DNA of 64,000 nucleotides, from NCBI RefSeq assembly GCF_013122565.1, contig NZ_CP053258.1; one strand, given 5' to 3'. Of this stretch, positions 1 through 64,000 are shown piece after piece. How positions within the stretch are numbered: position 1 is the stretch's first letter; the number at the start of each line of letters is the position of its first letter. This DNA comes from Escherichia coli (lineage in GTDB: Bacteria > Pseudomonadota > Gammaproteobacteria > Enterobacterales > Enterobacteriaceae). The notes below the pieces were generated by a model. That model worked only from the letters and a program-made list of their open reading frames with translations, did not search any database and was not told the origin of the DNA. Position numbers and translations under genes: made by a program.

Positions 1-21508: not shown

Positions 21509-22435
21509 ATGGAACTTCGCCAGTTACGTTATTTTGTCCGTATTGTGGAAACCGGCAGTATGGGCAGCGCGGCGCTTGATCTCGACATCGGTGTCTCAGC
21601 GCTCAGTCAACAGATGACAAGGCTGGAAAATGAACTCGCCATTCGTCTGTTGCAACGAACCTCGCGTGGCGTAACGCCAACTAACTCGGGTCTGGCCTTT
21701 TACTCACAGGCACAGCTGGCGTTGCGTCATGCTGATGATGCCATTCTTGCTGCGCGCGATGCACGTCTGTCAGGACACGTCAGCGTCGGTATGGCCCCCA
21801 GTACAGCCTCCGTCCTGGGGGTGCCGTTTATTCATGCCATGCGGGCACATTACGCCGACGTTCGCCTGCATGTGGTGGAAAGCCTGTCAGGTAATCTGGA
21901 ACGGATGATCAACACCCGTCAGATTGATCTGGCCGTTGTTTTTCGGAAAGAAAAGCACCTGCGCTGGAGCGCCAGGCCAGTTCTCGAAGAGCAGCTTTTT
22001 CTGATTGGCACACATGATCTGCTGACGGATATTCCGGATGACACCATAACCCCTGCTCAACTGACGAATATTCCCCTGATCATGCCAAGCTCAGGCCACG
22101 GCTTGCGCGGCCTACTGGAGGCTATTTGTCAGGAACACGGGCTGAAGGTTGATATCGCCACGGAAATTGATGGCCTGACGTTACTGATGCGCGCCGTTGG
22201 CAGCGGACTCGGTGCAACATTACAACCCGGAGCAGCCATTTCGCATCTTGAGGGTGAAGCATTAAGAGTGATCGGCATCCATAATCCCATACTCAGCCGC
22301 CCCAATTTTCTGGTCAGCCTATCGGACGATGAACTCCCGCCCGCCGCTCTTGCAGCCCGCGTGATACTTACAAAAGTCATGCGTAAACTTGTTGAAATCG
22401 GCCATTGGCCGGGCGCAACCATTTACGCTCCCTAA
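21509..22435 (+). CDS. tcuR: LysR-family regulator, TcuR-like
   Basis: 308-aa ORF with a LysR HTH (MELRQLRYFVRIVETGSMGSAALDL...) immediately upstream of tcuABC. Confidence 0.8.
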   Translation: MELRQLRYFVRIVETGSMGSAALDLDIGVSALSQQMTRLENELAIRLLQRTSRGVTPTNSGLAFYSQAQLALRHADDAILAARDARLSGHVSVGMAPSTASVLGVPFIHAMRAHYADVRLHVVESLSGNLERMINTRQIDLAVVFRKEKHLRWSARPVLEEQLFLIGTHDLLTDIPDDTITPAQLTNIPLIMPSSGHGLRGLLEAICQEHGLKVDIATEIDGLTLLMRAVGSGLGATLQPGAAISHLEGEALRVIGIHNPILSRPNFLVSLSDDELPPAALAARVILTKVMRKLVEIGHWPGATIYAP

Positions 22436-22532
22436 ACCCCCCTTTAGTTATTCGTTATAGCGCTTACACAACACACGAACATACACTTCATTTACAAATT
22501 TAACAGATGGTTAAAAGGTAGTGGAGTAGACG

Positions 22533-23936
22533 ATGGTTGATGTACTGGTGATTGGCGGTGGTAATGCCGCGCTATGCGCCGCCTTAACCGCTCGTGAGGC
22601 AGGAGCTTCCGTGCTGCTGTTAGAGGCTGCGCCTAGGGAATGGCGCGGCGGGAATTCCCAACACACGCGCAATTTACGCTGTATGCACGATGCACCACAG
22701 GATGTGCTGGTCGAGAGTTATCCCGAAGAGGAATTCTGGCAGGATCTCTGGCGTGTCACCGAAGGCAATACCAATGAAGCGTTGGCGCGCTTGGTGATTC
22801 GAACCTCTTCCCAGTGTCGTGACTGGATGCGTCAGCATGGGGTTAATTTTCAGCCTCCGCTTTCCGGCGCGCTGCATGTGGCGCGCACCAATGCCTTCTT
22901 CATGGGCGGTGGTAAAGCCCTCGTGAACGCCTATTACCGCAGTGCAGAAAAGCTGGGGGTACAGATTCGCTACAGCACGCCGGTACAGGCGCTTGAATTG
23001 CACAACGGCAAATTCGTCGCAGCCCTGGCAGGTCACGAACGCATTGAGGCGAAAGCCTGCGTACTCGCCGCCGGCGGGTTTGAATCCAACCGCGAATGGC
23101 TACGCGACGCCTGGGGAGAGAACGCACGTGGCGAATGGCCAGCCGATAATTTCCTCATTCGCGGCACCCGCTTTAATCAGGGCGTCTTGCTCAAATTTAT
23201 GATCAATGCCGGGGCAGACATTATCGGTGATCCGTCTCAGTCCCATTGTGTGGCGATTGATGCACGGGCACCGTTGTACGACGGCGGCATTTGTACCCGC
23301 GTGGATTGTGTCTCACTGGGTGTGGTAGTCAACCGGGATGCAGAACGCTTTTACGATGAAGGGGAAGATTTTTGGCCGAAACGCTATGCCATCTGGGGAC
23401 GTCTGGTTGCCCACCAACCGGGGCAGATTGGCTACTCCATTATCGACAGCAAAGCGATCGGCCACTTTATGCCGCCAGTTTTCCCCGGCGCACAGGCCAA
23501 TACGCTAAGAGATCTGGCCCGCCAGTTGGGGCTGGATCCCGAACACTTTACCCACACCGTGGAACACTTCAATCAGGCCTGTCAGCTGGGTCAGTTTGAT
23601 CACACGAAGCTGGACAACTGCGCGACGCAGGGCCTGATTCCACCGAAAACCCACTGGGCGCGGCCTATTGATACGCCCCCCTACTACGGTTATGCCCTGC
23701 GACCAGGAATCACCTTTACCTATCTCGGGCTGAAAGTAAATGAACACGCTGCGGTTCATTTCGCAGGCACCCCCAGCCCTAACCTGTTCGTTGCCGGTGA
23801 AATGATGGCAGGCAATGTACTGGGTAAGGGCTATACCGCCGGGGTCGGGATGTCCATTGGCACCACGTTTGGTCGCATCGCTGGTAAAGAAGCCGCTCAG
23901 GCAGCACGCAAGGAGACGCATCATGAAGCAGCTTGA
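22533..23936 (+). CDS. tcuA: Tricarballylate dehydrogenase TcuA (FAD-dependent)
   Basis: 467-aa ORF with an N-terminal FAD-binding motif ([17 protein letters not shown]); followed by tcuB and tcuC. Confidence 0.85.
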
Positions 23937-25062
23937 AAAGTTGATTATCGAGGCCAAAATTCTCACCGAACCAGAGGCTGAAGTCGAGCGGGTGATGCAT
24001 GTGTGTAACGCATGTCGCTATTGCGAAGGATTTTGCGCCGTGTTCCCGGCAATGACTCAACGACTGGAATTTGGCAAAGCCGACATTAACTATCTGGCAA
24101 ATCTGTGCCATAACTGCGGCGCTTGCCTACACGCCTGCCAGTATGCTCCCCCCCATGAGTTTGGGATCAACGTGCCGAAAGCAATGGCAGAGGTACGTCT
24201 GGAAACTTATCAACAGTACGCGCAACCGGCGGTCTTCGGGGCGCTGTATCGCCGGGCTGGCGTCACCGTGACGCTGGCACTGGTCTTAAGTATGTTCCTC
24301 TTTTTACTCCTGGCGATGGGGCTGAAGGGATCGCTGCTCCACCCACCGCTGGCCGGTGATTTCTACCAAATCTTCCCGCACAACCTGCTGGCCTGGATGT
24401 TTGGATCGGTATTCATTCTGGCTATTGGTTTACTGATGGTAGGGGTGATCCGCTTCTGGCGCGAGATTTCTCCCGTCGGGCCGCGCCCAGCGGAAATTGC
24501 CGAAGCGTCGAGCAACGCGCTAACGCTAAAATATCTTGACGGCGGACATGGCAAAGGGTGCAACGAAGCGGACGATGCTTTCACATTGATGCGTCGTCGT
24601 TTCCACCATTTCACCTTCTACGGCTTTATGCTCTGTTTCGCCGCGACCATGGTGGCGACGGGTTACCACTACTTTGCTAGTTGGGAAGCCCCCTACCCAT
24701 TCTTCAGTGTGCCGGTCATGCTTGGCACGTTAGGAGGAGTCGGTTTAATCGTAGGCCCGGCAGGCCTGCTGTGGTTAAACCTTAAGCGCTCGCCACTGCA
24801 TGGCGATGCGCGACAGAAACCGATGGATCGGGGATTTATTTTACTACTGCTCCTGACCAGCCTCACCGGTTTAGGTTTGCTGGTGGGAAGAGATACCTCA
24901 TGGATGGGGATCCTGCTTGCCATCCATCTTGGCGTGGTCATGGCGCTTTTTTTAACAATTCCGTACGGAAAATTTGCCCACGGATTTTACCGCTGCGCGT
25001 CTTTACTCAAATGGGCGATCGAGAAGCGACGTGGAAAACAGGCGGGGGTCGCAAGCGACTGA
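23923..25062 (+). CDS. tcuB: Tricarballylate utilisation protein TcuB (membrane Fe-S protein)
   Basis: 379 aa from ATG 23923 ([12 protein letters not shown]...), which overlaps the tcuA stop. Two Cys clusters ([22 protein letters not shown]) plus hydrophobic segments. Confidence 0.82.
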
Positions 25063-25116
25063 CCCGCACACTCTTACCTCTATACATAATTATGATAAGG
25101 CAATGGAGCAACCTCA

Positions 25117-26412
25117 ATGACTCAACAACCATCGCGTACCGGCACGTTCGGCGCAATACTCCGTGTTACCAGCGGTAATTTTCTCGAACAGTTCGATTTT
25201 TTCCTGTTTGGTTTTTACGCTACTTATATCGCAAAGACGTTTTTTCCTGCCGAAAGTGAGTTTGCCGCATTAATGCTTACTTTTGCCGTTTTTGGCTCCG
25301 GCTTTTTAATGCGCCCTATCGGGGCCGTGGTATTGGGTGCATATATCGACAGAATTGGGCGACGGAAAGGGCTGATGGTTACCCTGGCGATTATGGGCTG
25401 CGGCACGATGCTCATCGCCCTCGTTCCGGGTTATCAGACTATCGGCCTGCTGGCCCCTGTACTGGTCCTGGTGGGGCGTCTGCTACAGGGATTTTCTGCT
25501 GGAGTCGAACTGGGCGGCGTCTCTGTTTATCTTTCTGAGATCGCCACACCAGGCAATAAAGGCTTTTATACCAGTTGGCAATCGGCCAGCCAGCAGGTGG
25601 CGATTGTGGTCGCCGCGCTGATCGGGTACGGTCTGAATGCCACGCTGGGACACGATGAAATCTCCGAATGGGGTTGGCGAATACCGTTCTTCATTGGCTG
25701 CATGATTATTCCGCTGATTTTTGTTCTGCGACGTTCGCTTCAGGAAACTGAAACCTTTTTACAGCGTAAACACCGTCCGGACACCCGGGAAATTTTTACC
25801 ACCATTGCTAAAAACTGGCGTATTATCACTGCGGGAACCCTGCTGGTGGCGATGACGACCACGACATTTTATTTTATTACCGTCTATACCCCCACTTACG
25901 GGAGAACGGTGTTGAACCTGAGCGCACGTGATAGTCTGATCGTCACTATGCTGGTAGGGATTTCTAACTTTATATGGCTGCCGATTGGCGGCGCGATCTC
26001 TGACCGGATTGGGCGTCTCCCGGTGCTAATGGGCATCACCTTACTCGCCATCGTCACCACCTGGCCGGTGATGCACTGGCTTACCGCTGCACCTGACGTC
26101 ACCCGCATGACACTGGTGCTGCTCTGGTTCTCGTTCTTTTTTGGGATGTATAACGGTGCAATGGTAGCAGCCCTGACAGAAGTGATGCCGGTTTATGTCC
26201 GAACCGTGGGTTTTTCGCTGGCCTTTAGTCTCGCCACGGCGATTTTCGGCGGCCTGACACCAGCCATCTCCACTGCATTGGTCCAGTTGACAGGCGATAA
26301 AAGTTCTCCTGGATGGTGGCTAATGTGCGCTGCGCTGTGCGGGCTCGCCGCGACGACAATACTGTTTGCTCGTCTCAGTAGTGGTTATCAGACAGTAAAA
26401 AATAAGCTCTGA
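25117..26412 (+). CDS. tcuC: Tricarballylate/citrate MFS transporter TcuC
   Basis: 431-aa MFS-type ORF downstream of tcuAB. Confidence 0.82.
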
Positions 26413-26418
26413 AACGCA

Positions 26419-26450
26419 AGCAGGCAGAGATATATGTCTGCCTGCTTTCT
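26419..26450 (+). terminator. Terminator-like hairpin after tcuC
   Basis: AGCAGGCAGA / TCTGCCTGCT 10-bp stem, 8-nt loop, followed by TTCT. Confidence 0.5.
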
Positions 26451-26639
26451 CCAGTGCGCCGTAAACCGTGGGCAGCGTGGCACGGGAGTTACGTCACCGG
26501 GCTCTATGCCAACAGTTCAGTGAGTTCGCCGGCGCATCGATGGCTGGTTATGCCAGCAATGTTCAGAGGGAAGAATATTCGTGTGATCATAGCTTGCTTA
26601 TTCCTTGCCTGGGTTAAATTTTCAGACGGCTCAATCCAT

Positions 26640-26892
26640 AAAACCGGTGACTGGGATTAACGTAAGTACGCCCTCTTTCCATCAACACTTCAGGCAGCTT
26701 GCGGGAATGAGTCCACTCCGGTATCAGAAATGACTATGCCTCAGAAGACAGGCGACTAACGATGTCACCACAGCAGCCTATACTGTCGGTTACGAAAGCT
26801 TATCCCATTTCAGTCGGGAATATTCGCGGATGTTTGGAGAGTCACCTAAGAGAGATATTGCCAGATTAAGAAAGTCTGTCGATCAGCTTTAA
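26640..26892 (+). pseudogene. yneL: Decayed AraC-family regulator remnant (yneL-like)
   Basis: Translation gives ...[77 protein letters not shown]. Both AraC-type HTH signatures are present, but an in-frame TGA interrupts them and the inter-helix spacing is shortened. No intact N-terminal domain. Confidence 0.55.
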
Positions 26893-27325
26893 TAAACCCT
26901 GCATTTATCTGGTTAGAGCAATTTGGCGTTAGTTTCAGCAAGCAAACATTAACCATAGCTAATGATTTTTAGCTATATAAACCATTAGTAACTCTTGACC
27001 TTTCCTGACACTTCCCTTGTTCGCAATAATATTCTGTTTAGTCGCTGTTTATAAATAACATGCATAATGAAATCGTCATGTTATTTAGCGACATAAAATG
27101 TCTTTGCAAATACTCTCTTCAATAAGTGCAGCAATAAACTTGTTGTGGATAGGTGTCCTTGTGATTTAAAGATATTATCGTTCTTCGTGAAATGTAATAA
27201 CCCTGGAAACTATATTCTCAGGGCAACAGCCAATCAAGAATGATTCTTGTTTTATAAGCAATAACAGAATGACTTAATTGTTAACTCTCTTTATTCAGCT
27301 ACTTAAATGTAAATTTTGGAGAATT

Positions 27326-27889
27326 ATGAAACTCAAACATGTCGGTATGATTGTCGTTTCTGTGTTGGCGATGTCGTCTGCTGCGGTAAGTGCAGCCGAG
27401 GGTGATGAATCAGTAACGACCACTGTTAATGGCGGTGTTATTCATTTTAAAGGTGAAGTGGTAAATGCCGCTTGTGCGATTGATTCAGAATCAATGAACC
27501 AAACGGTTGAACTGGGGCAGGTCCGTTCTTCTCGCCTGGCTAAAGCGGGTGACCTCAGCTCCGCCGTTGGCTTCAATATCAAGCTGAATGATTGTGATAC
27601 CAATGTTTCCAGTAATGCAGCTGTTGCATTCCTGGGTACTACTGTCACCAGTAATGACGATACGTTAGCGCTGCAGAGTTCAGCGGCAGGCTCTGCCCAA
27701 AATGTCGGTATCCAAATTTTGGACCGTACGGGGGAGGTATTAATACTTGATGGTGCCACTTTTAGCGCTAAAACTGACTTGATTGATGGCACGAATATAC
27801 TGCCGTTCCAGGCTCGTTATATTGCTCTCGGGCAGTCAGTAGCTGGTACTGCAAACGCAGATGCGACCTTCAAAGTTCAATATCTATAA
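27326..27889 (+). CDS. fmlA: F9 (Fml) fimbrial major subunit, FimA-like
   Basis: 187 aa from ATG 27326 with RBS GGAG at 27318-27321; signal peptide and pilin-like C-terminus. First gene of a chaperone-usher operon. Confidence 0.8.
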
Positions 27890-27930
27890 TTCTATCTTAA
27901 GGTGGCTATACGTCATCTGAAAATGAAACA

Positions 27931-27959
27931 GGGTGTGTGTGGCATGGCTACGCACACCC
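27931..27959 (+). other. Imperfect hairpin (GGGTGTG...CACACCC) in the intergenic region after the major-subunit gene
   Basis: Read directly. Its position resembles the intra-operon attenuating stem-loops of fimbrial operons; that role is inference. Confidence 0.3.
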
Positions 27960-28240
27960 GAGCAATTCACCAATGTGAATCTCATTATTAATGAGGAGTG
28001 GTTTGTATTTGGAGCGGTATGAAAAAATCACATAATATCTAAACGATTAATAAACAACAGTAGTTGAACTTACTGTTATTTAAAATATTTACTTAGTAGC
28101 AAGGTTTTCCTATTAAAAGAGAACCAACATTTGTTACAAACGCATTAAGTCTGGAAACCCGGCGACTCGCAATGTATTAGCAACATTTACCGATTGTCTG
28201 ATGTAACGGTTTCCCCGCTTATCCTCTTAACACATGGAGA

Positions 28241-28960
28241 ATGCATCAGATGCAAACTACGCGTACCCCCTACTCTGTTTCCGTTATGGCGACAGTGTTA
28301 CTTTTATTGCTCTTTGCTTGCCATAGCACCGTTGCCAACGCAGCTGTCGCACTTGGTGCGACGCGGGTAATTTATCCGGCAAACCAGAAACAGGTTTTAT
28401 TGCCTGTCACGAATAATGATCCTGCCAGTGTCTATCTCATTCAGTCATGGATAGAAAATGCGGGTGACCAAAAAGACACCCAGTTTGTCATTACCCCACC
28501 ACTTTTTTCCATGCAAGGTAAAAAAGAGAATACGCTGCGGATAATCAACGCCACTAATCATCAGTTACCAGACGACCGTGAAAGCCTGTTCTGGGTTAAT
28601 GTCAAAGCTATTCCTGCTATGGAAAAAGACCAGAAGAATGAGAATACATTACAGCTGGCAATTATTAGCCGCATAAAAATGTTTTATCGCCCCACGAACC
28701 TGGCAATGGCACCTGAAGAAGCGCCTGCAATGCTTCGGTTTCGCCGCAGCGGTAGCAAACTCACTCTTATAAATCCAACGCCCTACTTCATTACCGTAAC
28801 AAATATGAAAGCAGGAAATAGCAATCTCCCAAACACCATGGTGCCGCCAAAAGGTGAAGTATCGGTGGATATCCCGCATGCTGCAACCGGGGATATCAGT
28901 TTTCAAACGATCAATGATTACGGTGCATTAACTCCGCGTATTAAGGCAACCATGCAGTAA
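28241..28960 (+). CDS. Fimbrial periplasmic chaperone (FimC/PapD-like)
   Basis: 239-aa ORF with signal peptide and chaperone-like sequence (…RVIYPANQKQVLLPVTNNDPASVYLIQSWIEN...). Confidence 0.85.
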   Translation: MHQMQTTRTPYSVSVMATVLLLLLFACHSTVANAAVALGATRVIYPANQKQVLLPVTNNDPASVYLIQSWIENAGDQKDTQFVITPPLFSMQGKKENTLRIINATNHQLPDDRESLFWVNVKAIPAMEKDQKNENTLQLAIISRIKMFYRPTNLAMAPEEAPAMLRFRRSGSKLTLINPTPYFITVTNMKAGNSNLPNTMVPPKGEVSVDIPHAATGDISFQTINDYGALTPRIKATMQ

Positions 28961-29001
28961 GCCAGTAACCTAATTAATAATAAACTCAATCGGAATTAAT
29001 A

Positions 29002-31653
29002 ATGACAGCCTTTCGTGCCGCATTTAAGGCATATCGTATGCATCAGGTGTTACTACTGCCTCGCTTTGCACGGCTTACCATTGCCCTTGGCTTAGCAACT
29101 GCGGTATTTCCCGTTGACGCAGAGTATTATTTTAATCCACGGTTTTTAAGCAATGATCTTGCTGAATCTGTCGATTTATCCGCCTTTACTAAGGGACGCG
29201 AGGCACCACCTGGTACATATCGGGTCGACATTTATTTGAACGACGAATTTATGACCAGTCGGGATATTACTTTTATTACAGATGATAATAACGCAGCTCT
29301 CATCCCATGCCTGAGTACAGACCTTCTTGTCAGTCTTGGTATAAAAAAATCAGCGTTATTAGACAATAAGGGACATTCGGCAGAAAAACATGTGCCGGAC
29401 AACAGCGCATGCACACCACTTCAGGATCGTTTGGCTGACGCATCATCTGAGTTTGATGTTGGTCAGCAACATCTGTCACTCTCCGTTCCGCAAATTTATG
29501 TTGGCAGAATGGCTCGCGGCTATGTTTCTCCTGATCTGTGGGAAGAAGGAATAAATGCTGGGCTACTAAACTATAGTTTTAATGGTAATTCTATTAACAA
29601 TCGTAGTAACCATAATGCAGGAAAATCCAACTATGCATATTTGAATTTACAGAGTGGCATTAACATTGGTAGTTGGCGACTGCGCGATAACTCAACGTGG
29701 AGTTATAACAGTGGGAGTAGCAATTCATCTGACAGCAATAAATGGCAGCATATCAATACGTCGGCTGAACGTGACATTATTCCCTTACGCTCACGGTTAA
29801 CGGTGGGTGATAGTTATACCGATGGCGATATTTTTGATAGTGTGAACTTTCGTGGCCTCAAAATAAATTCAACAGAAGCAATGTTGCCCGATAGCCAACA
29901 TGGTTTCGCTCCGGTGATTCATGGTATTGCCCGTGGCACCGCACAAGTGAGTGTAAAACAGAACGGATACGATGTTTATCAGACTACTGTCCCACCCGGC
30001 CCTTTTACTATTGATGATATCAACTCTGCGGCCAATGGTGGTGATCTGCAAGTAACCATAAAAGAGGCAGACGGCAGTATTCAGACATTATATGTTCCTT
30101 ATTCGTCTGTTCCGGTTCTCCAACGTGCTGGATATACGCGTTATGCGCTTGCCATGGGGGAATATCGTAGTGGAAATGACCTGCAAAGCTCCCCCAAGTT
30201 CATACAAGGTAGCTTGATGCATGGACTGGAAGGAAACTGGACACCTTATGGCGGAATGCAAATTGCAGAAGATTATCAGGCCTTAAACCTTGGTATTGGT
30301 AAAGATTTAGGACTTTTTGGTGCCTTTTCTTTCGATATCACGCAGGCCAATACGACACTTGCAGATGGCACCCGTCACAGCGGGCAATCGGTTAAATCCG
30401 TCTACAGCAAATCCTTCTACCAGACGGGAACCAATATCCAGGTCGCAGGATATCGCTATTCTACGCAAGGTTTTTATAACTTATCCGACAGTGCCTACAG
30501 TCGAATGAGTGGTTACACCGTCAAGCCTCCTACCGGAGACAGCAATGAGCAGACACAATTTATTGATTATTTTAATCTGTTCTACAGTAAGCGTGGTCAG
30601 GAACAAATAAGCATCTCTCAGCAGCTTGGAAATTACGGTACGACATTTTTCAGTGCCAGTCGCCAAAGTTACTGGAACACGTCACGCAGCGACCAGCAAA
30701 TATCATTTGGGTTAAATGTGCCGTTTGGTGATATTACAACCTCGCTGAATTACAGCTATTCCAATAATATATGGCAAAACGATCGAGATCATTTACTCGC
30801 TTTTACGCTTAATATTCCCTTCAGTCATTGGATGCGTACAGACAGTCAGTCGGCATTTCGTAATTCAAACGCCAGTTACAGTATGTCAAACGATTTGAAA
30901 GGCGGCATGACCAATCTATCGGGGGTTTATGGCACTCTGCTGCCGGATAATAACCTGAATTATAGCGTTCAGGTCGGTAACACCCACGGGGGTAATACAT
31001 CGTCTGGCACCAGTGGTTACAGTTCTCTTAATTATCGTGGAGCTTACGGTAATACTAATGTCGGTTACAGTCGGAGTGGCGAAAGCAGCCAGATTTATTA
31101 TGGAATGAGTGGTGGCATTATTGCTCATGCTGATGGCATCACCTTTGGACAGCCGCTGGGCGACACAATGGTTCTGGTTAAGGCTCCTGGCGCTGATAAT
31201 GTCAAAATAGAGAACCAGACCGGAATTCATACTGACTGGCGTGGCTATGCCATATTACCATTTGCGACAGAATATAGAGAAAATCGTGTCGCTCTTAACG
31301 CGAATTCCCTGGCAGATAATGTTGAACTGGATGAAACCGTGGTCACTGTCATCCCAACTCACGGTGCTATTGCCAGAGCAACATTTAATGCACAAATCGG
31401 CGGGAAAGTATTAATGACGTTGAAGTACGGTAATAAGAGCGTTCCATTCGGTGCAATTGTCACTCACGGAGAGAATAAAAACGGCAGCATTGTCGCGGAA
31501 AACGGTCAGGTTTATCTGACTGGACTTCCACAGTCAGGGAAATTACAGGTTTCATGGGGCAAAGATAAAAACTCAAACTGTATTGTCGAGTACAAGCTTC
31601 CTGAAGTTTCTCCTGGTACCTTACTGAACCAGCAGACAGCAATCTGTCGCTAA
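29002..31653 (+). CDS. ydeT: Fimbrial outer-membrane usher (FimD-like), full length
   Basis: 883-aa ORF. In K-12, ydeT is only a C-terminal fragment; here it is intact. Confidence 0.85.
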   Translation: MTAFRAAFKAYRMHQVLLLPRFARLTIALGLATAVFPVDAEYYFNPRFLSNDLAESVDLSAFTKGREAPPGTYRVDIYLNDEFMTSRDITFITDDNNAALIPCLSTDLLVSLGIKKSALLDNKGHSAEKHVPDNSACTPLQDRLADASSEFDVGQQHLSLSVPQIYVGRMARGYVSPDLWEEGINAGLLNYSFNGNSINNRSNHNAGKSNYAYLNLQSGINIGSWRLRDNSTWSYNSGSSNSSDSNKWQHINTSAERDIIPLRSRLTVGDSYTDGDIFDSVNFRGLKINSTEAMLPDSQHGFAPVIHGIARGTAQVSVKQNGYDVYQTTVPPGPFTIDDINSAANGGDLQVTIKEADGSIQTLYVPYSSVPVLQRAGYTRYALAMGEYRSGNDLQSSPKFIQGSLMHGLEGNWTPYGGMQIAEDYQALNLGIGKDLGLFGAFSFDITQANTTLADGTRHSGQSVKSVYSKSFYQTGTNIQVAGYRYSTQGFYNLSDSAYSRMSGYTVKPPTGDSNEQTQFIDYFNLFYSKRGQEQISISQQLGNYGTTFFSASRQSYWNTSRSDQQISFGLNVPFGDITTSLNYSYSNNIWQNDRDHLLAFTLNIPFSHWMRTDSQSAFRNSNASYSMSNDLKGGMTNLSGVYGTLLPDNNLNYSVQVGNTHGGNTSSGTSGYSSLNYRGAYGNTNVGYSRSGESSQIYYGMSGGIIAHADGITFGQPLGDTMVLVKAPGADNVKIENQTGIHTDWRGYAILPFATEYRENRVALNANSLADNVELDETVVTVIPTHGAIARATFNAQIGGKVLMTLKYGNKSVPFGAIVTHGENKNGSIVAENGQVYLTGLPQSGKLQVSWGKDKNSNCIVEYKLPEVSPGTLLNQQTAICR

Positions 31654-31666
31654 GGAACAATAGATT

Positions 31667-32197
31667 ATGAAATACAATAACATTATTTTCCTCGGTTTAT
31701 GTCTGGGGTTAACCACCTATTCTGCTTTATCCGCAGATAGCGTTATTAAAATTAGCGGGCGCGTCCTCGATTATGGCTGCACAGTCTCATCGGATTCGCT
31801 TAATTTTACCGTAGATCTCCAAAAAAACAGTGCCAGACAATTTCCAACGACCGGTAGCACAAGTCCAGCCGTCCCTTTTCAGATTACGTTAAGTGAATGC
31901 AGCAAAGGGACAACGGGAGTTCGGGTTGCATTTAACGGTATTGAGGATGCAGAAAATAATACTCTGTTGAAACTGGATGAAGGGAGCAATACGGCCTCCG
32001 GTTTGGGTATAGAAATACTGGACGGAAATATGCGTCCGGTGAAATTGAATGACCTTCATGCCGGGATGCAGTGGATCCCACTGGTACCAGAACAGAACAA
32101 TGTTTTGCCTTACTCCGCTCGTTTGAAGTCAACTCAGAAGTCCGTCAATCCGGGACTGGTGAGCGCTTCGGCAACATTTACCCTTGAATTTCAATGA
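31667..32197 (+). CDS. ydeS: Fimbrial minor subunit YdeS
   Basis: 176-aa pilin-like ORF with signal peptide. Confidence 0.85.
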   Translation: MKYNNIIFLGLCLGLTTYSALSADSVIKISGRVLDYGCTVSSDSLNFTVDLQKNSARQFPTTGSTSPAVPFQITLSECSKGTTGVRVAFNGIEDAENNTLLKLDEGSNTASGLGIEILDGNMRPVKLNDLHAGMQWIPLVPEQNNVLPYSARLKSTQKSVNPGLVSASATFTLEFQ

Positions 32198-32209
32198 TCA
32201 GAGTCAGAT

Positions 32210-32713
32210 ATGAAAAGACTTCACAAGAGGTTCCTGTTAGCTACGTTTTGCGCGTTATTCACAGCAACTCTCCAGGCCGCCGATGTCACTATCACTGTTA
32301 ATGGTCGGGTAGTCGCTAAACCCTGCACTATTCAAACCAAAGAAGCTAACGTTAATCTCGGGGATCTTTATACACGCAATCTGCAACAACCTGGTTCTGC
32401 ATCAGGCTGGCACAATATTACTTTGTCATTAACCGATTGTCCGGTTGAAACAAGTGCAGTGACGGCAATCGTGACAGGTTCAACTGACAATACGGGTTAT
32501 TACAAAAATGAAGGTACTGCCGAAAATATTCAGATAGAGCTAAGGGATGACCAGGATGCGACGTTAAAAAATGGCGATAGCAAAACGGTTATTGTTGATG
32601 AGATCACTCGTAATGCACAGTTTCCACTTAAGGCAAGAGCTATCACGGTGAATGGAAACGCAAGCCAGGGAACGATCGAGGCGCTAATCAATGTGATCTA
32701 CACTTGGCAATAA
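32210..32713 (+). CDS. ydeR: Fimbrial minor subunit YdeR
   Basis: 167-aa pilin-like ORF with signal peptide. Confidence 0.85.
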   Translation: MKRLHKRFLLATFCALFTATLQAADVTITVNGRVVAKPCTIQTKEANVNLGDLYTRNLQQPGSASGWHNITLSLTDCPVETSAVTAIVTGSTDNTGYYKNEGTAENIQIELRDDQDATLKNGDSKTVIVDEITRNAQFPLKARAITVNGNASQGTIEALINVIYTWQ

Positions 32714-32772
32714 CGTCGATTCGATTTTCTTAGCCTCCTTTTTAAATCAATTTTTTAACCTTAGGATATATC

Positions 32773-33687
32773 ATGGGTAAAACAATAAGTATGAAGGTTC
32801 TGTTCGGTATTTATCTTCTATTAATAGCAGGCAAAGTTTTTGCCTTCAGTTGTAATGTCGATGGCGGGTCAAGTATTGGAGCAGGTACAACCTCTGTTTA
32901 TGTTAATCTCGACCCTGTAATACAACCGGGCCAGAATCTGGTTGTAGACTTGTCTCAGCATATAAGTTGCTGGAATGATTACGGCGGCTGGTACGACACT
33001 GATCATATAAACCTGGTACAAGGCTCAGCTTTCGCAGGCTCCCTACAGTCATATAAAGGATCGCTGTACTGGAATAATGTGACCTACCCCTTCCCGTTGA
33101 CAACAAATACCAACGTATTGGATATTGGTGATAAGACACCGATGCCATTACCGTTAAAACTCTATATTACTCCAGTCGGGGCGGCCGGCGGAGTTGTCAT
33201 AAACGCGGGGGAAGTTATTGCCCGTATTCATATGTATAAAATTGCAACATTAGGAAGCGGAAATCCGCGTAATTTTACGTGGAATATTATTTCAAATAAC
33301 AGTGTTGTTATGCCAACAGGCGGCTGCACCGTTGATAGTCGTAATGTCAACGTGAATCTCCCGGACTTTCCTGGAAGCGCAGAAATACCCCTTGGCGTAT
33401 ATTGCTCAAGTGAACAAAAGCTCTCATTTTATCTTTCGGGTGCTACCACTGACAGTGCCAGACAAGTGTTTGCTAACACAGCACCAGATGCAACAAAAGC
33501 AGCGGGAGTGGGTGTCTCTCTGATGCGTAATGGAAAAATACTGGCTACGGGAGAAAATGTCTCCCTGGGGACAGTAAATAAAAGCAAAGTACCTCTGGGT
33601 TTAAGCGCAACCTATGGACAAACAGGAAACAAAGTTTCAGCCGGAACCGTCCAGTCAGTCATTGGTGTCACTTTTATCTATGAATAA
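32773..33687 (+). CDS. ydeQ: Fimbrial tip adhesin YdeQ (FimH/FmlH-like two-domain adhesin)
   Basis: 304-aa ORF, last gene of the operon; adhesin-like length and signal peptide. Confidence 0.85.
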
Positions 33688-33759
33688 TTGTGATTTTGAC
33701 CTTAGTCTATGCGCTCCATTCACGAAAATTGCGCGGATAATTATTTTGTGAAGGCTATT

Positions 33760-33777
33760 ATCCTACACCTGTAAGAA
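33760..33777. promoter_or_regulatory. EvgA-box-like inverted repeat (ATCCTACA-CC-TGTAAGAA) upstream of ydeP
   Basis: Matches the TTCYTACA-N2-TGTARGAA EvgA consensus; ydeP is a known direct EvgA target. Confidence 0.65.
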
Positions 33778-34020
33778 AATCCGCGCACAATTGAAGCCAG
33801 AGTCTTATTTTTTATATTGAAAAACATGTTAATTTAAACACTATGAGAGATGATGCTTAATTTATCGTGTTTAATCTTTTGTTTAACGATAATAGATTAA
33901 AAATAGAAAGAGAGTAGTCCCCTACTCTTATATATCCATGTTGACGATAATCCCTTTGTATATACTGTGCATCATCGCTATTACAAATCCTAATAATTCA
34001 TTTCCACACAGGATAAGCAG

Positions 34021-36300
34021 ATGAAGAAAAAAATTGAATCCTACCAGGGAGCTGCCGGTGGTTGGGGTGCTGTTAAATCCGTAGCGAATGCAGTACGTAA
34101 GCAGATGGATATACGCCAGGATGTTATTGCCATGTTTGACATGAATAAGCCAGAGGGCTTTGACTGTCCGGGTTGTGCATGGCCAGATCCTAAGCACAGT
34201 GCGTCATTCGACATTTGTGAAAACGGCGCAAAAGCAATCGCCTGGGAAGTCACGGATAAGCAGGTAAACGCCTCTTTCTTTGCTGAGAATACGGTTCAAT
34301 CATTACTTACCTGGGGAGACCACGAGCTTGAGGCTGCGGGGCGACTCACTCAGCCTTTGAAATATGATGCCGTCAGCGACTGTTACAAGCCATTAAGCTG
34401 GCAACAAGCTTTCGATGAAATTGGCGCACGCCTTCAAAGCTATAGTGATCCCAATCAGGTTGAATTCTATACTTCGGGCCGCACTTCCAATGAAGCTGCC
34501 TTTCTTTATCAGCTTTTTGCCCGTGAATACGGGAGCAATAACTTTCCCGACTGCTCCAACATGTGCCATGAACCGACCAGTGTGGGTTTGGCAGCGAGTA
34601 TCGGTGTGGGTAAAGGGACCGTGTTGCTGGAAGACTTTGAGAAATGCGATTTAGTCATTTGCATTGGGCATAACCCTGGTACAAACCACCCTCGCATGTT
34701 GACTTCGTTGCGCGCTTTAGTGAAACGGGGAGCGAAAATGATCGCCATCAATCCTCTACAGGAACGTGGTCTGGAGCGATTTACCGCACCGCAAAACCCG
34801 TTTGAAATGCTGACGAACTCTGAGACTCAGTTGGCCAGTGCCTACTATAACGTGCGCATTGGTGGCGATATGGCGTTGCTCAAGGGGATGATGCGCCTGT
34901 TAATTGAGCGCGATGATGCTGCAAGCGCCGCAGGTCGGCCCTCATTGCTGGATGACGAATTTATTCAAACGCATACCGTCGGCTTTGACGAGCTACGCCG
35001 TGACGTTCTCAATTCCGAGTGGAAAGATATCGAACGTATTTCTGGACTAAGTCAGACTCAAATCGCCGAACTGGCTGATGCATATGCCGCTGCCGAACGC
35101 ACCATTATCTGTTACGGAATGGGGATCACTCAGCACGAACATGGTACCCAGAATGTACAGCAACTGGTCAATCTGCTGTTGATGAAAGGTAACATTGGCA
35201 AGCCTGGTGCGGGTATCTGCCCACTACGAGGTCACTCTAATGTACAGGGCGACCGAACCGTCGGTATCACCGAGAAACCGTCTGCAGAGTTTCTGGCTCG
35301 CCTGGGTGAGCGCTATGGTTTCACCCCACCTCATGCACCTGGACATGCTGCAATTGCCAGCATGCAAGCGATATGTACGGGGCAGGCTCGAGCATTGATC
35401 TGCATGGGGGGCAACTTTGCACTGGCAATGCCAGATCGGGAAGCGAGCGCTGTACCGTTAACGCAATTAGATTTGGCGGTACACGTAGCCACTAAGCTTA
35501 ACCGCTCTCATCTGCTGACCGCACAGCATAGCTATATTCTGCCGGTTCTTGGGCGTAGCGAGATTGACATGCAAAAAAGCGGTGCGCAGGCGGTAACCGT
35601 TGAGGATTCAATGTCGATGATTCATGCCTCGCGTGGCGTGTTAAAACCCGCCGGTGTAATGCTGAAATCAGAGTGTGCAGTGGTCGCGGGTATCGCGCAG
35701 GCGGCACTACCCCAGAGCGTGGTAGCCTGGGAGTATCTGGTGGAAGATTATGATCGCATTCGCAATGACATTGAAGCTGTGCTGCCAGAGTTCGCCGACT
35801 ATAACCAGCGCATCCGACATCCTGGAGGTTTTCACCTGATAAACGCAGCTGCTGAAAGGCGCTGGATGACGTCGTCAGGTAAGGCTAATTTCATTACCAG
35901 TAAAGGGCTGTTAGAAGATCCCTCTTCAGCGTTTAACAGTAAGCTAGTCATGGCGACAGTACGCAGTCACGATCAGTACAACACGACGATTTATGGTATG
36001 GATGATCGCTATCGAGGGGTATTCGGTCAACGAGATGTGGTCTTTATGAGTGCTAAACAAGCTAAAATTTGCCGTGTAAAAAACGGCGAAAGAGTTAATC
36101 TTATTGCGCTTACGCCAGACGGTAAGCGAAGCTCACGCCGCATGGATAGATTAAAAGTGGTCATTTACCCTATGGCTGACCGCTCACTGGTGACCTATTT
36201 TCCAGAATCGAATCACATGCTAACACTTGATAACCACGATCCATTAAGTGGCATTCCAGGCTATAAAAGTATTCCGGTTGAATTAGAACCATCAAATTAA
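34021..36300 (+). CDS. ydeP: YdeP, molybdopterin oxidoreductase-family acid-resistance protein
   Basis: 759-aa ORF; sequence and length match K-12 YdeP. Confidence 0.93.
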
Positions 36301-36418
36301 TGCCTCTTCTCATTTCTTCTGCTGTCATCCGCACAGCAGAAGAATTCCTCATTGACTATTATCGCGCAATTTGCTCACATGGATTAAATTAAACCACATC
36401 CTATAAGATATAAACTTC

Positions 36419-36436
36419 TGCCTACAGCTGTAAGAA
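36419..36436. promoter_or_regulatory. EvgA-box-like element (TGCCTACA-GC-TGTAAGAA) upstream of safA-ydeO
   Basis: Shares an extended ~40-bp module with the ydeP upstream site (CCTACA-N-CTGTAAGAAA-N-TCCGC...TGAAG). Confidence 0.6.
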
Positions 36437-36547
36437 ACTCCGCTCAGTACTGAAGTGTCAGTCCTATTTCCTCTTTTCTCCAGCCTGTTATATTAAGCAT
36501 ACTGATTAACGATTTTTAACGTTATCCGCTAAATTAACATATTTGAA

Positions 36548-36745
36548 ATGCATGCGACCACAGTGAAAAACAAAATCACGCAACGAGACAACTATAAAGA
36601 GATCATGTCTGTAATTGTGGTTGTCTTATTACTGACTCTTACATTGATAGCCATTTTTTCGGCAATTGATCAGCTGGGTATTTCAGAAATGGGTCGCATT
36701 GCAAGAGATCTTACACATTTCATTATCAATAGTTTGCAAGACTGA
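36548..36745 (+). CDS. safA: SafA (B1500), small membrane connector between EvgS/EvgA and PhoQ/PhoP
   Basis: 65-aa ORF (MHATTVKNKITQRDNYKEIMSVIVVVLLLTLTLIAIF...) with a single transmembrane segment. Confidence 0.88.
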   Translation: MHATTVKNKITQRDNYKEIMSVIVVVLLLTLTLIAIFSAIDQLGISEMGRIARDLTHFIINSLQD

Positions 36746-36818
36746 AAATAAACAGCAAATTATAAATGTGAAATGTTTAAAAGGTATCGATAAAACTTTA
36801 TTGTTTTAAGGAGATAAA

Positions 36819-37580
36819 ATGTCGCTCGTTTGTTCTGTTATATTTATTCATCATGCCTTCAACGCTAACATTTTAGATAAAGATTACGCCTTCTCTGATG
36901 GCGAGATCCTGATGGTAGATAACGCTGTTCGTACGCATTTTGAACCTTATGAGCGGCATTTCAAAGAAATAGGATTTAATGAAAATACCATTAAAAAATA
37001 TCTACAATGCACTAACATCCAGACAGTGACGATGCCTGTTCCTGCGAAGTTTTTACGTGCTTCAAATGTACCGACTGGATTGCTTAATGAAATGATTGCT
37101 TATCTCAACTCGGAAGAACGCAATCATCATAACTTTTCAGAACTTTTGCTTTTTTCTTGCCTGTCTATTTTTGCCACATGCAAAGGTTTCATTACACTAT
37201 TAACTAACGGTGTGCTATCCGTTTCCGGGAAAGTGAGAAATATTGTCAACATGAAGCTGGCGCACCCATGGAAGCTGAAAGATATTTGTGACTGCCTGTA
37301 CATTAGTGAAAGCCTGTTGAAGAAAAAACTAAAGCAAGAGCAAACGACATTCTCACAGATTCTTTTAGATGCCAGAATGCAGCACGCAAAAAATTTGATA
37401 CGCGTAGAAGGTTCAGTCAATAAAATTGCCGAACAATGTGGTTATGCGAGTACATCTTATTTTATTTATGCGTTCCGCAAACATTTCGGCAACAGTCCAA
37501 AGAGAGTTTCTAAGGAGTACCGTTGTCAAAGGCACACGGGTAGGAATACGGGCAACACGATGAATGCTTTAGCTATTTGA
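36819..37580 (+). CDS. ydeO: YdeO, AraC-family acid-resistance regulator
   Basis: 253-aa ORF with C-terminal AraC HTH (...IAEQCGYASTSYFIYAFRKHFGNSPKR...). Confidence 0.92.
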   Translation: MSLVCSVIFIHHAFNANILDKDYAFSDGEILMVDNAVRTHFEPYERHFKEIGFNENTIKKYLQCTNIQTVTMPVPAKFLRASNVPTGLLNEMIAYLNSEERNHHNFSELLLFSCLSIFATCKGFITLLTNGVLSVSGKVRNIVNMKLAHPWKLKDICDCLYISESLLKKKLKQEQTTFSQILLDARMQHAKNLIRVEGSVNKIAEQCGYASTSYFIYAFRKHFGNSPKRVSKEYRCQRHTGRNTGNTMNALAI

Positions 37581-37628
37581 TTATTTGCTAACGAGTAGTC
37601 AACCACACACGCTGCGTAAGAATTAAAT

Positions 37629-37660
37629 GGGGCAGCCATTCCCTGCCCCGCGTTGTTTTT
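37629..37660 (+). terminator. Rho-independent terminator after ydeO
   Basis: GGGGCAG / CTGCCCC stem followed by GCGTTGTTTTT. Confidence 0.6.
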
Positions 37661-37981
37661 AGGTGATATATTTCTTGAAATAAATAAGTGACAGCCATCA
37701 CATATTTATGCATTTGCATAACCCGTTGCATGATTATTTATGATCTCAATTCGGTATTTTGTCAGTAAAATCCAATAATTTATTAAATATCAATAGATTA
37801 GTTGTTTATCAACGAGAAATTACTTAGTAGAACAGAAAGTAATGTCAACAGTTTATGGACTGTTATTTCTCTTTTTTTAGCTAAATCTGCTATCTCTTTA
37901 TGTGACTAACTTCACTTACATCCACTTATTTCTCTTCATAAAATTACTTTGGAATTAAGTACAATAAGAAGAGGAACATTT

Positions 37982-39664
37982 ATGAAGTCTGCATTAAAGA
38001 AAAGTGTCGTAAGTACCTCGATATCTTTGATACTGGCATCTGGTATGGCTGCATTTGCTGCTCATGCGGCAGATGATGTAAAGCTGAAAGCAACCAAAAC
38101 AAACGTTGCTTTCTCAGACTTTACGCCGACTGAATACAGTACCAAAGGAAAGCCAAATATTATCGTACTGACCATGGATGATCTTGGTTATGGACAACTT
38201 CCTTTTGATAAGGGATCTTTTGACCCAAAAACAATGGAAAATCGTGAAATTGTCGATACCTACAAAATAGGGATAGATAAAGCCATTGAAGCTGCGCAAA
38301 AATCAACGCCGACGCTCCTGTCATTAATGGATGAAGGCGTACGTTTTACTAACGGCTATGTGGCGCACGGTGTTTCCGGCCCCTCCCGCGCCGCAATAAT
38401 GACCGGTCGAGCGCCCGCCCGCTTTGGGGTCTATTCCAATACCGATGCTCAGGATGGTATTCCGCTAACAGAAACTTTCTTGCCTGAATTATTCCAGAAT
38501 CATGGTTATTACACTGCAGCAGTAGGTAAATGGCACTTGTCAAAAATCAGTAATGTGCCGGTACCGGAAGATAAACAAACACGTGACTATCATGACAACT
38601 TCACCACATTTTCTGCGGAAGAATGGCAACCTCAAAACCGTGGCTTTGATTACTTTATGGGATTCCACGCTGCAGGAACGGCATATTACAACTCCCCTTC
38701 ACTGTTCAAAAATCGTGAACGTGTCCCCGCAAAAGGTTATATCAGCGATCAGTTAACCGATGAGGCAATTGGCGTTGTTGATCGTGCCAAAACACTTGAC
38801 CAGCCTTTTATGCTTTACCTGGCTTATAATGCTCCGCACCTGCCAAATGATAATCCTGCACCGGAGCAATATCAGAAGCAATTTAATACCGGTAGTCAAA
38901 CAGCGGATAACTACTACGCTTCCGTTTATTCTGTTGATCAGGGTGTAAAACGCATTCTCGAACAACTGAAGAAAAACGGACAGTATGACAATACAATTAT
39001 TCTCTTTACCTCCGATAATGGTGCGGTTATCGATGGTCCTCTGCCGCTGAACGGGGCGCAAAAAGGCTATAAGAGTCAGACCTATCCTGGCGGTACTCAC
39101 ACCCCAATGTTTATGTGGTGGAAAGGAAAACTTCAACCCGGTAATTATGACAAACTGATTTCCGCAATGGATTTCTACCCGACAGCTCTCGATGCAGCCG
39201 ATATCAGCATTCCAAAAGACCTTAAGCTGGATGGCGTTTCCTTGCTGCCCTGGTTGCAAGATAAGAAACAAGGCGAGCCACATAAAAATCTGACCTGGAT
39301 AACCTCTTATTCTCACTGGTTTGACGAGGAAAATATTCCATTCTGGGATAATTACCACAAATTTGTCCGCCATCAGTCAGACGATTACCCGCATAACCCC
39401 AACACCGAGGACTTAAGCCAATTCTCTTATACGGTGAGAAATAACGATTATTCGCTTGTCTATACAGTAGAAAACAATCAGTTAGGTCTATACAAACTGA
39501 CGGATCTACAGCAAAAAGATAACATTGCCGCCGCCAATCCGCAGGTCGTTAAAGAGATGCAAGGCGTGGTAAGAGAGTTTATCGATAGCAGCCAGCCACC
39601 GCTTAGCGAGGTAAATCAGGAGAAGTTTAACAATATCAAGAAAGCACTAAGCGAAGCGAAATAA
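37982..39664 (+). CDS. ydeN: YdeN, putative sulfatase
   Basis: 560 aa from ATG 37982 (MKSALKK...); signal peptide and sulfatase-family sequence. Confidence 0.9.
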   Translation: MKSALKKSVVSTSISLILASGMAAFAAHAADDVKLKATKTNVAFSDFTPTEYSTKGKPNIIVLTMDDLGYGQLPFDKGSFDPKTMENREIVDTYKIGIDKAIEAAQKSTPTLLSLMDEGVRFTNGYVAHGVSGPSRAAIMTGRAPARFGVYSNTDAQDGIPLTETFLPELFQNHGYYTAAVGKWHLSKISNVPVPEDKQTRDYHDNFTTFSAEEWQPQNRGFDYFMGFHAAGTAYYNSPSLFKNRERVPAKGYISDQLTDEAIGVVDRAKTLDQPFMLYLAYNAPHLPNDNPAPEQYQKQFNTGSQTADNYYASVYSVDQGVKRILEQLKKNGQYDNTIILFTSDNGAVIDGPLPLNGAQKGYKSQTYPGGTHTPMFMWWKGKLQPGNYDKLISAMDFYPTALDAADISIPKDLKLDGVSLLPWLQDKKQGEPHKNLTWITSYSHWFDEENIPFWDNYHKFVRHQSDDYPHNPNTEDLSQFSYTVRNNDYSLVYTVENNQLGLYKLTDLQQKDNIAAANPQVVKEMQGVVREFIDSSQPPLSEVNQEKFNNIKKALSEAK

Positions 39665-39715
39665 CTAAACCTTCATGCGGCGGATTTTTCCGCCGCCTTA
39701 TTGAGCGAGATAGCG

Positions 39716-40873
39716 ATGCACGTTACAGCCAAGCCCTCCAGTTTTCAATGTAATCTCAAATGTGATTACTGTTTTTACCTTGAAAAAGAGTCGCAGTTTA
39801 CTCATGAAAAATGGATGGATGACAGCACTCTGAAAGAGTTCATCAAACAATATATCGCAGCGTCTGGCAATCAGGTCTATTTTACCTGGCAAGGCGGTGA
39901 ACCCACTCTGGCTGGCCTGGATTTTTTCCGTAAAGTTATTCACTATCAACAACGCTATGCAGGCCAAAAACGTATTTTTAATGCATTACAAACGAATGGC
40001 ATTTTATTGAATAATGAATGGTGTGCCTTTCTCAAAGAACATGAGTTTCTGGTTGGTATCTCGATCGATGGCCCCCAGGAGCTACATGACCTTTACAGAC
40101 GCAGTAATTCAGGCAACGGTACTTTTGCAAAAGTGATAGCAGCCATCGAGCGTCTGAAATCATATCAAGTAGAGTTTAATACGTTAACCGTCATTAATAA
40201 CGTTAATGTCCATTACCCTCTTGAGGTTTATCATTTTTTAAAATCTATCGGCAGTAAACATATGCAATTTATCGAATTGCTAGAAACCGGGACGCCGAAT
40301 ATTGATTTCAGTGGTCACAGTGAGAACACATTCCGTATCATTGATTTTTCTGTGCCTCCCACGGCTTATGGCAAGTTTATGTCAACCATTTTTATGCAAT
40401 GGGTTAAAAACGATGTGGGTGAAATTTTCATCCGTCAGTTTGAAAGCTTTGTCAGCCGTTTTTTGGGGAATGGGCATACCAGTTGTATTTTCCAGGAGTC
40501 CTGCAAGGATAATCTGGTTGTTGAAAGTAATGGAGATATTTACGAATGCGACCATTTTGTCTATCCACAGTACAAAATTGGAAACATTAATAAATCTGAA
40601 CTTAAAACGATGAACAGTGTACAACTGACAGCGCAAAAAAAACGGATTTCAGCGAAATGTCAGCAATGTGCATATAAACCTATCTGCAATGGCGGTTGCC
40701 CTAAGCATCGTATTACTAAAGTAAACAATGAGACTGTTTCCTATTTTTGCGAAGGTTATAAAATCCTTTTTTCAACCATGGTACCTTATATGAACGCCAT
40801 GGTGGAGTTAGCCAAGAACAGAGTACCGCTTTACCACATTATGGATGTTGCAAAACAAATGGAGAATAATTAA
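39716..40873 (+). CDS. ydeM: YdeM, anaerobic sulfatase-maturating radical SAM enzyme
   Basis: 385 aa from ATG 39716; the ORF track begins at an upstream TTG. CxxxCxxC motif (CNLKCDYC). Confidence 0.9.
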
Positions 40874-40926
40874 TAACGCTCTCTTTTAGCTCCATTCTTA
40901 GCCTCCTTCTTATGACCTTAACAAGG

Positions 40927-40957
40927 CACCCGACATAAATTCCTGTCGGGTGTTTCG
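40927..40957 (+). terminator. Rho-independent terminator after ydeM
   Basis: CACCCGACA / TGTCGGGTG 9-bp stem followed by TTTCG. Confidence 0.55.
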
Positions 40958-41163
40958 TCATCATCATCTTCCCTTGCGAAAATCCTGGCTTACGTGGTAT
41001 GCGTCAGGGCATTAGCAATACCCTTGATTATCAATAGCATAACCATAACTGATGAAAATGAAAAATTTCTATATATTTCATATTGTTAAGTGATACTTAA
41101 ATAAATTTCATCAGTAAATCATTGCCATAGATAATCATTGGATGGCACAATCAATTTTCGCTA

Positions 41164-42849
41164 ATGATAACCATTCCCATTACGTTTTGTATGTTGATAG
41201 CAAAGTATCTCTGTCTGCTGAAGCCCTTTTGGCTGCGTAAGAATAATAAAACTTCAGTGTTGTTAATCATTATTATCCTCGCCATGATCCTTGGCGTGGT
41301 TAAAATTCAGGTCTGGTTAAACGACTGGAATAATGATTTTTTCAATGCGCTAAGCCAGAAAGAAACCGATAAGCTTTGGCAGCTTGTCCTTTGGTTCCCG
41401 GCCTTGCTGGGGATCTTTGTATTAATATCCGTAAACAAAACATGGTTAATTAAACTGCTGACTATTCGCTGGCGCGAATGGTTAACAGATTACTACCTTA
41501 ATCGCTGGTTTGCAGATAAAAACTACTACTTCACGCAGATCTACGGTGAGCATAAAAATACAGATAACCCTGACCAACGTATCGCTGAAGACATCCTCTT
41601 ACTGATCAGCAAAACGCTCAGTCTTTCATTTGGCTTCATCCAGTCACTTAGCATGTTGATCACCTTTACCGTTATTCTTTGGCAAAGCGCGGGTACGCTC
41701 TCATTCACTGTTGGTGGAACAGAATGGAATATCCAGGGGTATATGGTCTATACCGTTGTGCTCATTGTGATCGGTGGAACTTTATTTACCCATAAGGTGG
41801 GTAAACGTATTCGTCCGCTTAATGTGGAAAAACAACGTAGCGAAGCGACATTTCGAACTAATCTTGTGCAGCATAATAAGCAGGCAGAACTGATTGCGCT
41901 AAGCAATGCTGAGTCTCTACAACGCCAGGAGTTGAGCGACAATTTTCATACCATTAAAGAGAACTGGCATCGTTTAATGAATCGTCAGCGGTGGCTTGAT
42001 TACTGGCAGAATATTTATTCGCGCTCGCTTAGCGTTCTTCCCTACTTTCTGTTATTGCCACAGTTTATTAGCGGACAGATCAATCTGGGCGGACTGATGA
42101 AATCGCGCCAGGCATTTATGCTGGTATCGAACAATTTAAGCTGGTTTATTTATAAATATGATGAACTTGCTGAACTGGCTGCGGTTATCGATCGCTTGTA
42201 TGAGTTCCATCAACTCACCGAACAGCGCCCTACGAATAAGCCTAAAAATTGCCAACATGCGGTACAAGTGGCTGACGCGAGTATTCGTACTCCTGATAAT
42301 AAGATCATATTAGAGAACCTGAACTTTCATGTTTCGCCTGGCAAATGGCTATTACTGAAAGGTTACTCTGGTGCGGGAAAAACCACACTGCTTAAAACAT
42401 TATCTCACTGCTGGCCGTGGTTTAAAGGTGATATTTCTTCTCCTGCTGACAGTTGGTATGTGTCACAAACACCGTTAATCAAAACCGGCTTGCTGAAAGA
42501 GATTATTTGTAAAGCACTTCCCCTGCCCGTAGACGATAAATCGTTGAGCGAAGTACTGCATCAGGTTGGTCTTGGGAAATTGGCTGCGCGTATTCATGAC
42601 CACGATCGCTGGGGAGATATTCTTTCCAGCGGCGAAAAACAACGTATCGCCCTGGCACGATTAATTTTACGACGTCCGAAATGGATATTTCTTGACGAAA
42701 CTACCTCTCATCTTGAGGAACAAGAGGCTATCCGCTTACTGCGTTTAGTACGTGAAAAACTACCCACAAGCGGCGTCATTATGGTTACACATCAACCCGG
42801 TGTCTGGAACCTGGCTGATGATATTTGTGACATTAGCGCGGTTTTATAA
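41164..42849 (+). CDS. yddA: YddA, ABC transporter fused permease/ATPase
   Basis: 561-aa ORF with N-terminal transmembrane region and C-terminal Walker A (GYSGAGKTT). Confidence 0.92.
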   Translation: MITIPITFCMLIAKYLCLLKPFWLRKNNKTSVLLIIIILAMILGVVKIQVWLNDWNNDFFNALSQKETDKLWQLVLWFPALLGIFVLISVNKTWLIKLLTIRWREWLTDYYLNRWFADKNYYFTQIYGEHKNTDNPDQRIAEDILLLISKTLSLSFGFIQSLSMLITFTVILWQSAGTLSFTVGGTEWNIQGYMVYTVVLIVIGGTLFTHKVGKRIRPLNVEKQRSEATFRTNLVQHNKQAELIALSNAESLQRQELSDNFHTIKENWHRLMNRQRWLDYWQNIYSRSLSVLPYFLLLPQFISGQINLGGLMKSRQAFMLVSNNLSWFIYKYDELAELAAVIDRLYEFHQLTEQRPTNKPKNCQHAVQVADASIRTPDNKIILENLNFHVSPGKWLLLKGYSGAGKTTLLKTLSHCWPWFKGDISSPADSWYVSQTPLIKTGLLKEIICKALPLPVDDKSLSEVLHQVGLGKLAARIHDHDRWGDILSSGEKQRIALARLILRRPKWIFLDETTSHLEEQEAIRLLRLVREKLPTSGVIMVTHQPGVWNLADDICDISAVL

Positions 42850-42886
42850 AAACAATAAAAGCCCTGCTGTACGGAGATATAAATAA

Positions 42887-45259
42887 ATGAAGCGAGTTCT
42901 TATTCCTGGCGTCATTTTATGTGGCGCTGATGTGGCGCAGGCCGTCGATGACAAAAACATGTACATGCATTTTTTTGAAGAGATGACGGTCTATGCTCCT
43001 GTCCCTGTACCCGTAAACGGCAACACGCATTACACCAGTGAAAGCATCGAGCGTTTACCGACCGGGAATGGCAATATCAGCGATCTGCTGAGAACCAACC
43101 CTGCGGTACGCATGGATTCAACACAAAGTACCTCGTTGAACCAGGGAGATATTCGCCCTGAGAAAATCTCTATTCACGGTGCGTCGCCCTACCAGAATGC
43201 CTATTTGATTGACGGTATTAGTGCAACTAATAACCTGAACCCCGCGAATGAGTCCGATGCCAGTAGTGCAACCAATATTAGCGGGATGTCACAGGGGTAT
43301 TATCTTGATGTCAGCTTACTGGACAATGTGACGCTTTATGACAGTTTTGTGCCGGTTGAATTTGGTCGCTTCAATGGCGGGGTAATTGATGCAAAGATCA
43401 AACGCTTCAACGCTGATGATAGCAGCGTGAAACTGGGTTACCGCACTACGCGTTCGGACTGGTTAACATCGCATATCGATGAGAATAACAAGAGCGCATT
43501 TAATCAAGGTTCTTCAGGAAGTACTTATTTCTCTCCAGATTTTAAAAAGAACTTTTATACCTTGTCGTTTAATCAGGAACTCGCTGATAACTTTGGCGTT
43601 ACCGCCGGTTTATCGCGCCGCCAGTCTGATATCACCCGCGCGGATTATGTTTCGAATGACGGCATTGTCGCCGGTCGGGCACAATATAAAAACGTTATCG
43701 ATACCGCTTTGAGCAAATTTACCTGGTTTGCCAGCGACCGCTTTACCCACGATTTAACCTTAAAATATACCGGCTCCAGTCGTGATTATAATACCAGCAC
43801 CTTCCCGCAGTCTGATCGCGAAATGGGTAATAAATCCTATGGTCTGGCATGGGATACGGATACGCAGCTCGCATGGGCTAAACTGCGTACCACCGTTGGT
43901 TGGGATCATATTAGTGATTATACCCGTCACGATCATGACATCTGGTACACCGAACTTTCATGTACATATGGTGAAATTACAGGGCGTTGCACCCGTGGCG
44001 GATTAGGACACATTTCCCAGGCTGTAGATAATTACACCTTCAAAACACGCCTGGACTGGCAAAAATTCACCGTGGGTAATGTTTCGCATCAACCCTACTT
44101 CGGCGCGGAATACATCTATTCCGATGCATGGACTGAACGCCATAACCAGTCTGAATCCTATGTGATTAATGCTGCCGGAAAGAAAACTAACCATACCATT
44201 TACCATAAAGGTAAAGGCAGCCTGGAAATTGACAACTACACGCTGTATATGGCGGATCGCATTAGCTGGCGTAATGTGTCATTAATGCCCGGCGTGCGGT
44301 ATGACTATGACAACTATCTGTCAAACCACAATATCTCCCCGCGCTTTATGACGGAATGGGATATTTTTGCTGATCAAACCTCAATGATTACCGCAGGTTA
44401 TAACCGTTACTATGGCGGGAATATTCTTGATATGGGATTACGTGATATCCGCAATAGCTGGACGGAATCGGTATCAGGCAATAAAACCCTGACGCGTTAT
44501 CAGGATTTGAAAACGCCTTATAACGATGAACTGGCAATGGGGTTGCAGCAGAAAATCGGTAAGAACGTTATTGCGCGTGCAAACTATGTTTATCGTGAAG
44601 CGCATGATCAAATCAGTAAAAGCAGTCGTACCGACAGCGCGACTAAAACCACCATTACTGAATATAACAACGACGGCAAAACCAAAACGCATTCGTTTAA
44701 CCTCAGTTTTGAGCTGGCCGAACCCCTGCATATCCGCCAGGTAGATATTAACCCACAAATTGTCTTTAGCTATATCAAGAGCAAGGGCAACTTGTCGTTA
44801 AACAATGGTTATGAGGAGAGCAATACCGGTGATAACCAGGTGGTTTATAACGGTAATCTTGTCTCTTACGATAGCGTTCCAGTGGCAGATTTTAATAACC
44901 CATTAAAGATCTCCTTAAACATGGATTTCACGCATCAACCGAGCGGGTTGGTGTGGGCGAATACGCTGGCCTGGCAAGAAGCGCGTAAAGCTCGCATTAT
45001 CCTTGGTAAGACAAATGCGCAATACATCAGCGAATATTCAGATTACAAGCAGTATGTTGACGAAAAACTGGATAGCAGCCTGACCTGGGACACCCGCTTG
45101 TCCTGGACGCCACAATTTCTGAAACAACAAAACCTGACGATCAGTGCCGATATTCTCAATGTACTGGATAGCAAAACCGCTGTTGATACAACGAATACCG
45201 GTGTGGCGACCTACGCCAGTGGCCGTACTTTCTGGCTTGATGTCAGCATGAAATTTTAA
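42887..45259 (+). CDS. yddB: YddB, TonB-dependent-receptor-like outer-membrane protein
   Basis: 790-aa ORF ending in the aromatic residue typical of outer-membrane proteins (...DVSMKF). Confidence 0.92.
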   Translation: MKRVLIPGVILCGADVAQAVDDKNMYMHFFEEMTVYAPVPVPVNGNTHYTSESIERLPTGNGNISDLLRTNPAVRMDSTQSTSLNQGDIRPEKISIHGASPYQNAYLIDGISATNNLNPANESDASSATNISGMSQGYYLDVSLLDNVTLYDSFVPVEFGRFNGGVIDAKIKRFNADDSSVKLGYRTTRSDWLTSHIDENNKSAFNQGSSGSTYFSPDFKKNFYTLSFNQELADNFGVTAGLSRRQSDITRADYVSNDGIVAGRAQYKNVIDTALSKFTWFASDRFTHDLTLKYTGSSRDYNTSTFPQSDREMGNKSYGLAWDTDTQLAWAKLRTTVGWDHISDYTRHDHDIWYTELSCTYGEITGRCTRGGLGHISQAVDNYTFKTRLDWQKFTVGNVSHQPYFGAEYIYSDAWTERHNQSESYVINAAGKKTNHTIYHKGKGSLEIDNYTLYMADRISWRNVSLMPGVRYDYDNYLSNHNISPRFMTEWDIFADQTSMITAGYNRYYGGNILDMGLRDIRNSWTESVSGNKTLTRYQDLKTPYNDELAMGLQQKIGKNVIARANYVYREAHDQISKSSRTDSATKTTITEYNNDGKTKTHSFNLSFELAEPLHIRQVDINPQIVFSYIKSKGNLSLNNGYEESNTGDNQVVYNGNLVSYDSVPVADFNNPLKISLNMDFTHQPSGLVWANTLAWQEARKARIILGKTNAQYISEYSDYKQYVDEKLDSSLTWDTRLSWTPQFLKQQNLTISADILNVLDSKTAVDTTNTGVATYASGRTFWLDVSMKF

Positions 45260-45303
45260 TAGTTCGGATTTTACTTAACCGGGTAAATTCGCCCGGTTTT
45301 CGC

Positions 45304-48099
45304 ATGGAGATAATTATGAGAAACCTCTGTTTCTTACTGACGTTAGTGGCAACTCTGTTGCTCCCCGGGCGGCTGATTGCCGCCGCCTTACCGCAGGATG
45401 AAAAGTTAATTACCGGACAACTGGACAATGGCTTGCGATATATGATTTATCCGCATGCTCAACCAAAGGATCAGGTAAATTTATGGCTGCAAATTCATAC
45501 CGGTTCATTGCAGGAAGAAGACAATGAGCGCGGCGTGGCTCATTTTGTAGAACATATGATGTTTAACGGCACAAAAACATGGCCGGGTAATAAAGTCATC
45601 GAAACATTTGAGTCAATGGGCCTGCGTTTTGGTCGCGATGTTAATGCCTATACCAGCTATGACGAAACGGTGTATCAGGTGAGTTTGCCGACTACGCAGA
45701 AACAAAATCTGCAACAAGTGATGGCAATCTTCAGTGAATGGAGTAATGCCGCAACCTTTGAAAAACTCGAAGTAGACGCTGAACGTGGAGTAATTACTGA
45801 GGAATGGCGTGCCCATCAGGATGCGAAATGGCGCACCTCTCAGGCGCGCCGCCCTTTCCTACTGGCTAATACCCGTAATTTAGACCGTGAACCTATCGGC
45901 CTGATGGATACTGTCGCCACGGTCACACCGGCACAATTGCGCCAATTTTATCAACGCTGGTATCAACCAAATAATATGACCTTTATCGTGGTCGGCGATA
46001 TCGACAGTAAAGAAGCGCTGGCGCTGATAAAGGATAATTTAAGTAAGCTTCCAGCTAACAAAGCAGCTGAAAATCGCGTCTGGCCGACAAAAGCCGAAAA
46101 TCACCTGCGCTTTAATATCATTAATGATAAAGAAAACCGGGTGAACGGCATCGCACTCTATTATCGCCTGCCAATGGTACAAGTGAACGATGAGCAAAGC
46201 TTTATCGAACAAGCTGAATGGAGCATGTTAGTTCAGCTGTTCAATCAACGTCTGCAGGAACGCATACAGTCGGGCGAGTTGAAGACTATTTCTGGCGGCA
46301 CTGCGCGCAGCGTTAGAATTGCACCCGATTATCAGTCGCTGTTTTTCCGTGTAAATGCACGAGACGATAATATGCAGGATGCTGCGAATGCATTAATGGC
46401 AGAGTTGGCAACCATTGATCAGCATGGTTTTTCTGCTGAAGAACTCGATGATGTCAAATCTACCCGCCTCACCTGGCTGAAAAATGCGGTTGATCAGCAA
46501 GCTGAACGTGATTTACGTATGCTGACCAGTCGCCTGGCATCCAGCTCATTAAATAATACGCCGTTCTTGTCGCCGGAAGAGACATATCAACTTTCGAAAC
46601 GTCTGTGGCAGCAAATTACCGTGCAAAGTCTGGCGGAAAAATGGCAGCAGTTAAGAAAGAACCAGGACGCATTTTGGGAGCAAATGGTAAACAATGAGCT
46701 TGCCGCCAAAAAAGCATTGTCTCCTGCGGCTATCCTGGCGCTGGAAAAAGAGTACGCCAACAAAAAGCTGGCGGCTTACATCTTCCCAGGCAGAAATTTA
46801 TCGTTAACAGTAGACGCTGACCCACAGGCGGAAATTAGCAGCAAAGAAACGCTGGCTGAGAATCTGACATCATTAACACTTTCCAATGGTGCCAGGGTTA
46901 TTCTGGCAAAATCCGCGGGTGAAGAGCAAAAGCTACAAATTATTGCCGTATCGAATAAAGGCGATTTAAGTTTCCCTGCGCAGCAAAAATCACTTATCGC
47001 GCTGGCAAATAAAGCAGTTAGCGGAAGCGGCGTTGGCGAACTCTCCTCTTCCAGCCTGAAACGCTGGAGTGCGGAAAACTCGGTAACCATGAGCAGTAAA
47101 GTCAGTGGCATGAATACGTTGCTCTCCGTTAGCGCGCGGACTAATAACCCTGAACCTGGTTTTCAGTTGATTAACCAGCGAATCACCCACAGCACGATTA
47201 ACGACAATATTTGGGCATCGCTACAAAATGCTCAAATTCAGGCGTTGAAAACGCTCGACCAGCGTCCAGCGGAGAAATTCGCCCAGCAGATGTATGAGAC
47301 GCGCTATGCTGATGACCGCACGAAATTACTGCAAGAAAATCAGATTGCACAGTTTACTGCCGCAGATGCGCTGGCTGCCGATCGCCAGTTGTTTTCATCT
47401 CCAGCGGATATCACGTTTGTCATTGTAGGTAATGTCGCAGAAGACAAACTCGTGGCGTTAATTACGCGTTACTTAGGATCAATCAAACACTCTGATTCGC
47501 CATTAGCCGCAGGTAAACCATTAACTCGCGCGATGGACAACGCATCGGTTACTGTAAAAGAACAAAATGAACCTGTGGCACAGGTTTCACAGTGGAAGCG
47601 TTATGATTCCCGGACACCTGTTAATCTGGCGACGCGTATGGCGCTCGATGCTTTTAACGTCGCACTGGCAAAAGATCTACGCGTTAATATTCGTGAACAG
47701 GCATCTGGGGCATACAGCGTTTCTTCTCGCCTCTCGGTTGATCCTCAGGCTAAAGATATCAGTCATTTGCTGGCTTTTACTTGTCAACCAGAACGACATG
47801 ATGAACTGTTAACGTTAGCGAATGAAGTGATGGTTAAGCATTTGACTAAAGGGATCAGTGAGCAAGAACTGAACGAATACCAGCAAAACTTTCAGCGCAG
47901 CCTCGATATCCAACAGCGTAGCGTTCAACAATTAGCGAACACTATTGTAAATAGTCTTATTCAATATGACGATCCTGCAGCATGGACTGAGCAGGAGCAA
48001 TTGTTGAAACAAATGACGGTAGAGAATGTTAACACTGTCGTTAAACAATATCTTTCTCATCCGGTAAATACTTATACCGGAGTATTATTGCCAAAATAA
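45304..48099 (+). CDS. pqqL: PqqL, periplasmic M16-family zinc metallopeptidase
   Basis: 931-aa ORF with the inverted zinc-binding motif HFVEH. An alternative start at 45316 (MRNLCF...) is possible. Confidence 0.92.
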   Translation: MEIIMRNLCFLLTLVATLLLPGRLIAAALPQDEKLITGQLDNGLRYMIYPHAQPKDQVNLWLQIHTGSLQEEDNERGVAHFVEHMMFNGTKTWPGNKVIETFESMGLRFGRDVNAYTSYDETVYQVSLPTTQKQNLQQVMAIFSEWSNAATFEKLEVDAERGVITEEWRAHQDAKWRTSQARRPFLLANTRNLDREPIGLMDTVATVTPAQLRQFYQRWYQPNNMTFIVVGDIDSKEALALIKDNLSKLPANKAAENRVWPTKAENHLRFNIINDKENRVNGIALYYRLPMVQVNDEQSFIEQAEWSMLVQLFNQRLQERIQSGELKTISGGTARSVRIAPDYQSLFFRVNARDDNMQDAANALMAELATIDQHGFSAEELDDVKSTRLTWLKNAVDQQAERDLRMLTSRLASSSLNNTPFLSPEETYQLSKRLWQQITVQSLAEKWQQLRKNQDAFWEQMVNNELAAKKALSPAAILALEKEYANKKLAAYIFPGRNLSLTVDADPQAEISSKETLAENLTSLTLSNGARVILAKSAGEEQKLQIIAVSNKGDLSFPAQQKSLIALANKAVSGSGVGELSSSSLKRWSAENSVTMSSKVSGMNTLLSVSARTNNPEPGFQLINQRITHSTINDNIWASLQNAQIQALKTLDQRPAEKFAQQMYETRYADDRTKLLQENQIAQFTAADALAADRQLFSSPADITFVIVGNVAEDKLVALITRYLGSIKHSDSPLAAGKPLTRAMDNASVTVKEQNEPVAQVSQWKRYDSRTPVNLATRMALDAFNVALAKDLRVNIREQASGAYSVSSRLSVDPQAKDISHLLAFTCQPERHDELLTLANEVMVKHLTKGISEQELNEYQQNFQRSLDIQQRSVQQLANTIVNSLIQYDDPAAWTEQEQLLKQMTVENVNTVVKQYLSHPVNTYTGVLLPK

Positions 48100-48105
48100 T
48101 AACAG

Positions 48106-48135
48106 CCCCGTCAACACATCGTTGGCGGGGATTTT
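48106..48135 (+). terminator. Rho-independent terminator after pqqL
   Basis: CCCCGTCAAC / GTTGGCGGGG stem (one G-U pair) followed by ATTTT. Confidence 0.55.
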
Positions 48136-48361
48136 AGCAATATTCGCTATTTTTATGTAATAATTTTATAAATGCGTTCAAAATAATAACCAAGTACTAA
48201 TAGTGATATTTTAAGGTCTGATTTTTACGTGATAATTCAGGAGACACAAAAAGCGCATAAAAATAACAACATAAAACACCTTACCACCACCCAAGAATTC
48301 TCTATTGCATTGTTTTTTAATGGAAAAATATTATTCTAACAATATCTCACGATAAATAACA

Positions 48362-48381
48362 TTAGGATTTTGTTATTTAAA
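48362..48381 (+). promoter_or_regulatory. GAD box (TTAGGATTTTGTTATTTAAA) upstream of gadB
   Basis: Exact 20-nt match to the gad-box sequence as I remember it; about 80 nt upstream of the gadB start. Confidence 0.75.
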
Positions 48382-48460
48382 CCCGAGTCCTTTGCACTTG
48401 CTTACTTTATCGATAAATCCTACTTTTTTAATGCGATCCAATCATTTTAAGGAGTTTAAA

Positions 48461-49861
48461 ATGGATAAGAAGCAAGTAACGGATTTAAGGTCGGAACTAC
48501 TCGATTCACGTTTTGGTGCGAAGTCTATTTCCACTATCGCAGAATCAAAACGTTTTCCGCTGCACGAAATGCGCGACGATGTCGCATTTCAGATTATCAA
48601 TGACGAATTATATCTTGATGGCAACGCTCGTCAGAACCTGGCCACTTTCTGCCAGACCTGGGACGACGAAAATGTCCACAAGTTGATGGATTTATCCATT
48701 AACAAAAACTGGATCGACAAAGAAGAATATCCGCAATCTGCAGCCATCGACCTGCGTTGCGTAAACATGGTTGCCGATCTGTGGCATGCGCCTGCGCCGA
48801 AAAATGGTCAGGCCGTTGGCACCAACACCATTGGTTCTTCCGAGGCCTGTATGCTCGGCGGGATGGCGATGAAATGGCGTTGGCGCAAGCGTATGGAAGC
48901 TGCAGGCAAACCAACGGATAAACCAAACCTGGTGTGCGGTCCGGTGCAAATCTGCTGGCATAAATTCGCCCGCTACTGGGATGTGGAGCTGCGTGAGATC
49001 CCTATGCGCCCCGGTCAGTTGTTTATGGACCCGAAACGCATGATTGAAGCCTGCGACGAAAACACCATCGGCGTGGTGCCGACTTTCGGCGTGACCTACA
49101 CCGGTAACTATGAGTTCCCGCAACCGCTGCACGATGCGCTGGATAAATTCCAGGCCGACACCGGTATCGACATCGACATGCACATCGACGCCGCCAGCGG
49201 TGGCTTTCTGGCACCGTTCGTCGCCCCGGATATCGTCTGGGACTTCCGCCTGCCGCGGGTGAAATCGATCAGTGCTTCAGGCCACAAATTCGGTCTGGCT
49301 CCGCTGGGCTGCGGCTGGGTTATCTGGCGTGACGAAGAAGCACTGCCGCAGGAACTGGTGTTCAACGTTGACTACCTGGGTGGTCAGATTGGTACTTTCG
49401 CCATCAACTTCTCCCGCCCGGCAGGTCAGGTAATTGCACAGTACTATGAATTCCTGCGCCTCGGTCGTGAAGGCTATACCAAAGTACAGAACGCCTCTTA
49501 CCAGGTTGCCGCTTATCTGGCGGATGAAATCGCCAAACTGGGGCCGTATGAGTTCATCTGTACGGGTCGCCCGGACGAAGGCATCCCGGCGGTTTGCTTC
49601 AAACTGAAAGATGGTGAAGATCCGGGATACACCCTGTACGACCTCTCTGAACGTCTGCGTCTGCGCGGCTGGCAGGTTCCGGCCTTCACTCTCGGCGGTG
49701 AAGCCACCGACATCGTGGTGATGCGCATTATGTGTCGTCGCGGCTTCGAAATGGACTTTGCTGAACTGTTGCTGGAAGACTACAAAGCCTCCCTGAAATA
49801 TCTCAGCGATCACCCGAAACTGCAGGGTATTGCCCATCAGAACAGCTTTAAACATACCTGA
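48461..49861 (+). CDS. gadB: Glutamate decarboxylase beta
   Basis: 466 aa from ATG 48461 ([23 protein letters not shown]...) with RBS GGAG at 48451-48454. Confidence 0.95.
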
Positions 49862-49881
49862 TAACGTTTAACGGTAACGGT

Positions 49882-49907
49882 GTCCCGAAACGAACCCGTT
49901 TCGGGAC
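49882..49907 (+). other. 10-bp-stem hairpin in the gadB-gadC intergenic region
   Basis: GTCCCGAAAC-GAACCC-GTTTCGGGAC, followed by only a weak T tract. Confidence 0.5.
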
Positions 49908-50016
49908 AATTTCCAAAGTCTGTTCACTGGCATTAGCAACGGAAAATATTGTTCTGAATACGCTTCAGAACAAAACAGGTGCGGTTCCGACAGGAATACC
50001 GTTTTAGGGGGATAAT

Positions 50017-51552
50017 ATGGCTACATCAGTACAGACAGGTAAAGCTAAGCAGCTCACATTACTCGGATTCTTTGCCATAACGGCATCGATGGTAATGGCT
50101 GTTTATGAATACCCTACCTTCGCAACATCGGGCTTTTCATTAGTCTTCTTCCTGCTATTAGGCGGGATTTTATGGTTTATTCCCGTGGGACTTTGTGCTG
50201 CGGAAATGGCCACCGTCGACGGCTGGGAAGAAGGTGGTGTCTTCGCCTGGGTATCAAATACTCTGGGGCCGAGATGGGGATTTGCAGCGATCTCATTTGG
50301 CTATCTGCAAATCGCCATTGGTTTTATTCCGATGCTCTATTTCGTGTTAGGGGCACTCTCCTACATCCTGAAATGGCCAGCGCTGAATGAAGACCCCATT
50401 ACCAAAACTATTGCAGCACTCATCATTCTTTGGGCGCTGGCATTAACGCAGTTTGGTGGCACGAAATACACGGCGCGAATTGCTAAAGTTGGCTTCTTCG
50501 CCGGTATCCTGTTACCTGCATTTATTTTGATCGCATTAGCCGCTATTTATCTGCACTCCGGTGCCCCCGTTGCTATCGAAATGGATGCGAAGACCTTCTT
50601 CCCTGACTTCTCTAAAGTGGGCACCCTGGTTGTATTTGTTGCCTTCATTTTGAGTTATATGGGCGTTGAAGCTTCCGCAACCCACGTCAATGAAATGAGC
50701 AATCCAGGGCGCGACTATCCACTGGCTATGTTACTGCTGATGGTGGCGGCAATCTGCTTAAGCTCTGTTGGCGGTTTGTCTATTGCGATGGTCATTCCGG
50801 GTAATGAAATCAACCTCTCCGCAGGTGTAATGCAAACCTTTACTGTTCTGATGTCCCATGTGGCACCGGAAATTGAGTGGACGGTTCGCGTAATCTCCGC
50901 ACTGCTGTTGCTGGGTGTTCTGGCGGAAATCGCCTCCTGGATTGTTGGTCCTTCTCGCGGGATGTATGTCACAGCGCAGAAAAACCTGCTGCCAGCAGCA
51001 TTCGCTAAAATGAACAAAAATGGCGTACCGGTAACGCTGGTCATTTCGCAGCTGGTGATTACTTCTATCGCGTTGATCATCCTCACCAATACCGGTGGCG
51101 GTAACAACATGTCCTTCCTGATCGCACTGGCGCTGACGGTGGTGATTTATCTGTGTGCTTATTTCATGCTGTTTATTGGCTACATTGTGTTGGTTCTTAA
51201 ACATCCTGACTTAAAACGCACATTTAATATCCCTGGTGGTAAAGGGGTGAAACTGGTCGTGGCTATTGTCGGTCTGCTGACTTCAATTATGGCGTTTATT
51301 GTTTCCTTCCTGCCGCCGGATAACATCCAGGGTGACTCTACTGATATGTATGTTGAATTACTGGTCGTTAGTTTCCTGGTGGTACTTGCCCTGCCCTTTA
51401 TTCTCTATGCTGTTCATGATCGTAAAGGCAAAGGGAATACCGGCGTTACTCTGGAGCCAATCAACAGTCAGAACGCACCAAAAGGTCACTTCTTCCTGCA
51501 CCCGCGTGCACGTTCACCACACTATATTGTGATGAATGACAAGAAACACTAA
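50017..51552 (+). CDS. gadC: Glutamate:GABA antiporter
   Basis: 511-aa polytopic membrane ORF immediately downstream of gadB. Confidence 0.95.
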
Positions 51553-51577
51553 CCATGTCTGAATGGTTATAAGATAA

Positions 51578-51606
51578 GGGAGCGATAATTCATCGCTCCC
51601 TTTTTC
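51578..51606 (+). terminator. Rho-independent terminator after gadC
   Basis: GGGAGCGAT-AATTC-ATCGCTCCC followed by TTTTT. Confidence 0.75.
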
Positions 51607-51682
51607 GTGCTTGCTGTCGTATTGACTTAACCGGGATAAGTACGAGAATGAGCGCACATCTGTTTACCGGAAACCAGCACAT

Positions 51683-53002
51683 ATGGATATCTGCTCCCGA
51701 AACGAGAAATTAGCGATTAGAAGACCAGCGATACTGGTTGCACTGGCACTTTTACTGTGTAGTTGTAAAAGCACGCCTCCAGAGTCCATGGTGACACCAC
51801 CAGCGGGTTCAAAGCCACCAGCCACGACGCAACAATCGTCACAACCGATGCGTGGCATCTGGCTGGCCACGGTGTCTCGCCTCGACTGGCCACCGGTTTC
51901 CTCGGTTAACATTAGTAACCCCACCAGCCGGGCCCGTGTACAACAACAGGCGATGATCGACAAACTAGATCATCTGCAACGTCTCGGCATAAACACGGTC
52001 TTTTTCCAGGTCAAGCCAGACGGTACCGCCCTGTGGCCATCGAAAATTTTGCCGTGGTCCGATCTTATGACCGGTAAGATTGGTGAAAATCCGGGTTACG
52101 ATCCGCTGCAATTCATGCTCGACGAAGCCCACAAGCGTGGGATGAAAGTACACGCCTGGTTTAACCCCTATCGCGTATCGGTTAATACGAAGCCCGGTAC
52201 TATCAGGGAACTGAATAGCACCCTGTCTCAACAACCGGCGAGCGTCTATGTGCAACACCGCGACTGGATCAGAACGTCCGGCGATCGCTTTGTCCTCGAC
52301 CCGGGCATACCTGAGGTTCAGGACTGGATCACGTCAATAGTCGCAGAAGTGGTTTCCCGCTATCCGGTAGATGGCGTGCAGTTTGACGACTATTTCTATA
52401 CTGAGTCACCGGGTTCACGGCTAAATGATAACGAAACGTACCGCAAATACGGAGGCGCATTTGCGTCGAAAGCAGACTGGCGGCGCAACAATACTCAGCA
52501 GTTAATTGCAAAAGTATCGCACACCATTAAAAGCATTAAGCCGGGAGTCGAATTTGGCGTTAGCCCGGCAGGCGTGTGGCGTAACCGATCACACGATCCG
52601 CTCGGTTCCGATACCCGAGGCGCGGCAGCCTATGACGAATCCTACGCTGACACCCGTCGATGGGTGGAACAAGGATTGCTGGATTACATTGCTCCCCAAA
52701 TTTACTGGCCGTTCTCACGGAGTGCCGCGCGTTATGACGTGTTGGCAAAATGGTGGGCGGATGTCGTTAAACCGACCAGGACCCGCCTGTATATCGGTAT
52801 CGCCTTCTATAAAGTGGGTGAACCTTCAAAGATAGAGCCAGACTGGATGATTAACGGCGGCGTACCGGAACTGAAAAAGCAGCTCGATCTTAACGATGCG
52901 GTACCAGAAATTAGCGGCACAATCTTGTTCCGTGAGGACTATCTGAATAAACCGCAGACTCAACAAGCGGTCAGCTATCTGCAAAGTCGTTGGGGCAGTT
53001 AA
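51683..53002 (+). CDS. yddW: YddW, lipoprotein with glycoside-hydrolase-like domain
   Basis: 439-aa ORF with a lipoprotein signal ending in a lipobox-like LLCSC. Confidence 0.9.
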   Translation: MDICSRNEKLAIRRPAILVALALLLCSCKSTPPESMVTPPAGSKPPATTQQSSQPMRGIWLATVSRLDWPPVSSVNISNPTSRARVQQQAMIDKLDHLQRLGINTVFFQVKPDGTALWPSKILPWSDLMTGKIGENPGYDPLQFMLDEAHKRGMKVHAWFNPYRVSVNTKPGTIRELNSTLSQQPASVYVQHRDWIRTSGDRFVLDPGIPEVQDWITSIVAEVVSRYPVDGVQFDDYFYTESPGSRLNDNETYRKYGGAFASKADWRRNNTQQLIAKVSHTIKSIKPGVEFGVSPAGVWRNRSHDPLGSDTRGAAAYDESYADTRRWVEQGLLDYIAPQIYWPFSRSAARYDVLAKWWADVVKPTRTRLYIGIAFYKVGEPSKIEPDWMINGGVPELKKQLDLNDAVPEISGTILFREDYLNKPQTQQAVSYLQSRWGS

Positions 53003-53379
53003 ACTCCCATTTTTACTTTGTAACAAGCCGGTGCTTTACCCACTGGCTTGTTACCCTCTTGAACTATCCCACTAGTAATCATGCTTACTAAAGTCAAATT
53101 AACCACGCAATTAACCACACTTAGTTAAATAACCATAAATCCCCTAATAAAAATGTATGAATATGAAAAACCATACGATATTCGCTGTCACCGAAAAATA
53201 ATTACGATGGGCTATACTCTTCTGAAGAACAGTAGCGTAGATTGAAACTGTCCTAAGTCGCTTATTTCTTTTCAGTATATCTTCATATTTCAGGAGAATA
53301 TGGTGCAGTTAGTCGATCTCGCACGTTGCGTTTCGTTTTTGATTCCGTCTGATTTCCCAGCCTTATAAGGGTGTGAATT

Positions 53380-54762
53380 ATGGAGATGTATTTTAAAAGA
53401 ATGAAAGATGAGTGGACCGGACTTGTCGAGCAGGCAGATCCGCCCATTCGTGCTAAAGCCGCGGAAATTGCCGTTGCGCATGCTCATTATCTGAGTATCG
53501 AGTTTTATCGAATTGTCCGCATCGACCCGCATGCCGAAGAATTCTTGAGTAATGAACAAGTTGAGCGGCAGTTGAAAAGTGCGATGGAACGCTGGATTAT
53601 TAACGTGCTTTCCGCCCAGGTTGACGATGTCGAAAGGCTAATACAAATCCAGCATACCGTCGCGGAAGTGCATGCCCGCATAGGAATTCCGGTAGAAATT
53701 GTCGAGATGGGGTTTCGGGTGCTGAAAAAAATCCTCTATCCGGTAATCTTCTCTTCGGATTATTCCGCCGCAGAAAAACTTCAGGTCTACCATTTCTCTA
53801 TTAACAGTATTGATATCGCGATGGAAGTGATGACCCGCGCGTTTACCTTTAGTGACAGTAGTGCCTCAAAGGAAGATGAAAACTATCGTATCTTCTCGTT
53901 ACTGGAAAATGCCGAAGAAGAAAAAGAACGGCAAATAGCCTCAATACTTTCATGGGAAATAGATATTATCTATAAAGTCCTGCTGGATTCTGATTTAGGC
54001 AGTAGTTTGCCTTTAAGCCAGGCTGATTTTGGCCTGTGGTTTAACCATAAAGGTCGACATTATTTTAGCGGCATTGCCGAAGTGGGCCATATCTCCCGTC
54101 TGATTCAGGATTTCGACGGTATTTTCAATCAAACCATGCGTAACACCAGGAATTTGAATAACAGAAGTCTGCGGGTGAAATTTTTATTACAGATAAGAAA
54201 TACTGTATCGCAAATTATTACCTTGCTGCGTGAATTGTTTGAAGAAGTATCGCGCCACGAAGTCGGTATGGATGTACTGACGAAATTACTTAACCGCCGT
54301 TTCCTGCCGACTATCTTCAAACGCGAAATTGCCCATGCCAACCGGACCGGTACACCGCTGTCAGTGCTGATTATTGACGTTGATAAATTTAAAGAGATCA
54401 ACGATACGTGGGGCCATAACACTGGCGATGAAATTCTGCGTAAAGTCTCTCAGGCCTTTTATGACAACGTCCGCAGTAGTGATTATGTTTTCCGCTACGG
54501 GGGCGATGAATTTATCATTGTTTTGACTGAAGCTTCTGAAAACGAAACGTTACGTACCGCAGAACGTATTCGCAGTCGGGTGGAGAAAACCAAACTGAAA
54601 GCCGCAAACGGCGAGGATATTGCCCTCTCACTTTCCATCGGTGCCGCCATGTTTAATGGTCATCCTGACTATGAGCGCCTCATTCAAATAGCCGATGAAG
54701 CTCTGTATATCGCCAAAAGACGAGGTAGAAACCGTGTTGAACTCTGGAAAGCCAGTCTTTAG
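53380..54762 (+). CDS. dosC: DosC, globin-coupled diguanylate cyclase
   Basis: 460-aa ORF with a GGDEF motif (RYGGDEF). Confidence 0.93.
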   Translation: MEMYFKRMKDEWTGLVEQADPPIRAKAAEIAVAHAHYLSIEFYRIVRIDPHAEEFLSNEQVERQLKSAMERWIINVLSAQVDDVERLIQIQHTVAEVHARIGIPVEIVEMGFRVLKKILYPVIFSSDYSAAEKLQVYHFSINSIDIAMEVMTRAFTFSDSSASKEDENYRIFSLLENAEEEKERQIASILSWEIDIIYKVLLDSDLGSSLPLSQADFGLWFNHKGRHYFSGIAEVGHISRLIQDFDGIFNQTMRNTRNLNNRSLRVKFLLQIRNTVSQIITLLRELFEEVSRHEVGMDVLTKLLNRRFLPTIFKREIAHANRTGTPLSVLIIDVDKFKEINDTWGHNTGDEILRKVSQAFYDNVRSSDYVFRYGGDEFIIVLTEASENETLRTAERIRSRVEKTKLKAANGEDIALSLSIGAAMFNGHPDYERLIQIADEALYIAKRRGRNRVELWKASL

Positions 54763-54786
54763 ATGCGCCAGGATGCAGAGGTAATC

Positions 54787-64000: not shown

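Follow-up and report, generated by a model that had tools for sequence, protein, structure and literature searches.

What do four adjacent genes that are lacking from Escherichia coli K-12 provide to a strain that carries them, and where do they come from? The question was raised by a stretch of 64,000 nucleotides of an E. coli chromosome (assembly GCF_013122565.1, contig NZ_CP053258.1), hereafter the window, in which the ORF map displayed four same-strand reading frames in the order tcuR, tcuA, tcuB and tcuC. These genes very probably constitute a functional tricarballylate-utilisation cassette, composed of the regulator gene tcuR followed by a tcuABC operon. The four-gene cassette was confirmed to be intact, and it is already annotated and already known.

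All four genes are located on the forward strand. A LysR-type regulator of 308 aa is encoded by tcuR (21509..22435), an FAD-dependent tricarballylate dehydrogenase of 467 aa by tcuA (22533..23936), its predicted membrane-anchored 4Fe-4S (and haem) electron-transfer partner of 379 aa by tcuB (23923..25062) and an MFS tricarballylate(/citrate):proton symporter of 431 aa by tcuC (25117..26412). The presence of this gene set at 21509-26412, proposed by the first-pass annotation, was borne out by ORF coordinates and by NCBIfam scores far above cut-offs and well outside what chance would give: TcuA reached 786 bits against the equivalog model NF006130 (cut-off 369) and 682 bits against TIGR02485 (cut-off 373), TcuB 707 bits against NF011607 (cut-off 524) and TcuC 727 bits against NF011656 (cut-off 445). 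TcuC also shares a 90% protein cluster with its Salmonella counterpart. For TcuR, in which the Pfam domains HTH_1 and LysR_substrate were identified, NCBIfam yielded no match to a TcuR-specific model (NAC scored best, below its cut-off), and the assignment consequently rests on its 84% identity to the Salmonella protein and on synteny. Identical proteins are named TcuR, TcuA and TcuB in RefSeq, the TcuC allele being listed as 'MFS transporter' only.

Near-invariant residues were conserved throughout. The N-terminus of TcuA displays a dinucleotide-binding (Rossmann) motif with GGGNAA, and all 229 near-invariant alignment columns are retained in this protein, as are the 214 of TcuC and the 76 of TcuR. 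The sole private change of TcuA is Y346F, and phenylalanine is present at this position in 7 of the 85 aligned sequences, window included. TcuB contains at least five hydrophobic segments and two CxxCxxCxxxC motifs (C28/31/34/38 and C62/65/68/72); these cysteines, together with C213, C238 and seven histidine residues, are invariant in 84 homologues. The mechanical ORF of tcuB begins at 23815, and homologues and RefSeq place its start at the ATG at 23923. This ATG is preceded, 7 nt upstream and inside the 3' end of tcuA, by a Shine-Dalgarno sequence, AAGGAG (23910..23915, forward strand). It had been claimed that tcuB starts 14 nt before the tcuA stop. The two genes do overlap by 14 nt (23923-23936), the tcuA stop codon occupying 23934-23936, but, counted exactly, the ATG begins 11 nt ahead of the stop codon's first base. 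This overlap and the strong Shine-Dalgarno sequence inside tcuA make translational coupling probable by analogy, in which case the two partners would be made together.

Candidate regulatory features were found at both ends of the cassette and between tcuR and tcuA. Upstream of tcuR, a promoter-like site (CTGACA-16 nt-TAAAAT, 21454..21481, forward strand) was identified by consensus match only; with 10 of 12 positions it is the region's best sigma-70 match, and it lies within the cassette, its sequence being conserved among E. coli and plasmid copies. In the 97-nt gap between tcuR and tcuA, a block at 22481..22515 (forward strand) contains the dyad TTTAAC-N5-GTTAAA (22499-22515) and a T-N11-A box (22501-22513). 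This block is kept in Salmonella, Citrobacter, Raoultella, Pluralibacter and all E. coli and plasmid copies within an otherwise variable spacer, and is a candidate TcuR operator and tcuA promoter region. The sigma-70 consensus scan picked up no tcuA promoter; activator-dependent promoters usually escape such scans. No credible CRP site was found in the tcuR-tcuA spacer (the best match has 3 mismatches in 10 specified bases), and the Rfam scan revealed no RNA element in 20000-28000. Downstream, an intrinsic-terminator-like hairpin (AAGCAGGCAGAGATA/TATGTCTGCCTGCTT, then TCTCC; 26418..26452, forward strand) was detected by the terminator scan. It starts 6 nt after the tcuC stop, and its inverted repeat has 15-nt arms with 93% complementarity. 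Another hairpin, at the cassette's left end and probably the relic of a fur terminator, is disrupted in the window strain, so that transcription from the upstream LacI-family gene might also extend into tcuR. The earlier designation 'tcuRABC operon' holds for the gene set; we prefer 'tcuR plus tcuABC operon' as the more accurate wording, because tcuR is reportedly transcribed separately from tcuABC in Salmonella and because of its own promoter-like site and the tcuR-tcuA block.

The chromosome of K-12 MG1655 aligned to window positions 543-11790 and from 26701 onward, with nothing for 11791-26700, in agreement with the first-pass annotation, according to which K-12 lacks these genes at this position. 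The tcu genes thus lie within a 14.9-kb segment without K-12 counterpart, between hipA and the yneL/F9-fimbria region. Among 5426 complete E. coli genomes, none of those of K-12 carried tcuAB anywhere, and 35 genomes in all were carriers, with 11 chromosomal places and 25 on plasmids. In K-12, the 207 bp between the hipA flank and yneL have no counterpart in the window island, which excludes a simple deletion scar at this junction. By blastn, the cassette (21406..26577, forward strand; 5,172 bp) aligned in one piece to the E. coli 0-4 chromosome and the ETEC4079 plasmid (95.7-95.8%) and to S. Typhi plasmid pHCM1 (94.6% over 5,172 bp), and an IncFII plasmid copy matched at 92.1% over 21406-26427. 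This cassette belongs to a 5.17-kb family whose vehicles include IncF and IncHI1 plasmids. It was probably acquired horizontally, and the island in which it sits, flanked by hipA and the F9 fimbrial operon, is hypervariable. The island around it contains an IS3 remnant and the yneL AraC pseudogene, and truncated autotransporter and fimbrial genes are found there in sister strains. No IS elements were present at the cassette ends, and 21300-26750 contained only short, chance-level repeats. A composite transposon structure, for which we take the citrate transposon Tn3411 to be the relevant comparison, was rejected since flanking ISs and terminal inverted or direct repeats are absent.

By analogy with Salmonella, tricarballylate would be imported by TcuC, an MFS proton symporter that might accept citrate too, as Salmonella TcuC does, and be converted by the soluble FAD enzyme TcuA to cis-aconitate, which would enter the TCA cycle via aconitase. 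Membrane-anchored TcuB is predicted to re-oxidise the FADH2 of TcuA via two 4Fe-4S clusters and haem, passing electrons to the quinone pool, and the LysR-type activator TcuR would turn on tcuABC in the presence of tricarballylate. The roles of tcuA as dehydrogenase, tcuB as FADH2:quinone oxidoreductase and tcuC as proton-symport transporter were assigned by the Escalante-Semerena laboratory (PMC10468695). In Klebsiella, tcuABC carriage underlay the modelled use of tricarballylate by every species but K. pneumoniae, and tricarballylate was among the growth-tested substrates of that study (PMC9104693). Our literature search found no dedicated study of tcu or of a tricarballylate phenotype in E. 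coli isolates, and the literature searched contained no phenotype, transcript or enzyme data on the window strain or any other E. coli carrier. E. coli K-12 provided with Salmonella tcuABC reportedly grows on tricarballylate (work of 2004), which makes the E. coli background permissive. Growth of the window strain on tricarballylate is, by this analogy, a sound prediction.

Another possible explanation is that, in E. coli, the cassette matters for aerobic utilisation of citrate (Cit+) and not for tricarballylate catabolism. It would then correspond, on the chromosome, to the plasmid 'citrate operon' (citA = tcuC, citB = tcuB), TcuC handing a citrate carrier to an otherwise Cit- species. Its occurrence on S. 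Typhi pHCM1 and on ETEC plasmids at 94.6-95.8% identity is consistent with this proposal, as are IncHI1 comparative papers, which list a 'citrate operon' or citrate-utilisation genes as accessory cargo of these plasmids (10.1101/334409; PMC5390554). The 'citrate operon' of this literature is the putative counterpart of the pHCM1 tcu cassette. Additionally, tcuC alone is said to have sufficed, in 2004, for growth of K-12 on citrate. Uptake of citrate needs the transporter alone, yet tcuA, tcuB and tcuR are all intact, and purifying selection on them is as strong as on tcuC (dN/dS 0.04-0.15 for tcuA and tcuB), which would be unexpected if citrate import alone mattered. Moreover, expression depends on TcuR, whose co-inducer was reported in 2009 to be tricarballylate. 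Citrate utilisation as the phenotype that matters, in place of tricarballylate catabolism, is in our opinion unlikely, but the two are compatible and both phenotypes may hold.

It is far less probable that the cassette has no current function in the window strain and is a horizontally transferred relic, silent or in decay, either silenced or deprived of a working promoter or regulator. Such a fate might be expected in an island rich in IS fragments and pseudogenes, for genes as rare in the species as these (35/5426 genomes) and of which decayed copies exist elsewhere, namely the frameshifted tcuA of the ETEC4079 plasmid and the tcu stub of only ~130 bp kept by the F plasmid. However, all four reading frames of the window are full length, and the four proteins conform to the alignments at every one of 663 near-invariant columns. 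The same allele was found with intact frames, at 99.9-100% identity, in six complete genomes, and the regulatory block and terminator are conserved. When the four genes were compared with three E. coli or plasmid alleles and with Salmonella, dN/dS ranged from 0.03 to 0.15 in 15 of the 16 gene-by-allele comparisons, the outlier being tcuR versus pHCM1 (0.30). On these sequence grounds, the tcu genes look functional. Hardly credible at all is a role of TcuA/TcuB in cobalamin synthesis, as a CobZ-like precorrin-3B synthase, or an action on a different tricarboxylate: TIGR02485 bears the historic label 'CobZ_N-term' and some homologue entries read 'precorrin 3B synthase CobZ', but NCBI now names both models matching TcuA as TcuA, the partner gene encodes a tricarboxylate MFS symporter, the context (transporter, regulator, sugar-utilisation and fimbrial genes, with cob genes absent) led to rejection of this role, and a change of substrate is unlikely, since TcuA of Salmonella, which has been characterised biochemically, is 91% identical.

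Returning to the tricarballylate-utilisation cassette, about 0.6% of complete E. coli genomes are predicted from its presence to confer use of an accessory carbon source, namely tricarballylate and possibly citrate. Tricarballylate is a plant- and rumen-derived acid that forms from trans-aconitate in herbivore guts, where such a phenotype could matter; carriage of tcu is also relevant to diagnostic citrate tests. A broader reading can be put forward only tentatively. It combines two species-atypical phenotypes of this minority E. coli lineage, namely growth on tricarballylate and tricarballylate-inducible aerobic use of citrate, with a pool of which the window cassette would be the chromosomal member and from which IncF and IncHI1 plasmids would have taken their 'citrate operon', and with an ultimate source in the fur-tcuRABC locus of an unsampled enterobacterium, as suggested by the left-end hairpin relic. 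If it were true, a module for tricarballylate catabolism would have produced the classical plasmid-mediated Cit+ of E. coli as a by-product. The locus otherwise exemplifies the movement of a small catabolic cassette between chromosomes and conjugative plasmids. Seldom found in E. coli but studied in depth in Salmonella, tcu amounts here to an ordinary accessory metabolic island; as pathway, proteins and regulation have been solved in Salmonella and RefSeq already provides the names, no unresolved question is opened, and the significance beyond correct annotation is small.

Comparison with known systems places the window cassette nearer to E. coli and plasmid copies than to Salmonella. The Salmonella locus was found via the protein cluster and the encoding contigs, and validated by exact matches to the published LT2 tcuC primers; in the TcuA contig scan, Salmonella was not among the best 80 loci. 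Alignment to Salmonella tcuRABC, suggested by the first-pass annotation, supported its assignment: in S. enterica LT2 (STM0692-STM0689), the four genes recur with order and orientation unchanged, and protein identities are 84, 91, 88 and 92% for TcuR, TcuA, TcuB and TcuC. TcuR, TcuA and TcuB have the same lengths in both (308, 467 and 379 aa), TcuC having 434 aa in Salmonella versus 431 aa in the window. Salmonella also shares the 14-nt overlap, which, like the gene order, is common to six enterobacterial genera, and the intergenic block with its dyad. However, the DNA of its chromosomal locus is only about 79% identical to the window cassette. The surroundings differ as well: in Salmonella, Citrobacter, Raoultella and Pluralibacter, tcu directly follows fur (the other flank of the Salmonella locus is chiQ/chiP, identified by the Pfam domains YbfN and OprD), whereas in the window it lies between hipA and the F9 fimbrial operon.

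This last location is shared by E. coli 0-4, TW10590 and P393-F10, in which an intact cassette of 95.8% identity occupies the same hipA-F9 locus and is followed on the right, as in the window, by the yneL remnant, F9 fimbriae and ydeP. The left flank of these strains contains DEAD-box helicase and ATPase genes, in contrast to the LacI/GH5/GPH module of the window, and tcuC is separated there from the yneL remnant by additional DNA, a PrlF pseudogene. The plasmid cassettes (IncHI1 pHCM1, ETEC and IncFII) have the same four genes, intact save for tcuA of ETEC4079. Unlike them, the window copy is chromosomal, and no other allele of the family diverges as far (92-96% identity). The divergence forms a mosaic: compared with the 0-4 and ETEC alleles, identity is 97-99% in tcuR and most of tcuA, versus 93-96% for the tcuA 3' end, tcuB and tcuC. 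Judged by these alignments, the window cassette is a member of a mobile E. coli/plasmid family and not a copy of the Salmonella chromosomal locus.

Four consecutive plus-strand ORFs were found in the six-frame ORF list where the first-pass annotation had placed a tcuRABC tricarballylate-utilisation operon: tcuR (21509-22435, 308 aa), tcuA (22533-23936, 467 aa, stop codon 23934-23936), tcuB (23923-25062, 379 aa) and tcuC (25117-26412, 431 aa). The mechanical ORF of tcuB begins at 23815, upstream of the ATG at 23923 used by homologues and RefSeq. This ATG starts 11 nt before the first base of the tcuA stop codon, giving the 14-nt overlap reported earlier, and is preceded by AAGGAG at 23910-23915. 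Three products scored well above the cut-offs of specific NCBIfam models: TcuA with 786 bits (equivalog NF006130, cut-off 369), TcuB with 707 bits (NF011607, cut-off 524) and TcuC with 727 bits (NF011656, cut-off 445). TcuR displayed LysR HTH and substrate-binding domains, and no specific NCBIfam model matched it above cut-off. All four exact protein sequences are in public databases already, and at NCBI the first three carry the E. coli names TcuR, TcuA and TcuB. TcuC (WP_000193887.1) is called 'Citrate-proton symporter' in UniRef and 'MFS transporter' at NCBI, despite its score against the TcuC model. RefSeq naming of this protein is uneven: the ETEC-plasmid and pHCM1 alleles are likewise 'MFS transporters', while the IncFII protein, 96.5% identical to that of the window, is named 'tcuC tricarballylate/proton symporter'. 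The tcu genes are a rare accessory operon of a well-characterised kind that is already annotated, and both the original observation and its interpretation hold.

Among 5426 complete E. coli genomes, tcuAB was found in 35, at 11 chromosomal and 25 plasmid places. The window allele occurred at the same locus, with 99.9-100% identity, in six genomes (wlxctx60, LHM10-1, CP52E, ET201, VE-T9 and UTME-7). The whole 25-kb neighbourhood was common to no other complete genome, because IS elements truncate the autotransporter and fimbrial genes in these six. A 96% allele was present on five chromosomes, of which 0-4, TW10590 and P393-F10 were shown to carry it at the same locus; their left flank of the cassette is unlike that of the window. 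In the plasmid collection, at least 80% of the cassette was present in 48 records from Escherichia and Salmonella, and 98 of the 111 records with any cassette match were typed conjugative. Examples included IncFII plasmids, in which repA lies just upstream of the cassette, ETEC plasmids and pHCM1 of S. Typhi. The sources of the six window-allele genomes comprised one frog (ET201), with bear, pig, beef and human among the others, which is anecdotal; in the titles of published studies, tcuRABC repeatedly figures as a marker for Campylobacter and Helicobacter lineages from reptiles.

The window belongs to an E. coli chromosome, and its flanks share 98% identity with K-12. Identity at this level extended over 543-11790 (lsrR to hipA) and from 30427 onward (usher gene ydeT to yddA). 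A 14.9-kb island (11791-26700) was missing from the K-12 alignment, in agreement with the first-pass annotation that K-12 has no tcu genes at this position, as was 27150-30426, the 5' part of the F9 fimbrial operon. The island contained an AIDA/TibA-type autotransporter with a TibC-like heptosyltransferase, an IS3 remnant, a LacI/GH5/GPH module and the tcu genes. The adhesin module (12148-16910, minus strand) is intact, with the TibC/Aah-like heptosyltransferase (15750-16910, 386 aa, minus strand; Pfam TibC_1st and Glyco_transf_9) followed by the AIDA-repeat autotransporter (12148-15735, 1195 aa, minus strand; ESPR, five AIDA, autochaperone and beta-barrel domains). It is truncated in CP52E and ET201, the closest complete genomes, from which 12006-12771 and 14051-17339 are missing. 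At 17656-21400, a LacI-family regulator (20393-21400, plus strand) is divergent from a GH5 'cellulase-family' glycoside hydrolase (19122-20207, minus strand) and a GPH/MelB-type sugar:cation symporter (17656-19071, minus strand), forming an oligosaccharide-utilisation module without K-12 counterpart. This module abuts the tcu cassette, the LacI-family stop codon lying 6 nt from the junction.

Between the island and the fimbrial genes lies the region of the AraC-family pseudogene yneL (26701-27149), which is 90.8% identical to K-12, as against 98% for both flanks. The 207 bp separating hipA from yneL in K-12 had no counterpart in the window. These alignments suggest a hot spot of recombination or replacement at yneL, not a site of simple insertion or deletion. 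The F9-type chaperone-usher operon (27326-33687) is complete, with major subunit, chaperone, 883-aa usher and ydeS/ydeR/ydeQ; K-12 has kept only its 3' part (ydeT'-ydeQ), and in the tcu-positive sisters CP52E and ET201 it is broken by IS3 or IS1. G+C content was 51-57% in the tcu region versus 36-48% in the fimbrial DNA downstream, with averages of 54.3% for the cassette and 47.7% for the window as a whole.

All cassette alignments began at 21406 and ended at 26577 (0-4 chromosome, ETEC plasmid and pHCM1) or 26427 (IncFII plasmid), and these common ends defined a unit of 5,172 bp. Neither terminal repeats nor flanking ISs were found at its ends. Members of the cassette family were 92-98% identical to one another, but identity was only 79-81% with the Salmonella chromosome and 80-82% with Raoultella. 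The Salmonella value rules out recent copying of the E. coli cassette from that chromosomal locus. A CCAACC-N4-GGTTGG hairpin with a T-run behind it marked the left end of the cassette in E. coli and on plasmids. In Salmonella, the same hairpin starts a few bases past the stop codon of fur, the gene that directly precedes tcuR there and in Citrobacter, Raoultella and Pluralibacter. This fur-associated hairpin suggests capture of the cassette from the fur-tcuRABC locus of an unsampled relative. Relative to the 0-4 and ETEC alleles, divergence was mosaic: tcuR and most of tcuA were 97-99% identical, versus 93-96% for tcuB, tcuC and the end of tcuA (3'), which indicates recombination within the cassette family.

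A cassette stub of about 130 bp was also seen on the F plasmid of strain EMG2 (NZ_CP099589.1, 4001-4126). It matches window 21406-21533 and comprises the tcuR promoter region with roughly the first 25-30 nt of tcuR, in an IncFII-type allele. The stub adjoins a Tn3-like element, probably Tn1000, whose annotation is ISEc63-family transposase, and the sequence beyond the stub is unrelated. Many F-like plasmids likewise carry such a stub, and its presence in F points to a tcu-carrying IncF plasmid as the apparent ancestor of F.

The description as a tcuRABC operon was refined: the sequence signals fit tcuR plus a tcuABC operon. A promoter-like CTGACA-16-TAAAAT (21454-21481) lies upstream of tcuR, and no consensus promoter was found in the 97-nt tcuR-tcuA spacer. 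Within this otherwise variable spacer, a block conserved from Salmonella to E. coli (22481-22515) contains the dyad TTTAAC-N5-GTTAAA, a LysR-type T-N11-A box. A hairpin with 15-bp arms begins 6 nt past the tcuC stop codon. No Rfam family matched within 20000-28000 and no credible CRP site was found. Salmonella work reportedly described the unit in this way. PMC10468695 places tcuA, tcuB and tcuC in an operon for, respectively, the dehydrogenase, the FADH2:quinone oxidoreductase and the transporter. At the cassette-end hairpin (21401-21425), the window has GGTAAC in place of the left arm, 6 nt after the LacI-family stop codon. This weakens the hairpin and makes read-through into tcuR from the LacI-family gene conceivable.

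In the most likely mechanism, TcuC would import tricarballylate with a proton and FAD-dependent TcuA would dehydrogenate it to cis-aconitate. TcuB, by way of haem and two 4Fe-4S clusters, would take up the electrons and hand them to quinone. TcuR would activate tcuABC on tricarballylate, and TcuA and TcuB synthesis would be coupled by the overlap and the internal Shine-Dalgarno. Both the chemistry and the regulation are inferred from Salmonella, in part from PMC10468695. All the prerequisites at sequence level were verified in the window.

Other readings each scored lower than tricarballylate utilisation. The first takes a Cit+ phenotype as the main role. The accessory cargo of R27-/pHCM1-type IncHI1 plasmids includes a 'citrate operon' or citrate-utilisation genes (10.1101/334409; PMC5390554), and the stretch of the pHCM1 record matching the window is annotated as tcuR, tcuA, tcuB and an MFS transporter. 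Taken together, this listing and annotation make the plasmid Cit+ determinant very probably the same module as the chromosomal cassette, and induction of the operon may make the window strain citrate-positive.

The second reading, a silent relic, can be set beside the state of the genes. Each window protein was aligned with collected homologues (85 TcuA, 84 TcuB, 24 TcuC and 72 TcuR sequences) and deviated at none of the near-invariant columns (0/229, 0/144, 0/214 and 0/76, respectively). The CxxCxxCxxxC motifs of TcuB are both preserved (C28/31/34/38 and C62/65/68/72), as are two more cysteines and seven histidines that are invariant, and the protein has five or more hydrophobic segments. Compared with the common E. 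coli allele, the sole private substitution was TcuA Y346F; F was seen at this position in 7 of the 85 aligned sequences, the window included. Values of dN/dS ranged from 0.03 to 0.15 in 15 of 16 comparisons of the window with the 0-4, IncFII, pHCM1 and Salmonella alleles, the outlier being tcuR versus pHCM1 (0.30). These values indicate that the tcu genes are under purifying selection, not decaying. The last reading, a CobZ-like function, also ranked below tricarballylate utilisation. The tcu cassette raises no open question.

A protein search gave a cluster 91% identical to the window protein and named TcuA of Salmonella enterica. The gene order on the contig that encodes this protein was pgm-seqA-...-fldA-fur-tcuR-tcuA-tcuB-tcuC-chiQ-chiP-glnS, the arrangement known from Salmonella, chiQ and chiP being assigned through Pfam domains YbfN and OprD. 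Primers used for cloning LT2 tcuC (PMC10468695) matched exactly at the gene boundaries on this contig. As anticipated, the window proteins resembled those of this locus, with identities of 84% (TcuR), 91% (TcuA), 88% (TcuB) and 92% (TcuC). The 14-nt tcuA/tcuB overlap was shared with Citrobacter, Raoultella, Pluralibacter, Entomohabitans and Serratia, and was not found in Bordetella. Gene order, orientation and overlap were all equal between the Salmonella locus and the window, and by analogy the chemistry and regulation of the window Tcu system are most likely those of Salmonella.

Follow-up and report, generated by a model that had tools for sequence, protein, structure and literature searches.

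In Escherichia coli K-12 MG1655, the interval between hipA and ydeT holds yneL (b1506, 1590334-1590536), which is annotated as a pseudogene. One study treats YneL as a pseudogene whose configuration depends on the strain and which gives some microarray signal, and it reports a signal for K-12 yneL under many conditions (PMC9308461). The promoter of the neighbouring F9 fimbrial operon has been mapped in CFT073, in which transcription starts 251 nt upstream of the start codon, with a -10 element CATAAT and a -35 element TAGTCG, and the region 5' of f9 is, according to the same authors, variable (PMC3966885).

We analysed the corresponding locus in a stretch of 64,000 nucleotides of E. coli (contig NZ_CP053258.1 of assembly GCF_013122565.1), referred to below as the window. 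The segment 26665-26892 is best read as a non-functional yneL pseudogene remnant, the 3' quarter of the gene for a regulator of ~305 aa with an AraC_N domain and a double helix-turn-helix (HTH), and we give this reading a probability of roughly 0.9. That yneL is a pseudogene was already known; the window allele is a rare and more decayed form. An internal stop, a frameshift and truncation relative to full-length homologues, the signs on which PGAP calls a pseudogene, are all present in the remnant. The features of the locus, with the evidence for each, are:

11784-11790, plus strand: GTTAAAT at the left junction of the accessory block, the same point being used by a different block in the contig L011 (junction comparison)
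11791-26664, no strand assigned: 14.9-kb accessory block absent from K-12 and O157 (BLAST break-points, annotation of strains VE-T9 and LHM10-1, Pfam)
26420-26450, plus strand: terminator-like hairpin with a T-rich tail after tcuC, the stop of which is at 26412 (terminator scan)
26578-26664, plus strand: accessory-block sequence abutting the remnant, 89.8% identical to L013 4358-4444, which lies inside the block of strain 0-4
about 26660-26670, plus strand: putative secondary deletion junction (comparison with strain 0-4)
26665-26892, plus strand: yneL remnant, the last ~76 codons of an AraC_N/HTH_18-type regulator (translation, Pfam, BLAST collinearity, alignment to P0387, PGAP pseudogene)
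26731-26733, plus strand: in-frame TGA replacing a conserved Trp codon, TGG, the W of 'YQKWLRL' (alignments, anchor search)
26743-26744, plus strand: site of a 2-bp deletion, AT being lost, with CTCA/GAAG against CTCAATGAAG and the frame shifted (alignments)
26758-26759, plus strand: site of a 16-bp deletion, the position being good to 1-2 bp (alignments; BLASTP against P0387)
27039-27075, plus strand: f9 promoter, with -35 TAGTCG at 27039-27044, -10 CATAAT at 27063-27068 and the transcription start, G, at 27075 (match to the CFT073 mapping, PMC3966885)

The gene order of the window is that of the yneL locus. A yneO-type autotransporter gene (4457-9877) and hipA (10360-11688) are followed by the 14.9-kb stretch, the remnant, the F9 operon (27326-33687, with the major subunit at 27326-27889, the chaperone at 28241-28960, the usher at 29002-31653, and then ydeS, ydeR and ydeQ) and ydeP (34021-36300), which puts the remnant between hipBA and the F9 ydeT/S/R/Q fimbrial genes, in an order collinear with K-12, O157, MRY15-131 and L011. 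When the K-12 locus was compared with the window by BLAST, identity was 97.6% up to 11790, 90.8% over 26701-27149 and 98% from 30427 onward, the middle stretch (467 aligned columns) being the one that contains b1506/yneL and its downstream spacer. Collinearity with O157:H7 G5295, MRY15-131 and L011, a metagenome-assembled contig, resumes at 26665-26668. The window remnant and the K-12 pseudogene share the end CAGCTTTAATAA, and the nearest allele at the nucleotide level is L011/P0003, not K-12. On synteny and sequence together we therefore identify the remnant as yneL. The first-pass annotation of this DNA had already read it as a decayed yneL, a view that the synteny, the identity to K-12, the 5' truncation, the nonsense codon, the two frameshifting deletions and the PGAP label all bear out.

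Translation of the plus strand over 26605-26895 showed that the remnant retains the HTH1 recognition helix, a damaged linker helix, HTH2 and the native stop, TAA at 26890-26892, directly followed by a second TAA. With stops masked, the 92-residue translation matches Pfam HTH_18 with an E value of 2.7e-13 and 50.5 bits, against a cut-off of 33.6, over profile positions 5-76 of 80, and HTH_AraC with an E value of 7.4e-9 in two stretches; the resemblance to AraC-type regulators, proposed in the first-pass annotation, is therefore not due to chance. That annotation also held both HTH signatures to be recognisable, which is true of HTH2 and of the recognition helix of HTH1, the only part of that motif to survive, its first helix being gone. 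The span then given to the remnant, 26640-26892, is right at its end, the native TAA, and has to be shortened at its start, the first 25 bases (26640-26664) being accessory-block sequence and yneL homology beginning at about 26665. Homology to the AraC/XylS DNA-binding domain, of ~100 residues and two HTH motifs, is unambiguous, yet the domain is incomplete, with, besides the lost helix, a stop in the linker and a linker 6 residues short.

In the ORF list, neither HTH falls within an intact ORF that has a start codon; at the remnant the list gives only a 42-aa ORF, which starts with TTG and stops at the TGA, and a 35-aa ORF read in a different frame. Searches of the whole window by tblastn with six relatives (P0122, P0138, P0121, P0005, P0003 and P0007) gave matches at 26614-26889 only, and no trace of AraC_N (PF06719) was found anywhere in the 64 kb with relatives including P0122 and P0138. 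The promoter and terminator scan gave consensus-level matches inside the remnant and nothing beyond, and no Rfam family was found in 26300-27400, where the only matches were spurious ones of miRNA models on the tcuC terminator hairpin.

The lesions were defined in alignments of the window with VE-T9, O157, MRY15-131, K-12 and L011, and the deletions were scored relative to all the undamaged E. coli alleles aligned. The change from TGG to TGA falls in the helix connecting the two HTH motifs. An anchor search at this site found ATGACT in the window, VE-T9, LHM10-1 and ET201, and ATGGCT in K-12, O157, MRY15-131, L011 and strain 0-4, so that the TGA reported earlier between the HTH signatures is confirmed at 26731-26733. 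The 2-bp and 16-bp deletions together remove 18 bp, or 6 codons, which restores the frame and leaves the segment between them read out of frame; BLASTP against P0387 accordingly gives two 3-residue gaps. The spacing between the motifs, earlier put at about 7 residues too short, is indeed short, by these 6. Chance alone gives a net deletion divisible by three (2+16=18) one time in three. The ~92% identity to other E. coli was considered as the mark of a foreign allele, from another species, and this was rejected, the deficit consisting mostly of the 18 gap columns and of SNPs held in common with the L011 allele.

Full-length matches to 26560-26960 at 99.0% identity were found in five of 5,426 complete E. 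coli genomes, and a sixth carrier of the window allele is ET201, in which IS1 cuts the fragment. The TGA and both deletions were read directly, and are identical, in VE-T9, LHM10-1 and ET201; three further complete genomes match the same segment with the same 99.0% identity and score. PGAP names the window allele 'helix-turn-helix domain-containing protein; internal stop; incomplete; missing N-terminus', and internal stop and incomplete are its labels in the three genomes inspected (VE-T9, LHM10-1 and ET201), the VE-T9 pseudogene corresponding to window 26656-26892. Because the stop recurs in independent assemblies and in PGAP, it is genuine and already part of the public annotation. Found in 6 of 5,426 complete genomes, the lesion pattern is rare enough to be a handy lineage marker. 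These genomes differ from the window in other respects: the F9 operon is whole in the window, but in VE-T9 and LHM10-1 IS3 has removed the chaperone and the greater part of both the major subunit and the usher, and in ET201 IS1 has removed the operon almost entirely. In VE-T9, whose island is larger, adjacent integrase genes stand at the left side of the island.

When 1.84 billion representative proteins were searched exhaustively with the translation of the undamaged O157 allele, full-length relatives of 300-320 aa came up in which the HTH is C-terminal and which consist, by Pfam, of AraC_N (PF06719) and then HTH_18. A word-indexed search with the short query listed matches up to ~1.75 times the query length, and the full-length orthologues surfaced with a longer query. 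Intact close orthologues are P0387 of Klebsiella pneumoniae (309 aa; 1,937 member sequences), P0389 of Enterobacter (304 aa) and P0390 of Kosakonia radicincitans (304 aa). The names 'GlxA family with amidase domain', carried by the first matches in the JGI data, were discarded for the parent, as the full-length relatives have AraC_N and not DJ-1/PfpI. Judged by these relatives, the intact ancestor was a regulator of ~305 aa with AraC_N followed by HTH_18, an architecture that we take to be shared with the YqhC-type regulators of E. coli, of the AraC_N family. Alignment to intact relatives and to the K-12 fragment had been suggested earlier as a check; besides the 90.8% identity to the K-12 stretch, it gave a match to residues 226-309 of P0387 only, with 61 identities in 84 positions (73%, gaps included). 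As nothing else of P0387 aligns, the N-terminal ~225 codons and the start codon are missing from the remnant.

Other Enterobacteriaceae also hold imperfect copies. In Enterobacter cloacae (L008 8001-8753), the C-terminal 160 residues of the regulator are joined to a UbiD_N fragment, and in Klebsiella quasipneumoniae (L009 4216-5158) the gene is split by a frameshift near codon 65; the regulator gene has been damaged independently in these species. Over 82 codons, the E. coli remnants and the Klebsiella (L009) and Enterobacter (L008) orthologues show a synonymous divergence of only 0.34-0.47, which looks low for these genera, and there is a hint here that the ancestral gene may have been transferred horizontally.

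In all E. coli examined yneL is already a 3' fragment, and its truncation is therefore older than the accessory block. The O157 allele is open for 89 codons and has no N-terminal domain, that of MRY15-131 has a TAA near its end, that of K-12 has lost 1 bp and had its 5' part replaced, and that of DETEC-E223 has IS2 inside it; many E. coli alleles keep an open frame of 82-120 codons. Pairwise omega within E. coli was 0.27-1.14, on 5-16 substitutions, against 0.06 for Klebsiella versus Enterobacter; for O157 versus the other alleles it was 0.27-0.34, on 12-16 substitutions only. The values are consistent with relaxed constraint on yneL within E. coli, although the numbers are small, and some residual constraint may persist in other lineages.

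The accessory block holds genes for an AIDA/TibA-like autotransporter, a TibC-like glycosyltransferase, an MFS transporter, a GH5 cellulase-family hydrolase and a LacI regulator, together with tcuR, tcuA, tcuB and tcuC. Collinearity with K-12, O157 and MRY15-131 ends at 11790 and restarts at 26665-26701, so that the remnant marks the right edge of the block, as had been noticed before; what has to be refined is the nature of that edge. In strain 0-4 (NZ_CP076262), tcuRABC is followed by ~1.27 kb that includes a PrlF-antitoxin pseudogene, by GTTAAAT, and then by an untouched K-12-type spacer and yneL, which are 99.3% identical to K-12; some 610 bp more of the block lie beyond the segment that matches window 26578-26664. 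Because strain 0-4 has the longer block and the untouched spacer and yneL, the arrangement in the window would derive from a 0-4-like one by a deletion of ~750 bp, and the present right edge is probably a secondary deletion junction, not the original insertion boundary. Upstream of 26665, identity to other alleles in the alignment is near random at the DNA level. We did not accept the 'INV' before STPSF as continued yneL homology (VQM), because 26578-26664 is homologous to the internal block of strain 0-4; with a deletion junction at about 26660-26670, the likeness of 'INV' to 'VQM' would be fortuitous. The GTTAAAT at 26613 was likewise rejected as the right-hand repeat of the block, being internal to the block in strain 0-4 too.

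Several further observations concern the block itself. On the minus strand at 12148-16910, a 1195-aa AIDA/TibA-like autotransporter adhesin (ESPR signal, AIDA repeats, autochaperone and beta-domain) adjoins a 386-aa TibC-like heptosyltransferase, and this pair is intact in the window, whereas in VE-T9 and LHM10-1, the closest complete genomes, it is either truncated or disrupted by IS elements. Immediately after tcuC, a stretch of 165 bp (26413-26577) is found at ~93% identity on 41 E. coli plasmid records, mostly of ~190 kb; sequence comparison suggests that the tcu module moves between plasmids and chromosomes. At 26590-26612, 18 of 21 nt match the K-12 hipA-yneL spacer (L004, minus strand, ~6600-6625; ATAGCTTGCTTATTCCTTGCC against ATAGCCTGGTTATTCCCTGCC), which ties block sequence to the K-12-specific spacer that replaced the 5' part of yneL.

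The left end of the block can be compared with L011. That contig has after hipA a 7.8-kb redox/detoxification block (genes for LysR, DJ-1/PfpI, aldo-keto reductases, flavodoxin_2, ABM and CMD), bracketed by the 7-bp direct repeat GTTAAAT at 201-207 and 7982-7988. For the tcu block, the window shows GTTAAAT on the left and strain 0-4 shows it on the right (L013 5060-5066); in strain 0-4 only this right-hand copy was read, and the left-hand one comes from the window, which has the same block. A single copy is present in K-12. The AIDA-like/tcu block and the L011 block are unrelated, yet they lie at exactly the same point downstream of hipA. We regard it as a speculative and rather unlikely proposition that this point is a specific integration hot spot, with an unrecognised site-specific insertion mechanism rather than illegitimate recombination; were it true, the yneL fragment would be a collateral victim of repeated insertion events.

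The history that best accommodates the locus would begin with a gene that entered, or was present in, the Escherichia ancestor and lost its 5' three-quarters. The fragment would then have drifted, acquiring lineage-specific lesions (the 1-bp frameshift of K-12, the TAA of MRY15-131, the IS2 of DETEC-E223 and the IS1 truncation of ET201), before a cargo block with tcuRABC was inserted at GTTAAAT just after hipA. In the lineage of the window, the ~750-bp deletion may finally have taken the right end of the block with its GTTAAAT, together with the spacer and ~40 nt at the start of the remnant, producing the present junction.

The remnant very probably does nothing now, and nothing positive argues for a function, although several other accounts of the segment have to be weighed. 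Errors of sequencing or assembly in an otherwise open yneL fragment might have produced the stop and the short spacing, and most other E. coli alleles are indeed open across the stop point; nothing specific supports such errors, however, and with the TGA and the 2-bp and 16-bp deletions identical in VE-T9, LHM10-1 and ET201, and three further genomes giving the same score, we consider the chance of this negligible. Even if repaired, the fragment would still be without ~225 N-terminal codons and a start. It is hardly more credible that a small stand-alone HTH protein is still made, whether the TGA is read through or recoded or translation begins internally, and that it works as a DNA-binding regulator or anti-regulator. 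Other lineages, and Enterobacter, do have open 82-aa ORFs, annotated as AraC family regulators, that begin at the Met of 'VQMSTPSF', and an expression signal exists for K-12 yneL (PMC9308461), but that microarray signal speaks of transcription at most, and not for the window allele, in which the Met is replaced (INVST) and both the TGA and the stretch read out of frame between the deletions interrupt the frame. The ORF list, moreover, has no start codon before HTH2, Rfam gave no SECIS-like or other known RNA element in 26300-27400, and the helix between the two HTH motifs, which sets their relative geometry, has lost 6 residues.

Somewhat less improbable, but still improbable, is that the DNA of the remnant is kept as a cis-acting part of the F9 upstream region, for instance for H-NS spreading or for the binding of another regulator. 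The mapped f9 -35 element is 147-410 bp downstream of the remnant, f9 is repressed by H-NS, with putative H-NS motifs at -111 and -103 (PMC3966885), and the 3' part of yneL is kept in most E. coli that retain the 5' end of f9. Against this, the mapped promoter and the 251-bp fragment bound by H-NS are downstream of the remnant, and the authors of that study write that no evidence ties the neighbouring putative regulators to the control of f9 (PMC3966885). In the window, the f9 promoter is conserved and begins 147 bp downstream of the stop of the remnant, outside it, with the ATG of the major subunit at 27326. The 1-kb interval with the remnant has ~50% GC, against 42% for the promoter interval, and is not typical H-NS nucleation DNA, and the region tolerates IS2 and IS1 insertions, deletions and 5' replacement in different strains. 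A decayed pseudogene remnant stays our preferred reading. As such, the remnant is useful as a landmark, placing at about 26665 the right boundary of the 14.9-kb block with its AIDA-like adhesin and tricarballylate utilisation genes, and as a caution to annotators that no AraC regulator should be called beside the F9 operon in strains with the window allele.

Among the described counterparts of the remnant, the yneL pseudogene of K-12 (b1506) has the same chromosomal position, the same 3' end and the same TAA TAA stops, both being 3' fragments of one ancestral gene. The two differ in how they were broken: K-12 yneL has lost 1 bp in HTH2, and unrelated sequence takes the place of its 5' part, with the change at the equivalent of 26701, whereas the 5' junction in the window is at 26665 and leads into the tcu-containing block. 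Undamaged E. coli alleles are ~86-92% identical to the Klebsiella, Enterobacter and Kosakonia proteins over the HTH domain. P0387, P0389 and P0390 are full length and have AraC_N, no part of which is left in the remnant, and the K. pneumoniae gene is divergent from an alpha/beta-hydrolase and DUF2255 pair, with no F9 fimbriae nearby, a neighbourhood of which nothing occurs in the window.

Follow-up and report, generated by a model that had tools for sequence, protein, structure and literature searches.

Gene content of the operon

The stretch of DNA analysed here (the window; 64,000 nt of Escherichia coli, contig NZ_CP053258.1) carries on its plus strand a run of six fimbrial genes that sits directly upstream of ydeP-safA-ydeO, as in all the strains that we compared. 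The genes and the pseudogene that precedes them are the following:

26701-26892, + strand: remnant of an AraC-type regulator (yneL-like pseudogene), with a C-terminal helix-turn-helix and an internal stop codon
27326-27889, + strand: major pilin (F9 major subunit, FmlA), 187 aa; Pfam Fimbrial, E 6e-31
28250-28960, + strand: PapD-like periplasmic chaperone, 236 aa; Pfam PapD_N and PapD_C
29002-31653, + strand: outer-membrane usher, full length, 883 aa; Pfam PapC_N, Usher and PapC_C
31667-32197, + strand: FimF-like adaptor subunit (ydeS homologue), 176 aa; Pfam Fimbrial; NCBIfam FimF, 239 bits
32210-32713, + strand: FimG-like adaptor subunit (ydeR homologue), 167 aa; Pfam Fimbrial; NCBIfam FimG, 257 bits
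32773-33687, + strand: tip adhesin FmlH (ydeQ homologue), 304 aa, with a lectin domain and a pilin domain

A first-pass annotation had described a complete six-gene operon on the plus strand at 27326-33687, and our analysis bears this out, since the six ORFs lie uninterrupted at those positions and their products carry whole Pfam domains. No internal stop codon was found in any of the six ORFs between 27326 and 33687. Each ORF is equal in length to its annotated orthologue in the complete E. coli genomes compared, and the gene lengths were the same in two other complete genomes. The usher is covered from end to end by PapC_N (1-146/146), Usher (1-549/549; E 6e-200) and PapC_C (1-66/66), and its alignment with the FimD structures spans their residues 2-833. 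The ORF of the chaperone opens at 28241 with an in-frame ATG that represents an alternative start; the protein can be aligned from end to end with the structures of SfaE and FimC (E about 1e-89) and keeps the two motifs used to anchor the subunits, GATRVIYP and WVNVKAIP, with their conserved Arg and Lys. The Pfam Fimbrial domain scored above its cut-off in three proteins of the operon. The adhesin combines a complete lectin domain (Pfam FimH_man-bind, 1-145/145; E 1e-77) with a C-terminal domain that aligns to the pilin domain of FimH. From these predicted products, which include a chaperone, an usher, pilin and a two-domain adhesin, the operon is classified as a chaperone-usher pilus system of the FimD-like, type-1-related group.

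The pilin is 100% identical in amino acid sequence to RefSeq WP_001296758.1, which is present in other strains, and the exact proteins of the operon are already in NCBI as E. coli entries (QJU24234-QJU24238 / WP_171459379-81). At the 5' side, the AraC-type remnant aligns with 91% identity to the yneL region of K-12, and RefSeq labels it in other strains as a partial helix-turn-helix pseudogene. At the 3' side, a promoter/terminator scan found no canonical intrinsic terminator on the plus strand after the adhesin gene.

The operon corresponds to the F9 operon of CFT073

[quoted passage not shown] The F9 operon of the uropathogenic strain CFT073 (c1931-c1936; Wurpel et al. 2014, PMC3966885) is like that of the window in gene set, gene order and gene lengths, is also followed by ydeP, and has an identical promoter, transcription start site and hairpin 3' of the pilin gene. 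When the two operons were aligned, as the first-pass annotation had proposed, all six genes matched with 0 gaps. The frameshifts in the usher or the chaperone that it had named as evidence against its reading are thus absent, both genes being among those with 0 gaps. Nucleotide identity to CFT073 was 96.4-98.4%, with about 40 amino acid substitutions in total, and amino acid identity across the six genes was 97.4-98.9% (pilin 98.4%, chaperone 97.9%, usher 97.6%, FimF-like subunit 98.9%, FimG-like subunit 98.8%). Orthologues of the window operon are c1931-c1936 in CFT073 and fml in UTI89. The assignment to F9/Fml made in the first pass is therefore upheld by a colinear, indel-free match to the CFT073 operon, by the chromosomal position typical of F9, and by an adhesin that is FmlH. 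Taken together, we are highly confident that the window carries the chromosomal F9 (Fml) chaperone-usher operon of E. coli, intact and with the six genes of the ancestral form.

The two strains differ in the upstream flank. In CFT073, an SDR oxidoreductase and a LysR remnant lie between hipA and the operon, whereas the window has about 15 kb with an AIDA-I/Aah module, a sugar-utilisation cluster and tcuRABC. This chromosomal AIDA-I/Aah adhesin module upstream of the F9 operon was the most notable of our side observations.

The adhesin is FmlH

The lectin domain of the adhesin is identical at 159 of its 160 residues to PDB 6AOW, "F9 pilus adhesin FmlH", the sole difference being K120N. The residues that form the galactoside pocket of FmlH have been listed by Kalas et al. 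2018 (PMC5866590), and those that contact the ligand (F1, Y46, D53, K132, N140 and R142) are all kept in the window adhesin. K120N does not fall in any of the three binding loops (10-15, 44-53 and 132-142), and loops 1-3 are conserved. Pocket and loops are therefore the same as in the FmlH of uropathogenic E. coli (PDB 6AOW and related entries), from which the lectin domain of the window variant differs by K120N. F9 adhesins are specific for galactosides, in contrast with the mannose specificity of type 1 adhesins (PMC5866590).

Comparison with the type 1 operon

Type 1 fimbriae, encoded by fimAICDFGH, are paralogous to F9, and the two operons share their architecture, with a one-to-one gene order. 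Automatic annotation reflects this relationship: the pilin, the FimF-like and the FimG-like subunits pass the NCBIfam "equivalog" cut-offs for FimA, FimF and FimG, and RefSeq names the orthologues in other strains fimA, fimF and fimG. A reading of the window operon as the type 1 (fim) operon would account for those names, but it has practically no chance of being right. Identity to the K-12 Fim proteins amounts to only 45-67% (pilin 66.9%, chaperone 57%, usher 57%, FimF 44.8%, FimG 57.5%), the chaperone and the usher score below the NCBIfam cut-offs for FimC and FimD-type proteins, and the adhesin, 99% identical to FmlH in its lectin domain, is 47.8% identical to FimH of K-12. Moreover, the operon adjoins ydeP, away from the fim locus, and lacks fimB, fimE and fimI. 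We consider the fim reading refuted by these identities, by the position, by the missing fimB, fimE and fimI, and by the FmlH adhesin.

The absence of the fim-specific parts held up in directed searches. Upstream of the operon there is no recombinase ORF, the neighbours being a tcuC-like transporter gene and the AraC-type remnant, and a repeat search did not find fimS-like flanking repeats of the kind that would mark an invertible promoter. The pilin and chaperone genes are separated by 360 nt, a gap with 1-nt indels between strains; when it was compared with FimI and FimA, the best E value was 0.86, so that no decayed fimI was recognised. Accordingly, F9 differs from type 1 in having neither the fimB/fimE recombinases nor an invertible promoter nor fimI, and in its control, which in F9 depends on H-NS and temperature (PMC3966885) and in type 1 on phase inversion.

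K-12 carries a deleted version of the operon

The first-pass annotation had stated that K-12 lacks the major-subunit and chaperone genes and has a fragment of the usher, and this was accurate: in MG1655 there are ydeQ, ydeR and ydeS, the usher is represented by a 382-aa fragment, ydeT, and neither a pilin nor a chaperone gene is present. Comparison with K-12 ydeQRST, the other alignment suggested in the first pass, showed that the three distal genes are shared and that K-12 has lost the genes for pilin and chaperone as well as the 5' part of the usher gene. The difference corresponds to one interval:

27150-30426, no strand: interval deleted in K-12 MG1655 as a single clean 3,277-bp deletion

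The deletion took out both the pilin and the chaperone genes, along with 475 codons from the start of the usher gene. The blastn matches stop at window position 27149 and restart at 30427, and the two pieces adjoin in K-12. The sequence across the junction is ...GTTGTGGA|ACCAATATCC..., and GGA occurs at each edge. The K-12 remnant (ydeQ-ydeR-ydeS-ydeT) occupies the same locus, its distal genes are 97-99% identical in amino acid sequence to those of the window, and it has the same promoter and the same palindrome.

Promoter, leader and possible regulatory elements

Four features lie outside the coding sequences:

27039-27075, + strand: f9 promoter, an exact 37-nt match, once in the window
27052-27087, no strand: perfect 11-nt inverted repeat TAAATAACATG-N14-CATGTTATTTA, from the repeat search, bracketing the -10 box and the start site
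27075-27325, + strand: AT-rich 5' untranslated leader, 251 nt, the published H-NS binding region
27931-27959, + strand: hairpin in the 3' UTR of the pilin gene, with a 13-bp stem and a 3-nt loop, without a U-tract

The f9 promoter was mapped in CFT073 by 5'-RACE, with a start 251 nt before the ATG (PMC3966885). The promoter stretch is identical in the window, where the -35 element (TAGTCG, 27039-27044) and the -10 element (CATAAT, 27063-27068) are separated by an 18-nt spacer, and the start (G27075) lies at the same distance from the pilin ATG as mapped in CFT073 (27326 minus 27075, or 251). A consensus promoter/terminator scan gave counts at the level of shuffled sequences and missed this mapped promoter. 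H-NS bound the 251-bp leader fragment of CFT073 (PMC3966885); the leader of the window has about 11 differences from it and 0 indels, and as RNA (251 nt) it folded no better than shuffled sequences (z -1.33). The G+C content of the region is 40-44%, versus 50-57% in its flanks, which is in keeping with H-NS repression.

The hairpin begins 42 nt past the stop codon of the pilin gene. RNA folding of 27880-28000 gave -40.7 kcal/mol (z -4.87), a value that 0 of 200 shuffles equalled. Rfam models, scanned over 26400-34100 with E values of up to 1 allowed, gave only a chance-level hit to OxyS (22 bits against a cut-off of 75 bits). A hairpin directly after the pilin gene is common to type 1 and F9 operons, and at the equivalent position of the fim operon lies FimR2, a 35-nt sRNA processed by RNase E. 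The hairpin sequence is exactly the same in CFT073 and in L001, L002 and L005, the flanking intergenic DNA varying, with 1-nt indels, and the inverted repeat has the same sequence in each of the six other F9 loci that we examined, among them K-12; since the compared strains are only about 2-3% diverged, conservation has little power here. We infer that the hairpin is likely an mRNA-stabilising or attenuating element, and the inverted repeat is a possible operator. That the two might be undescribed regulatory parts, the hairpin as a 3'-UTR sRNA derived from F9 and the palindrome as the operator of a dimeric regulator acting beside H-NS, is a speculative idea, based on position and conservation, to which we give a low probability.

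Expression and assembly

In CFT073, F9 is repressed by H-NS at 37 °C and expressed at 20 °C, a temperature at which the pili have been seen by immunogold EM (PMC3966885). The window strain may likewise assemble F9 pili, as the first-pass annotation had supposed, because no structural gene is interrupted, the mapped promoter is preserved and the genes are under purifying selection (pooled dN/dS versus CFT073, 0.11).

An operon that looks intact could nevertheless be non-functional, either through a disabling substitution in the usher, the chaperone or the adhesin or through permanent silence. The lineage has indeed accumulated substitutions relative to CFT073 (usher, 21; chaperone, 5; adhesin, 8), and the published operon is silent in standard culture at 37 °C. 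Against this, dN/dS is 0.07-0.13 in every gene, which indicates continued purifying selection, and the promoter does not differ from one with demonstrated activity. The motifs by which the chaperone anchors the subunits are also conserved, none of the adhesin substitutions falls at a known ligand-contact residue, and the lone change in the lectin domain lies away from the binding loops. We consider loss of function improbable on this evidence, and retain the reading of an operon that is probably capable of making pili.

Drawing on established knowledge of chaperone-usher systems and on the published work on F9, the following steps can be proposed. A sigma-70 promoter would drive transcription from G27075, which H-NS bound to the AT-rich leader would silence at 37 °C, with relief at about 20 °C. 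The subunits would be exported by Sec, and in the periplasm the PapD-like chaperone would cap each of them by donor-strand complementation. At the usher, donor-strand exchange would polymerise FmlH, the FimG-like subunit, the FimF-like subunit and then many major pilins. The lectin domain of FmlH at the tip would bind terminal beta-galactosides (Gal-beta1-3-GalNAc or GlcNAc; in EHEC, plant xyloglucan). The hairpin downstream of the pilin gene probably increases pilin output relative to the assembly proteins, through stabilisation or partial termination of the upstream transcript; this last step is our own proposal.

Distribution and significance

In a published survey, 60% of E. coli genomes had an intact operon (PMC3966885). 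With coverage as the criterion for the count, 3,550 of 5,426 complete genomes, or about two thirds, carried an uninterrupted match to 80% or more of the region. The best identity of the region to a complete genome was 97.8%, a value low enough for us to consider a source outside E. coli; we rejected this because the exact proteins are E. coli entries in NCBI and because a neighbouring core region reached 98.9%. Most E. coli have the F9 operon intact, and the deletion found in K-12 and phylogroup A is the exception; the strain is therefore not unusual, and an intact F9 operon here is already known and ordinary, with nothing new about it. We also searched the species-representative genomes with a degenerate FmlH-specific pattern, which returned no Escherichia record and whose single hit was a contig from a 'Candidatus Nanosynbacter' MAG. 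The contig is 98% identical to E. coli DNA, evidently a contamination of the bin, and the search carries no information on how F9 is distributed.

Beyond correct annotation, the finding has little consequence: the strain is genetically equipped for F9 pili. These pili have been linked to biofilm formation at low temperature, to colonisation of the calf gut by EHEC, to persistence in chronic urinary tract infection and to binding of plant cell walls. For annotation, the automatic naming of F9 genes as fimA, fimF and fimG can make a genome seem to carry two type 1 operons.

The operon is complete and belongs to the F9 (Fml) type

Six open reading frames, separated by short gaps, follow one another across 27326-33687 on the + strand of the window, and each of the six proteins matches the expected Pfam family with full model coverage:

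27326-27889, +, pilin, 187 aa; Pfam Fimbrial
28250-28960, +, chaperone (RefSeq-style start; the ORF opens at 28241); Pfam PapD_N and PapD_C
29002-31653, +, usher, 883 aa; Pfam PapC_N (1-146/146), Usher (1-549/549, E 6e-200) and PapC_C (1-66/66)
31667-32197, +, small subunit (FimF-like, ydeS); Pfam Fimbrial
32210-32713, +, small subunit (FimG-like, ydeR); Pfam Fimbrial
32773-33687, +, adhesin, 304 aa; Pfam FimH_man-bind (1-145/145)

The first-pass annotation, made from the sequence alone, had placed a six-gene operon at exactly these coordinates. The block is AT-rich, with a G+C of 40-45% vs 50-57% in the flanks. We compared it with four loci: the experimentally characterised F9 operon of the uropathogenic strain CFT073, those of two other complete E. 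coli genomes and the K-12 MG1655 locus. All six genes equal their annotated orthologues in length and the alignments hold no gaps; thus the frameshifts in usher or chaperone that were sought as a refutation of intactness are not there. Amino acid identity to CFT073 is, in gene order, 98.4, 97.9, 97.6, 98.9, 98.8 and 97.4%, and dN/dS (Nei-Gojobori) is 0.07-0.13 per gene and 0.11 pooled, at a dS of ~0.08, which indicates continued purifying selection on the genes after this lineage and that of CFT073 split. The chaperone aligned over its full length with the crystal structures of SfaE and FimC and retains the motifs GATRVIYP and WVNVKAIP, which bear the subunit-anchoring Arg and Lys, while the usher alignment covers FimD residues 2-833.

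The lectin domain of the adhesin shares 159 of 160 residues with the PDB protein 'F9 pilus adhesin FmlH' (6AOW and ten other entries), the sole difference from the 6AOW sequence being K120N. FmlH contacts galactose through F1, D53, K132 and N140, and the aglycone/GalNAc through Y46 and R142, with three binding loops at residues 10-15, 44-53 and 132-142 (PMC5866590); contact residues and loops are all unchanged here, K120N falling in none of the loops. As in all compared strains, ydeP-safA-ydeO follow directly downstream, the position described for F9 in PMC3966885. The adhesin, this position and the exact presence of the CFT073 promoter bear out the assignment to the Fml type; the observation of a complete operon is confirmed and its F9/Fml interpretation supported.

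Chaperone-usher subunits are exported via Sec, capped by the chaperone through donor-strand complementation and polymerised by the usher through donor-strand exchange, adhesin first. The F9 subunits would follow this route, from Sec export through chaperone capping to donor-strand exchange at the usher and, by orthology to Fim, in the order FmlH, FimG-like subunit, FimF-like subunit and pilin rod. Regulation may likewise follow that published for F9, with H-NS repression at 37 °C and pili at 20 °C: as reported in PMC3966885, H-NS binds a 251-bp f9 promoter/leader fragment and keeps the operon repressed at 37 °C, and the pili, visible at 20 °C, promote biofilm and recognise terminal Gal-beta1-3-GlcNAc. 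FmlH has been described as binding Gal-beta1-3-GalNAc and as having a role in chronic urinary tract infection (PMC5866590), and EHEC F9 as binding plant xyloglucan (PMC7766294).

Promoter and pilin 3' hairpin

The CFT073 f9 promoter was mapped by 5'-RACE, with a -35 box TAGTCG, an 18-nt spacer, a -10 box CATAAT and transcription starting at a G 251 nt upstream of the ATG (PMC3966885). This string is present exactly at 27039-27075, ending 251 nt before 27326, and identity to CFT073 is complete over the first 106 aligned nt around it. A repeat search revealed a perfect 11-nt inverted repeat, TAAATAACATG-N14-CATGTTATTTA (27052-27062 and 27077-27087), whose arms lie on either side of the mapped -10 box and start site. 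The other six F9 loci inspected, the K-12 remnant among them, carry it without change, and the consulted text of PMC3966885 does not describe it among the f9 features. The palindrome may be an operator, and we propose it as a candidate.

A hairpin with a 13-bp stem (27931-27959) lies 42 nt 3' of the pilin stop codon; the surrounding 121 nt (27880-28000) fold at -40.7 kcal/mol (z -4.87). Its sequence does not vary among the five operons compared, whereas substitutions and 1-nt indels occur elsewhere in the 360-nt gap. The hairpin has no U-tract. We infer a probable role in stabilising the transcript or in partial attenuation, which would bias output towards pilin relative to the assembly proteins, a bias typical of such operons. 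The hairpin also sits at the position of the K-12 FimR2 annotation (27890-27960 compared with 3665-3728 of the fim region used), FimR2 being a 35-nt sRNA that RNase E releases from the fimA 3' UTR (PMC9723502). In both UTRs ACGTCAT precedes a hairpin whose last bases are CACCC, but the F9 loop is AUG, without GGA, and CFT073 F9 has GCGTCAT in place of ACGTCAT.

The K-12 remnant

In MG1655 the locus comprises ydeQ, ydeR, ydeS and ydeT, a 382-aa usher fragment, beyond which lie the yneL pseudogene and hipAB. The match to the window ends at 27149 and resumes at 30427, two points that are adjacent in K-12, which indicates, from the alignment, that the K-12 state is a single 3,277-bp deletion. Lost are most of the leader, the pilin and chaperone genes and the first 475 usher codons, in agreement with the first-pass annotation, according to which K-12 lacks the major-subunit and chaperone genes and keeps only a piece of usher. 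The trinucleotide GGA stands at both edges, and the promoter and palindrome are retained.

Frequency and relatives

Some match to 26400-34020 is found in 5,395 of 5,426 complete E. coli genomes; taking at least 80% coverage in one place as the criterion for presence, the operon occurs in 3,550 (65%). This agrees with the frequencies in PMC3966885, where F9 was intact in 25/42 genomes (60%) and PCR for major subunit, usher and adhesin was positive for all three in 61% of the ECOR collection and 80% of isolates from urosepsis. An intact operon is therefore the majority state in E. coli, and that studied here is already known, publicly annotated and common. Its chaperone, usher and adhesin are exact NCBI E. 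coli proteins (QJU24234, QJU24235 and QJU24238; WP_171459379-81), run SRR11451224 has a Logan assembly with 100% identity over 12.3 kb, and the draft GCA_052983875.1 has the same layout at 99.4% over 16.9 kb. Since the closest complete RefSeq E. coli genomes reach only 97.8% over 26400-34020 and 98.9% over yddA-pqqL (41164-48099; the best include O55:H7 strains), the lineage is poorly represented among complete genomes, yet is E. coli. A 13,117-bp contig (JARKOR010000108.1) of a MAG labelled 'Candidatus Nanosynbacter sp.' matches 31809-44648 (ydeS to yddB) at 98.1% over 12.8 kb, which almost certainly means that E. coli DNA contaminates the bin.

Relation to fim

F9 and fim are paralogous (identities: pilin 67%, chaperone 57%, usher 57%, FimF 45%, FimG 58%, adhesin 48%), but F9 is without fimB, fimE and fimI, and the repeat search found no invertible-element repeats at the locus. 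The RefSeq names of the F9 genes differ between genomes, being fimA, fimF and fimG in some and ydeS and ydeR in others (compared over 27326-32713 and 4677-10066 of one complete-genome locus, L001). The misleading fim-type labels are explained by the NCBIfam 'equivalog' models, which accept F9 proteins (FimA 174 vs 140, FimF 239 vs 200, FimG 257 vs 220 bits), whereas chaperone (259 vs 327) and usher (985.5 vs 995) fall below their cut-offs and the adhesin matched no NCBIfam model; such labels are an annotation trap.

Neighbouring adhesins

The 5' flank of F9 is described as variable in PMC3966885. Here, ~15 kb (11790-26700) between hipA and the yneL remnant, missing from K-12, carry an AIDA-I/Aah pair, an MFS_2 sugar transporter, a GH5 glycosidase, a LacI-type regulator and tcuR-tcuA-tcuB with a tcuC-like MFS transporter (tricarballylate utilisation), an arrangement common to ETEC-like strains 0-4 and TW10590 at only 95% identity. 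The pair, assigned with NCBIfam, lies between hipA and the tcu genes:

12128-17127, -, AIDA-I/Aah module (genes 12148-15735 and 15750-16910)

It comprises a chromosomal AIDA-I-type autotransporter adhesin (1195 aa; 2438 bits vs a cut-off of 1200) and an Aah/TibC-type O-heptosyltransferase (602 bits). At least 80% of the module is present in only 29 of the 5,426 complete genomes, and the best 8 of these 29 matches (85-95.5% identity) are all on 50-165 kb plasmids, mostly from pigs or ETEC. An intact 1806-aa autotransporter (4457-9877, +; NCBIfam ECSE_1600 family, 4118 bits, model 1-1806 covered), whose K-12 counterpart yneO is an annotated pseudogene, brings the adhesin systems within 30 kb to three, with AIDA-I and F9.

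Follow-up and report, generated by a model that had tools for sequence, protein, structure and literature searches.

The outer inverted repeat around the EvgA box of the Escherichia coli ydeP promoter is probably incidental and its right arm lies in a conserved promoter linker

RESULTS

The ydeQ-ydeP intergenic region and its EvgA box

The DNA examined, referred to here as the window, is a stretch of 64 000 nucleotides from Escherichia coli (contig NZ_CP053258.1) in which the gene order is collinear with ydeQ-ydeP-safA-ydeO of E. coli K-12. All coordinates without a locus label are those of the window and the features discussed are collected in Table 1. The EvgA box in the ydeQ-ydeP intergenic region lies 244 bp upstream of ydeP and has one mismatch against the EvgA consensus TTCYTACANNTGTARGAA, an 18-bp inverted repeat of the form TTCYTACA-N2-TGTARGAA. 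With up to three mismatches allowed, the sole other match to the consensus in the window was TGCCTACAGCTGTAAGAA (36419-36436), located before safA. Boxes of this kind at the ydeP, safA-ydeO, emrKY, yfdX, frc and yegR promoters were reportedly described by Masuda and Church in 2002/2003 and by Itou et al. in 2009.

Table 1. Coordinates of the genes and promoter features in the window. Positions relative to the start site refer to the predicted +1.
Feature	Window coordinates	Strand	Position relative to start site	Remarks
ydeQ	32773-33687	+		Fimbrial gene
ydeQ-ydeP intergenic region	33688-34020			
Upstream island TCCATTCACGAAAATTGCGCGGATAATT	33715-33741			27 nt, holds the left arm; kept in the EC42405-type allele and in L003, in which both flanks have diverged
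Left arm AATTGCGCGGAT	33727-33738		about -116 to -105	Polymorphic upstream DNA
EvgA box ATCCTACACCTGTAAGAA	33760-33777		centre about -74.5	Primary EvgA dimer site
Linker, box to AGTCTTATTT	33778-33800	+		23 nt; gapless match to safA 36437-36459
Right arm ATCCGCGCACAATT	33779-33792		about -64 to -51	Within the conserved linker between box and -35
Weak EvgA-box-like 18-mer CGCGCACAATTGAAGCCA	33782-33799			Candidate secondary site at exactly +22 from the primary box
AGTCTTATTT	33801-33810	+	-42 to -33	Predicted -35 region; identical in L003, one singleton in E. coli
TAATTT	33830-33835	+		Predicted -10; gapless alignment with safA TATATT
TATGAGAGATGATGCTTAA, start of the ydeP leader	33842-33860	+	predicted +1 at 33843	Invariant in all 9 aligned lineages including L003
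ydeP coding sequence	34021-36300	+		759 aa; open reading frame list and K-12 annotation of the collinear region
safA-ydeO promoter, EvgA box TGCCTACAGCTGTAAGAA and conserved flank ACTCCGCTCAGTACTGAAG	36419-36459	+		Paralogue of the ydeP module
safA	36548-36745			3' of ydeP
ydeO	36819-37580			After safA

An earlier reading of this DNA from its letters and open reading frames only (the sequence-only reading) had placed an EvgA box upstream of ydeP. This is right, given the match to the consensus with one mismatch, the collinearity with K-12 and the standing of ydeP as a known direct target of EvgA (PMC7174508, PMC4283999). The EvgA site is said to occur at all directly regulated genes (PMC4283999), and ydeP is described as being free of control by GadE, GadW, GadX and RpoS (PMC7174508). 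EvgA footprint data were not found in the literature texts searched, a search that the original motif and footprint papers fall outside.

Alleles of the region were collected from complete E. coli genomes, from a divergent genome (L003, 77% identical in the intergenic region) and from a scan of metagenomes. The scan was anchored on the invariant 19-mer TATGAGAGATGATGCTTAA, which lies outside the repeat described below, so that the sample is unbiased toward alleles with intact arms. Among 26 collinear alleles, variation in the box was confined to position 2, which is the non-consensus position, to the central NN and to one singleton, and the box is also kept in L003. As far as these alignments tell, the consensus positions of the box are under purifying selection. 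At position 2 (33761) the window allele is ATCCTACA, K-12 and the commonest metagenomic allele have AGCCTACA and one contig has ACCC; the window box (ATCC...) is nearer the consensus by one base than the K-12 box (AGCC...).

In Edwardsiella, Yersinia, Raoultella and Tatumella the DNA upstream of the homologous ydeP is unrelated and no EvgA box was found in it, and the comparison is therefore uninformative. In Edwardsiella (L004, L005 and L007) YdeP has 85% amino-acid identity to the E. coli protein and the DNA upstream is GC-rich, unrelated and without an EvgA box; so high an identity across genera may reflect horizontal transfer. A further contig, JARKOR010000108.1 (L002), labelled as belonging to a Candidatus Nanosynbacter metagenome-assembled genome, encodes a YdeP identical to that of the window behind a K-12-type promoter, and is almost certainly E. 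coli contamination of the bin.

Layout of the ydeP promoter

A 178-nt ydeP leader has been used (PMC11210196), which implies a +1 at about position 33843, corresponding to about 1586664 in MG1655. The implied +1 sits 7 nt after TAATTT and is the second base of the invariant 19-nt stretch at the start of the leader. The start site, the -10 and the -35 region of Table 1 are those that we infer from the sequence on this footing. A consensus scan picked out a different promoter, with TTGAAG (33791-33796) as -35 and TATATT (33813-33818) as -10. This is less likely as it breaks the alignment with the safA promoter presented below and does not fit the 178-nt leader. It is also disfavoured because a natural allele of the ECONIH1 type (L063, L067, L070, L088 and L143) reads TTAACG where the window has TTGAAG, the change falling at 33793-33795, immediately past the right arm.

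The spacing between box and -35 region recurs at other EvgA promoters. At emrK the sequence AGTCCT occurs exactly 23 nt after the box, in the same register as at ydeP; yegR has AATCCTATTC in the same 23-nt register, and frc and the proximal yfdX box have TCTCTGATT in common 23 nt downstream. The boxes of these promoters were located in K-12 at emrK/evgA (L059 5514-5531), frc (L059 15507-15524) and yfdX (L059 16501-16556), and at yegR (L061 8414-8431). The yegR promoter also has ATTTAAACACTAGAGAG in common with the -10 and start region of ydeP, shifted by 5 nt.

Within the ydeP 5' leader, positions 33911-33928 can form a 7-bp stem with a 4-nt loop (AGAGTAG TCCC CTACTCT), which was flagged as terminator-like on the minus strand. 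The stem is roughly preserved in divergent alleles and an A>G change in L003 gives a G.U pair.

Geometry of the outer repeat and comparison with chance

The sequence-only reading went on to describe the box as embedded in an imperfect inverted repeat. The repeat search found a perfect 9-bp complementary core, TGCGCGGAT/ATCCGCGCA, at 33730-33738 and 33779-33787 with 40 nt between the arms, and extension of the repeat through AATT requires a 2-nt bulge. The symmetry centre of the outer repeat is at 33758.5 and that of the box at 33768.5, hence the two axes are 10 bp apart with the outer axis to the left; 21 bp separate the box from the left arm and 1 bp separates it from the right arm. The elements and coordinates of the description are thus correct but the box, while inside the repeat, is not concentric with it and the word 'embedded' is misleading. 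This 10-bp offset by itself excludes the model in which a dyad operator is simply extended symmetrically. A second small inverted repeat, GGATAAT/ATTATCC, is present at 33735-33741 and 33757-33763 with a 15-nt loop. It runs into the left arm on one side and into the first four box bases on the other, and is broken in the K-12 allele (ATTAGCC).

There are 26 perfect inverted repeats in the window whose length is 9 bp or more and whose loop is 3-60 nt, a density of 0.41 per kb, and 12% of dinucleotide shuffles of the intergenic region contain such a repeat. When only the flanks were shuffled, a perfect 9-mer repeat bracketing the box appeared in 3.7% of cases (P = 0.037). Imperfect repeats were scored by local alignment of the 60-nt flanks with mismatches and gaps allowed, and on this scale the observed score was reached by 30% of shuffles and at 13.6% of the actual positions in the window. 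Exact copies of the 9-mer in the 64 kb are restricted to the two arms; with up to one mismatch there are 19 copies in the window against 19.85 expected, and so no enrichment. The outer repeat is at or near the level of chance and at best marginally unusual, although a perfect GC-rich 9-mer repeat within an AT-rich spacer is still only a ∼4% event.

A dispersed repeat of the REP/BIME or MITE kind was considered and rejected. The region was found in 5327 of 5426 complete E. coli genomes, at a median of one place per genome, and the repeat is single-copy, with a median of one and a maximum of two places per genome in 5322 E. coli genomes.

Unequal conservation of the two arms

The two arms differ in how far they vary. 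In the 26 collinear alleles, which represent 87 sequences, variable sites are denser in the left arm (four in its 12 nt) than in any other segment and sparsest in the right arm, where 33779 alone of 14 positions varies and does so as a singleton. The left arm is thereby no less polymorphic than neutral intergenic DNA. Expressed as variant states per nucleotide, the values are 0.33 and 0.07, respectively. The left-arm variants within E. coli are 33727 A>G, 33731 G>C, 33732 C>T and 33738 T>A and none of them is compensated; the EC42405-type allele adds a G>A change at 33731 which is likewise unmatched on the right arm. Pairing is broken without compensation at 33731 (G>A and G>C), at 33738 (T>A) and at 33779 (A>T). 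Across 19 distinct alleles, none of the 14 pairs had changed on both sides from one standard pair to another, and the covariation score was 0.022 compared with 0.023 for shuffles.

These observations bear upon the idea that the arms pair as a hairpin, either as a structure at the 3' end or terminator of the ydeQ transcript or as a DNA cruciform. The 9-bp stem is present in the centroid fold, the DNA fold of 76 nt gave z = -3.55 (for a stretch picked after the repeat had been seen), and three of the natural changes, namely 33732 C>T, 33781 C>T and 33727 A>G, would still allow wobble pairing on the + strand. However, four natural changes produce A.C, C.C, A.A or U.U mismatches, and covariation is no better than in shuffles. 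The RNA fold of 125 nt gave only z = -1.43, with 11 of 200 shuffles folding as well, and the loop would be 40-52 nt long. No terminator-like site was found on the + strand in the scan, the nearest T run being ∼15 nt past the stem, and the stretch had no Rfam match at E up to 1. We consider a functional hairpin to be highly improbable.

The divergent lineages give a more mixed picture. In L003 and L152 the left arm stands farther from the box, 12 bp having been inserted between the two. The 27-nt island that holds the left arm is, on the other hand, retained in EC42405 and L003 between diverged flanks, and in L003 the outer repeat persists as 12 of 14 gapless pairs, with one G.T. At one formerly mismatched position both arms have changed in this lineage (33729 T>A, 33788 C>T), giving an A-T pair. 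The retention of the island and the persistence of the repeat in L003 are unexplained hints, too few to outweigh the rest.

Natural replacements of the upstream DNA also exist. E. coli BKQ37E (L062 2432-2503) has an IS5-like insertion at the left edge of the EvgA box (…CCTCC|TTAGCCTACA), the element replacing ydeQ and the left arm, and so would serve as a natural test strain for the role of the upstream DNA. In metagenome contigs L106 and L107 the upstream sequence is likewise replaced, at other points.

The right arm lies in a linker common to the ydeP and safA-ydeO promoters

The ydeP (33760-33860) and safA-ydeO (36419-36519) promoters are homologous, and align without a gap, all the way from the EvgA box into the start region. 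After the box the two have 43 identities in 72 positions without a gap, and the best other 72-mer of the window on either strand reaches at most 39. The ydeP promoter reads linker AATCCGCGCACAATTGAAGCCAG, -35 region AGTCTTATTT and downstream ...CATGTTAATTTAAACAC; the corresponding parts of the safA promoter are ACTCCGCTCAGTACTGAAGTGTC, AGTCCTATTT and ...CCTGTTATATTAAGCAT. The right arm is homologous, in the same register, to safA ACTCCGCTCAGTACT. The homology points to duplication of a promoter module.

The safA flank ACTCCGCTCAG is itself nearly invariant in the fetched E. coli alleles and in L003, with one singleton variant. As the 4 nt after TGAAG are hypervariable, this conservation reflects selection and not a low mutation rate. 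A composite motif, TGTARGAAAMTYCGCKCA, was found at both the ydeP and the safA promoters in the loci covering them, and was absent from the emrK/evgA, frc, yfdX, gadE and yegR loci. The right arm owes its conservation to its place in the linker that joins the box to the -35 region. Judged from these alignments, it belongs to a directional promoter module peculiar to ydeP and safA-ydeO and is not half of a palindrome. A look-alike of the left arm upstream of safA, in reverse orientation at 36361-36377, was rejected as a partner since K-12 has ATTTCGCAATTT there and L003 nothing similar, i.e. it is not conserved.

A further idea is that TGCGCGGAT and ATCCGCGCA, 49 bp apart centre to centre, form an operator pair for a putative dimeric or looping regulator that would bracket the EvgA box and modulate activation. 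If true, the acid-resistance promoters that respond fastest would owe their threshold to such a regulator, and safA-ydeO would share the proximal copy. The uniqueness of the 9-mer in the 64 kb would fit an operator pair, as would the position of the left arm within an island conserved in divergent lineages, the persistence of the repeat in L003 and the conservation of a right-arm motif specific to the ydeP and safA promoters. Nevertheless, 4 of the 12 left-arm positions vary with nothing to match on the right, the spacing changes by 12 bp in L003, and safA keeps only one copy, the upstream look-alike not being conserved. The reported freedom of ydeP from GadE, GadW, GadX and RpoS also speaks against it. 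YdeO was rejected as the factor binding the arms, as these are unlike the YdeO box (an ATTTCA inverted repeat) and ydeP is not among the seven targets found for YdeO by ChIP-chip (PMC4222967). Inspection by eye for likeness to a marbox, CRP site, GAD-box, PhoP-box, NarL site or DnaA-box gave nothing convincing. An operator pair at these arms appears very improbable to us.

The claim of the sequence-only reading that the extra symmetry might extend the EvgA site can now be addressed. As an extension of the palindrome it fails on the 10-bp offset of the axes, the unequal conservation of the arms, the absence of covariation, the 12-bp insertion, and the finding that safA keeps the right flank without a left partner and other EvgA boxes lack both flanks. 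The corresponding model, in which the arms would be extra half-sites concentric with the core dyad, draws on the mere existence of the repeat and is extremely unlikely. Besides the offset and the unequal conservation, the arms are unlike EvgA half-sites: the left-arm 18-mer scores in the upper 2.4% but at offset -34, which is out of register. The flanks are missing from six other EvgA boxes. Neither flank was found at emrK/evgA, frc, yfdX (two boxes) and yegR, and safA has the right flank only. The part of the claim that survives is one-sided. The right arm is constrained, and contact by a second EvgA dimer, by RNA polymerase or by another factor is possible.

A candidate secondary EvgA dimer site in the linker

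EvgA is the E. coli homologue of BvgA. At BvgA-activated promoters, head-to-head dimers of phosphorylated BvgA occupy the DNA at 22-bp intervals and the proximal one abuts the -35 (PMC7250471). By analogy, a secondary EvgA dimer site of low affinity could occupy 33782-33799 and abut the -35, with the right arm as its upstream half and the left arm uninvolved. When the region was scored with a position weight matrix built from 14 EvgA half-sites, this 18-mer was the second best in 33700-33845 and fell in the upper 0.9% of the window, while offsets of +21 and +23 scored at background. The equivalent +22 position at safA is in the upper 4.9% of window 18-mers. The 23-nt register from the box to AGTCYT is kept in ydeP, safA and emrK, and the slot at 33780-33801 ends at AGTCTTATTT; the geometry would fit a dimer abutting the -35, given the predicted start site and -35.

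Against this, the +22 18-mer matches only 9 of 16 consensus positions, and the corresponding slot at emrK only about 5 of 16 by hand count. The ydeP and safA promoters are homologous, and hence are not independent tests, and the two yfdX boxes are 38 bp apart and not 22 or 44. We therefore hold a secondary dimer site to be a tentative possibility with the odds against it. It would refine the explanation of the outer repeat as incidental and does not contradict it, the site being extended on the promoter side only.

DISCUSSION

A known promoter with an incidental repeat

The best explanation of the locus, to which we give a probability of roughly 0.65, is that of a known EvgA-activated ydeP promoter at which the outer repeat is incidental. 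In this mechanism phosphorylated EvgA would bind as a dimer to the 18-bp box at about -74.5 and would activate a weak sigma-70 promoter consisting of the -35 region AGTCTTATTT, the -10 TAATTT and a start near 33843. The linker would be contacted, probably, by a second, weakly bound EvgA dimer 22 bp downstream or by RNA polymerase. The left arm would be ordinary upstream DNA, complementary to the right arm by coincidence. The coordinates, the asymmetry, the conservation pattern and the homology of the ydeP and safA promoters are direct observations; what contacts the linker is something that we infer.

Within the acid-resistance network the EvgA box of ydeP is already textbook-level knowledge, and the outer symmetry behaves unlike a functional element. 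What the comparison usefully adds is the gapless homology of the ydeP promoter with that of safA-ydeO, and the conserved GC-rich linker that both carry from the box to the -35.

Comparison with known systems

The box agrees with the EvgA box as described, being the same 18-bp inverted repeat with one mismatch, upstream of ydeP and conserved across E. coli lineages. Nothing essential differs, and the box as described does not include the outer repeat. The closest relative is the safA-ydeO promoter 2.6 kb downstream, which like that of ydeP is built from the box, A[AC]T[CT]CGC[GT]CA, N5, TGAAG, N4, AGTC[TC]TATTT and TGTTA[AT][TA]TTAA. Unlike ydeP it has no conserved complement of the flank upstream, and thus no outer inverted repeat.

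The Bordetella promoters Pfha and Pptx, activated by BvgA, offer a more distant parallel. The regulators belong to the same response-regulator family, each promoter has a strong inverted-repeat primary site upstream, and at ydeP a slot of 22-23 bp before the -35 holds a weak look-alike at +22. The ydeP promoter differs from them in that the second EvgA dimer is only a candidate drawn from sequence similarity, which at +22 is weak, and in that the yfdX spacing is 38 bp. If the linker does hold a second EvgA dimer, then EvgA would act like BvgA, and this could help to explain why the ydeP and safA-ydeO promoters show the strongest response.

Follow-up and report, generated by a model that had tools for sequence, protein, structure and literature searches.

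The stretch of E. coli DNA analysed here (the window, 64 kb in length) carries the genes ydeQ, ydeP, safA and ydeO, all on the plus strand, in a region that is 97-99% identical to E. coli chromosomes and for which the gene names are those of the RefSeq annotation. From the open reading frames and the annotation of matching genomes, the ydeP coding sequence spans 34021-36300, safA, which encodes 65 amino acids, spans 36548-36745, and ydeO spans 36819-37580. A stable hairpin is predicted on the plus strand 3' of the ydeP stop codon, at 36314-36344 (fold energy -17.6 kcal/mol, z = -4.6, with 0 of 200 shuffled sequences as stable). It consists of 12 base pairs with one bulged base, TTCTTCTGCTGT...ACAGCAGAAGAA, followed by a weak U-tract. 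This is probably the ydeP terminator, and its location 3' of the stop codon fits an organization in which ydeP and safA-ydeO are separate transcription units. No Rfam match at E <= 1 was found in 33600-37000, a region that includes the leaders of both units.

Each of the two transcription units is preceded by an EvgA box. Masuda and Church in 2003 and Itou et al. in 2009 are said to have recognized an 18-bp inverted repeat, TTCYTACA-N2-TGTARGAA, upstream of ydeP, safA/b1500, emrK, yfdX, frc and yegR. The box of the ydeP promoter, ATCCTACACCTGTAAGAA, lies at 33760-33777 and that of the safA-ydeO promoter, TGCCTACAGCTGTAAGAA, at 36419-36436. Each has one mismatch to TTCYTACANNTGTARGAA, and these are the only two matches to that sequence at up to three mismatches in the 64 kb. 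Both genes are established as EvgA-activated targets (PMC11210196; PMC9496106; 2026 bioRxiv preprint), and direct binding of EvgA to the safA-ydeO promoter has been documented (review, PMC9496106). In the EvgA acid-resistance cascade, ydeP and safA-ydeO stand at the top, and safA connects EvgS/EvgA with PhoQ/PhoP. Both promoters and their 18-bp boxes are already characterised members of the EvgA regulon, so the extended unit described below is an incremental gain and a modest refinement.

Two copies of one promoter unit

We found that the ydeP and safA-ydeO promoters represent a single kind of promoter unit, some 100 bases long, that is present twice and reaches beyond the two EvgA sites. The initial annotation had pointed to similar CCTACA...TCCGC...TGAAG strings upstream of safA and ydeP that continued well past the 18-bp EvgA core, and both strings are there. 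The safA copy, CCTACAGCTGTAAGAAACTCCGC, occupies 36421-36443 with TGAAG at 36451-36455, and the ydeP copy, CCTACACCTGTAAGAAAATCCGC, occupies 33762-33784 with TGAAG at 33792-33796. A degenerate 23-mer, CCTACANCTGTAAGAAANTCCGC, matches only at 33762 and 36421 in the 64-kb window, with 0.00 matches expected from 100 shuffles. The two promoters align without gaps at an offset of 2,659, from 33762/36421 to about 33865/36524, giving some 104 nt with 65% identity. Over the 160 nt 5' of the boxes, identity is at a background level of 15-35%; it rises to 80% exactly at the left box edge and then runs at 50-80% over about 100 nt. The left edge of the module is thus sharp and coincides with the box, and the right edge fades gradually, at about +22 of the transcript. 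The likeness is not confined to the EvgA half-sites, with 60-65% identity for about 86 nt beyond the core and no gaps. The repeat of about 40 bp proposed in the initial annotation is therefore real and was sized too small: it forms the upstream third of a roughly 104-bp unit that reaches from the box to about +22. At the two promoters we found neither flanking repeats that could be attributed to a duplication nor a mobile element.

Of the 86 positions that follow the 18-bp core, 52 are identical in the two promoters, where composition predicts 27% (binomial P = 1.2e-10). In a comparison with all 128,000 positions of the window, both strands included, the ydeP and safA segments are each other's best match; the runners-up score 46 against ydeP and 40 against safA. 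With a +1/-1 scheme, local alignment of the sequences after the box recovered positions 3-83 as one ungapped block (z = 7.2), a score that none of 1000 shuffles reached. This scheme and the in-register count are suitable tests for dispersed matches at around 60% identity. Because the matches are dispersed, the pair had no significance under a stringent +2/-3 local alignment; it was also not listed by a repeat search over 33600-36600. The repeat search did return several inverted short matches between the two promoter regions, which are not collinear and which we took to be chance matches of AT-rich DNA. A chance resemblance of two AT-rich intergenic regions around a common 18-bp site could draw on their low G+C content (33% and 37%), but it is refuted by the binomial probability, the mutual top match and the shuffles, and we regard it as hardly credible.

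The unit has a consistent internal order. The EvgA box is followed by TCCGC(G/T)CA at 3-10 nt after the box, TGAAG at 15-19 nt and AGTC(T/C)TATTT at 24-33 nt, and then by an extended -10 element (TGnTAnnTT), the start-site region and about 22 nt of leader. The published ydeP leader is 178 nt long, counted from the ATG at 34021 (PMC11210196), which places the ydeP start site at 33843 and the EvgA box at -83 to -66, centred at -74.5. In-register identity defines a spacer block in ydeP, TCCGCGCA...TTGAAG, at 33780-33796 (-63 to -47) and its counterpart in safA, TCCGCTCA...CTGAAG, at 36439-36455. The first 8 nt of the ydeP block form a weak left-type EvgA half-site, at the top position of a half-site matrix described below. 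Identity and the same matrix also mark AGTCTTATTT at 33801-33810 in ydeP and AGTCCTATTT at 36460-36469 in safA, the latter with TCCTA at 36462-36466. In ydeP, the corresponding TCTTA at 33803-33807 (-40 to -36) is a candidate EvgA half-site core that overlaps a weak -35, in an element whose distance from the primary left half-site is 42 bp. Both promoters have a poor -35 region (ATTTTT and ATTTCC), as expected for an activator-dependent promoter. The ydeP extended -10, TGTTAATTT, lies at 33827-33835, with TG at -16/-15 and TAATTT at -13 to -8, a placement that fits the 178-nt leader. The predicted safA extended -10, TGTTATATT, combines TG with TATATT at 36486-36494. The two elements are 2,659 apart, like the boxes, so the spacing from box to -10 is conserved exactly.

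Similarity continues past the start site. The ydeP start at 33843 and the leader from +1 to +23 (33843-33865) are safA-like over about 22 nt, with around 55% in-register identity. By register, the safA start would be A 36501 or C 36502, opening a ydeP-like leader segment at 36501-36524. The leader sequence GATGCTTAAC is identical in ydeP and several safA alleles, and the safA copy of the window reads GATTTTTAAC. A consensus promoter scan had proposed a different ydeP promoter, TTGAAG-16-TATATT at 33791-33818. We rejected it since the published leader leads to a start 18 nt further downstream, and since the hexamer that it takes as the -10 reads TCTTTT in safA and TTTATT in L006, a divergent lineage introduced below.

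Two small features near the start sites may be recorded here. The A at the ydeP start, 33843, begins an ATG and with it a 5-codon frame (33843-33860), ATG AGA GAT GAT GCT TAA (MRDDA), which would be a leaderless mini-ORF. A conserved peptide is unlikely, since O157:H7 and a second lineage have lost the stop (TAA to TAC) and safA reads CTG in place of the ATG. On the minus strand just 5' of the safA start codon, at 36530-36544, we observed AAATATGTTAATTTA, which matches the ydeP -10 region at 14 of 15 positions in the window and at 15 of 15 in K-12. It could be a divergent antisense -10-like element, or a chance match.

We compared these two promoters with the K-12 emrK/evgA, frc, yfdX and yegR regions, aligned on the EvgA box and oriented toward the gene. 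Counted in register across the 86 nt that follow the box, ydeP and safA are 60% identical, and every other pair in the regulon is 19-43% identical; ydeP or safA against the emrK, yegR, frc, yfdX and evgA regions gives 21-43%. Local-alignment z scores follow the same division, ydeP/safA reaching 7.2 and the remaining pairs staying at or below 3.3, which indicates that the extra similarity is specific to ydeP and safA. Both copies thus carry the 18-bp box, with one mismatch, upstream of documented EvgA targets, as other promoters of the regulon do, but in these two alone the likeness carries on for about 86 nt more, taking in the -10 and the start site. A few of the positions shared by the pair are not peculiar to it and belong to the EvgA regulon as a whole. 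The suggestion of a duplicated regulatory unit is supported by the lower in-register identity of the other EvgA promoter regions, although common ancestry is something we infer rather than regard as proven. In searchable full-text literature we found no description of this extended paralogy, though the primary promoter papers may mention one.

Variation and distribution of the unit

The variation of the two promoters was assessed in nine lineages: the window, K-12, five diverse E. coli, one contaminated metagenome-assembled genome and the divergent L006, whose YdeP is 95% identical. A further 51 instances came from a metagenome scan, for a total of 16 distinct ydeP-type and 20 distinct safA-type variants. 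Across these 36 variants, 19 of the 68 positions shared between the paralogues are polymorphic versus 22 of the 36 unshared positions (Fisher P = 0.0015), and the effect persists (P = 0.026) when the part fixed by the search pattern is set aside. The lower variability of the shared positions suggests that the retained similarity marks constrained, presumably functional positions. The roughly 50 conserved positions outside the 18-bp box are candidates for promoter function. TGAAG is invariant in 36 of 36 variants, the safA extended -10 is invariant except for the base between TG and the hexamer, and spacing is essentially fixed, with an indel in 1 of 37 variants. Where positions are polymorphic, the ydeP and safA consensuses are nevertheless identical at 19 of 41 versus 27% expected (P = 0.006); outside the pattern-constrained region the count is 11 of 27 (P = 0.09). 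Identity above chance at positions that vary is predicted by common ancestry and not by pure convergence.

In L006, conservation stands at 78-88% from the box through about +25, and the DNA directly 5' of each box is largely unalignable with that of E. coli. The left edge of the conserved module in this lineage (3700-3740 and 6350-6390) coincides with the left box edge. At L006 safA, about 16 nt 5' of the box (TAAGATATA...) are also kept.

Of 5,426 complete E. coli genomes, approximately 5,300-5,400 carry each module, once per genome. For the metagenome scan, a pattern of 17 bases was drawn from the pair-specific block; it gave at least 120 matching stretches, of which 80 loci were examined. 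Among the matches listed for these 80 loci, 26 were of ydeP type, 25 of safA type and 43 unrelated and without an EvgA box, the last number being about the chance expectation for a pattern of that size. No third copy or context was found in the window, in the E. coli genomes or among the metagenome matches listed. One candidate in the window, a 46/86 match at 60697, was rejected because it falls within a coding sequence and lacks an EvgA box. A dispersed repeat or mobile element of REP or MITE type was likewise dismissed: each module occupies one place per genome, and no third context appeared among the matches listed.

Outside Escherichia, the nearest relatives of ydeP are in Edwardsiella (85% amino-acid identity) and Yersinia rohdei (67%). 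Their ydeP upstream regions contain no EvgA box and show no homology to the E. coli upstream DNA, and a scan of a genome collection found no ydeP in other named Escherichia species. SafA and EvgS/EvgA are limited to E. coli and Shigella (review, PMC9496106). Relatives that lack the box, together with this confinement of SafA, EvgS and EvgA, indicate that the EvgA-dependent ydeP promoter is an acquisition of the Escherichia lineage. YdeP of E. coli is 85% identical to that of Edwardsiella anguillarum, E. piscicida and E. hoshinae and 56-67% identical to homologues in Yersinia rohdei, Raoultella and Tatumella, and the G+C content of the coding sequence in the comparison of E. coli with Edwardsiella is 50% against 60-65%. 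This pattern of identity and the difference in G+C suggest that ydeP has been transferred horizontally between these lineages.

The region is rearranged in some genomes. IS1203, IS600 or IS1 is inserted in the ydeP-safA-ydeO stretch of some E. coli strains, and one strain has ydeO listed twice. On plasmid pKFu015_2 (NZ_CP147132.1, 92.6 kb), at 25818-33878, ydeP lies between two Tn3-like IS3000 transposase genes. The captured segment corresponds to about 33815-36469 of the window; it begins inside the ydeP promoter, with the -10 kept and the EvgA box gone, and ends just past the safA EvgA box. This looks like a composite transposon by which an acid-resistance gene has been mobilised out of EvgA control. 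A ydeP-safA region encoding a YdeP 100% identical to that of the window is also found on JARKOR010000108.1, a contig of a 'Candidatus Nanosynbacter' metagenome-assembled genome, and this is almost certainly an E. coli contig that was binned wrongly.

A proposed duplication and competing explanations

We favor a reading, to which we give a probability of about 60%, in which a complete EvgA-dependent sigma-70 promoter unit of about 104 bp is present twice through an old duplication and has been kept alike by purifying selection. One copy drives ydeP and the second, in the same orientation 2,659 bp away, drives safA-ydeO. At each, phosphorylated EvgA binds the high-affinity 18-bp inverted repeat centred near -74.5, as the literature has established for both promoters, and would recruit RNA polymerase to a core promoter that is weak by itself, such that both operons switch on together at mildly acidic pH. 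Both copies would descend from one ancestral promoter that was duplicated within the Escherichia lineage, their similarity being upheld by purifying selection on a common function and not by ongoing gene conversion. On weaker grounds, EvgA may also make low-affinity contacts with the conserved half-site-like elements, helically phased at 20 and 42 bp beyond the primary left half-site, so that its occupancy would reach as far as the -35 region. Duplication is favored because other EvgA promoter regions are so much less alike and because polymorphic positions, too, are identical more often than chance predicts. Were both promoters copies of a single full unit, alike in spacing, -10 and spacer blocks, their joint response would be explained. 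They would also be a concrete case of a regulon recruiting a gene by copying a whole promoter, as opposed to a binding site evolving in place; that the nearest relatives of ydeP, in Edwardsiella, are without any EvgA box bears on such recruitment. As in other locally duplicated cis-regulatory modules, the copies are collinear and gap-free, lie 2.66 kb apart in the same orientation and serve co-regulated neighboring operons. They differ from such cases in that only the promoter is doubled, the ydeP and safA genes being unrelated, and in that no scar is left.

The main competitor is convergence without common ancestry, in which two promoters of separate origin came to need the same geometry for EvgA, RNA polymerase and perhaps a further shared regulator. 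Such convergence would account for the coincidence between shared positions and those conserved among variants, and for the recurrence of C9 A10, T26 C27, T31 and the box-to-(-10) distance in emrK, yegR, frc and yfdX. The two promoters also have regulation in common, since both are under YdeO-dependent negative feedback, safA being repressed by PhoP as well (for safA, 2026 bioRxiv preprint). Against it, the other promoters with the same activator and a similar geometry fall far short of the ydeP/safA likeness, which spans more than 80 nt with no indel. The excess identity at polymorphic positions and the continuation of identity into the transcribed leader also speak for descent. We consider convergence rather improbable, although ancestry and convergence under common constraints cannot be separated cleanly by comparisons of this kind because the shared positions are the constrained ones. 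Ongoing gene conversion between nearby direct repeats would be facilitated by the distance of 2.66 kb and the direct orientation, and a parallel T-to-C change between TG and the -10 hexamer in both L006 promoters is what it could produce. However, the identity of ydeP to safA is 0.57-0.64 both within one genome and between genomes, on which basis we rejected it. About 35% of positions are fixed differences, and one co-located change is within chance expectation, making gene conversion very unlikely indeed.

The pair-specific sequence TCCGC.CA...TGAAG...ATTTY may alternatively be an operator for a second regulator of these two promoters, for example a factor in YdeO feedback. This would be compatible with duplication and would give the spacer another function. 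TGAAG, invariant here, is absent from other EvgA promoters, and the safA copy of the window, TGAAGT-N9-ATTTCC, is similar to the YdeO box as published, in which ATTTCA is repeated in inverted orientation across a spacer of 9-21 nt; negative feedback by YdeO has moreover been reported for both promoters. However, the seven sites named by YdeO ChIP-chip include neither ydeP nor safA, the repression of ydeP by YdeO is described as indirect (PMC11210196), and the match to the YdeO box is 10/12 in the window safA and only 8/12 in ydeP. With neither promoter among the ChIP-chip sites and so poor a match in ydeP, the idea of a YdeO operator is weak, and we judge a second-regulator operator of any kind unlikely.

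Possible phased half-sites across the EvgA regulon

We also assessed which positions are common to the regulon as a whole. When six EvgA promoters (ydeP, safA, emrK, yegR, frc and the proximal yfdX box) were aligned on the box, C9, A10, T26, C27 and T31 were invariant in the region after it, 5 columns versus 0.5 expected (P = 2e-4, with the paralogous pair shuffled jointly). All six promoters have in common TCY.AT at +26-31 after the box and CA at +9/10. Candidate -10 hexamers could be read by eye at 53-59 after the box in 6/6, in stretches that are AT-rich and, for yegR, ambiguous in placement. A half-site matrix built from 14 primary half-sites and summed across promoters gave left-type peaks at +3 and +25 after the box, with P = 0.015 for the maximum, at the top position, and the second peak beyond 95% of the null. 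Measured from the primary left half-site, these peaks lie 20 and 42 bp downstream and share one helical face with it, the second occupying -41 to -34. The secondary half-sites score near zero bits, and no right-type half-sites were found after the box with this matrix in the six promoters.

EvgA is the E. coli homologue of Bordetella BvgA, and the two have similar half-site cores (TTCCTA). At BvgA promoters, head-to-head dimers follow one another at 22-bp intervals between a strong distal site and one that adjoins the -35, and both Pfha and Pptx have one strong upstream inverted repeat with weaker sites every 22 bp toward the -35 (PMC7250471). The EvgA promoters are reminiscent of this arrangement, with a strong distal site and weak conserved half-site-like elements 20 and 42 bp downstream, the last abutting the -35. 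In contrast to BvgA, the candidate EvgA elements are left-type only and have scores near zero, and the strong EvgA site has an 8-2-8 layout with its TTC ends outward, whereas BvgA heptads abut. The invariant columns hint at phased weak EvgA half-sites as in BvgA promoters. Given the near-zero scores and the lack of right-type half-sites, we treat a BvgA-like arrangement as a lead and not a result, one with which the alignment is compatible.

A broader reading, which we put forward tentatively, is that all EvgA promoters follow one fixed-register plan. The box would sit at about -74.5 with weak left-type half-sites 20 and 42 bp further on, phosphorylated EvgA would oligomerise toward RNA polymerase in a BvgA-like manner, and the regulon would have grown in part by the copying of promoter cassettes. 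Suggestive instances of cassette copying, if this reading holds, are the 104-bp pair at ydeP and safA, a 38-bp tandem unit at yfdX and a -10/start motif common to ydeP and yegR. The last of these is a match between ydeP 33832-33849 and the K-12 yegR promoter at 60-76 nt after the box, with ATTTAAACACTA(T)GAGAG around the -10 and start site in both. It consists of an exact 12-mer plus 5 more bases, is shifted by 5 bp relative to the box (z = 4.3 under stringent scoring) and may be a further trace of common promoter ancestry. The yfdX unit, a related case of duplication in the same regulon, contains the EvgA box and varies by strain, with 2 copies in K-12 (locus 14501-14556) and 3 in NCTC11129 (locus 163-256), a copy-number polymorphism of an activator site within the EvgA regulon.

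Follow-up and report, generated by a model that had tools for sequence, protein, structure and literature searches.

GadB and GadC, a cytosolic glutamate decarboxylase and a membrane glutamate:GABA antiporter, form the core of the main extreme-acid resistance system of Escherichia coli and Shigella. Cells require far more of the decarboxylase than of the antiporter, and the genes for both are transcribed together, with gadB first. Between them lies a strong hairpin, and the question raised by this locus is what that hairpin does. A reading made from the sequence alone had offered three possibilities, namely a partial terminator or attenuator setting the gadB:gadC expression ratio, an RNA-processing element, or a stability element. 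We examined these possibilities in a 64-kb stretch of E. coli DNA (contig NZ_CP053258.1), referred to here as the window, together with the corresponding operons of other bacteria and with published maps of transcript ends. The features discussed are collected in the table below.

Table. Features of the gadB-gadC locus and of the paralogous gadA locus. Positions are those of the window unless MG1655 is named.
Feature	Position	Strand	Basis or remarks
gadB CDS (glutamate decarboxylase B)	48461..49861	+	ORF list; ATG inferred from MDKKQ... translation; RefSeq annotation under match
gadB stop codon TGA	49859-49861	+	
Intercistronic RNA stem-loop after gadB	49881..49908	+	Folding, shuffles, pair probabilities, Escherichia alignment
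Parts of the stem-loop	5' arm 49882-49892 GTCCCGAAACG; loop 49893-49896 AACC; 3' arm 49897-49907 CGTTTCGGGAC	+	
Tail 3' of the stem, carrying mapped RNA 3' ends	49909..49918 (ATTTCCAAAG)	+	Term-seq
gadC CDS (glutamate:GABA antiporter), downstream, co-transcribed	50017..51552	+	ORF list; RefSeq annotation under match
Canonical operon-end terminator after gadC	51576..51606	+	GGGAGCGAT-AATTC-ATCGCTCCC then TTTTT; Term-seq 3' end 51606 (MG1655 1568900)
gadA hairpin	18-60 nt after gadA stop, about 3666120-3666162 (locus L088, MG1655 3664000-3667600)	minus	Folding

The gene names gadB and gadC given by the sequence-only reading agree with RefSeq, which annotates both genes under the match. With the gadC ATG at 50017, the spacer between the two genes measures 155 nt. 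Upstream of gadB, an imperfect AT-rich palindrome, TAAATAACATTAGGATTTTGTTATTTA (48353-48379), contains TTAGGATTTTGTTATTTA, a putative match to the GAD box bound by GadE-RcsB.

Positions 49882-49907 form a perfect 11-bp Watson-Crick stem, seven of whose pairs are G-C, with a loop of 4 nt; if the optional U49881-A49908 pair is counted, the stem reaches 12 bp. The earlier description of a strong, GC-rich stem starting 20 nt past the gadB stop was therefore accurate in strength and position, although it gave the length as 10 bp. It was also right that there is no full T tract: the tail, AATTTCCAAAG, holds just three T's, with one or two A's between them and the stem. The free energy of the hairpin is about -20 kcal/mol. 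When a local segment of 45 nt was folded with RNAfold, the value was -21.1 kcal/mol (z = -4.46), and none of 200 dinucleotide shuffles was as stable; the pair probabilities of the stem range from 0.97 to 1.0. A search for perfect stems in the spacer against 200 dinucleotide shuffles gave p <= 0.005, and the spacer as a whole is unusually structured (z = -4.05). Among the nine perfect hairpins with a stem of at least 9 bp in the window, the one after gadB is the most stable.

The sequence belongs to this place in the genome. The 76 nt around the hairpin occur at a single place (median 1, highest 2) in 5,405 of 5,426 complete E. coli genomes, and 3,587 of those 5,405 are identical over the whole segment. 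A REP or other repeat element is ruled out, since the sequence is single-copy in each genome rather than present in dispersed copies. Similarly, a scan of 47500-52500 against Rfam 15 at E <= 10 returned no match overlapping the spacer (49860-50016). Directly 5' of the stem, a tandem AACGGT-AACGGT occupies 49871-49882; one E. coli genome (NZ_OZ121084.1) carries three AACGGT copies, and the copy number appears to vary. The AACGG unit is complementary to CCGTT of the 3' arm, an alternative pairing that is far weaker than the hairpin.

To follow the element within the genus, we aligned 13 Escherichia sequences, comprising six E. coli variants, E. albertii, E. whittamii and several further lineages. 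Over the 12 pairs of the stem, pairing holds in 95.4% of cells, compared with 25-56% in controls in which the partner was slid by 1-3 columns. Four pairs have changed on both sides. In E. albertii, one U-A pair has become C-G and two A-U pairs have become G-C; the fourth case is found in strain SCPM-O-B-8794. The E. coli variants examined differ within the loop, where AACC is replaced by CACC, AAGC or AATC, or at the G that closes it. Because the two-sided changes are compensatory, they indicate that the RNA structure is under selection, and the alignment thus identifies the stem as a selectively maintained structure. The run of T's after the stem is not maintained in the same way; the tails read AATTTCC, AAATTCC, AATTCC, GCATTCC and AAACTCC across the genus. 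The last of these belongs to E. albertii, in which the T run is lost and the stem remains intact through compensation. Taken together, these results indicate that the gadB hairpin is a genuine RNA element, conserved and of a familiar kind.

Transcript ends at this position could be examined in public data, as the gadB-gadC spacer shows zero differences from that of E. coli K-12 MG1655. This identical sequence allowed window position x to be converted into MG1655 coordinate 1570644-(x-49862), on the minus strand. As a check on the conversion, the published 3' end of the gadC terminator, 1568900, converts to window position 51606, which is the C that follows TTTTT. The 6 kb around the spacer contain 99 positions that differ from MG1655 (about 1.65%), and a 226-nt stretch that includes the spacer (49838-50063) contains none. 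At that rate the 155-nt spacer should hold about 2.6 differences, and the observed zero is suggestive but not significant.

Two Term-seq datasets from two laboratories place a stable RNA 3' end 4-6 nt past the stem, at 49912-49914. In the M63 sheet of Supplementary file 1 of Adams et al. 2021 (PMC7815308), a 3' end is listed at 1570594 on the minus strand, which corresponds to window position 49912, the third U of AAUUU; the flanking sequence printed with this entry is that of the gadB hairpin. The study labels this end "orphan" because it lies 51 nt from the stop codon, one base past the 50-bp window used there for "primary" ends. It is supported by 33,817 reads in M63, compared with 70,553 at the gadC terminator, a ratio that hints that about one third of the stable 3' ends of the operon are located at the hairpin, with the caveat that Term-seq counts are not quantitative. 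A second paper, which re-analyzed the Term-seq data of Dar and Sorek (the TRS paper, PMC10687069), reports a 3' terminus at 1570588-1570598 with a dominant position at 1570592. These coordinates translate to 49908-49918 and 49914 in the window; the terminus was significant in three of three replicates and was classified as "Alternative primary in TU, gadB."

The 3' end produced at the hairpin is thus already present in public transcript-end maps, and the element itself is uncharacterized: we found no description of the gadB-gadC hairpin in the literature searched. Given a 3' end 4-6 nt past the stem, uniform transcript coverage across the gadB-gadC junction, the result named in advance as one that would refute the sequence-only reading, is unlikely. 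Of the three possibilities raised at the outset, the common expectation that transcripts end here is borne out by Term-seq. Termination or attenuation emerges as the weaker explanation, and a role in stability fits the evidence better.

We consider it somewhat probable that this stem-loop, internal to the gadBC operon, sets and shields the 3' end of a gadB-only mRNA, and that polymerase continues past it into gadC. According to this proposal, the hairpin would fold about 20 nt past the gadB stop, at a distance that the terminating ribosome just fails to cover. Polymerase would mostly pass it and continue into gadC, because no U tract is adjacent to the stem. Those transcripts that are cut later on, or that end prematurely, within the 110-nt untranslated spacer or gadC would then be trimmed in the 3'-to-5' direction by exonucleases (PNPase and RNase II), which would stall at the hairpin and leave a stable species that ends at AAUUU (49912-49914). 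A minor share of these ends may come from inefficient intrinsic termination at the AAUUU tail; protection and leaky termination are not mutually exclusive. The expected outcome is a gadB message that is longer-lived and more abundant than the gadC message, which would suit the pairing of an abundant enzyme with a membrane antiporter. We infer both the origin of the 3' end by trimming and the effect of the hairpin on the gadB:gadC ratio.

This proposal has a well-documented precedent. In E. coli, stable stem-loops without U-rich tails stop PNPase and RNase II and in this way set the 3' ends seen at steady state (Dar & Sorek 2018, PMC6061677). The gadB hairpin shares the features of that class, being a stable stem-loop of terminator-like energy and geometry with a 3' end immediately downstream and few uridines (3/8) in place of a U-rich tail, and its end is present in Dar and Sorek's own Term-seq data, as seen in the TRS re-analysis. 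It differs from the class in two respects, as it lies within a transcription unit, with a co-transcribed gene on either side, instead of closing one, and no C-rich, rut-like region follows it. The C/G ratio is 0.8 in the 108 nt after the hairpin, which shows no C bias. A Rho loading site is therefore not supported; the C/G ratio gives no rut-like signature, and no bicyclomycin-sensitive region is listed. Supplementary file 2 of Adams et al. contains no Rho region at the hairpin, a result obtained from exponential-phase LB cultures, in which gadBC is weakly expressed.

The strongest competitor of 3'-end protection is a leaky Rho-independent terminator, in which the hairpin and AAUUU would release some polymerases at about 49912-49916, yielding a gadB-only transcript and less transcription of gadC. 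The geometry is indeed terminator-like (a GC-rich stem of 11-12 bp and a 4-nt loop followed by three U's), the mapped 3' end lies on or just past those U's, and this position on a short U run is what leaky termination also predicts. In addition, hairpins with weak U tails may act as inefficient intrinsic terminators (Dar & Sorek, PMC6061677). However, one or two A's separate the stem from the U's, and only three of the eight following bases are U. For E. coli RNA polymerase to terminate, a minimum of three U's must follow the hairpin immediately, and efficient release takes more than that (PMC3993855); the gadB hairpin lacks the adjacent U's that this requirement, with its U tract of 7-9 nt, calls for. 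The loss of the U run in E. albertii and its shortening in other Escherichia, with the stem kept by compensation, also count against this explanation. Among the features of a canonical terminator, the stable GC-rich hairpin is present, and both an adjacent U tract and its conservation are absent.

The terminator at the end of the operon provides an internal comparison. In the eight nucleotides after the G-C base of the stem, six are T's at the gadC terminator and three at the gadB hairpin, with tails of UUUUUCGU and AAUUUCCA, respectively. A scan for consensus terminators did not list the gadB hairpin, a result to which we give little weight because the same scan also missed the true gadC terminator.

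To extend the comparison beyond Escherichia, we scanned for GadC in one genome per species, which gave 80 loci, about 66 of them with gadB directly upstream of gadC. In 56 of the 58 spacers of at least 40 nt, which cover over 30 genera, there is a hairpin of -12 kcal/mol or better, and 42 of the 58 contain a perfect-stem hairpin that beats shuffles at p <= 0.05. These hairpins start at a median of 20.5 nt after the gadB stop (quartile range 17-36 nt), and a distance of about 20 nt places a structure just outside the footprint of a terminating ribosome. Their sequences are unrelated between genera and their position is similar. For instance, Providencia, Proteus, a Klebsiella sp. and an Enterobacteriaceae MAG share a second, unrelated hairpin family with compensation at 7 of 13 pair positions, tabulated by anchoring on the invariant core, as MAFFT misaligned one member (locus L026).

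The presence of T tracts was then compared at the same loci, counting after A-U and G-U pairs had been trimmed off the base of each stem. At least five T's in the next 8 nt were found after 10 of 56 post-gadB hairpins and after 28 of 59 post-gadC hairpins, so that post-gadB hairpins are significantly poorer in T tracts (Fisher p = 0.0008, a value that is indicative only, as the loci are not phylogenetically independent). When stems were allowed to absorb A-U pairs, the comparison did not discriminate between post-gadB and post-gadC hairpins. On the side of termination, about one in five post-gadB hairpins elsewhere carries a clear T tract, for instance CTTTTTTTT in Yersinia rohdei, CTTTTTT in Serratia and ATTTTTTT in Comamonas. 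Considering all of this evidence, we regard a leaky terminator as possible but rather unlikely, and intrinsic termination is probably not the main mechanism at the gadB hairpin.

Read-through past hairpins of this kind occurs, as indicated by the combination of two observations: gadB, gadC, glsA and hdeA are co-transcribed in Brucella microti (PMC5695133), and related Brucella and Ochrobactrum loci (L024 and L039) have a 13-bp hairpin after gadB. Outside Escherichia (loci L008-L073), GadC is 70-80% identical to the E. coli protein and the adjacent GadB about 55-61%; judging from these identities, the two genes have diverged unequally or possibly had different histories.

Hairpins after genes are common in bacteria generally. 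The recurrence of a hairpin across genera suggests that the arrangement is selected rather than accidental, and its occurrence at the same position in the gadBC operons of many genera, mostly without a U tract, is of modest added value. A broader proposition would be that a strong, U-poor stem-loop about 15-25 nt past the decarboxylase stop is a general selected feature of gadBC operons in Gamma-, Beta- and Alphaproteobacteria, acting as a tunable valve for decarboxylase:antiporter stoichiometry, possibly modulated by growth condition, a protein or a small RNA, with 49911-49939 as the control site. We view this generalization as speculative and consider it improbable.

The segment 49911-49939 deserves description in its own right. 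It reads TCC-A/G-AAGTCTGTTCACTGGCATTAGCAA and is invariant but for one A/G site in 13 of 13 Escherichia sequences, E. albertii included, so that it varies even less than the stem. In the RNAalifold structure, part of the block pairs with CGGTAACGG upstream of the hairpin, a pairing without covariation, and the block also contains a promoter-like match, TTCACT-18 nt-TATTGT (8/12 matches). The block may serve for processing, for binding or as a weak internal promoter. Further downstream, a second spacer hairpin at 49949-49973, TTGTTCTGAA-tacgc-TTCAGAACAA, is AT-rich, with 10 bp and -10.1 kcal/mol, and resembles a terminator on the minus strand (tail TATTTTCC). Its support within Escherichia is mixed, with one pair showing C-G, U-G and C-A states. 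In Providencia and Proteus, too, the first spacer hairpin is followed by a weaker one, suggesting a common two-hairpin layout.

The near invariance of this block across Escherichia and the unusual structure of the whole spacer noted above could also point to a regulated device, either an attenuator that works only under certain conditions or a site bound by a protein or small RNA (e.g., ProQ or Hfq), at which read-through, processing or gadC translation would change with acid stress or growth phase. In line with this idea, Adams et al. called the 3' end at the hairpin in M63 and in neither of their two LB conditions. However, the end at the gadC terminator was likewise called in M63 only, and expression level together with the thresholds used for peak calling could account for the contrast between media. 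No competing anti-terminator or leader peptide was found, nor any known RNA family in the Rfam search. The minimum free energy structure of the spacer pairs the post-hairpin AUUUCC with GGGGAU of gadC, as an anti-Shine-Dalgarno element would; once the gadC start is included, the probabilities of this pairing between the tail and the gadC ribosome-binding site are at most 0.3, and the candidate was rejected. A regulated device thus appears quite improbable. A palindromic operator or cruciform acting at the DNA level, or an incidental palindrome without function, can be dismissed as very improbable. A dimeric regulator might in principle recognize a perfect inverted repeat, but compensation preserves pairing rather than sequence in two unrelated hairpin families, which indicates an RNA structure and not an operator recognized by its sequence. 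In addition, the stem is directly followed by a mapped RNA 3' end, and hairpins occur at the same position in over 30 genera.

Returning to protection of the gadB 3' end, arrangements of this type are familiar from other operons. Intercistronic stabilizer hairpins reportedly accompany unequal operon expression at the malE-malF REP of E. coli and in pufBA-LMX of Rhodobacter capsulatus. Like these, the gadB hairpin lies just 3' of the upstream gene whose product is needed in larger amounts, and an upstream-only mRNA exists beside the full-length transcript; unlike the malE-malF element, it is not a REP sequence and is present in one copy per genome. In the ars1 operon of Bacillus sp. CDB3, an inverted repeat between arsC and arsD is accompanied by a short transcript and by lower expression of the full-length one (PMC4562236), and the gadB inverted repeat resembles it in lying between two genes of one operon and being associated with a short transcript. 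It differs from leaky operon-internal terminators in having no adjacent U's and in the lack of conservation of its short U run.

A similar element follows the paralogue gadA. In MG1655, the gadA-gadX spacer contains a hairpin with a 15-bp perfect stem, AACCGAATGCCCAGC...GCTGGGCATTCGGTT, of -26.6 kcal/mol. Like the gadB hairpin, it starts shortly past the stop codon (18 nt), has no T tract (tail GCTTATTAATCG) and is followed by a gene on the same strand (gadX), although the two sequences are unrelated. Adams et al. list no Term-seq 3' end at the gadA hairpin, a point that weighs against the protection proposal.

The gadB hairpin is an ordinary type of operon-internal RNA element, and the class of mechanism proposed here is well established, so that the value of these findings is a better annotation of a heavily studied operon rather than a new principle. 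If the hairpin does stabilize a gadB-only message, it would provide a simple post-transcriptional route to an imbalance between GadB and GadC from one promoter, and this would bear on how reporter, knockout and qPCR data for gadB and gadC are read.

Follow-up and report, generated by a model that had tools for sequence, protein, structure and literature searches.

In Escherichia coli, nearly all Rho-dependent transcripts have their steady-state 3′ ends just past a stable stem-loop (Dar & Sorek 2018; PMC6061677). The stem-loops of this class show reduced U, are not preceded by an A tract and are followed by a region with a mild excess of C over G. Termination itself takes place at a more distal point, after which PNPase and RNase II shorten the transcript as far as the stem (PMC6061677). 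Here we describe a hairpin downstream of the digH (yddW) gene and compare it with this class. The hairpin was found in a 64-kb window, by which we mean the whole stretch of 64,000 nucleotides that was analysed; it is E. coli chromosome, and its orientation is opposite to that of K-12. RefSeq annotates no feature on the hairpin, and in the literature that mentions yddW or digH we found nothing on the terminator of this gene.

Structure and position of the hairpin

The genes gadC (50017-51552), digH, dosC and dosP are all encoded on the + strand of the window. In the list of open reading frames, the digH coding sequence (439 aa) occupies positions 51683-53002 and ends with a TAA stop codon at 53000-53002. 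Strain MB53 (99.8% identity) has this cell-wall hydrolase gene annotated as digH and described as a "family 10 glycosylhydrolase"; in K-12 it is b1491. The next gene on the same strand is dosC (53380-54762), which starts 325 nt past the hairpin; it lies outside the element and is the gene that the hairpin would insulate. The hairpin is therefore located in the 377-nt digH-dosC spacer, 17 nt past the digH stop codon. The leader of dosC contains the small open reading frame yddY (53300-53368, + strand). This encodes 22 aa in the window and 13 aa in the case of the validated K-12 protein, and the two versions differ through a 1-nt indel within a run of T. The sequence CTATACT (53212-53218, + strand), which is preceded by a G and lies about 80 nt upstream of yddY, resembles an extended -10 element of the sigma-S type. 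It is a plausible dosC promoter, and our sigma-70 scan does not report it. Genomic SELEX papers have placed peaks of the RpoS and RpoH holoenzymes in or near the yddW-yddV spacer.

The 17-nt spacer that separates the hairpin from the stop codon (53003-53019, + strand; ACTCCCATTTTTACTTT) is T-rich, as is the upstream flank of the stem (CCCATTTTTACTTT), and no A tract precedes the stem. The 5′ arm (GTAACAAGCCGGTG; 53020-53033, + strand) is composed of an A-rich lower part (GTAACAA, 53020-53026) and a GC core (GCCGGTG, 53027-53033). It is followed by a 7-nt loop (CTTTACC, 53034-53040, + strand) and by the 3′ arm (CACTGGCTTGTTAC; 53041-53054, + strand), in which the core (CACTGGC, 53041-53047) precedes a U-rich lower part (TTGTTAC, 53048-53054). 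A repeat search reported the same region, 53020-53054, as an inverted repeat with 14-nt arms that are 93% complementary and separated by a 7-nt gap. The sole non-Watson-Crick position is G53030/T53044. In RNA transcribed from the + strand this position is a G·U wobble, so that all 14 pairs form, and the calculated dG is -20.9 kcal/mol (z -6.1; none of 200 shuffled sequences was equal). On the - strand this pair becomes a C·A mismatch, with a dG of -18.4 kcal/mol. When a 96-nt context was folded, the + strand hairpin was retained in both the MFE and the centroid structures. The first-pass annotation had reported a hairpin after yddW with a stem of about 14 bp and one mismatch. Its coordinates and sequence are exact and the stem stands. 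The mismatch does not: it is a G·U wobble in the mRNA and an allele of this strain, and in K-12, which has C instead of T at 53044, the stem is perfect.

We then consider the sequence that follows the stem. The tail past the full stem (CCTCTTGA) contains only three T in eight nucleotides. If the 7-bp GC core alone is taken as the stem, the 3′ arm itself provides a degenerate U tract (UUGUUACC / TTGTTACC) with four U in eight. Thus, the absence of a T tract holds for the full 14-bp stem, and the core-only reading has a degenerate U tract. A terminator scan of positions 52500-53900 on both strands, in which at least five T in the eight nucleotides after the stem were demanded, gave no site that combines a hairpin with a T tract. 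The earlier statement that no T run follows the stem is confirmed in this way for either strand. A terminator acting on the - strand was rejected, because the tail there is AAAGTAAAAATG and the stem contains the C·A mismatch. In an Rfam 15 scan with permissive E-values, no family reached its gathering score; the best overlap was with rli61 (22.6 bits as compared with a gathering score of 50, E 0.28).

Long hairpins are frequent in this window. Stems of at least 14 bp with at most one mismatch occur twice, as compared with 0.1 expected from first-order Markov simulations, and stems of at least 12 bp occur ten times, as compared with 0.83 expected. Long hairpins are thus about tenfold to twentyfold over chance, and the digH hairpin is more than a chance structure. 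Seven of the ten lie 3-21 nt past a stop codon, and only the one that follows gadC has a T tract. Five others, with stems of 12-14 bp (9884-9914, 12100-12129, 26416-26449, 36312-36346 and 49881-49908), are found 3-19 nt past the stop codons of long open reading frames. Because their T tracts are poor or absent, these five hairpins appear to be of one class with the digH hairpin. One of the five, which is T-poor, follows gadB, and in the Term-seq table of Adams 2021 a 3′ end lies 4 nt beyond it; a second 3′ end is listed downstream of the gadC T run. A hairpin after a stop codon without a T run is, judging from the hairpins of the window itself, a common arrangement.

Downstream tract and proposed mode of 3′-end formation

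Immediately downstream of the hairpin, composition and folding delimit a G-poor, unstructured tract with more C than G (53055-53160, + strand). The tract is 106 nt long and contains 26 C and 8 G. In its best 78-nt stretch the number of C minus that of G is +17, a value that within the window ranks at the 99.6th percentile. The ratio of C to G in the tract reaches 4.5 (top 0.02%). The MFE of the tract is -4.3 kcal/mol. Genomic 106-mers have values of -23.8 +/- 6.3 kcal/mol, and all 300 that were sampled fold more strongly than the tract. K-12 and four other Escherichia loci (L004-L007, see below) likewise show a bias of C over G downstream of the hairpin. The tract is G-depleted rather than C-rich; its absolute C content and the number of YC dimers are average. 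According to the RhoTermPredict rule, a C is placed every 11-13 nt (PMC6407284). Strict spacing of this type is absent from the tract after the hairpin and was found only in stretches that include the hairpin itself. We regard the tract as a candidate Rho loading (rut-like) region on the basis of its G depletion and its lack of structure. The AT-rich, G-poor composition could instead reflect a region upstream of the dosC promoter.

The tract also contains a 12-nt tandem duplication (53097-53120, + strand; AATTAACCACGC / AATTAACCACAC), which is present as a single copy in K-12. Tandem Repeats Finder returned nothing from the digH-dosC intergenic region, this duplication included.

With moderate confidence, we propose that the sequence at 53020-53054 is the 3′-terminal protective stem-loop of digH mRNA and that the transcript is released downstream of it, most likely by Rho. 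RNA polymerase would transcribe through the hairpin, because the tail is too U-poor for efficient intrinsic termination. The polymerase would then be released further downstream and before the dosC promoter region, and Rho, as the most likely release factor, would find a loading region in the tract at 53055-53160, which is G-poor and unstructured and would be free of ribosomes. The resulting tail would be heterogeneous, and the 3′-to-5′ exonucleases PNPase and RNase II may trim it back to the 14-bp stem. If the stem blocks these exonucleases, the steady-state 3′ end would be fixed at around 53054-53062 and the digH mRNA would be stabilised. The first-pass annotation had suggested a Rho-dependent or RNA-stability element instead of an intrinsic terminator, and this is the most likely reading, with partial and indirect support. 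The non-canonical tail, the G-poor tract and the genus-wide conservation at the RNA level argue for it; the C spacing and the average YC dimers of the tract argue against it, and a weak intrinsic terminator is possible. In Adams 2021, neither the Term-seq nor the Rho table contains an entry near the corresponding K-12 position (~1567445-1567455, - strand), which may reflect low expression of digH. Among the entries listed in the TERMITe and TRS supplements, there is likewise no entry for this site.

The main alternative is that the 7-bp GC core (GCCGGUG / CAC(C/U)GGC) acts as a weak or hybrid intrinsic terminator, with GUAACAA as the A tract and UUGUUAC as the degenerate U tract. Some polymerases would stop about 7-9 nt past the core, at around 53054-53056, possibly with the help of NusA or NusG, and Rho would take the rest. 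We consider this possible but rather unlikely. The core is GC-rich and invariant throughout the genus, and the sequence directly past it (TTGTTACC) has four T in eight. Two T that adjoin the core are mostly kept despite changes of their 5′ partners, and pair 12-34 is unpaired in four of 11 alleles. Moreover, canonical terminators are found in the same position after digH in Enterobacter, Rahnella, Buttiauxella and others, and Dar and Sorek discuss such intermediates as transition states between termination mechanisms (PMC6061677). However, no sub-stem of the hairpin is followed by five or more T in eight, and the U tract is broken by G, A and C. Even fewer T are found past the core in relatives (GTGTCATC, TTGTCACC and TTATGACC). 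When the lower stem is formed, the would-be U tract is base-paired, and the Term-seq tables of Adams 2021 have no 3′ end at the digH hairpin. The protective stem-loop and the weak intrinsic terminator predict nearly the same 3′ end. Therefore, mapping of 3′ ends alone cannot separate these two models.

Conservation and distribution of the hairpin

A DigH scan with one genome per species gave 80 loci, and a 3′ flank homologous to that in the window was found in the five loci of the genus Escherichia only (L003-L007). In all five, a hairpin is located 15-18 nt past the digH stop codon, with a dG of -12.8 to -22.4 kcal/mol and a z-score of -3.4 to -5.6. The spacer length of 15-18 nt and the CTTACTTTGT motif in the spacer are kept in most of the Escherichia loci. 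We aligned 11 distinct alleles. Except for wobble changes, the GC core (GCCGGTG/CACCGGC) does not vary. In contrast, the lower stem varies among the Escherichia relatives, and the sequence past the stem soon becomes unalignable. The loop occurs as CTTTAAA, CTTTAAG, CTTTACA and ATGCAAG and with a 1-nt deletion, and it is fully different in L007. Pairing is found in 92.9% of the cells of the alignment, as compared with 33-51% when the partner is slid. One stem pair is changed from A-U to G-C in four sequences. Among the irregular pairs that are derived from transitions, about seven are G·U on the + strand and two are A·C (one-sided binomial p ~0.09). In two pairs both partners have changed. Of 500 shuffles, 36-46 reach the observed covariation values; thus, the covariation at the digH stem is suggestive and not statistically strong. 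The preference of the wobble changes for the mRNA strand and the genus-wide conservation of the hairpin point to an RNA-level element of digH.

In Escherichia sp. MOD1-EC7003 (L003, 3820-4370), dosCP is absent from the locus, osmC is now convergent to digH, and the hairpin is kept at the junction. The deletion begins a few bases past the hairpin and brings in osmC with a REP-like palindrome. Since the hairpin is kept despite the loss of dosCP, it travels with digH and not with dosC. Outside Escherichia, the 3′ flank of digH is not homologous and a canonical terminator is often found there. Canonical terminators with a hairpin and a T run follow digH in Enterobacter, Rahnella, Buttiauxella and Pectobacterium, and strong hairpins without a T tract follow it in Citrobacter, Pseudocitrobacter and Raoultella.

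Within E. coli, the hairpin region is present in 5412 of 5426 complete genomes. The median copy number is one place per genome, with a 101-nt as well as with a 35-nt query, and within the window the sole matches to the hairpin are its own two arms. Because the hairpin is single-copy, a REP/BIME element and a MITE end were rejected as its identity. The exact allele of the window was found in 1483 and the perfect K-12 allele in 2641 of the 5426 genomes. Minor alleles have a 1-nt deletion in the loop or single mismatches (L086, L088 and L089 are mismatched). In some minor alleles the stem is weakened (-15.5 kcal/mol in L086 and -11.6 kcal/mol in L090), and this counts against a protective stem-loop.

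Two E. coli records deserve a separate description. In strain P276M (L090, 2500-2626) the allele is divergent: the hairpin is shortened, with the core GCCGGT GCT ACCGGC, and the 3′ flank is replaced. Because dosC is also frameshifted in this record, a problem of assembly quality is possible. In strain MS20673 (L165, NZ_CP082067.1), the end of an IS1 abuts the hairpin within its 3′ arm at 3098/3099 (…CCCACTGGC/GGTAATGGTGCC…, where the slash marks the junction). The next gene past the IS1 is sra, so that this strain has lost dosCP together with the genes as far as sra, and its stem is destroyed. We also searched metagenomes with the pattern CTTACTTTGTNNCAN{1,2}GCCGGTG. Of the 74 matches, 54 (L091 and 53 others) belong to an unrelated locus that is abundant in gut metagenomes (CTTACTTTGTTACACGCCGGTGGCGCAAAAAGCG…) and has 22 nt in common with the digH 3′ flank by chance. 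The 17 matches to digH gave only one new loop variant, and the test of wobble asymmetry was therefore not strengthened.

These data bear on a second alternative, in which the hairpin has no present function and is a neutral or decaying remnant of a former terminator hairpin, kept because the genus is young. The statistically weak covariation, the mismatched E. coli alleles, the shifted and weaker lower stem in L003 and the removal of the 3′ arm at the IS1 junction in one strain are consistent with such a remnant. However, divergence has made the loop and the 3′ flank unalignable but left the GC core unchanged, and every relative folds well beyond its shuffles. In addition, almost all E. coli genomes possess the hairpin, and long hairpins directly past stop codons are about tenfold over chance. 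We consequently judge a remnant to be improbable.

It is very improbable that the hairpin is a regulated gate instead of a passive cap, at which read-through from digH into yddY-dosCP or the binding of a 3′-end RNA chaperone such as ProQ is tuned. If such a gate exists, it would link a septal peptidoglycan hydrolase, through its expression, with the c-di-GMP module of DosC and DosP. The DosC and DosP proteins have been reported to be associated with PNPase, which is one of the exonucleases that the stem would block.

A palindromic protein-binding site in the DNA, such as a Ter-macrodomain site or one for a regulator acting on the dosC promoter, is likewise very improbable. In its favour, the hairpin sequence is a 35-bp dyad symmetry that lies upstream of dosC and within the terminus region of the chromosome. 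However, the hairpin is kept in L003 without dosCP, the arm sequences differ between species while pairing is kept, the changes favour G·U on one strand (an asymmetry that a DNA site would not show) and the likely dosC -10 element is ~190 nt further downstream. By comparison with the consensus sequences, a Ter (Tus) or matS site was rejected as a chance partial match. The TTGTAAC in the 5′ arm resembles the core of the Tus-binding Ter site (GTTGTAAC); however, about eight chance occurrences of this heptamer are expected in 64 kb, and there is no match at the flanking Ter positions. The hairpin does not fit the contiguous palindrome of matS (GTGACRNYGTCAC).

Comparison with known systems

If the hairpin is a protective stem-loop, the digH transcript would probably end there, and the hairpin would insulate the sigma-S-controlled yddY-dosCP unit from digH. 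The 3′ ends of digH are also a clean example of variation between genera, with terminators in Enterobacter, T-less hairpins in Citrobacter and a stem-loop plus a G-poor tract in Escherichia. The main value of the hairpin is for annotation, and it opens no new question.

Three kinds of known elements resemble the digH hairpin to different extents. The REP/BIME elements, for example those that stabilise mRNA 3′ ends at malE-malF, are similarly intergenic, imperfect palindromes that are able to block 3′ exonucleases. In contrast to them, the digH hairpin is single-copy, does not contain the REP consensus and has a locus-specific sequence. With canonical intrinsic terminators, such as that of gadC (51574-51604 plus T5), the digH hairpin shares a GC-rich core, a stop codon within ~20 nt, a loop within the range of 3-8 nt and an A-rich 5′ flank that is complementary to a U-containing 3′ flank. 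However, it has no U run: three T in eight follow the full stem and four in eight follow the core, as compared with seven to eight U in the classical case.

The stem-loops described by Dar and Sorek are the closest relatives. Like them, the digH hairpin is stable and near the end of a coding sequence, and it has neither a U-rich tail nor an upstream A tract. C exceeds G downstream of it, its size and energy are terminator-like, and it is not a REP element. It differs in that the downstream tract is G-depleted and not clearly C-rich. The class is defined by experiment, through a steady-state 3′ end at the stem, sensitivity to bicyclomycin and longer tails in pnp and rnb mutants, and the digH hairpin is a candidate member of it. 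Thus, the digH hairpin looks like an unannotated but ordinary member of the known class of 3′ hairpins without a U tract.
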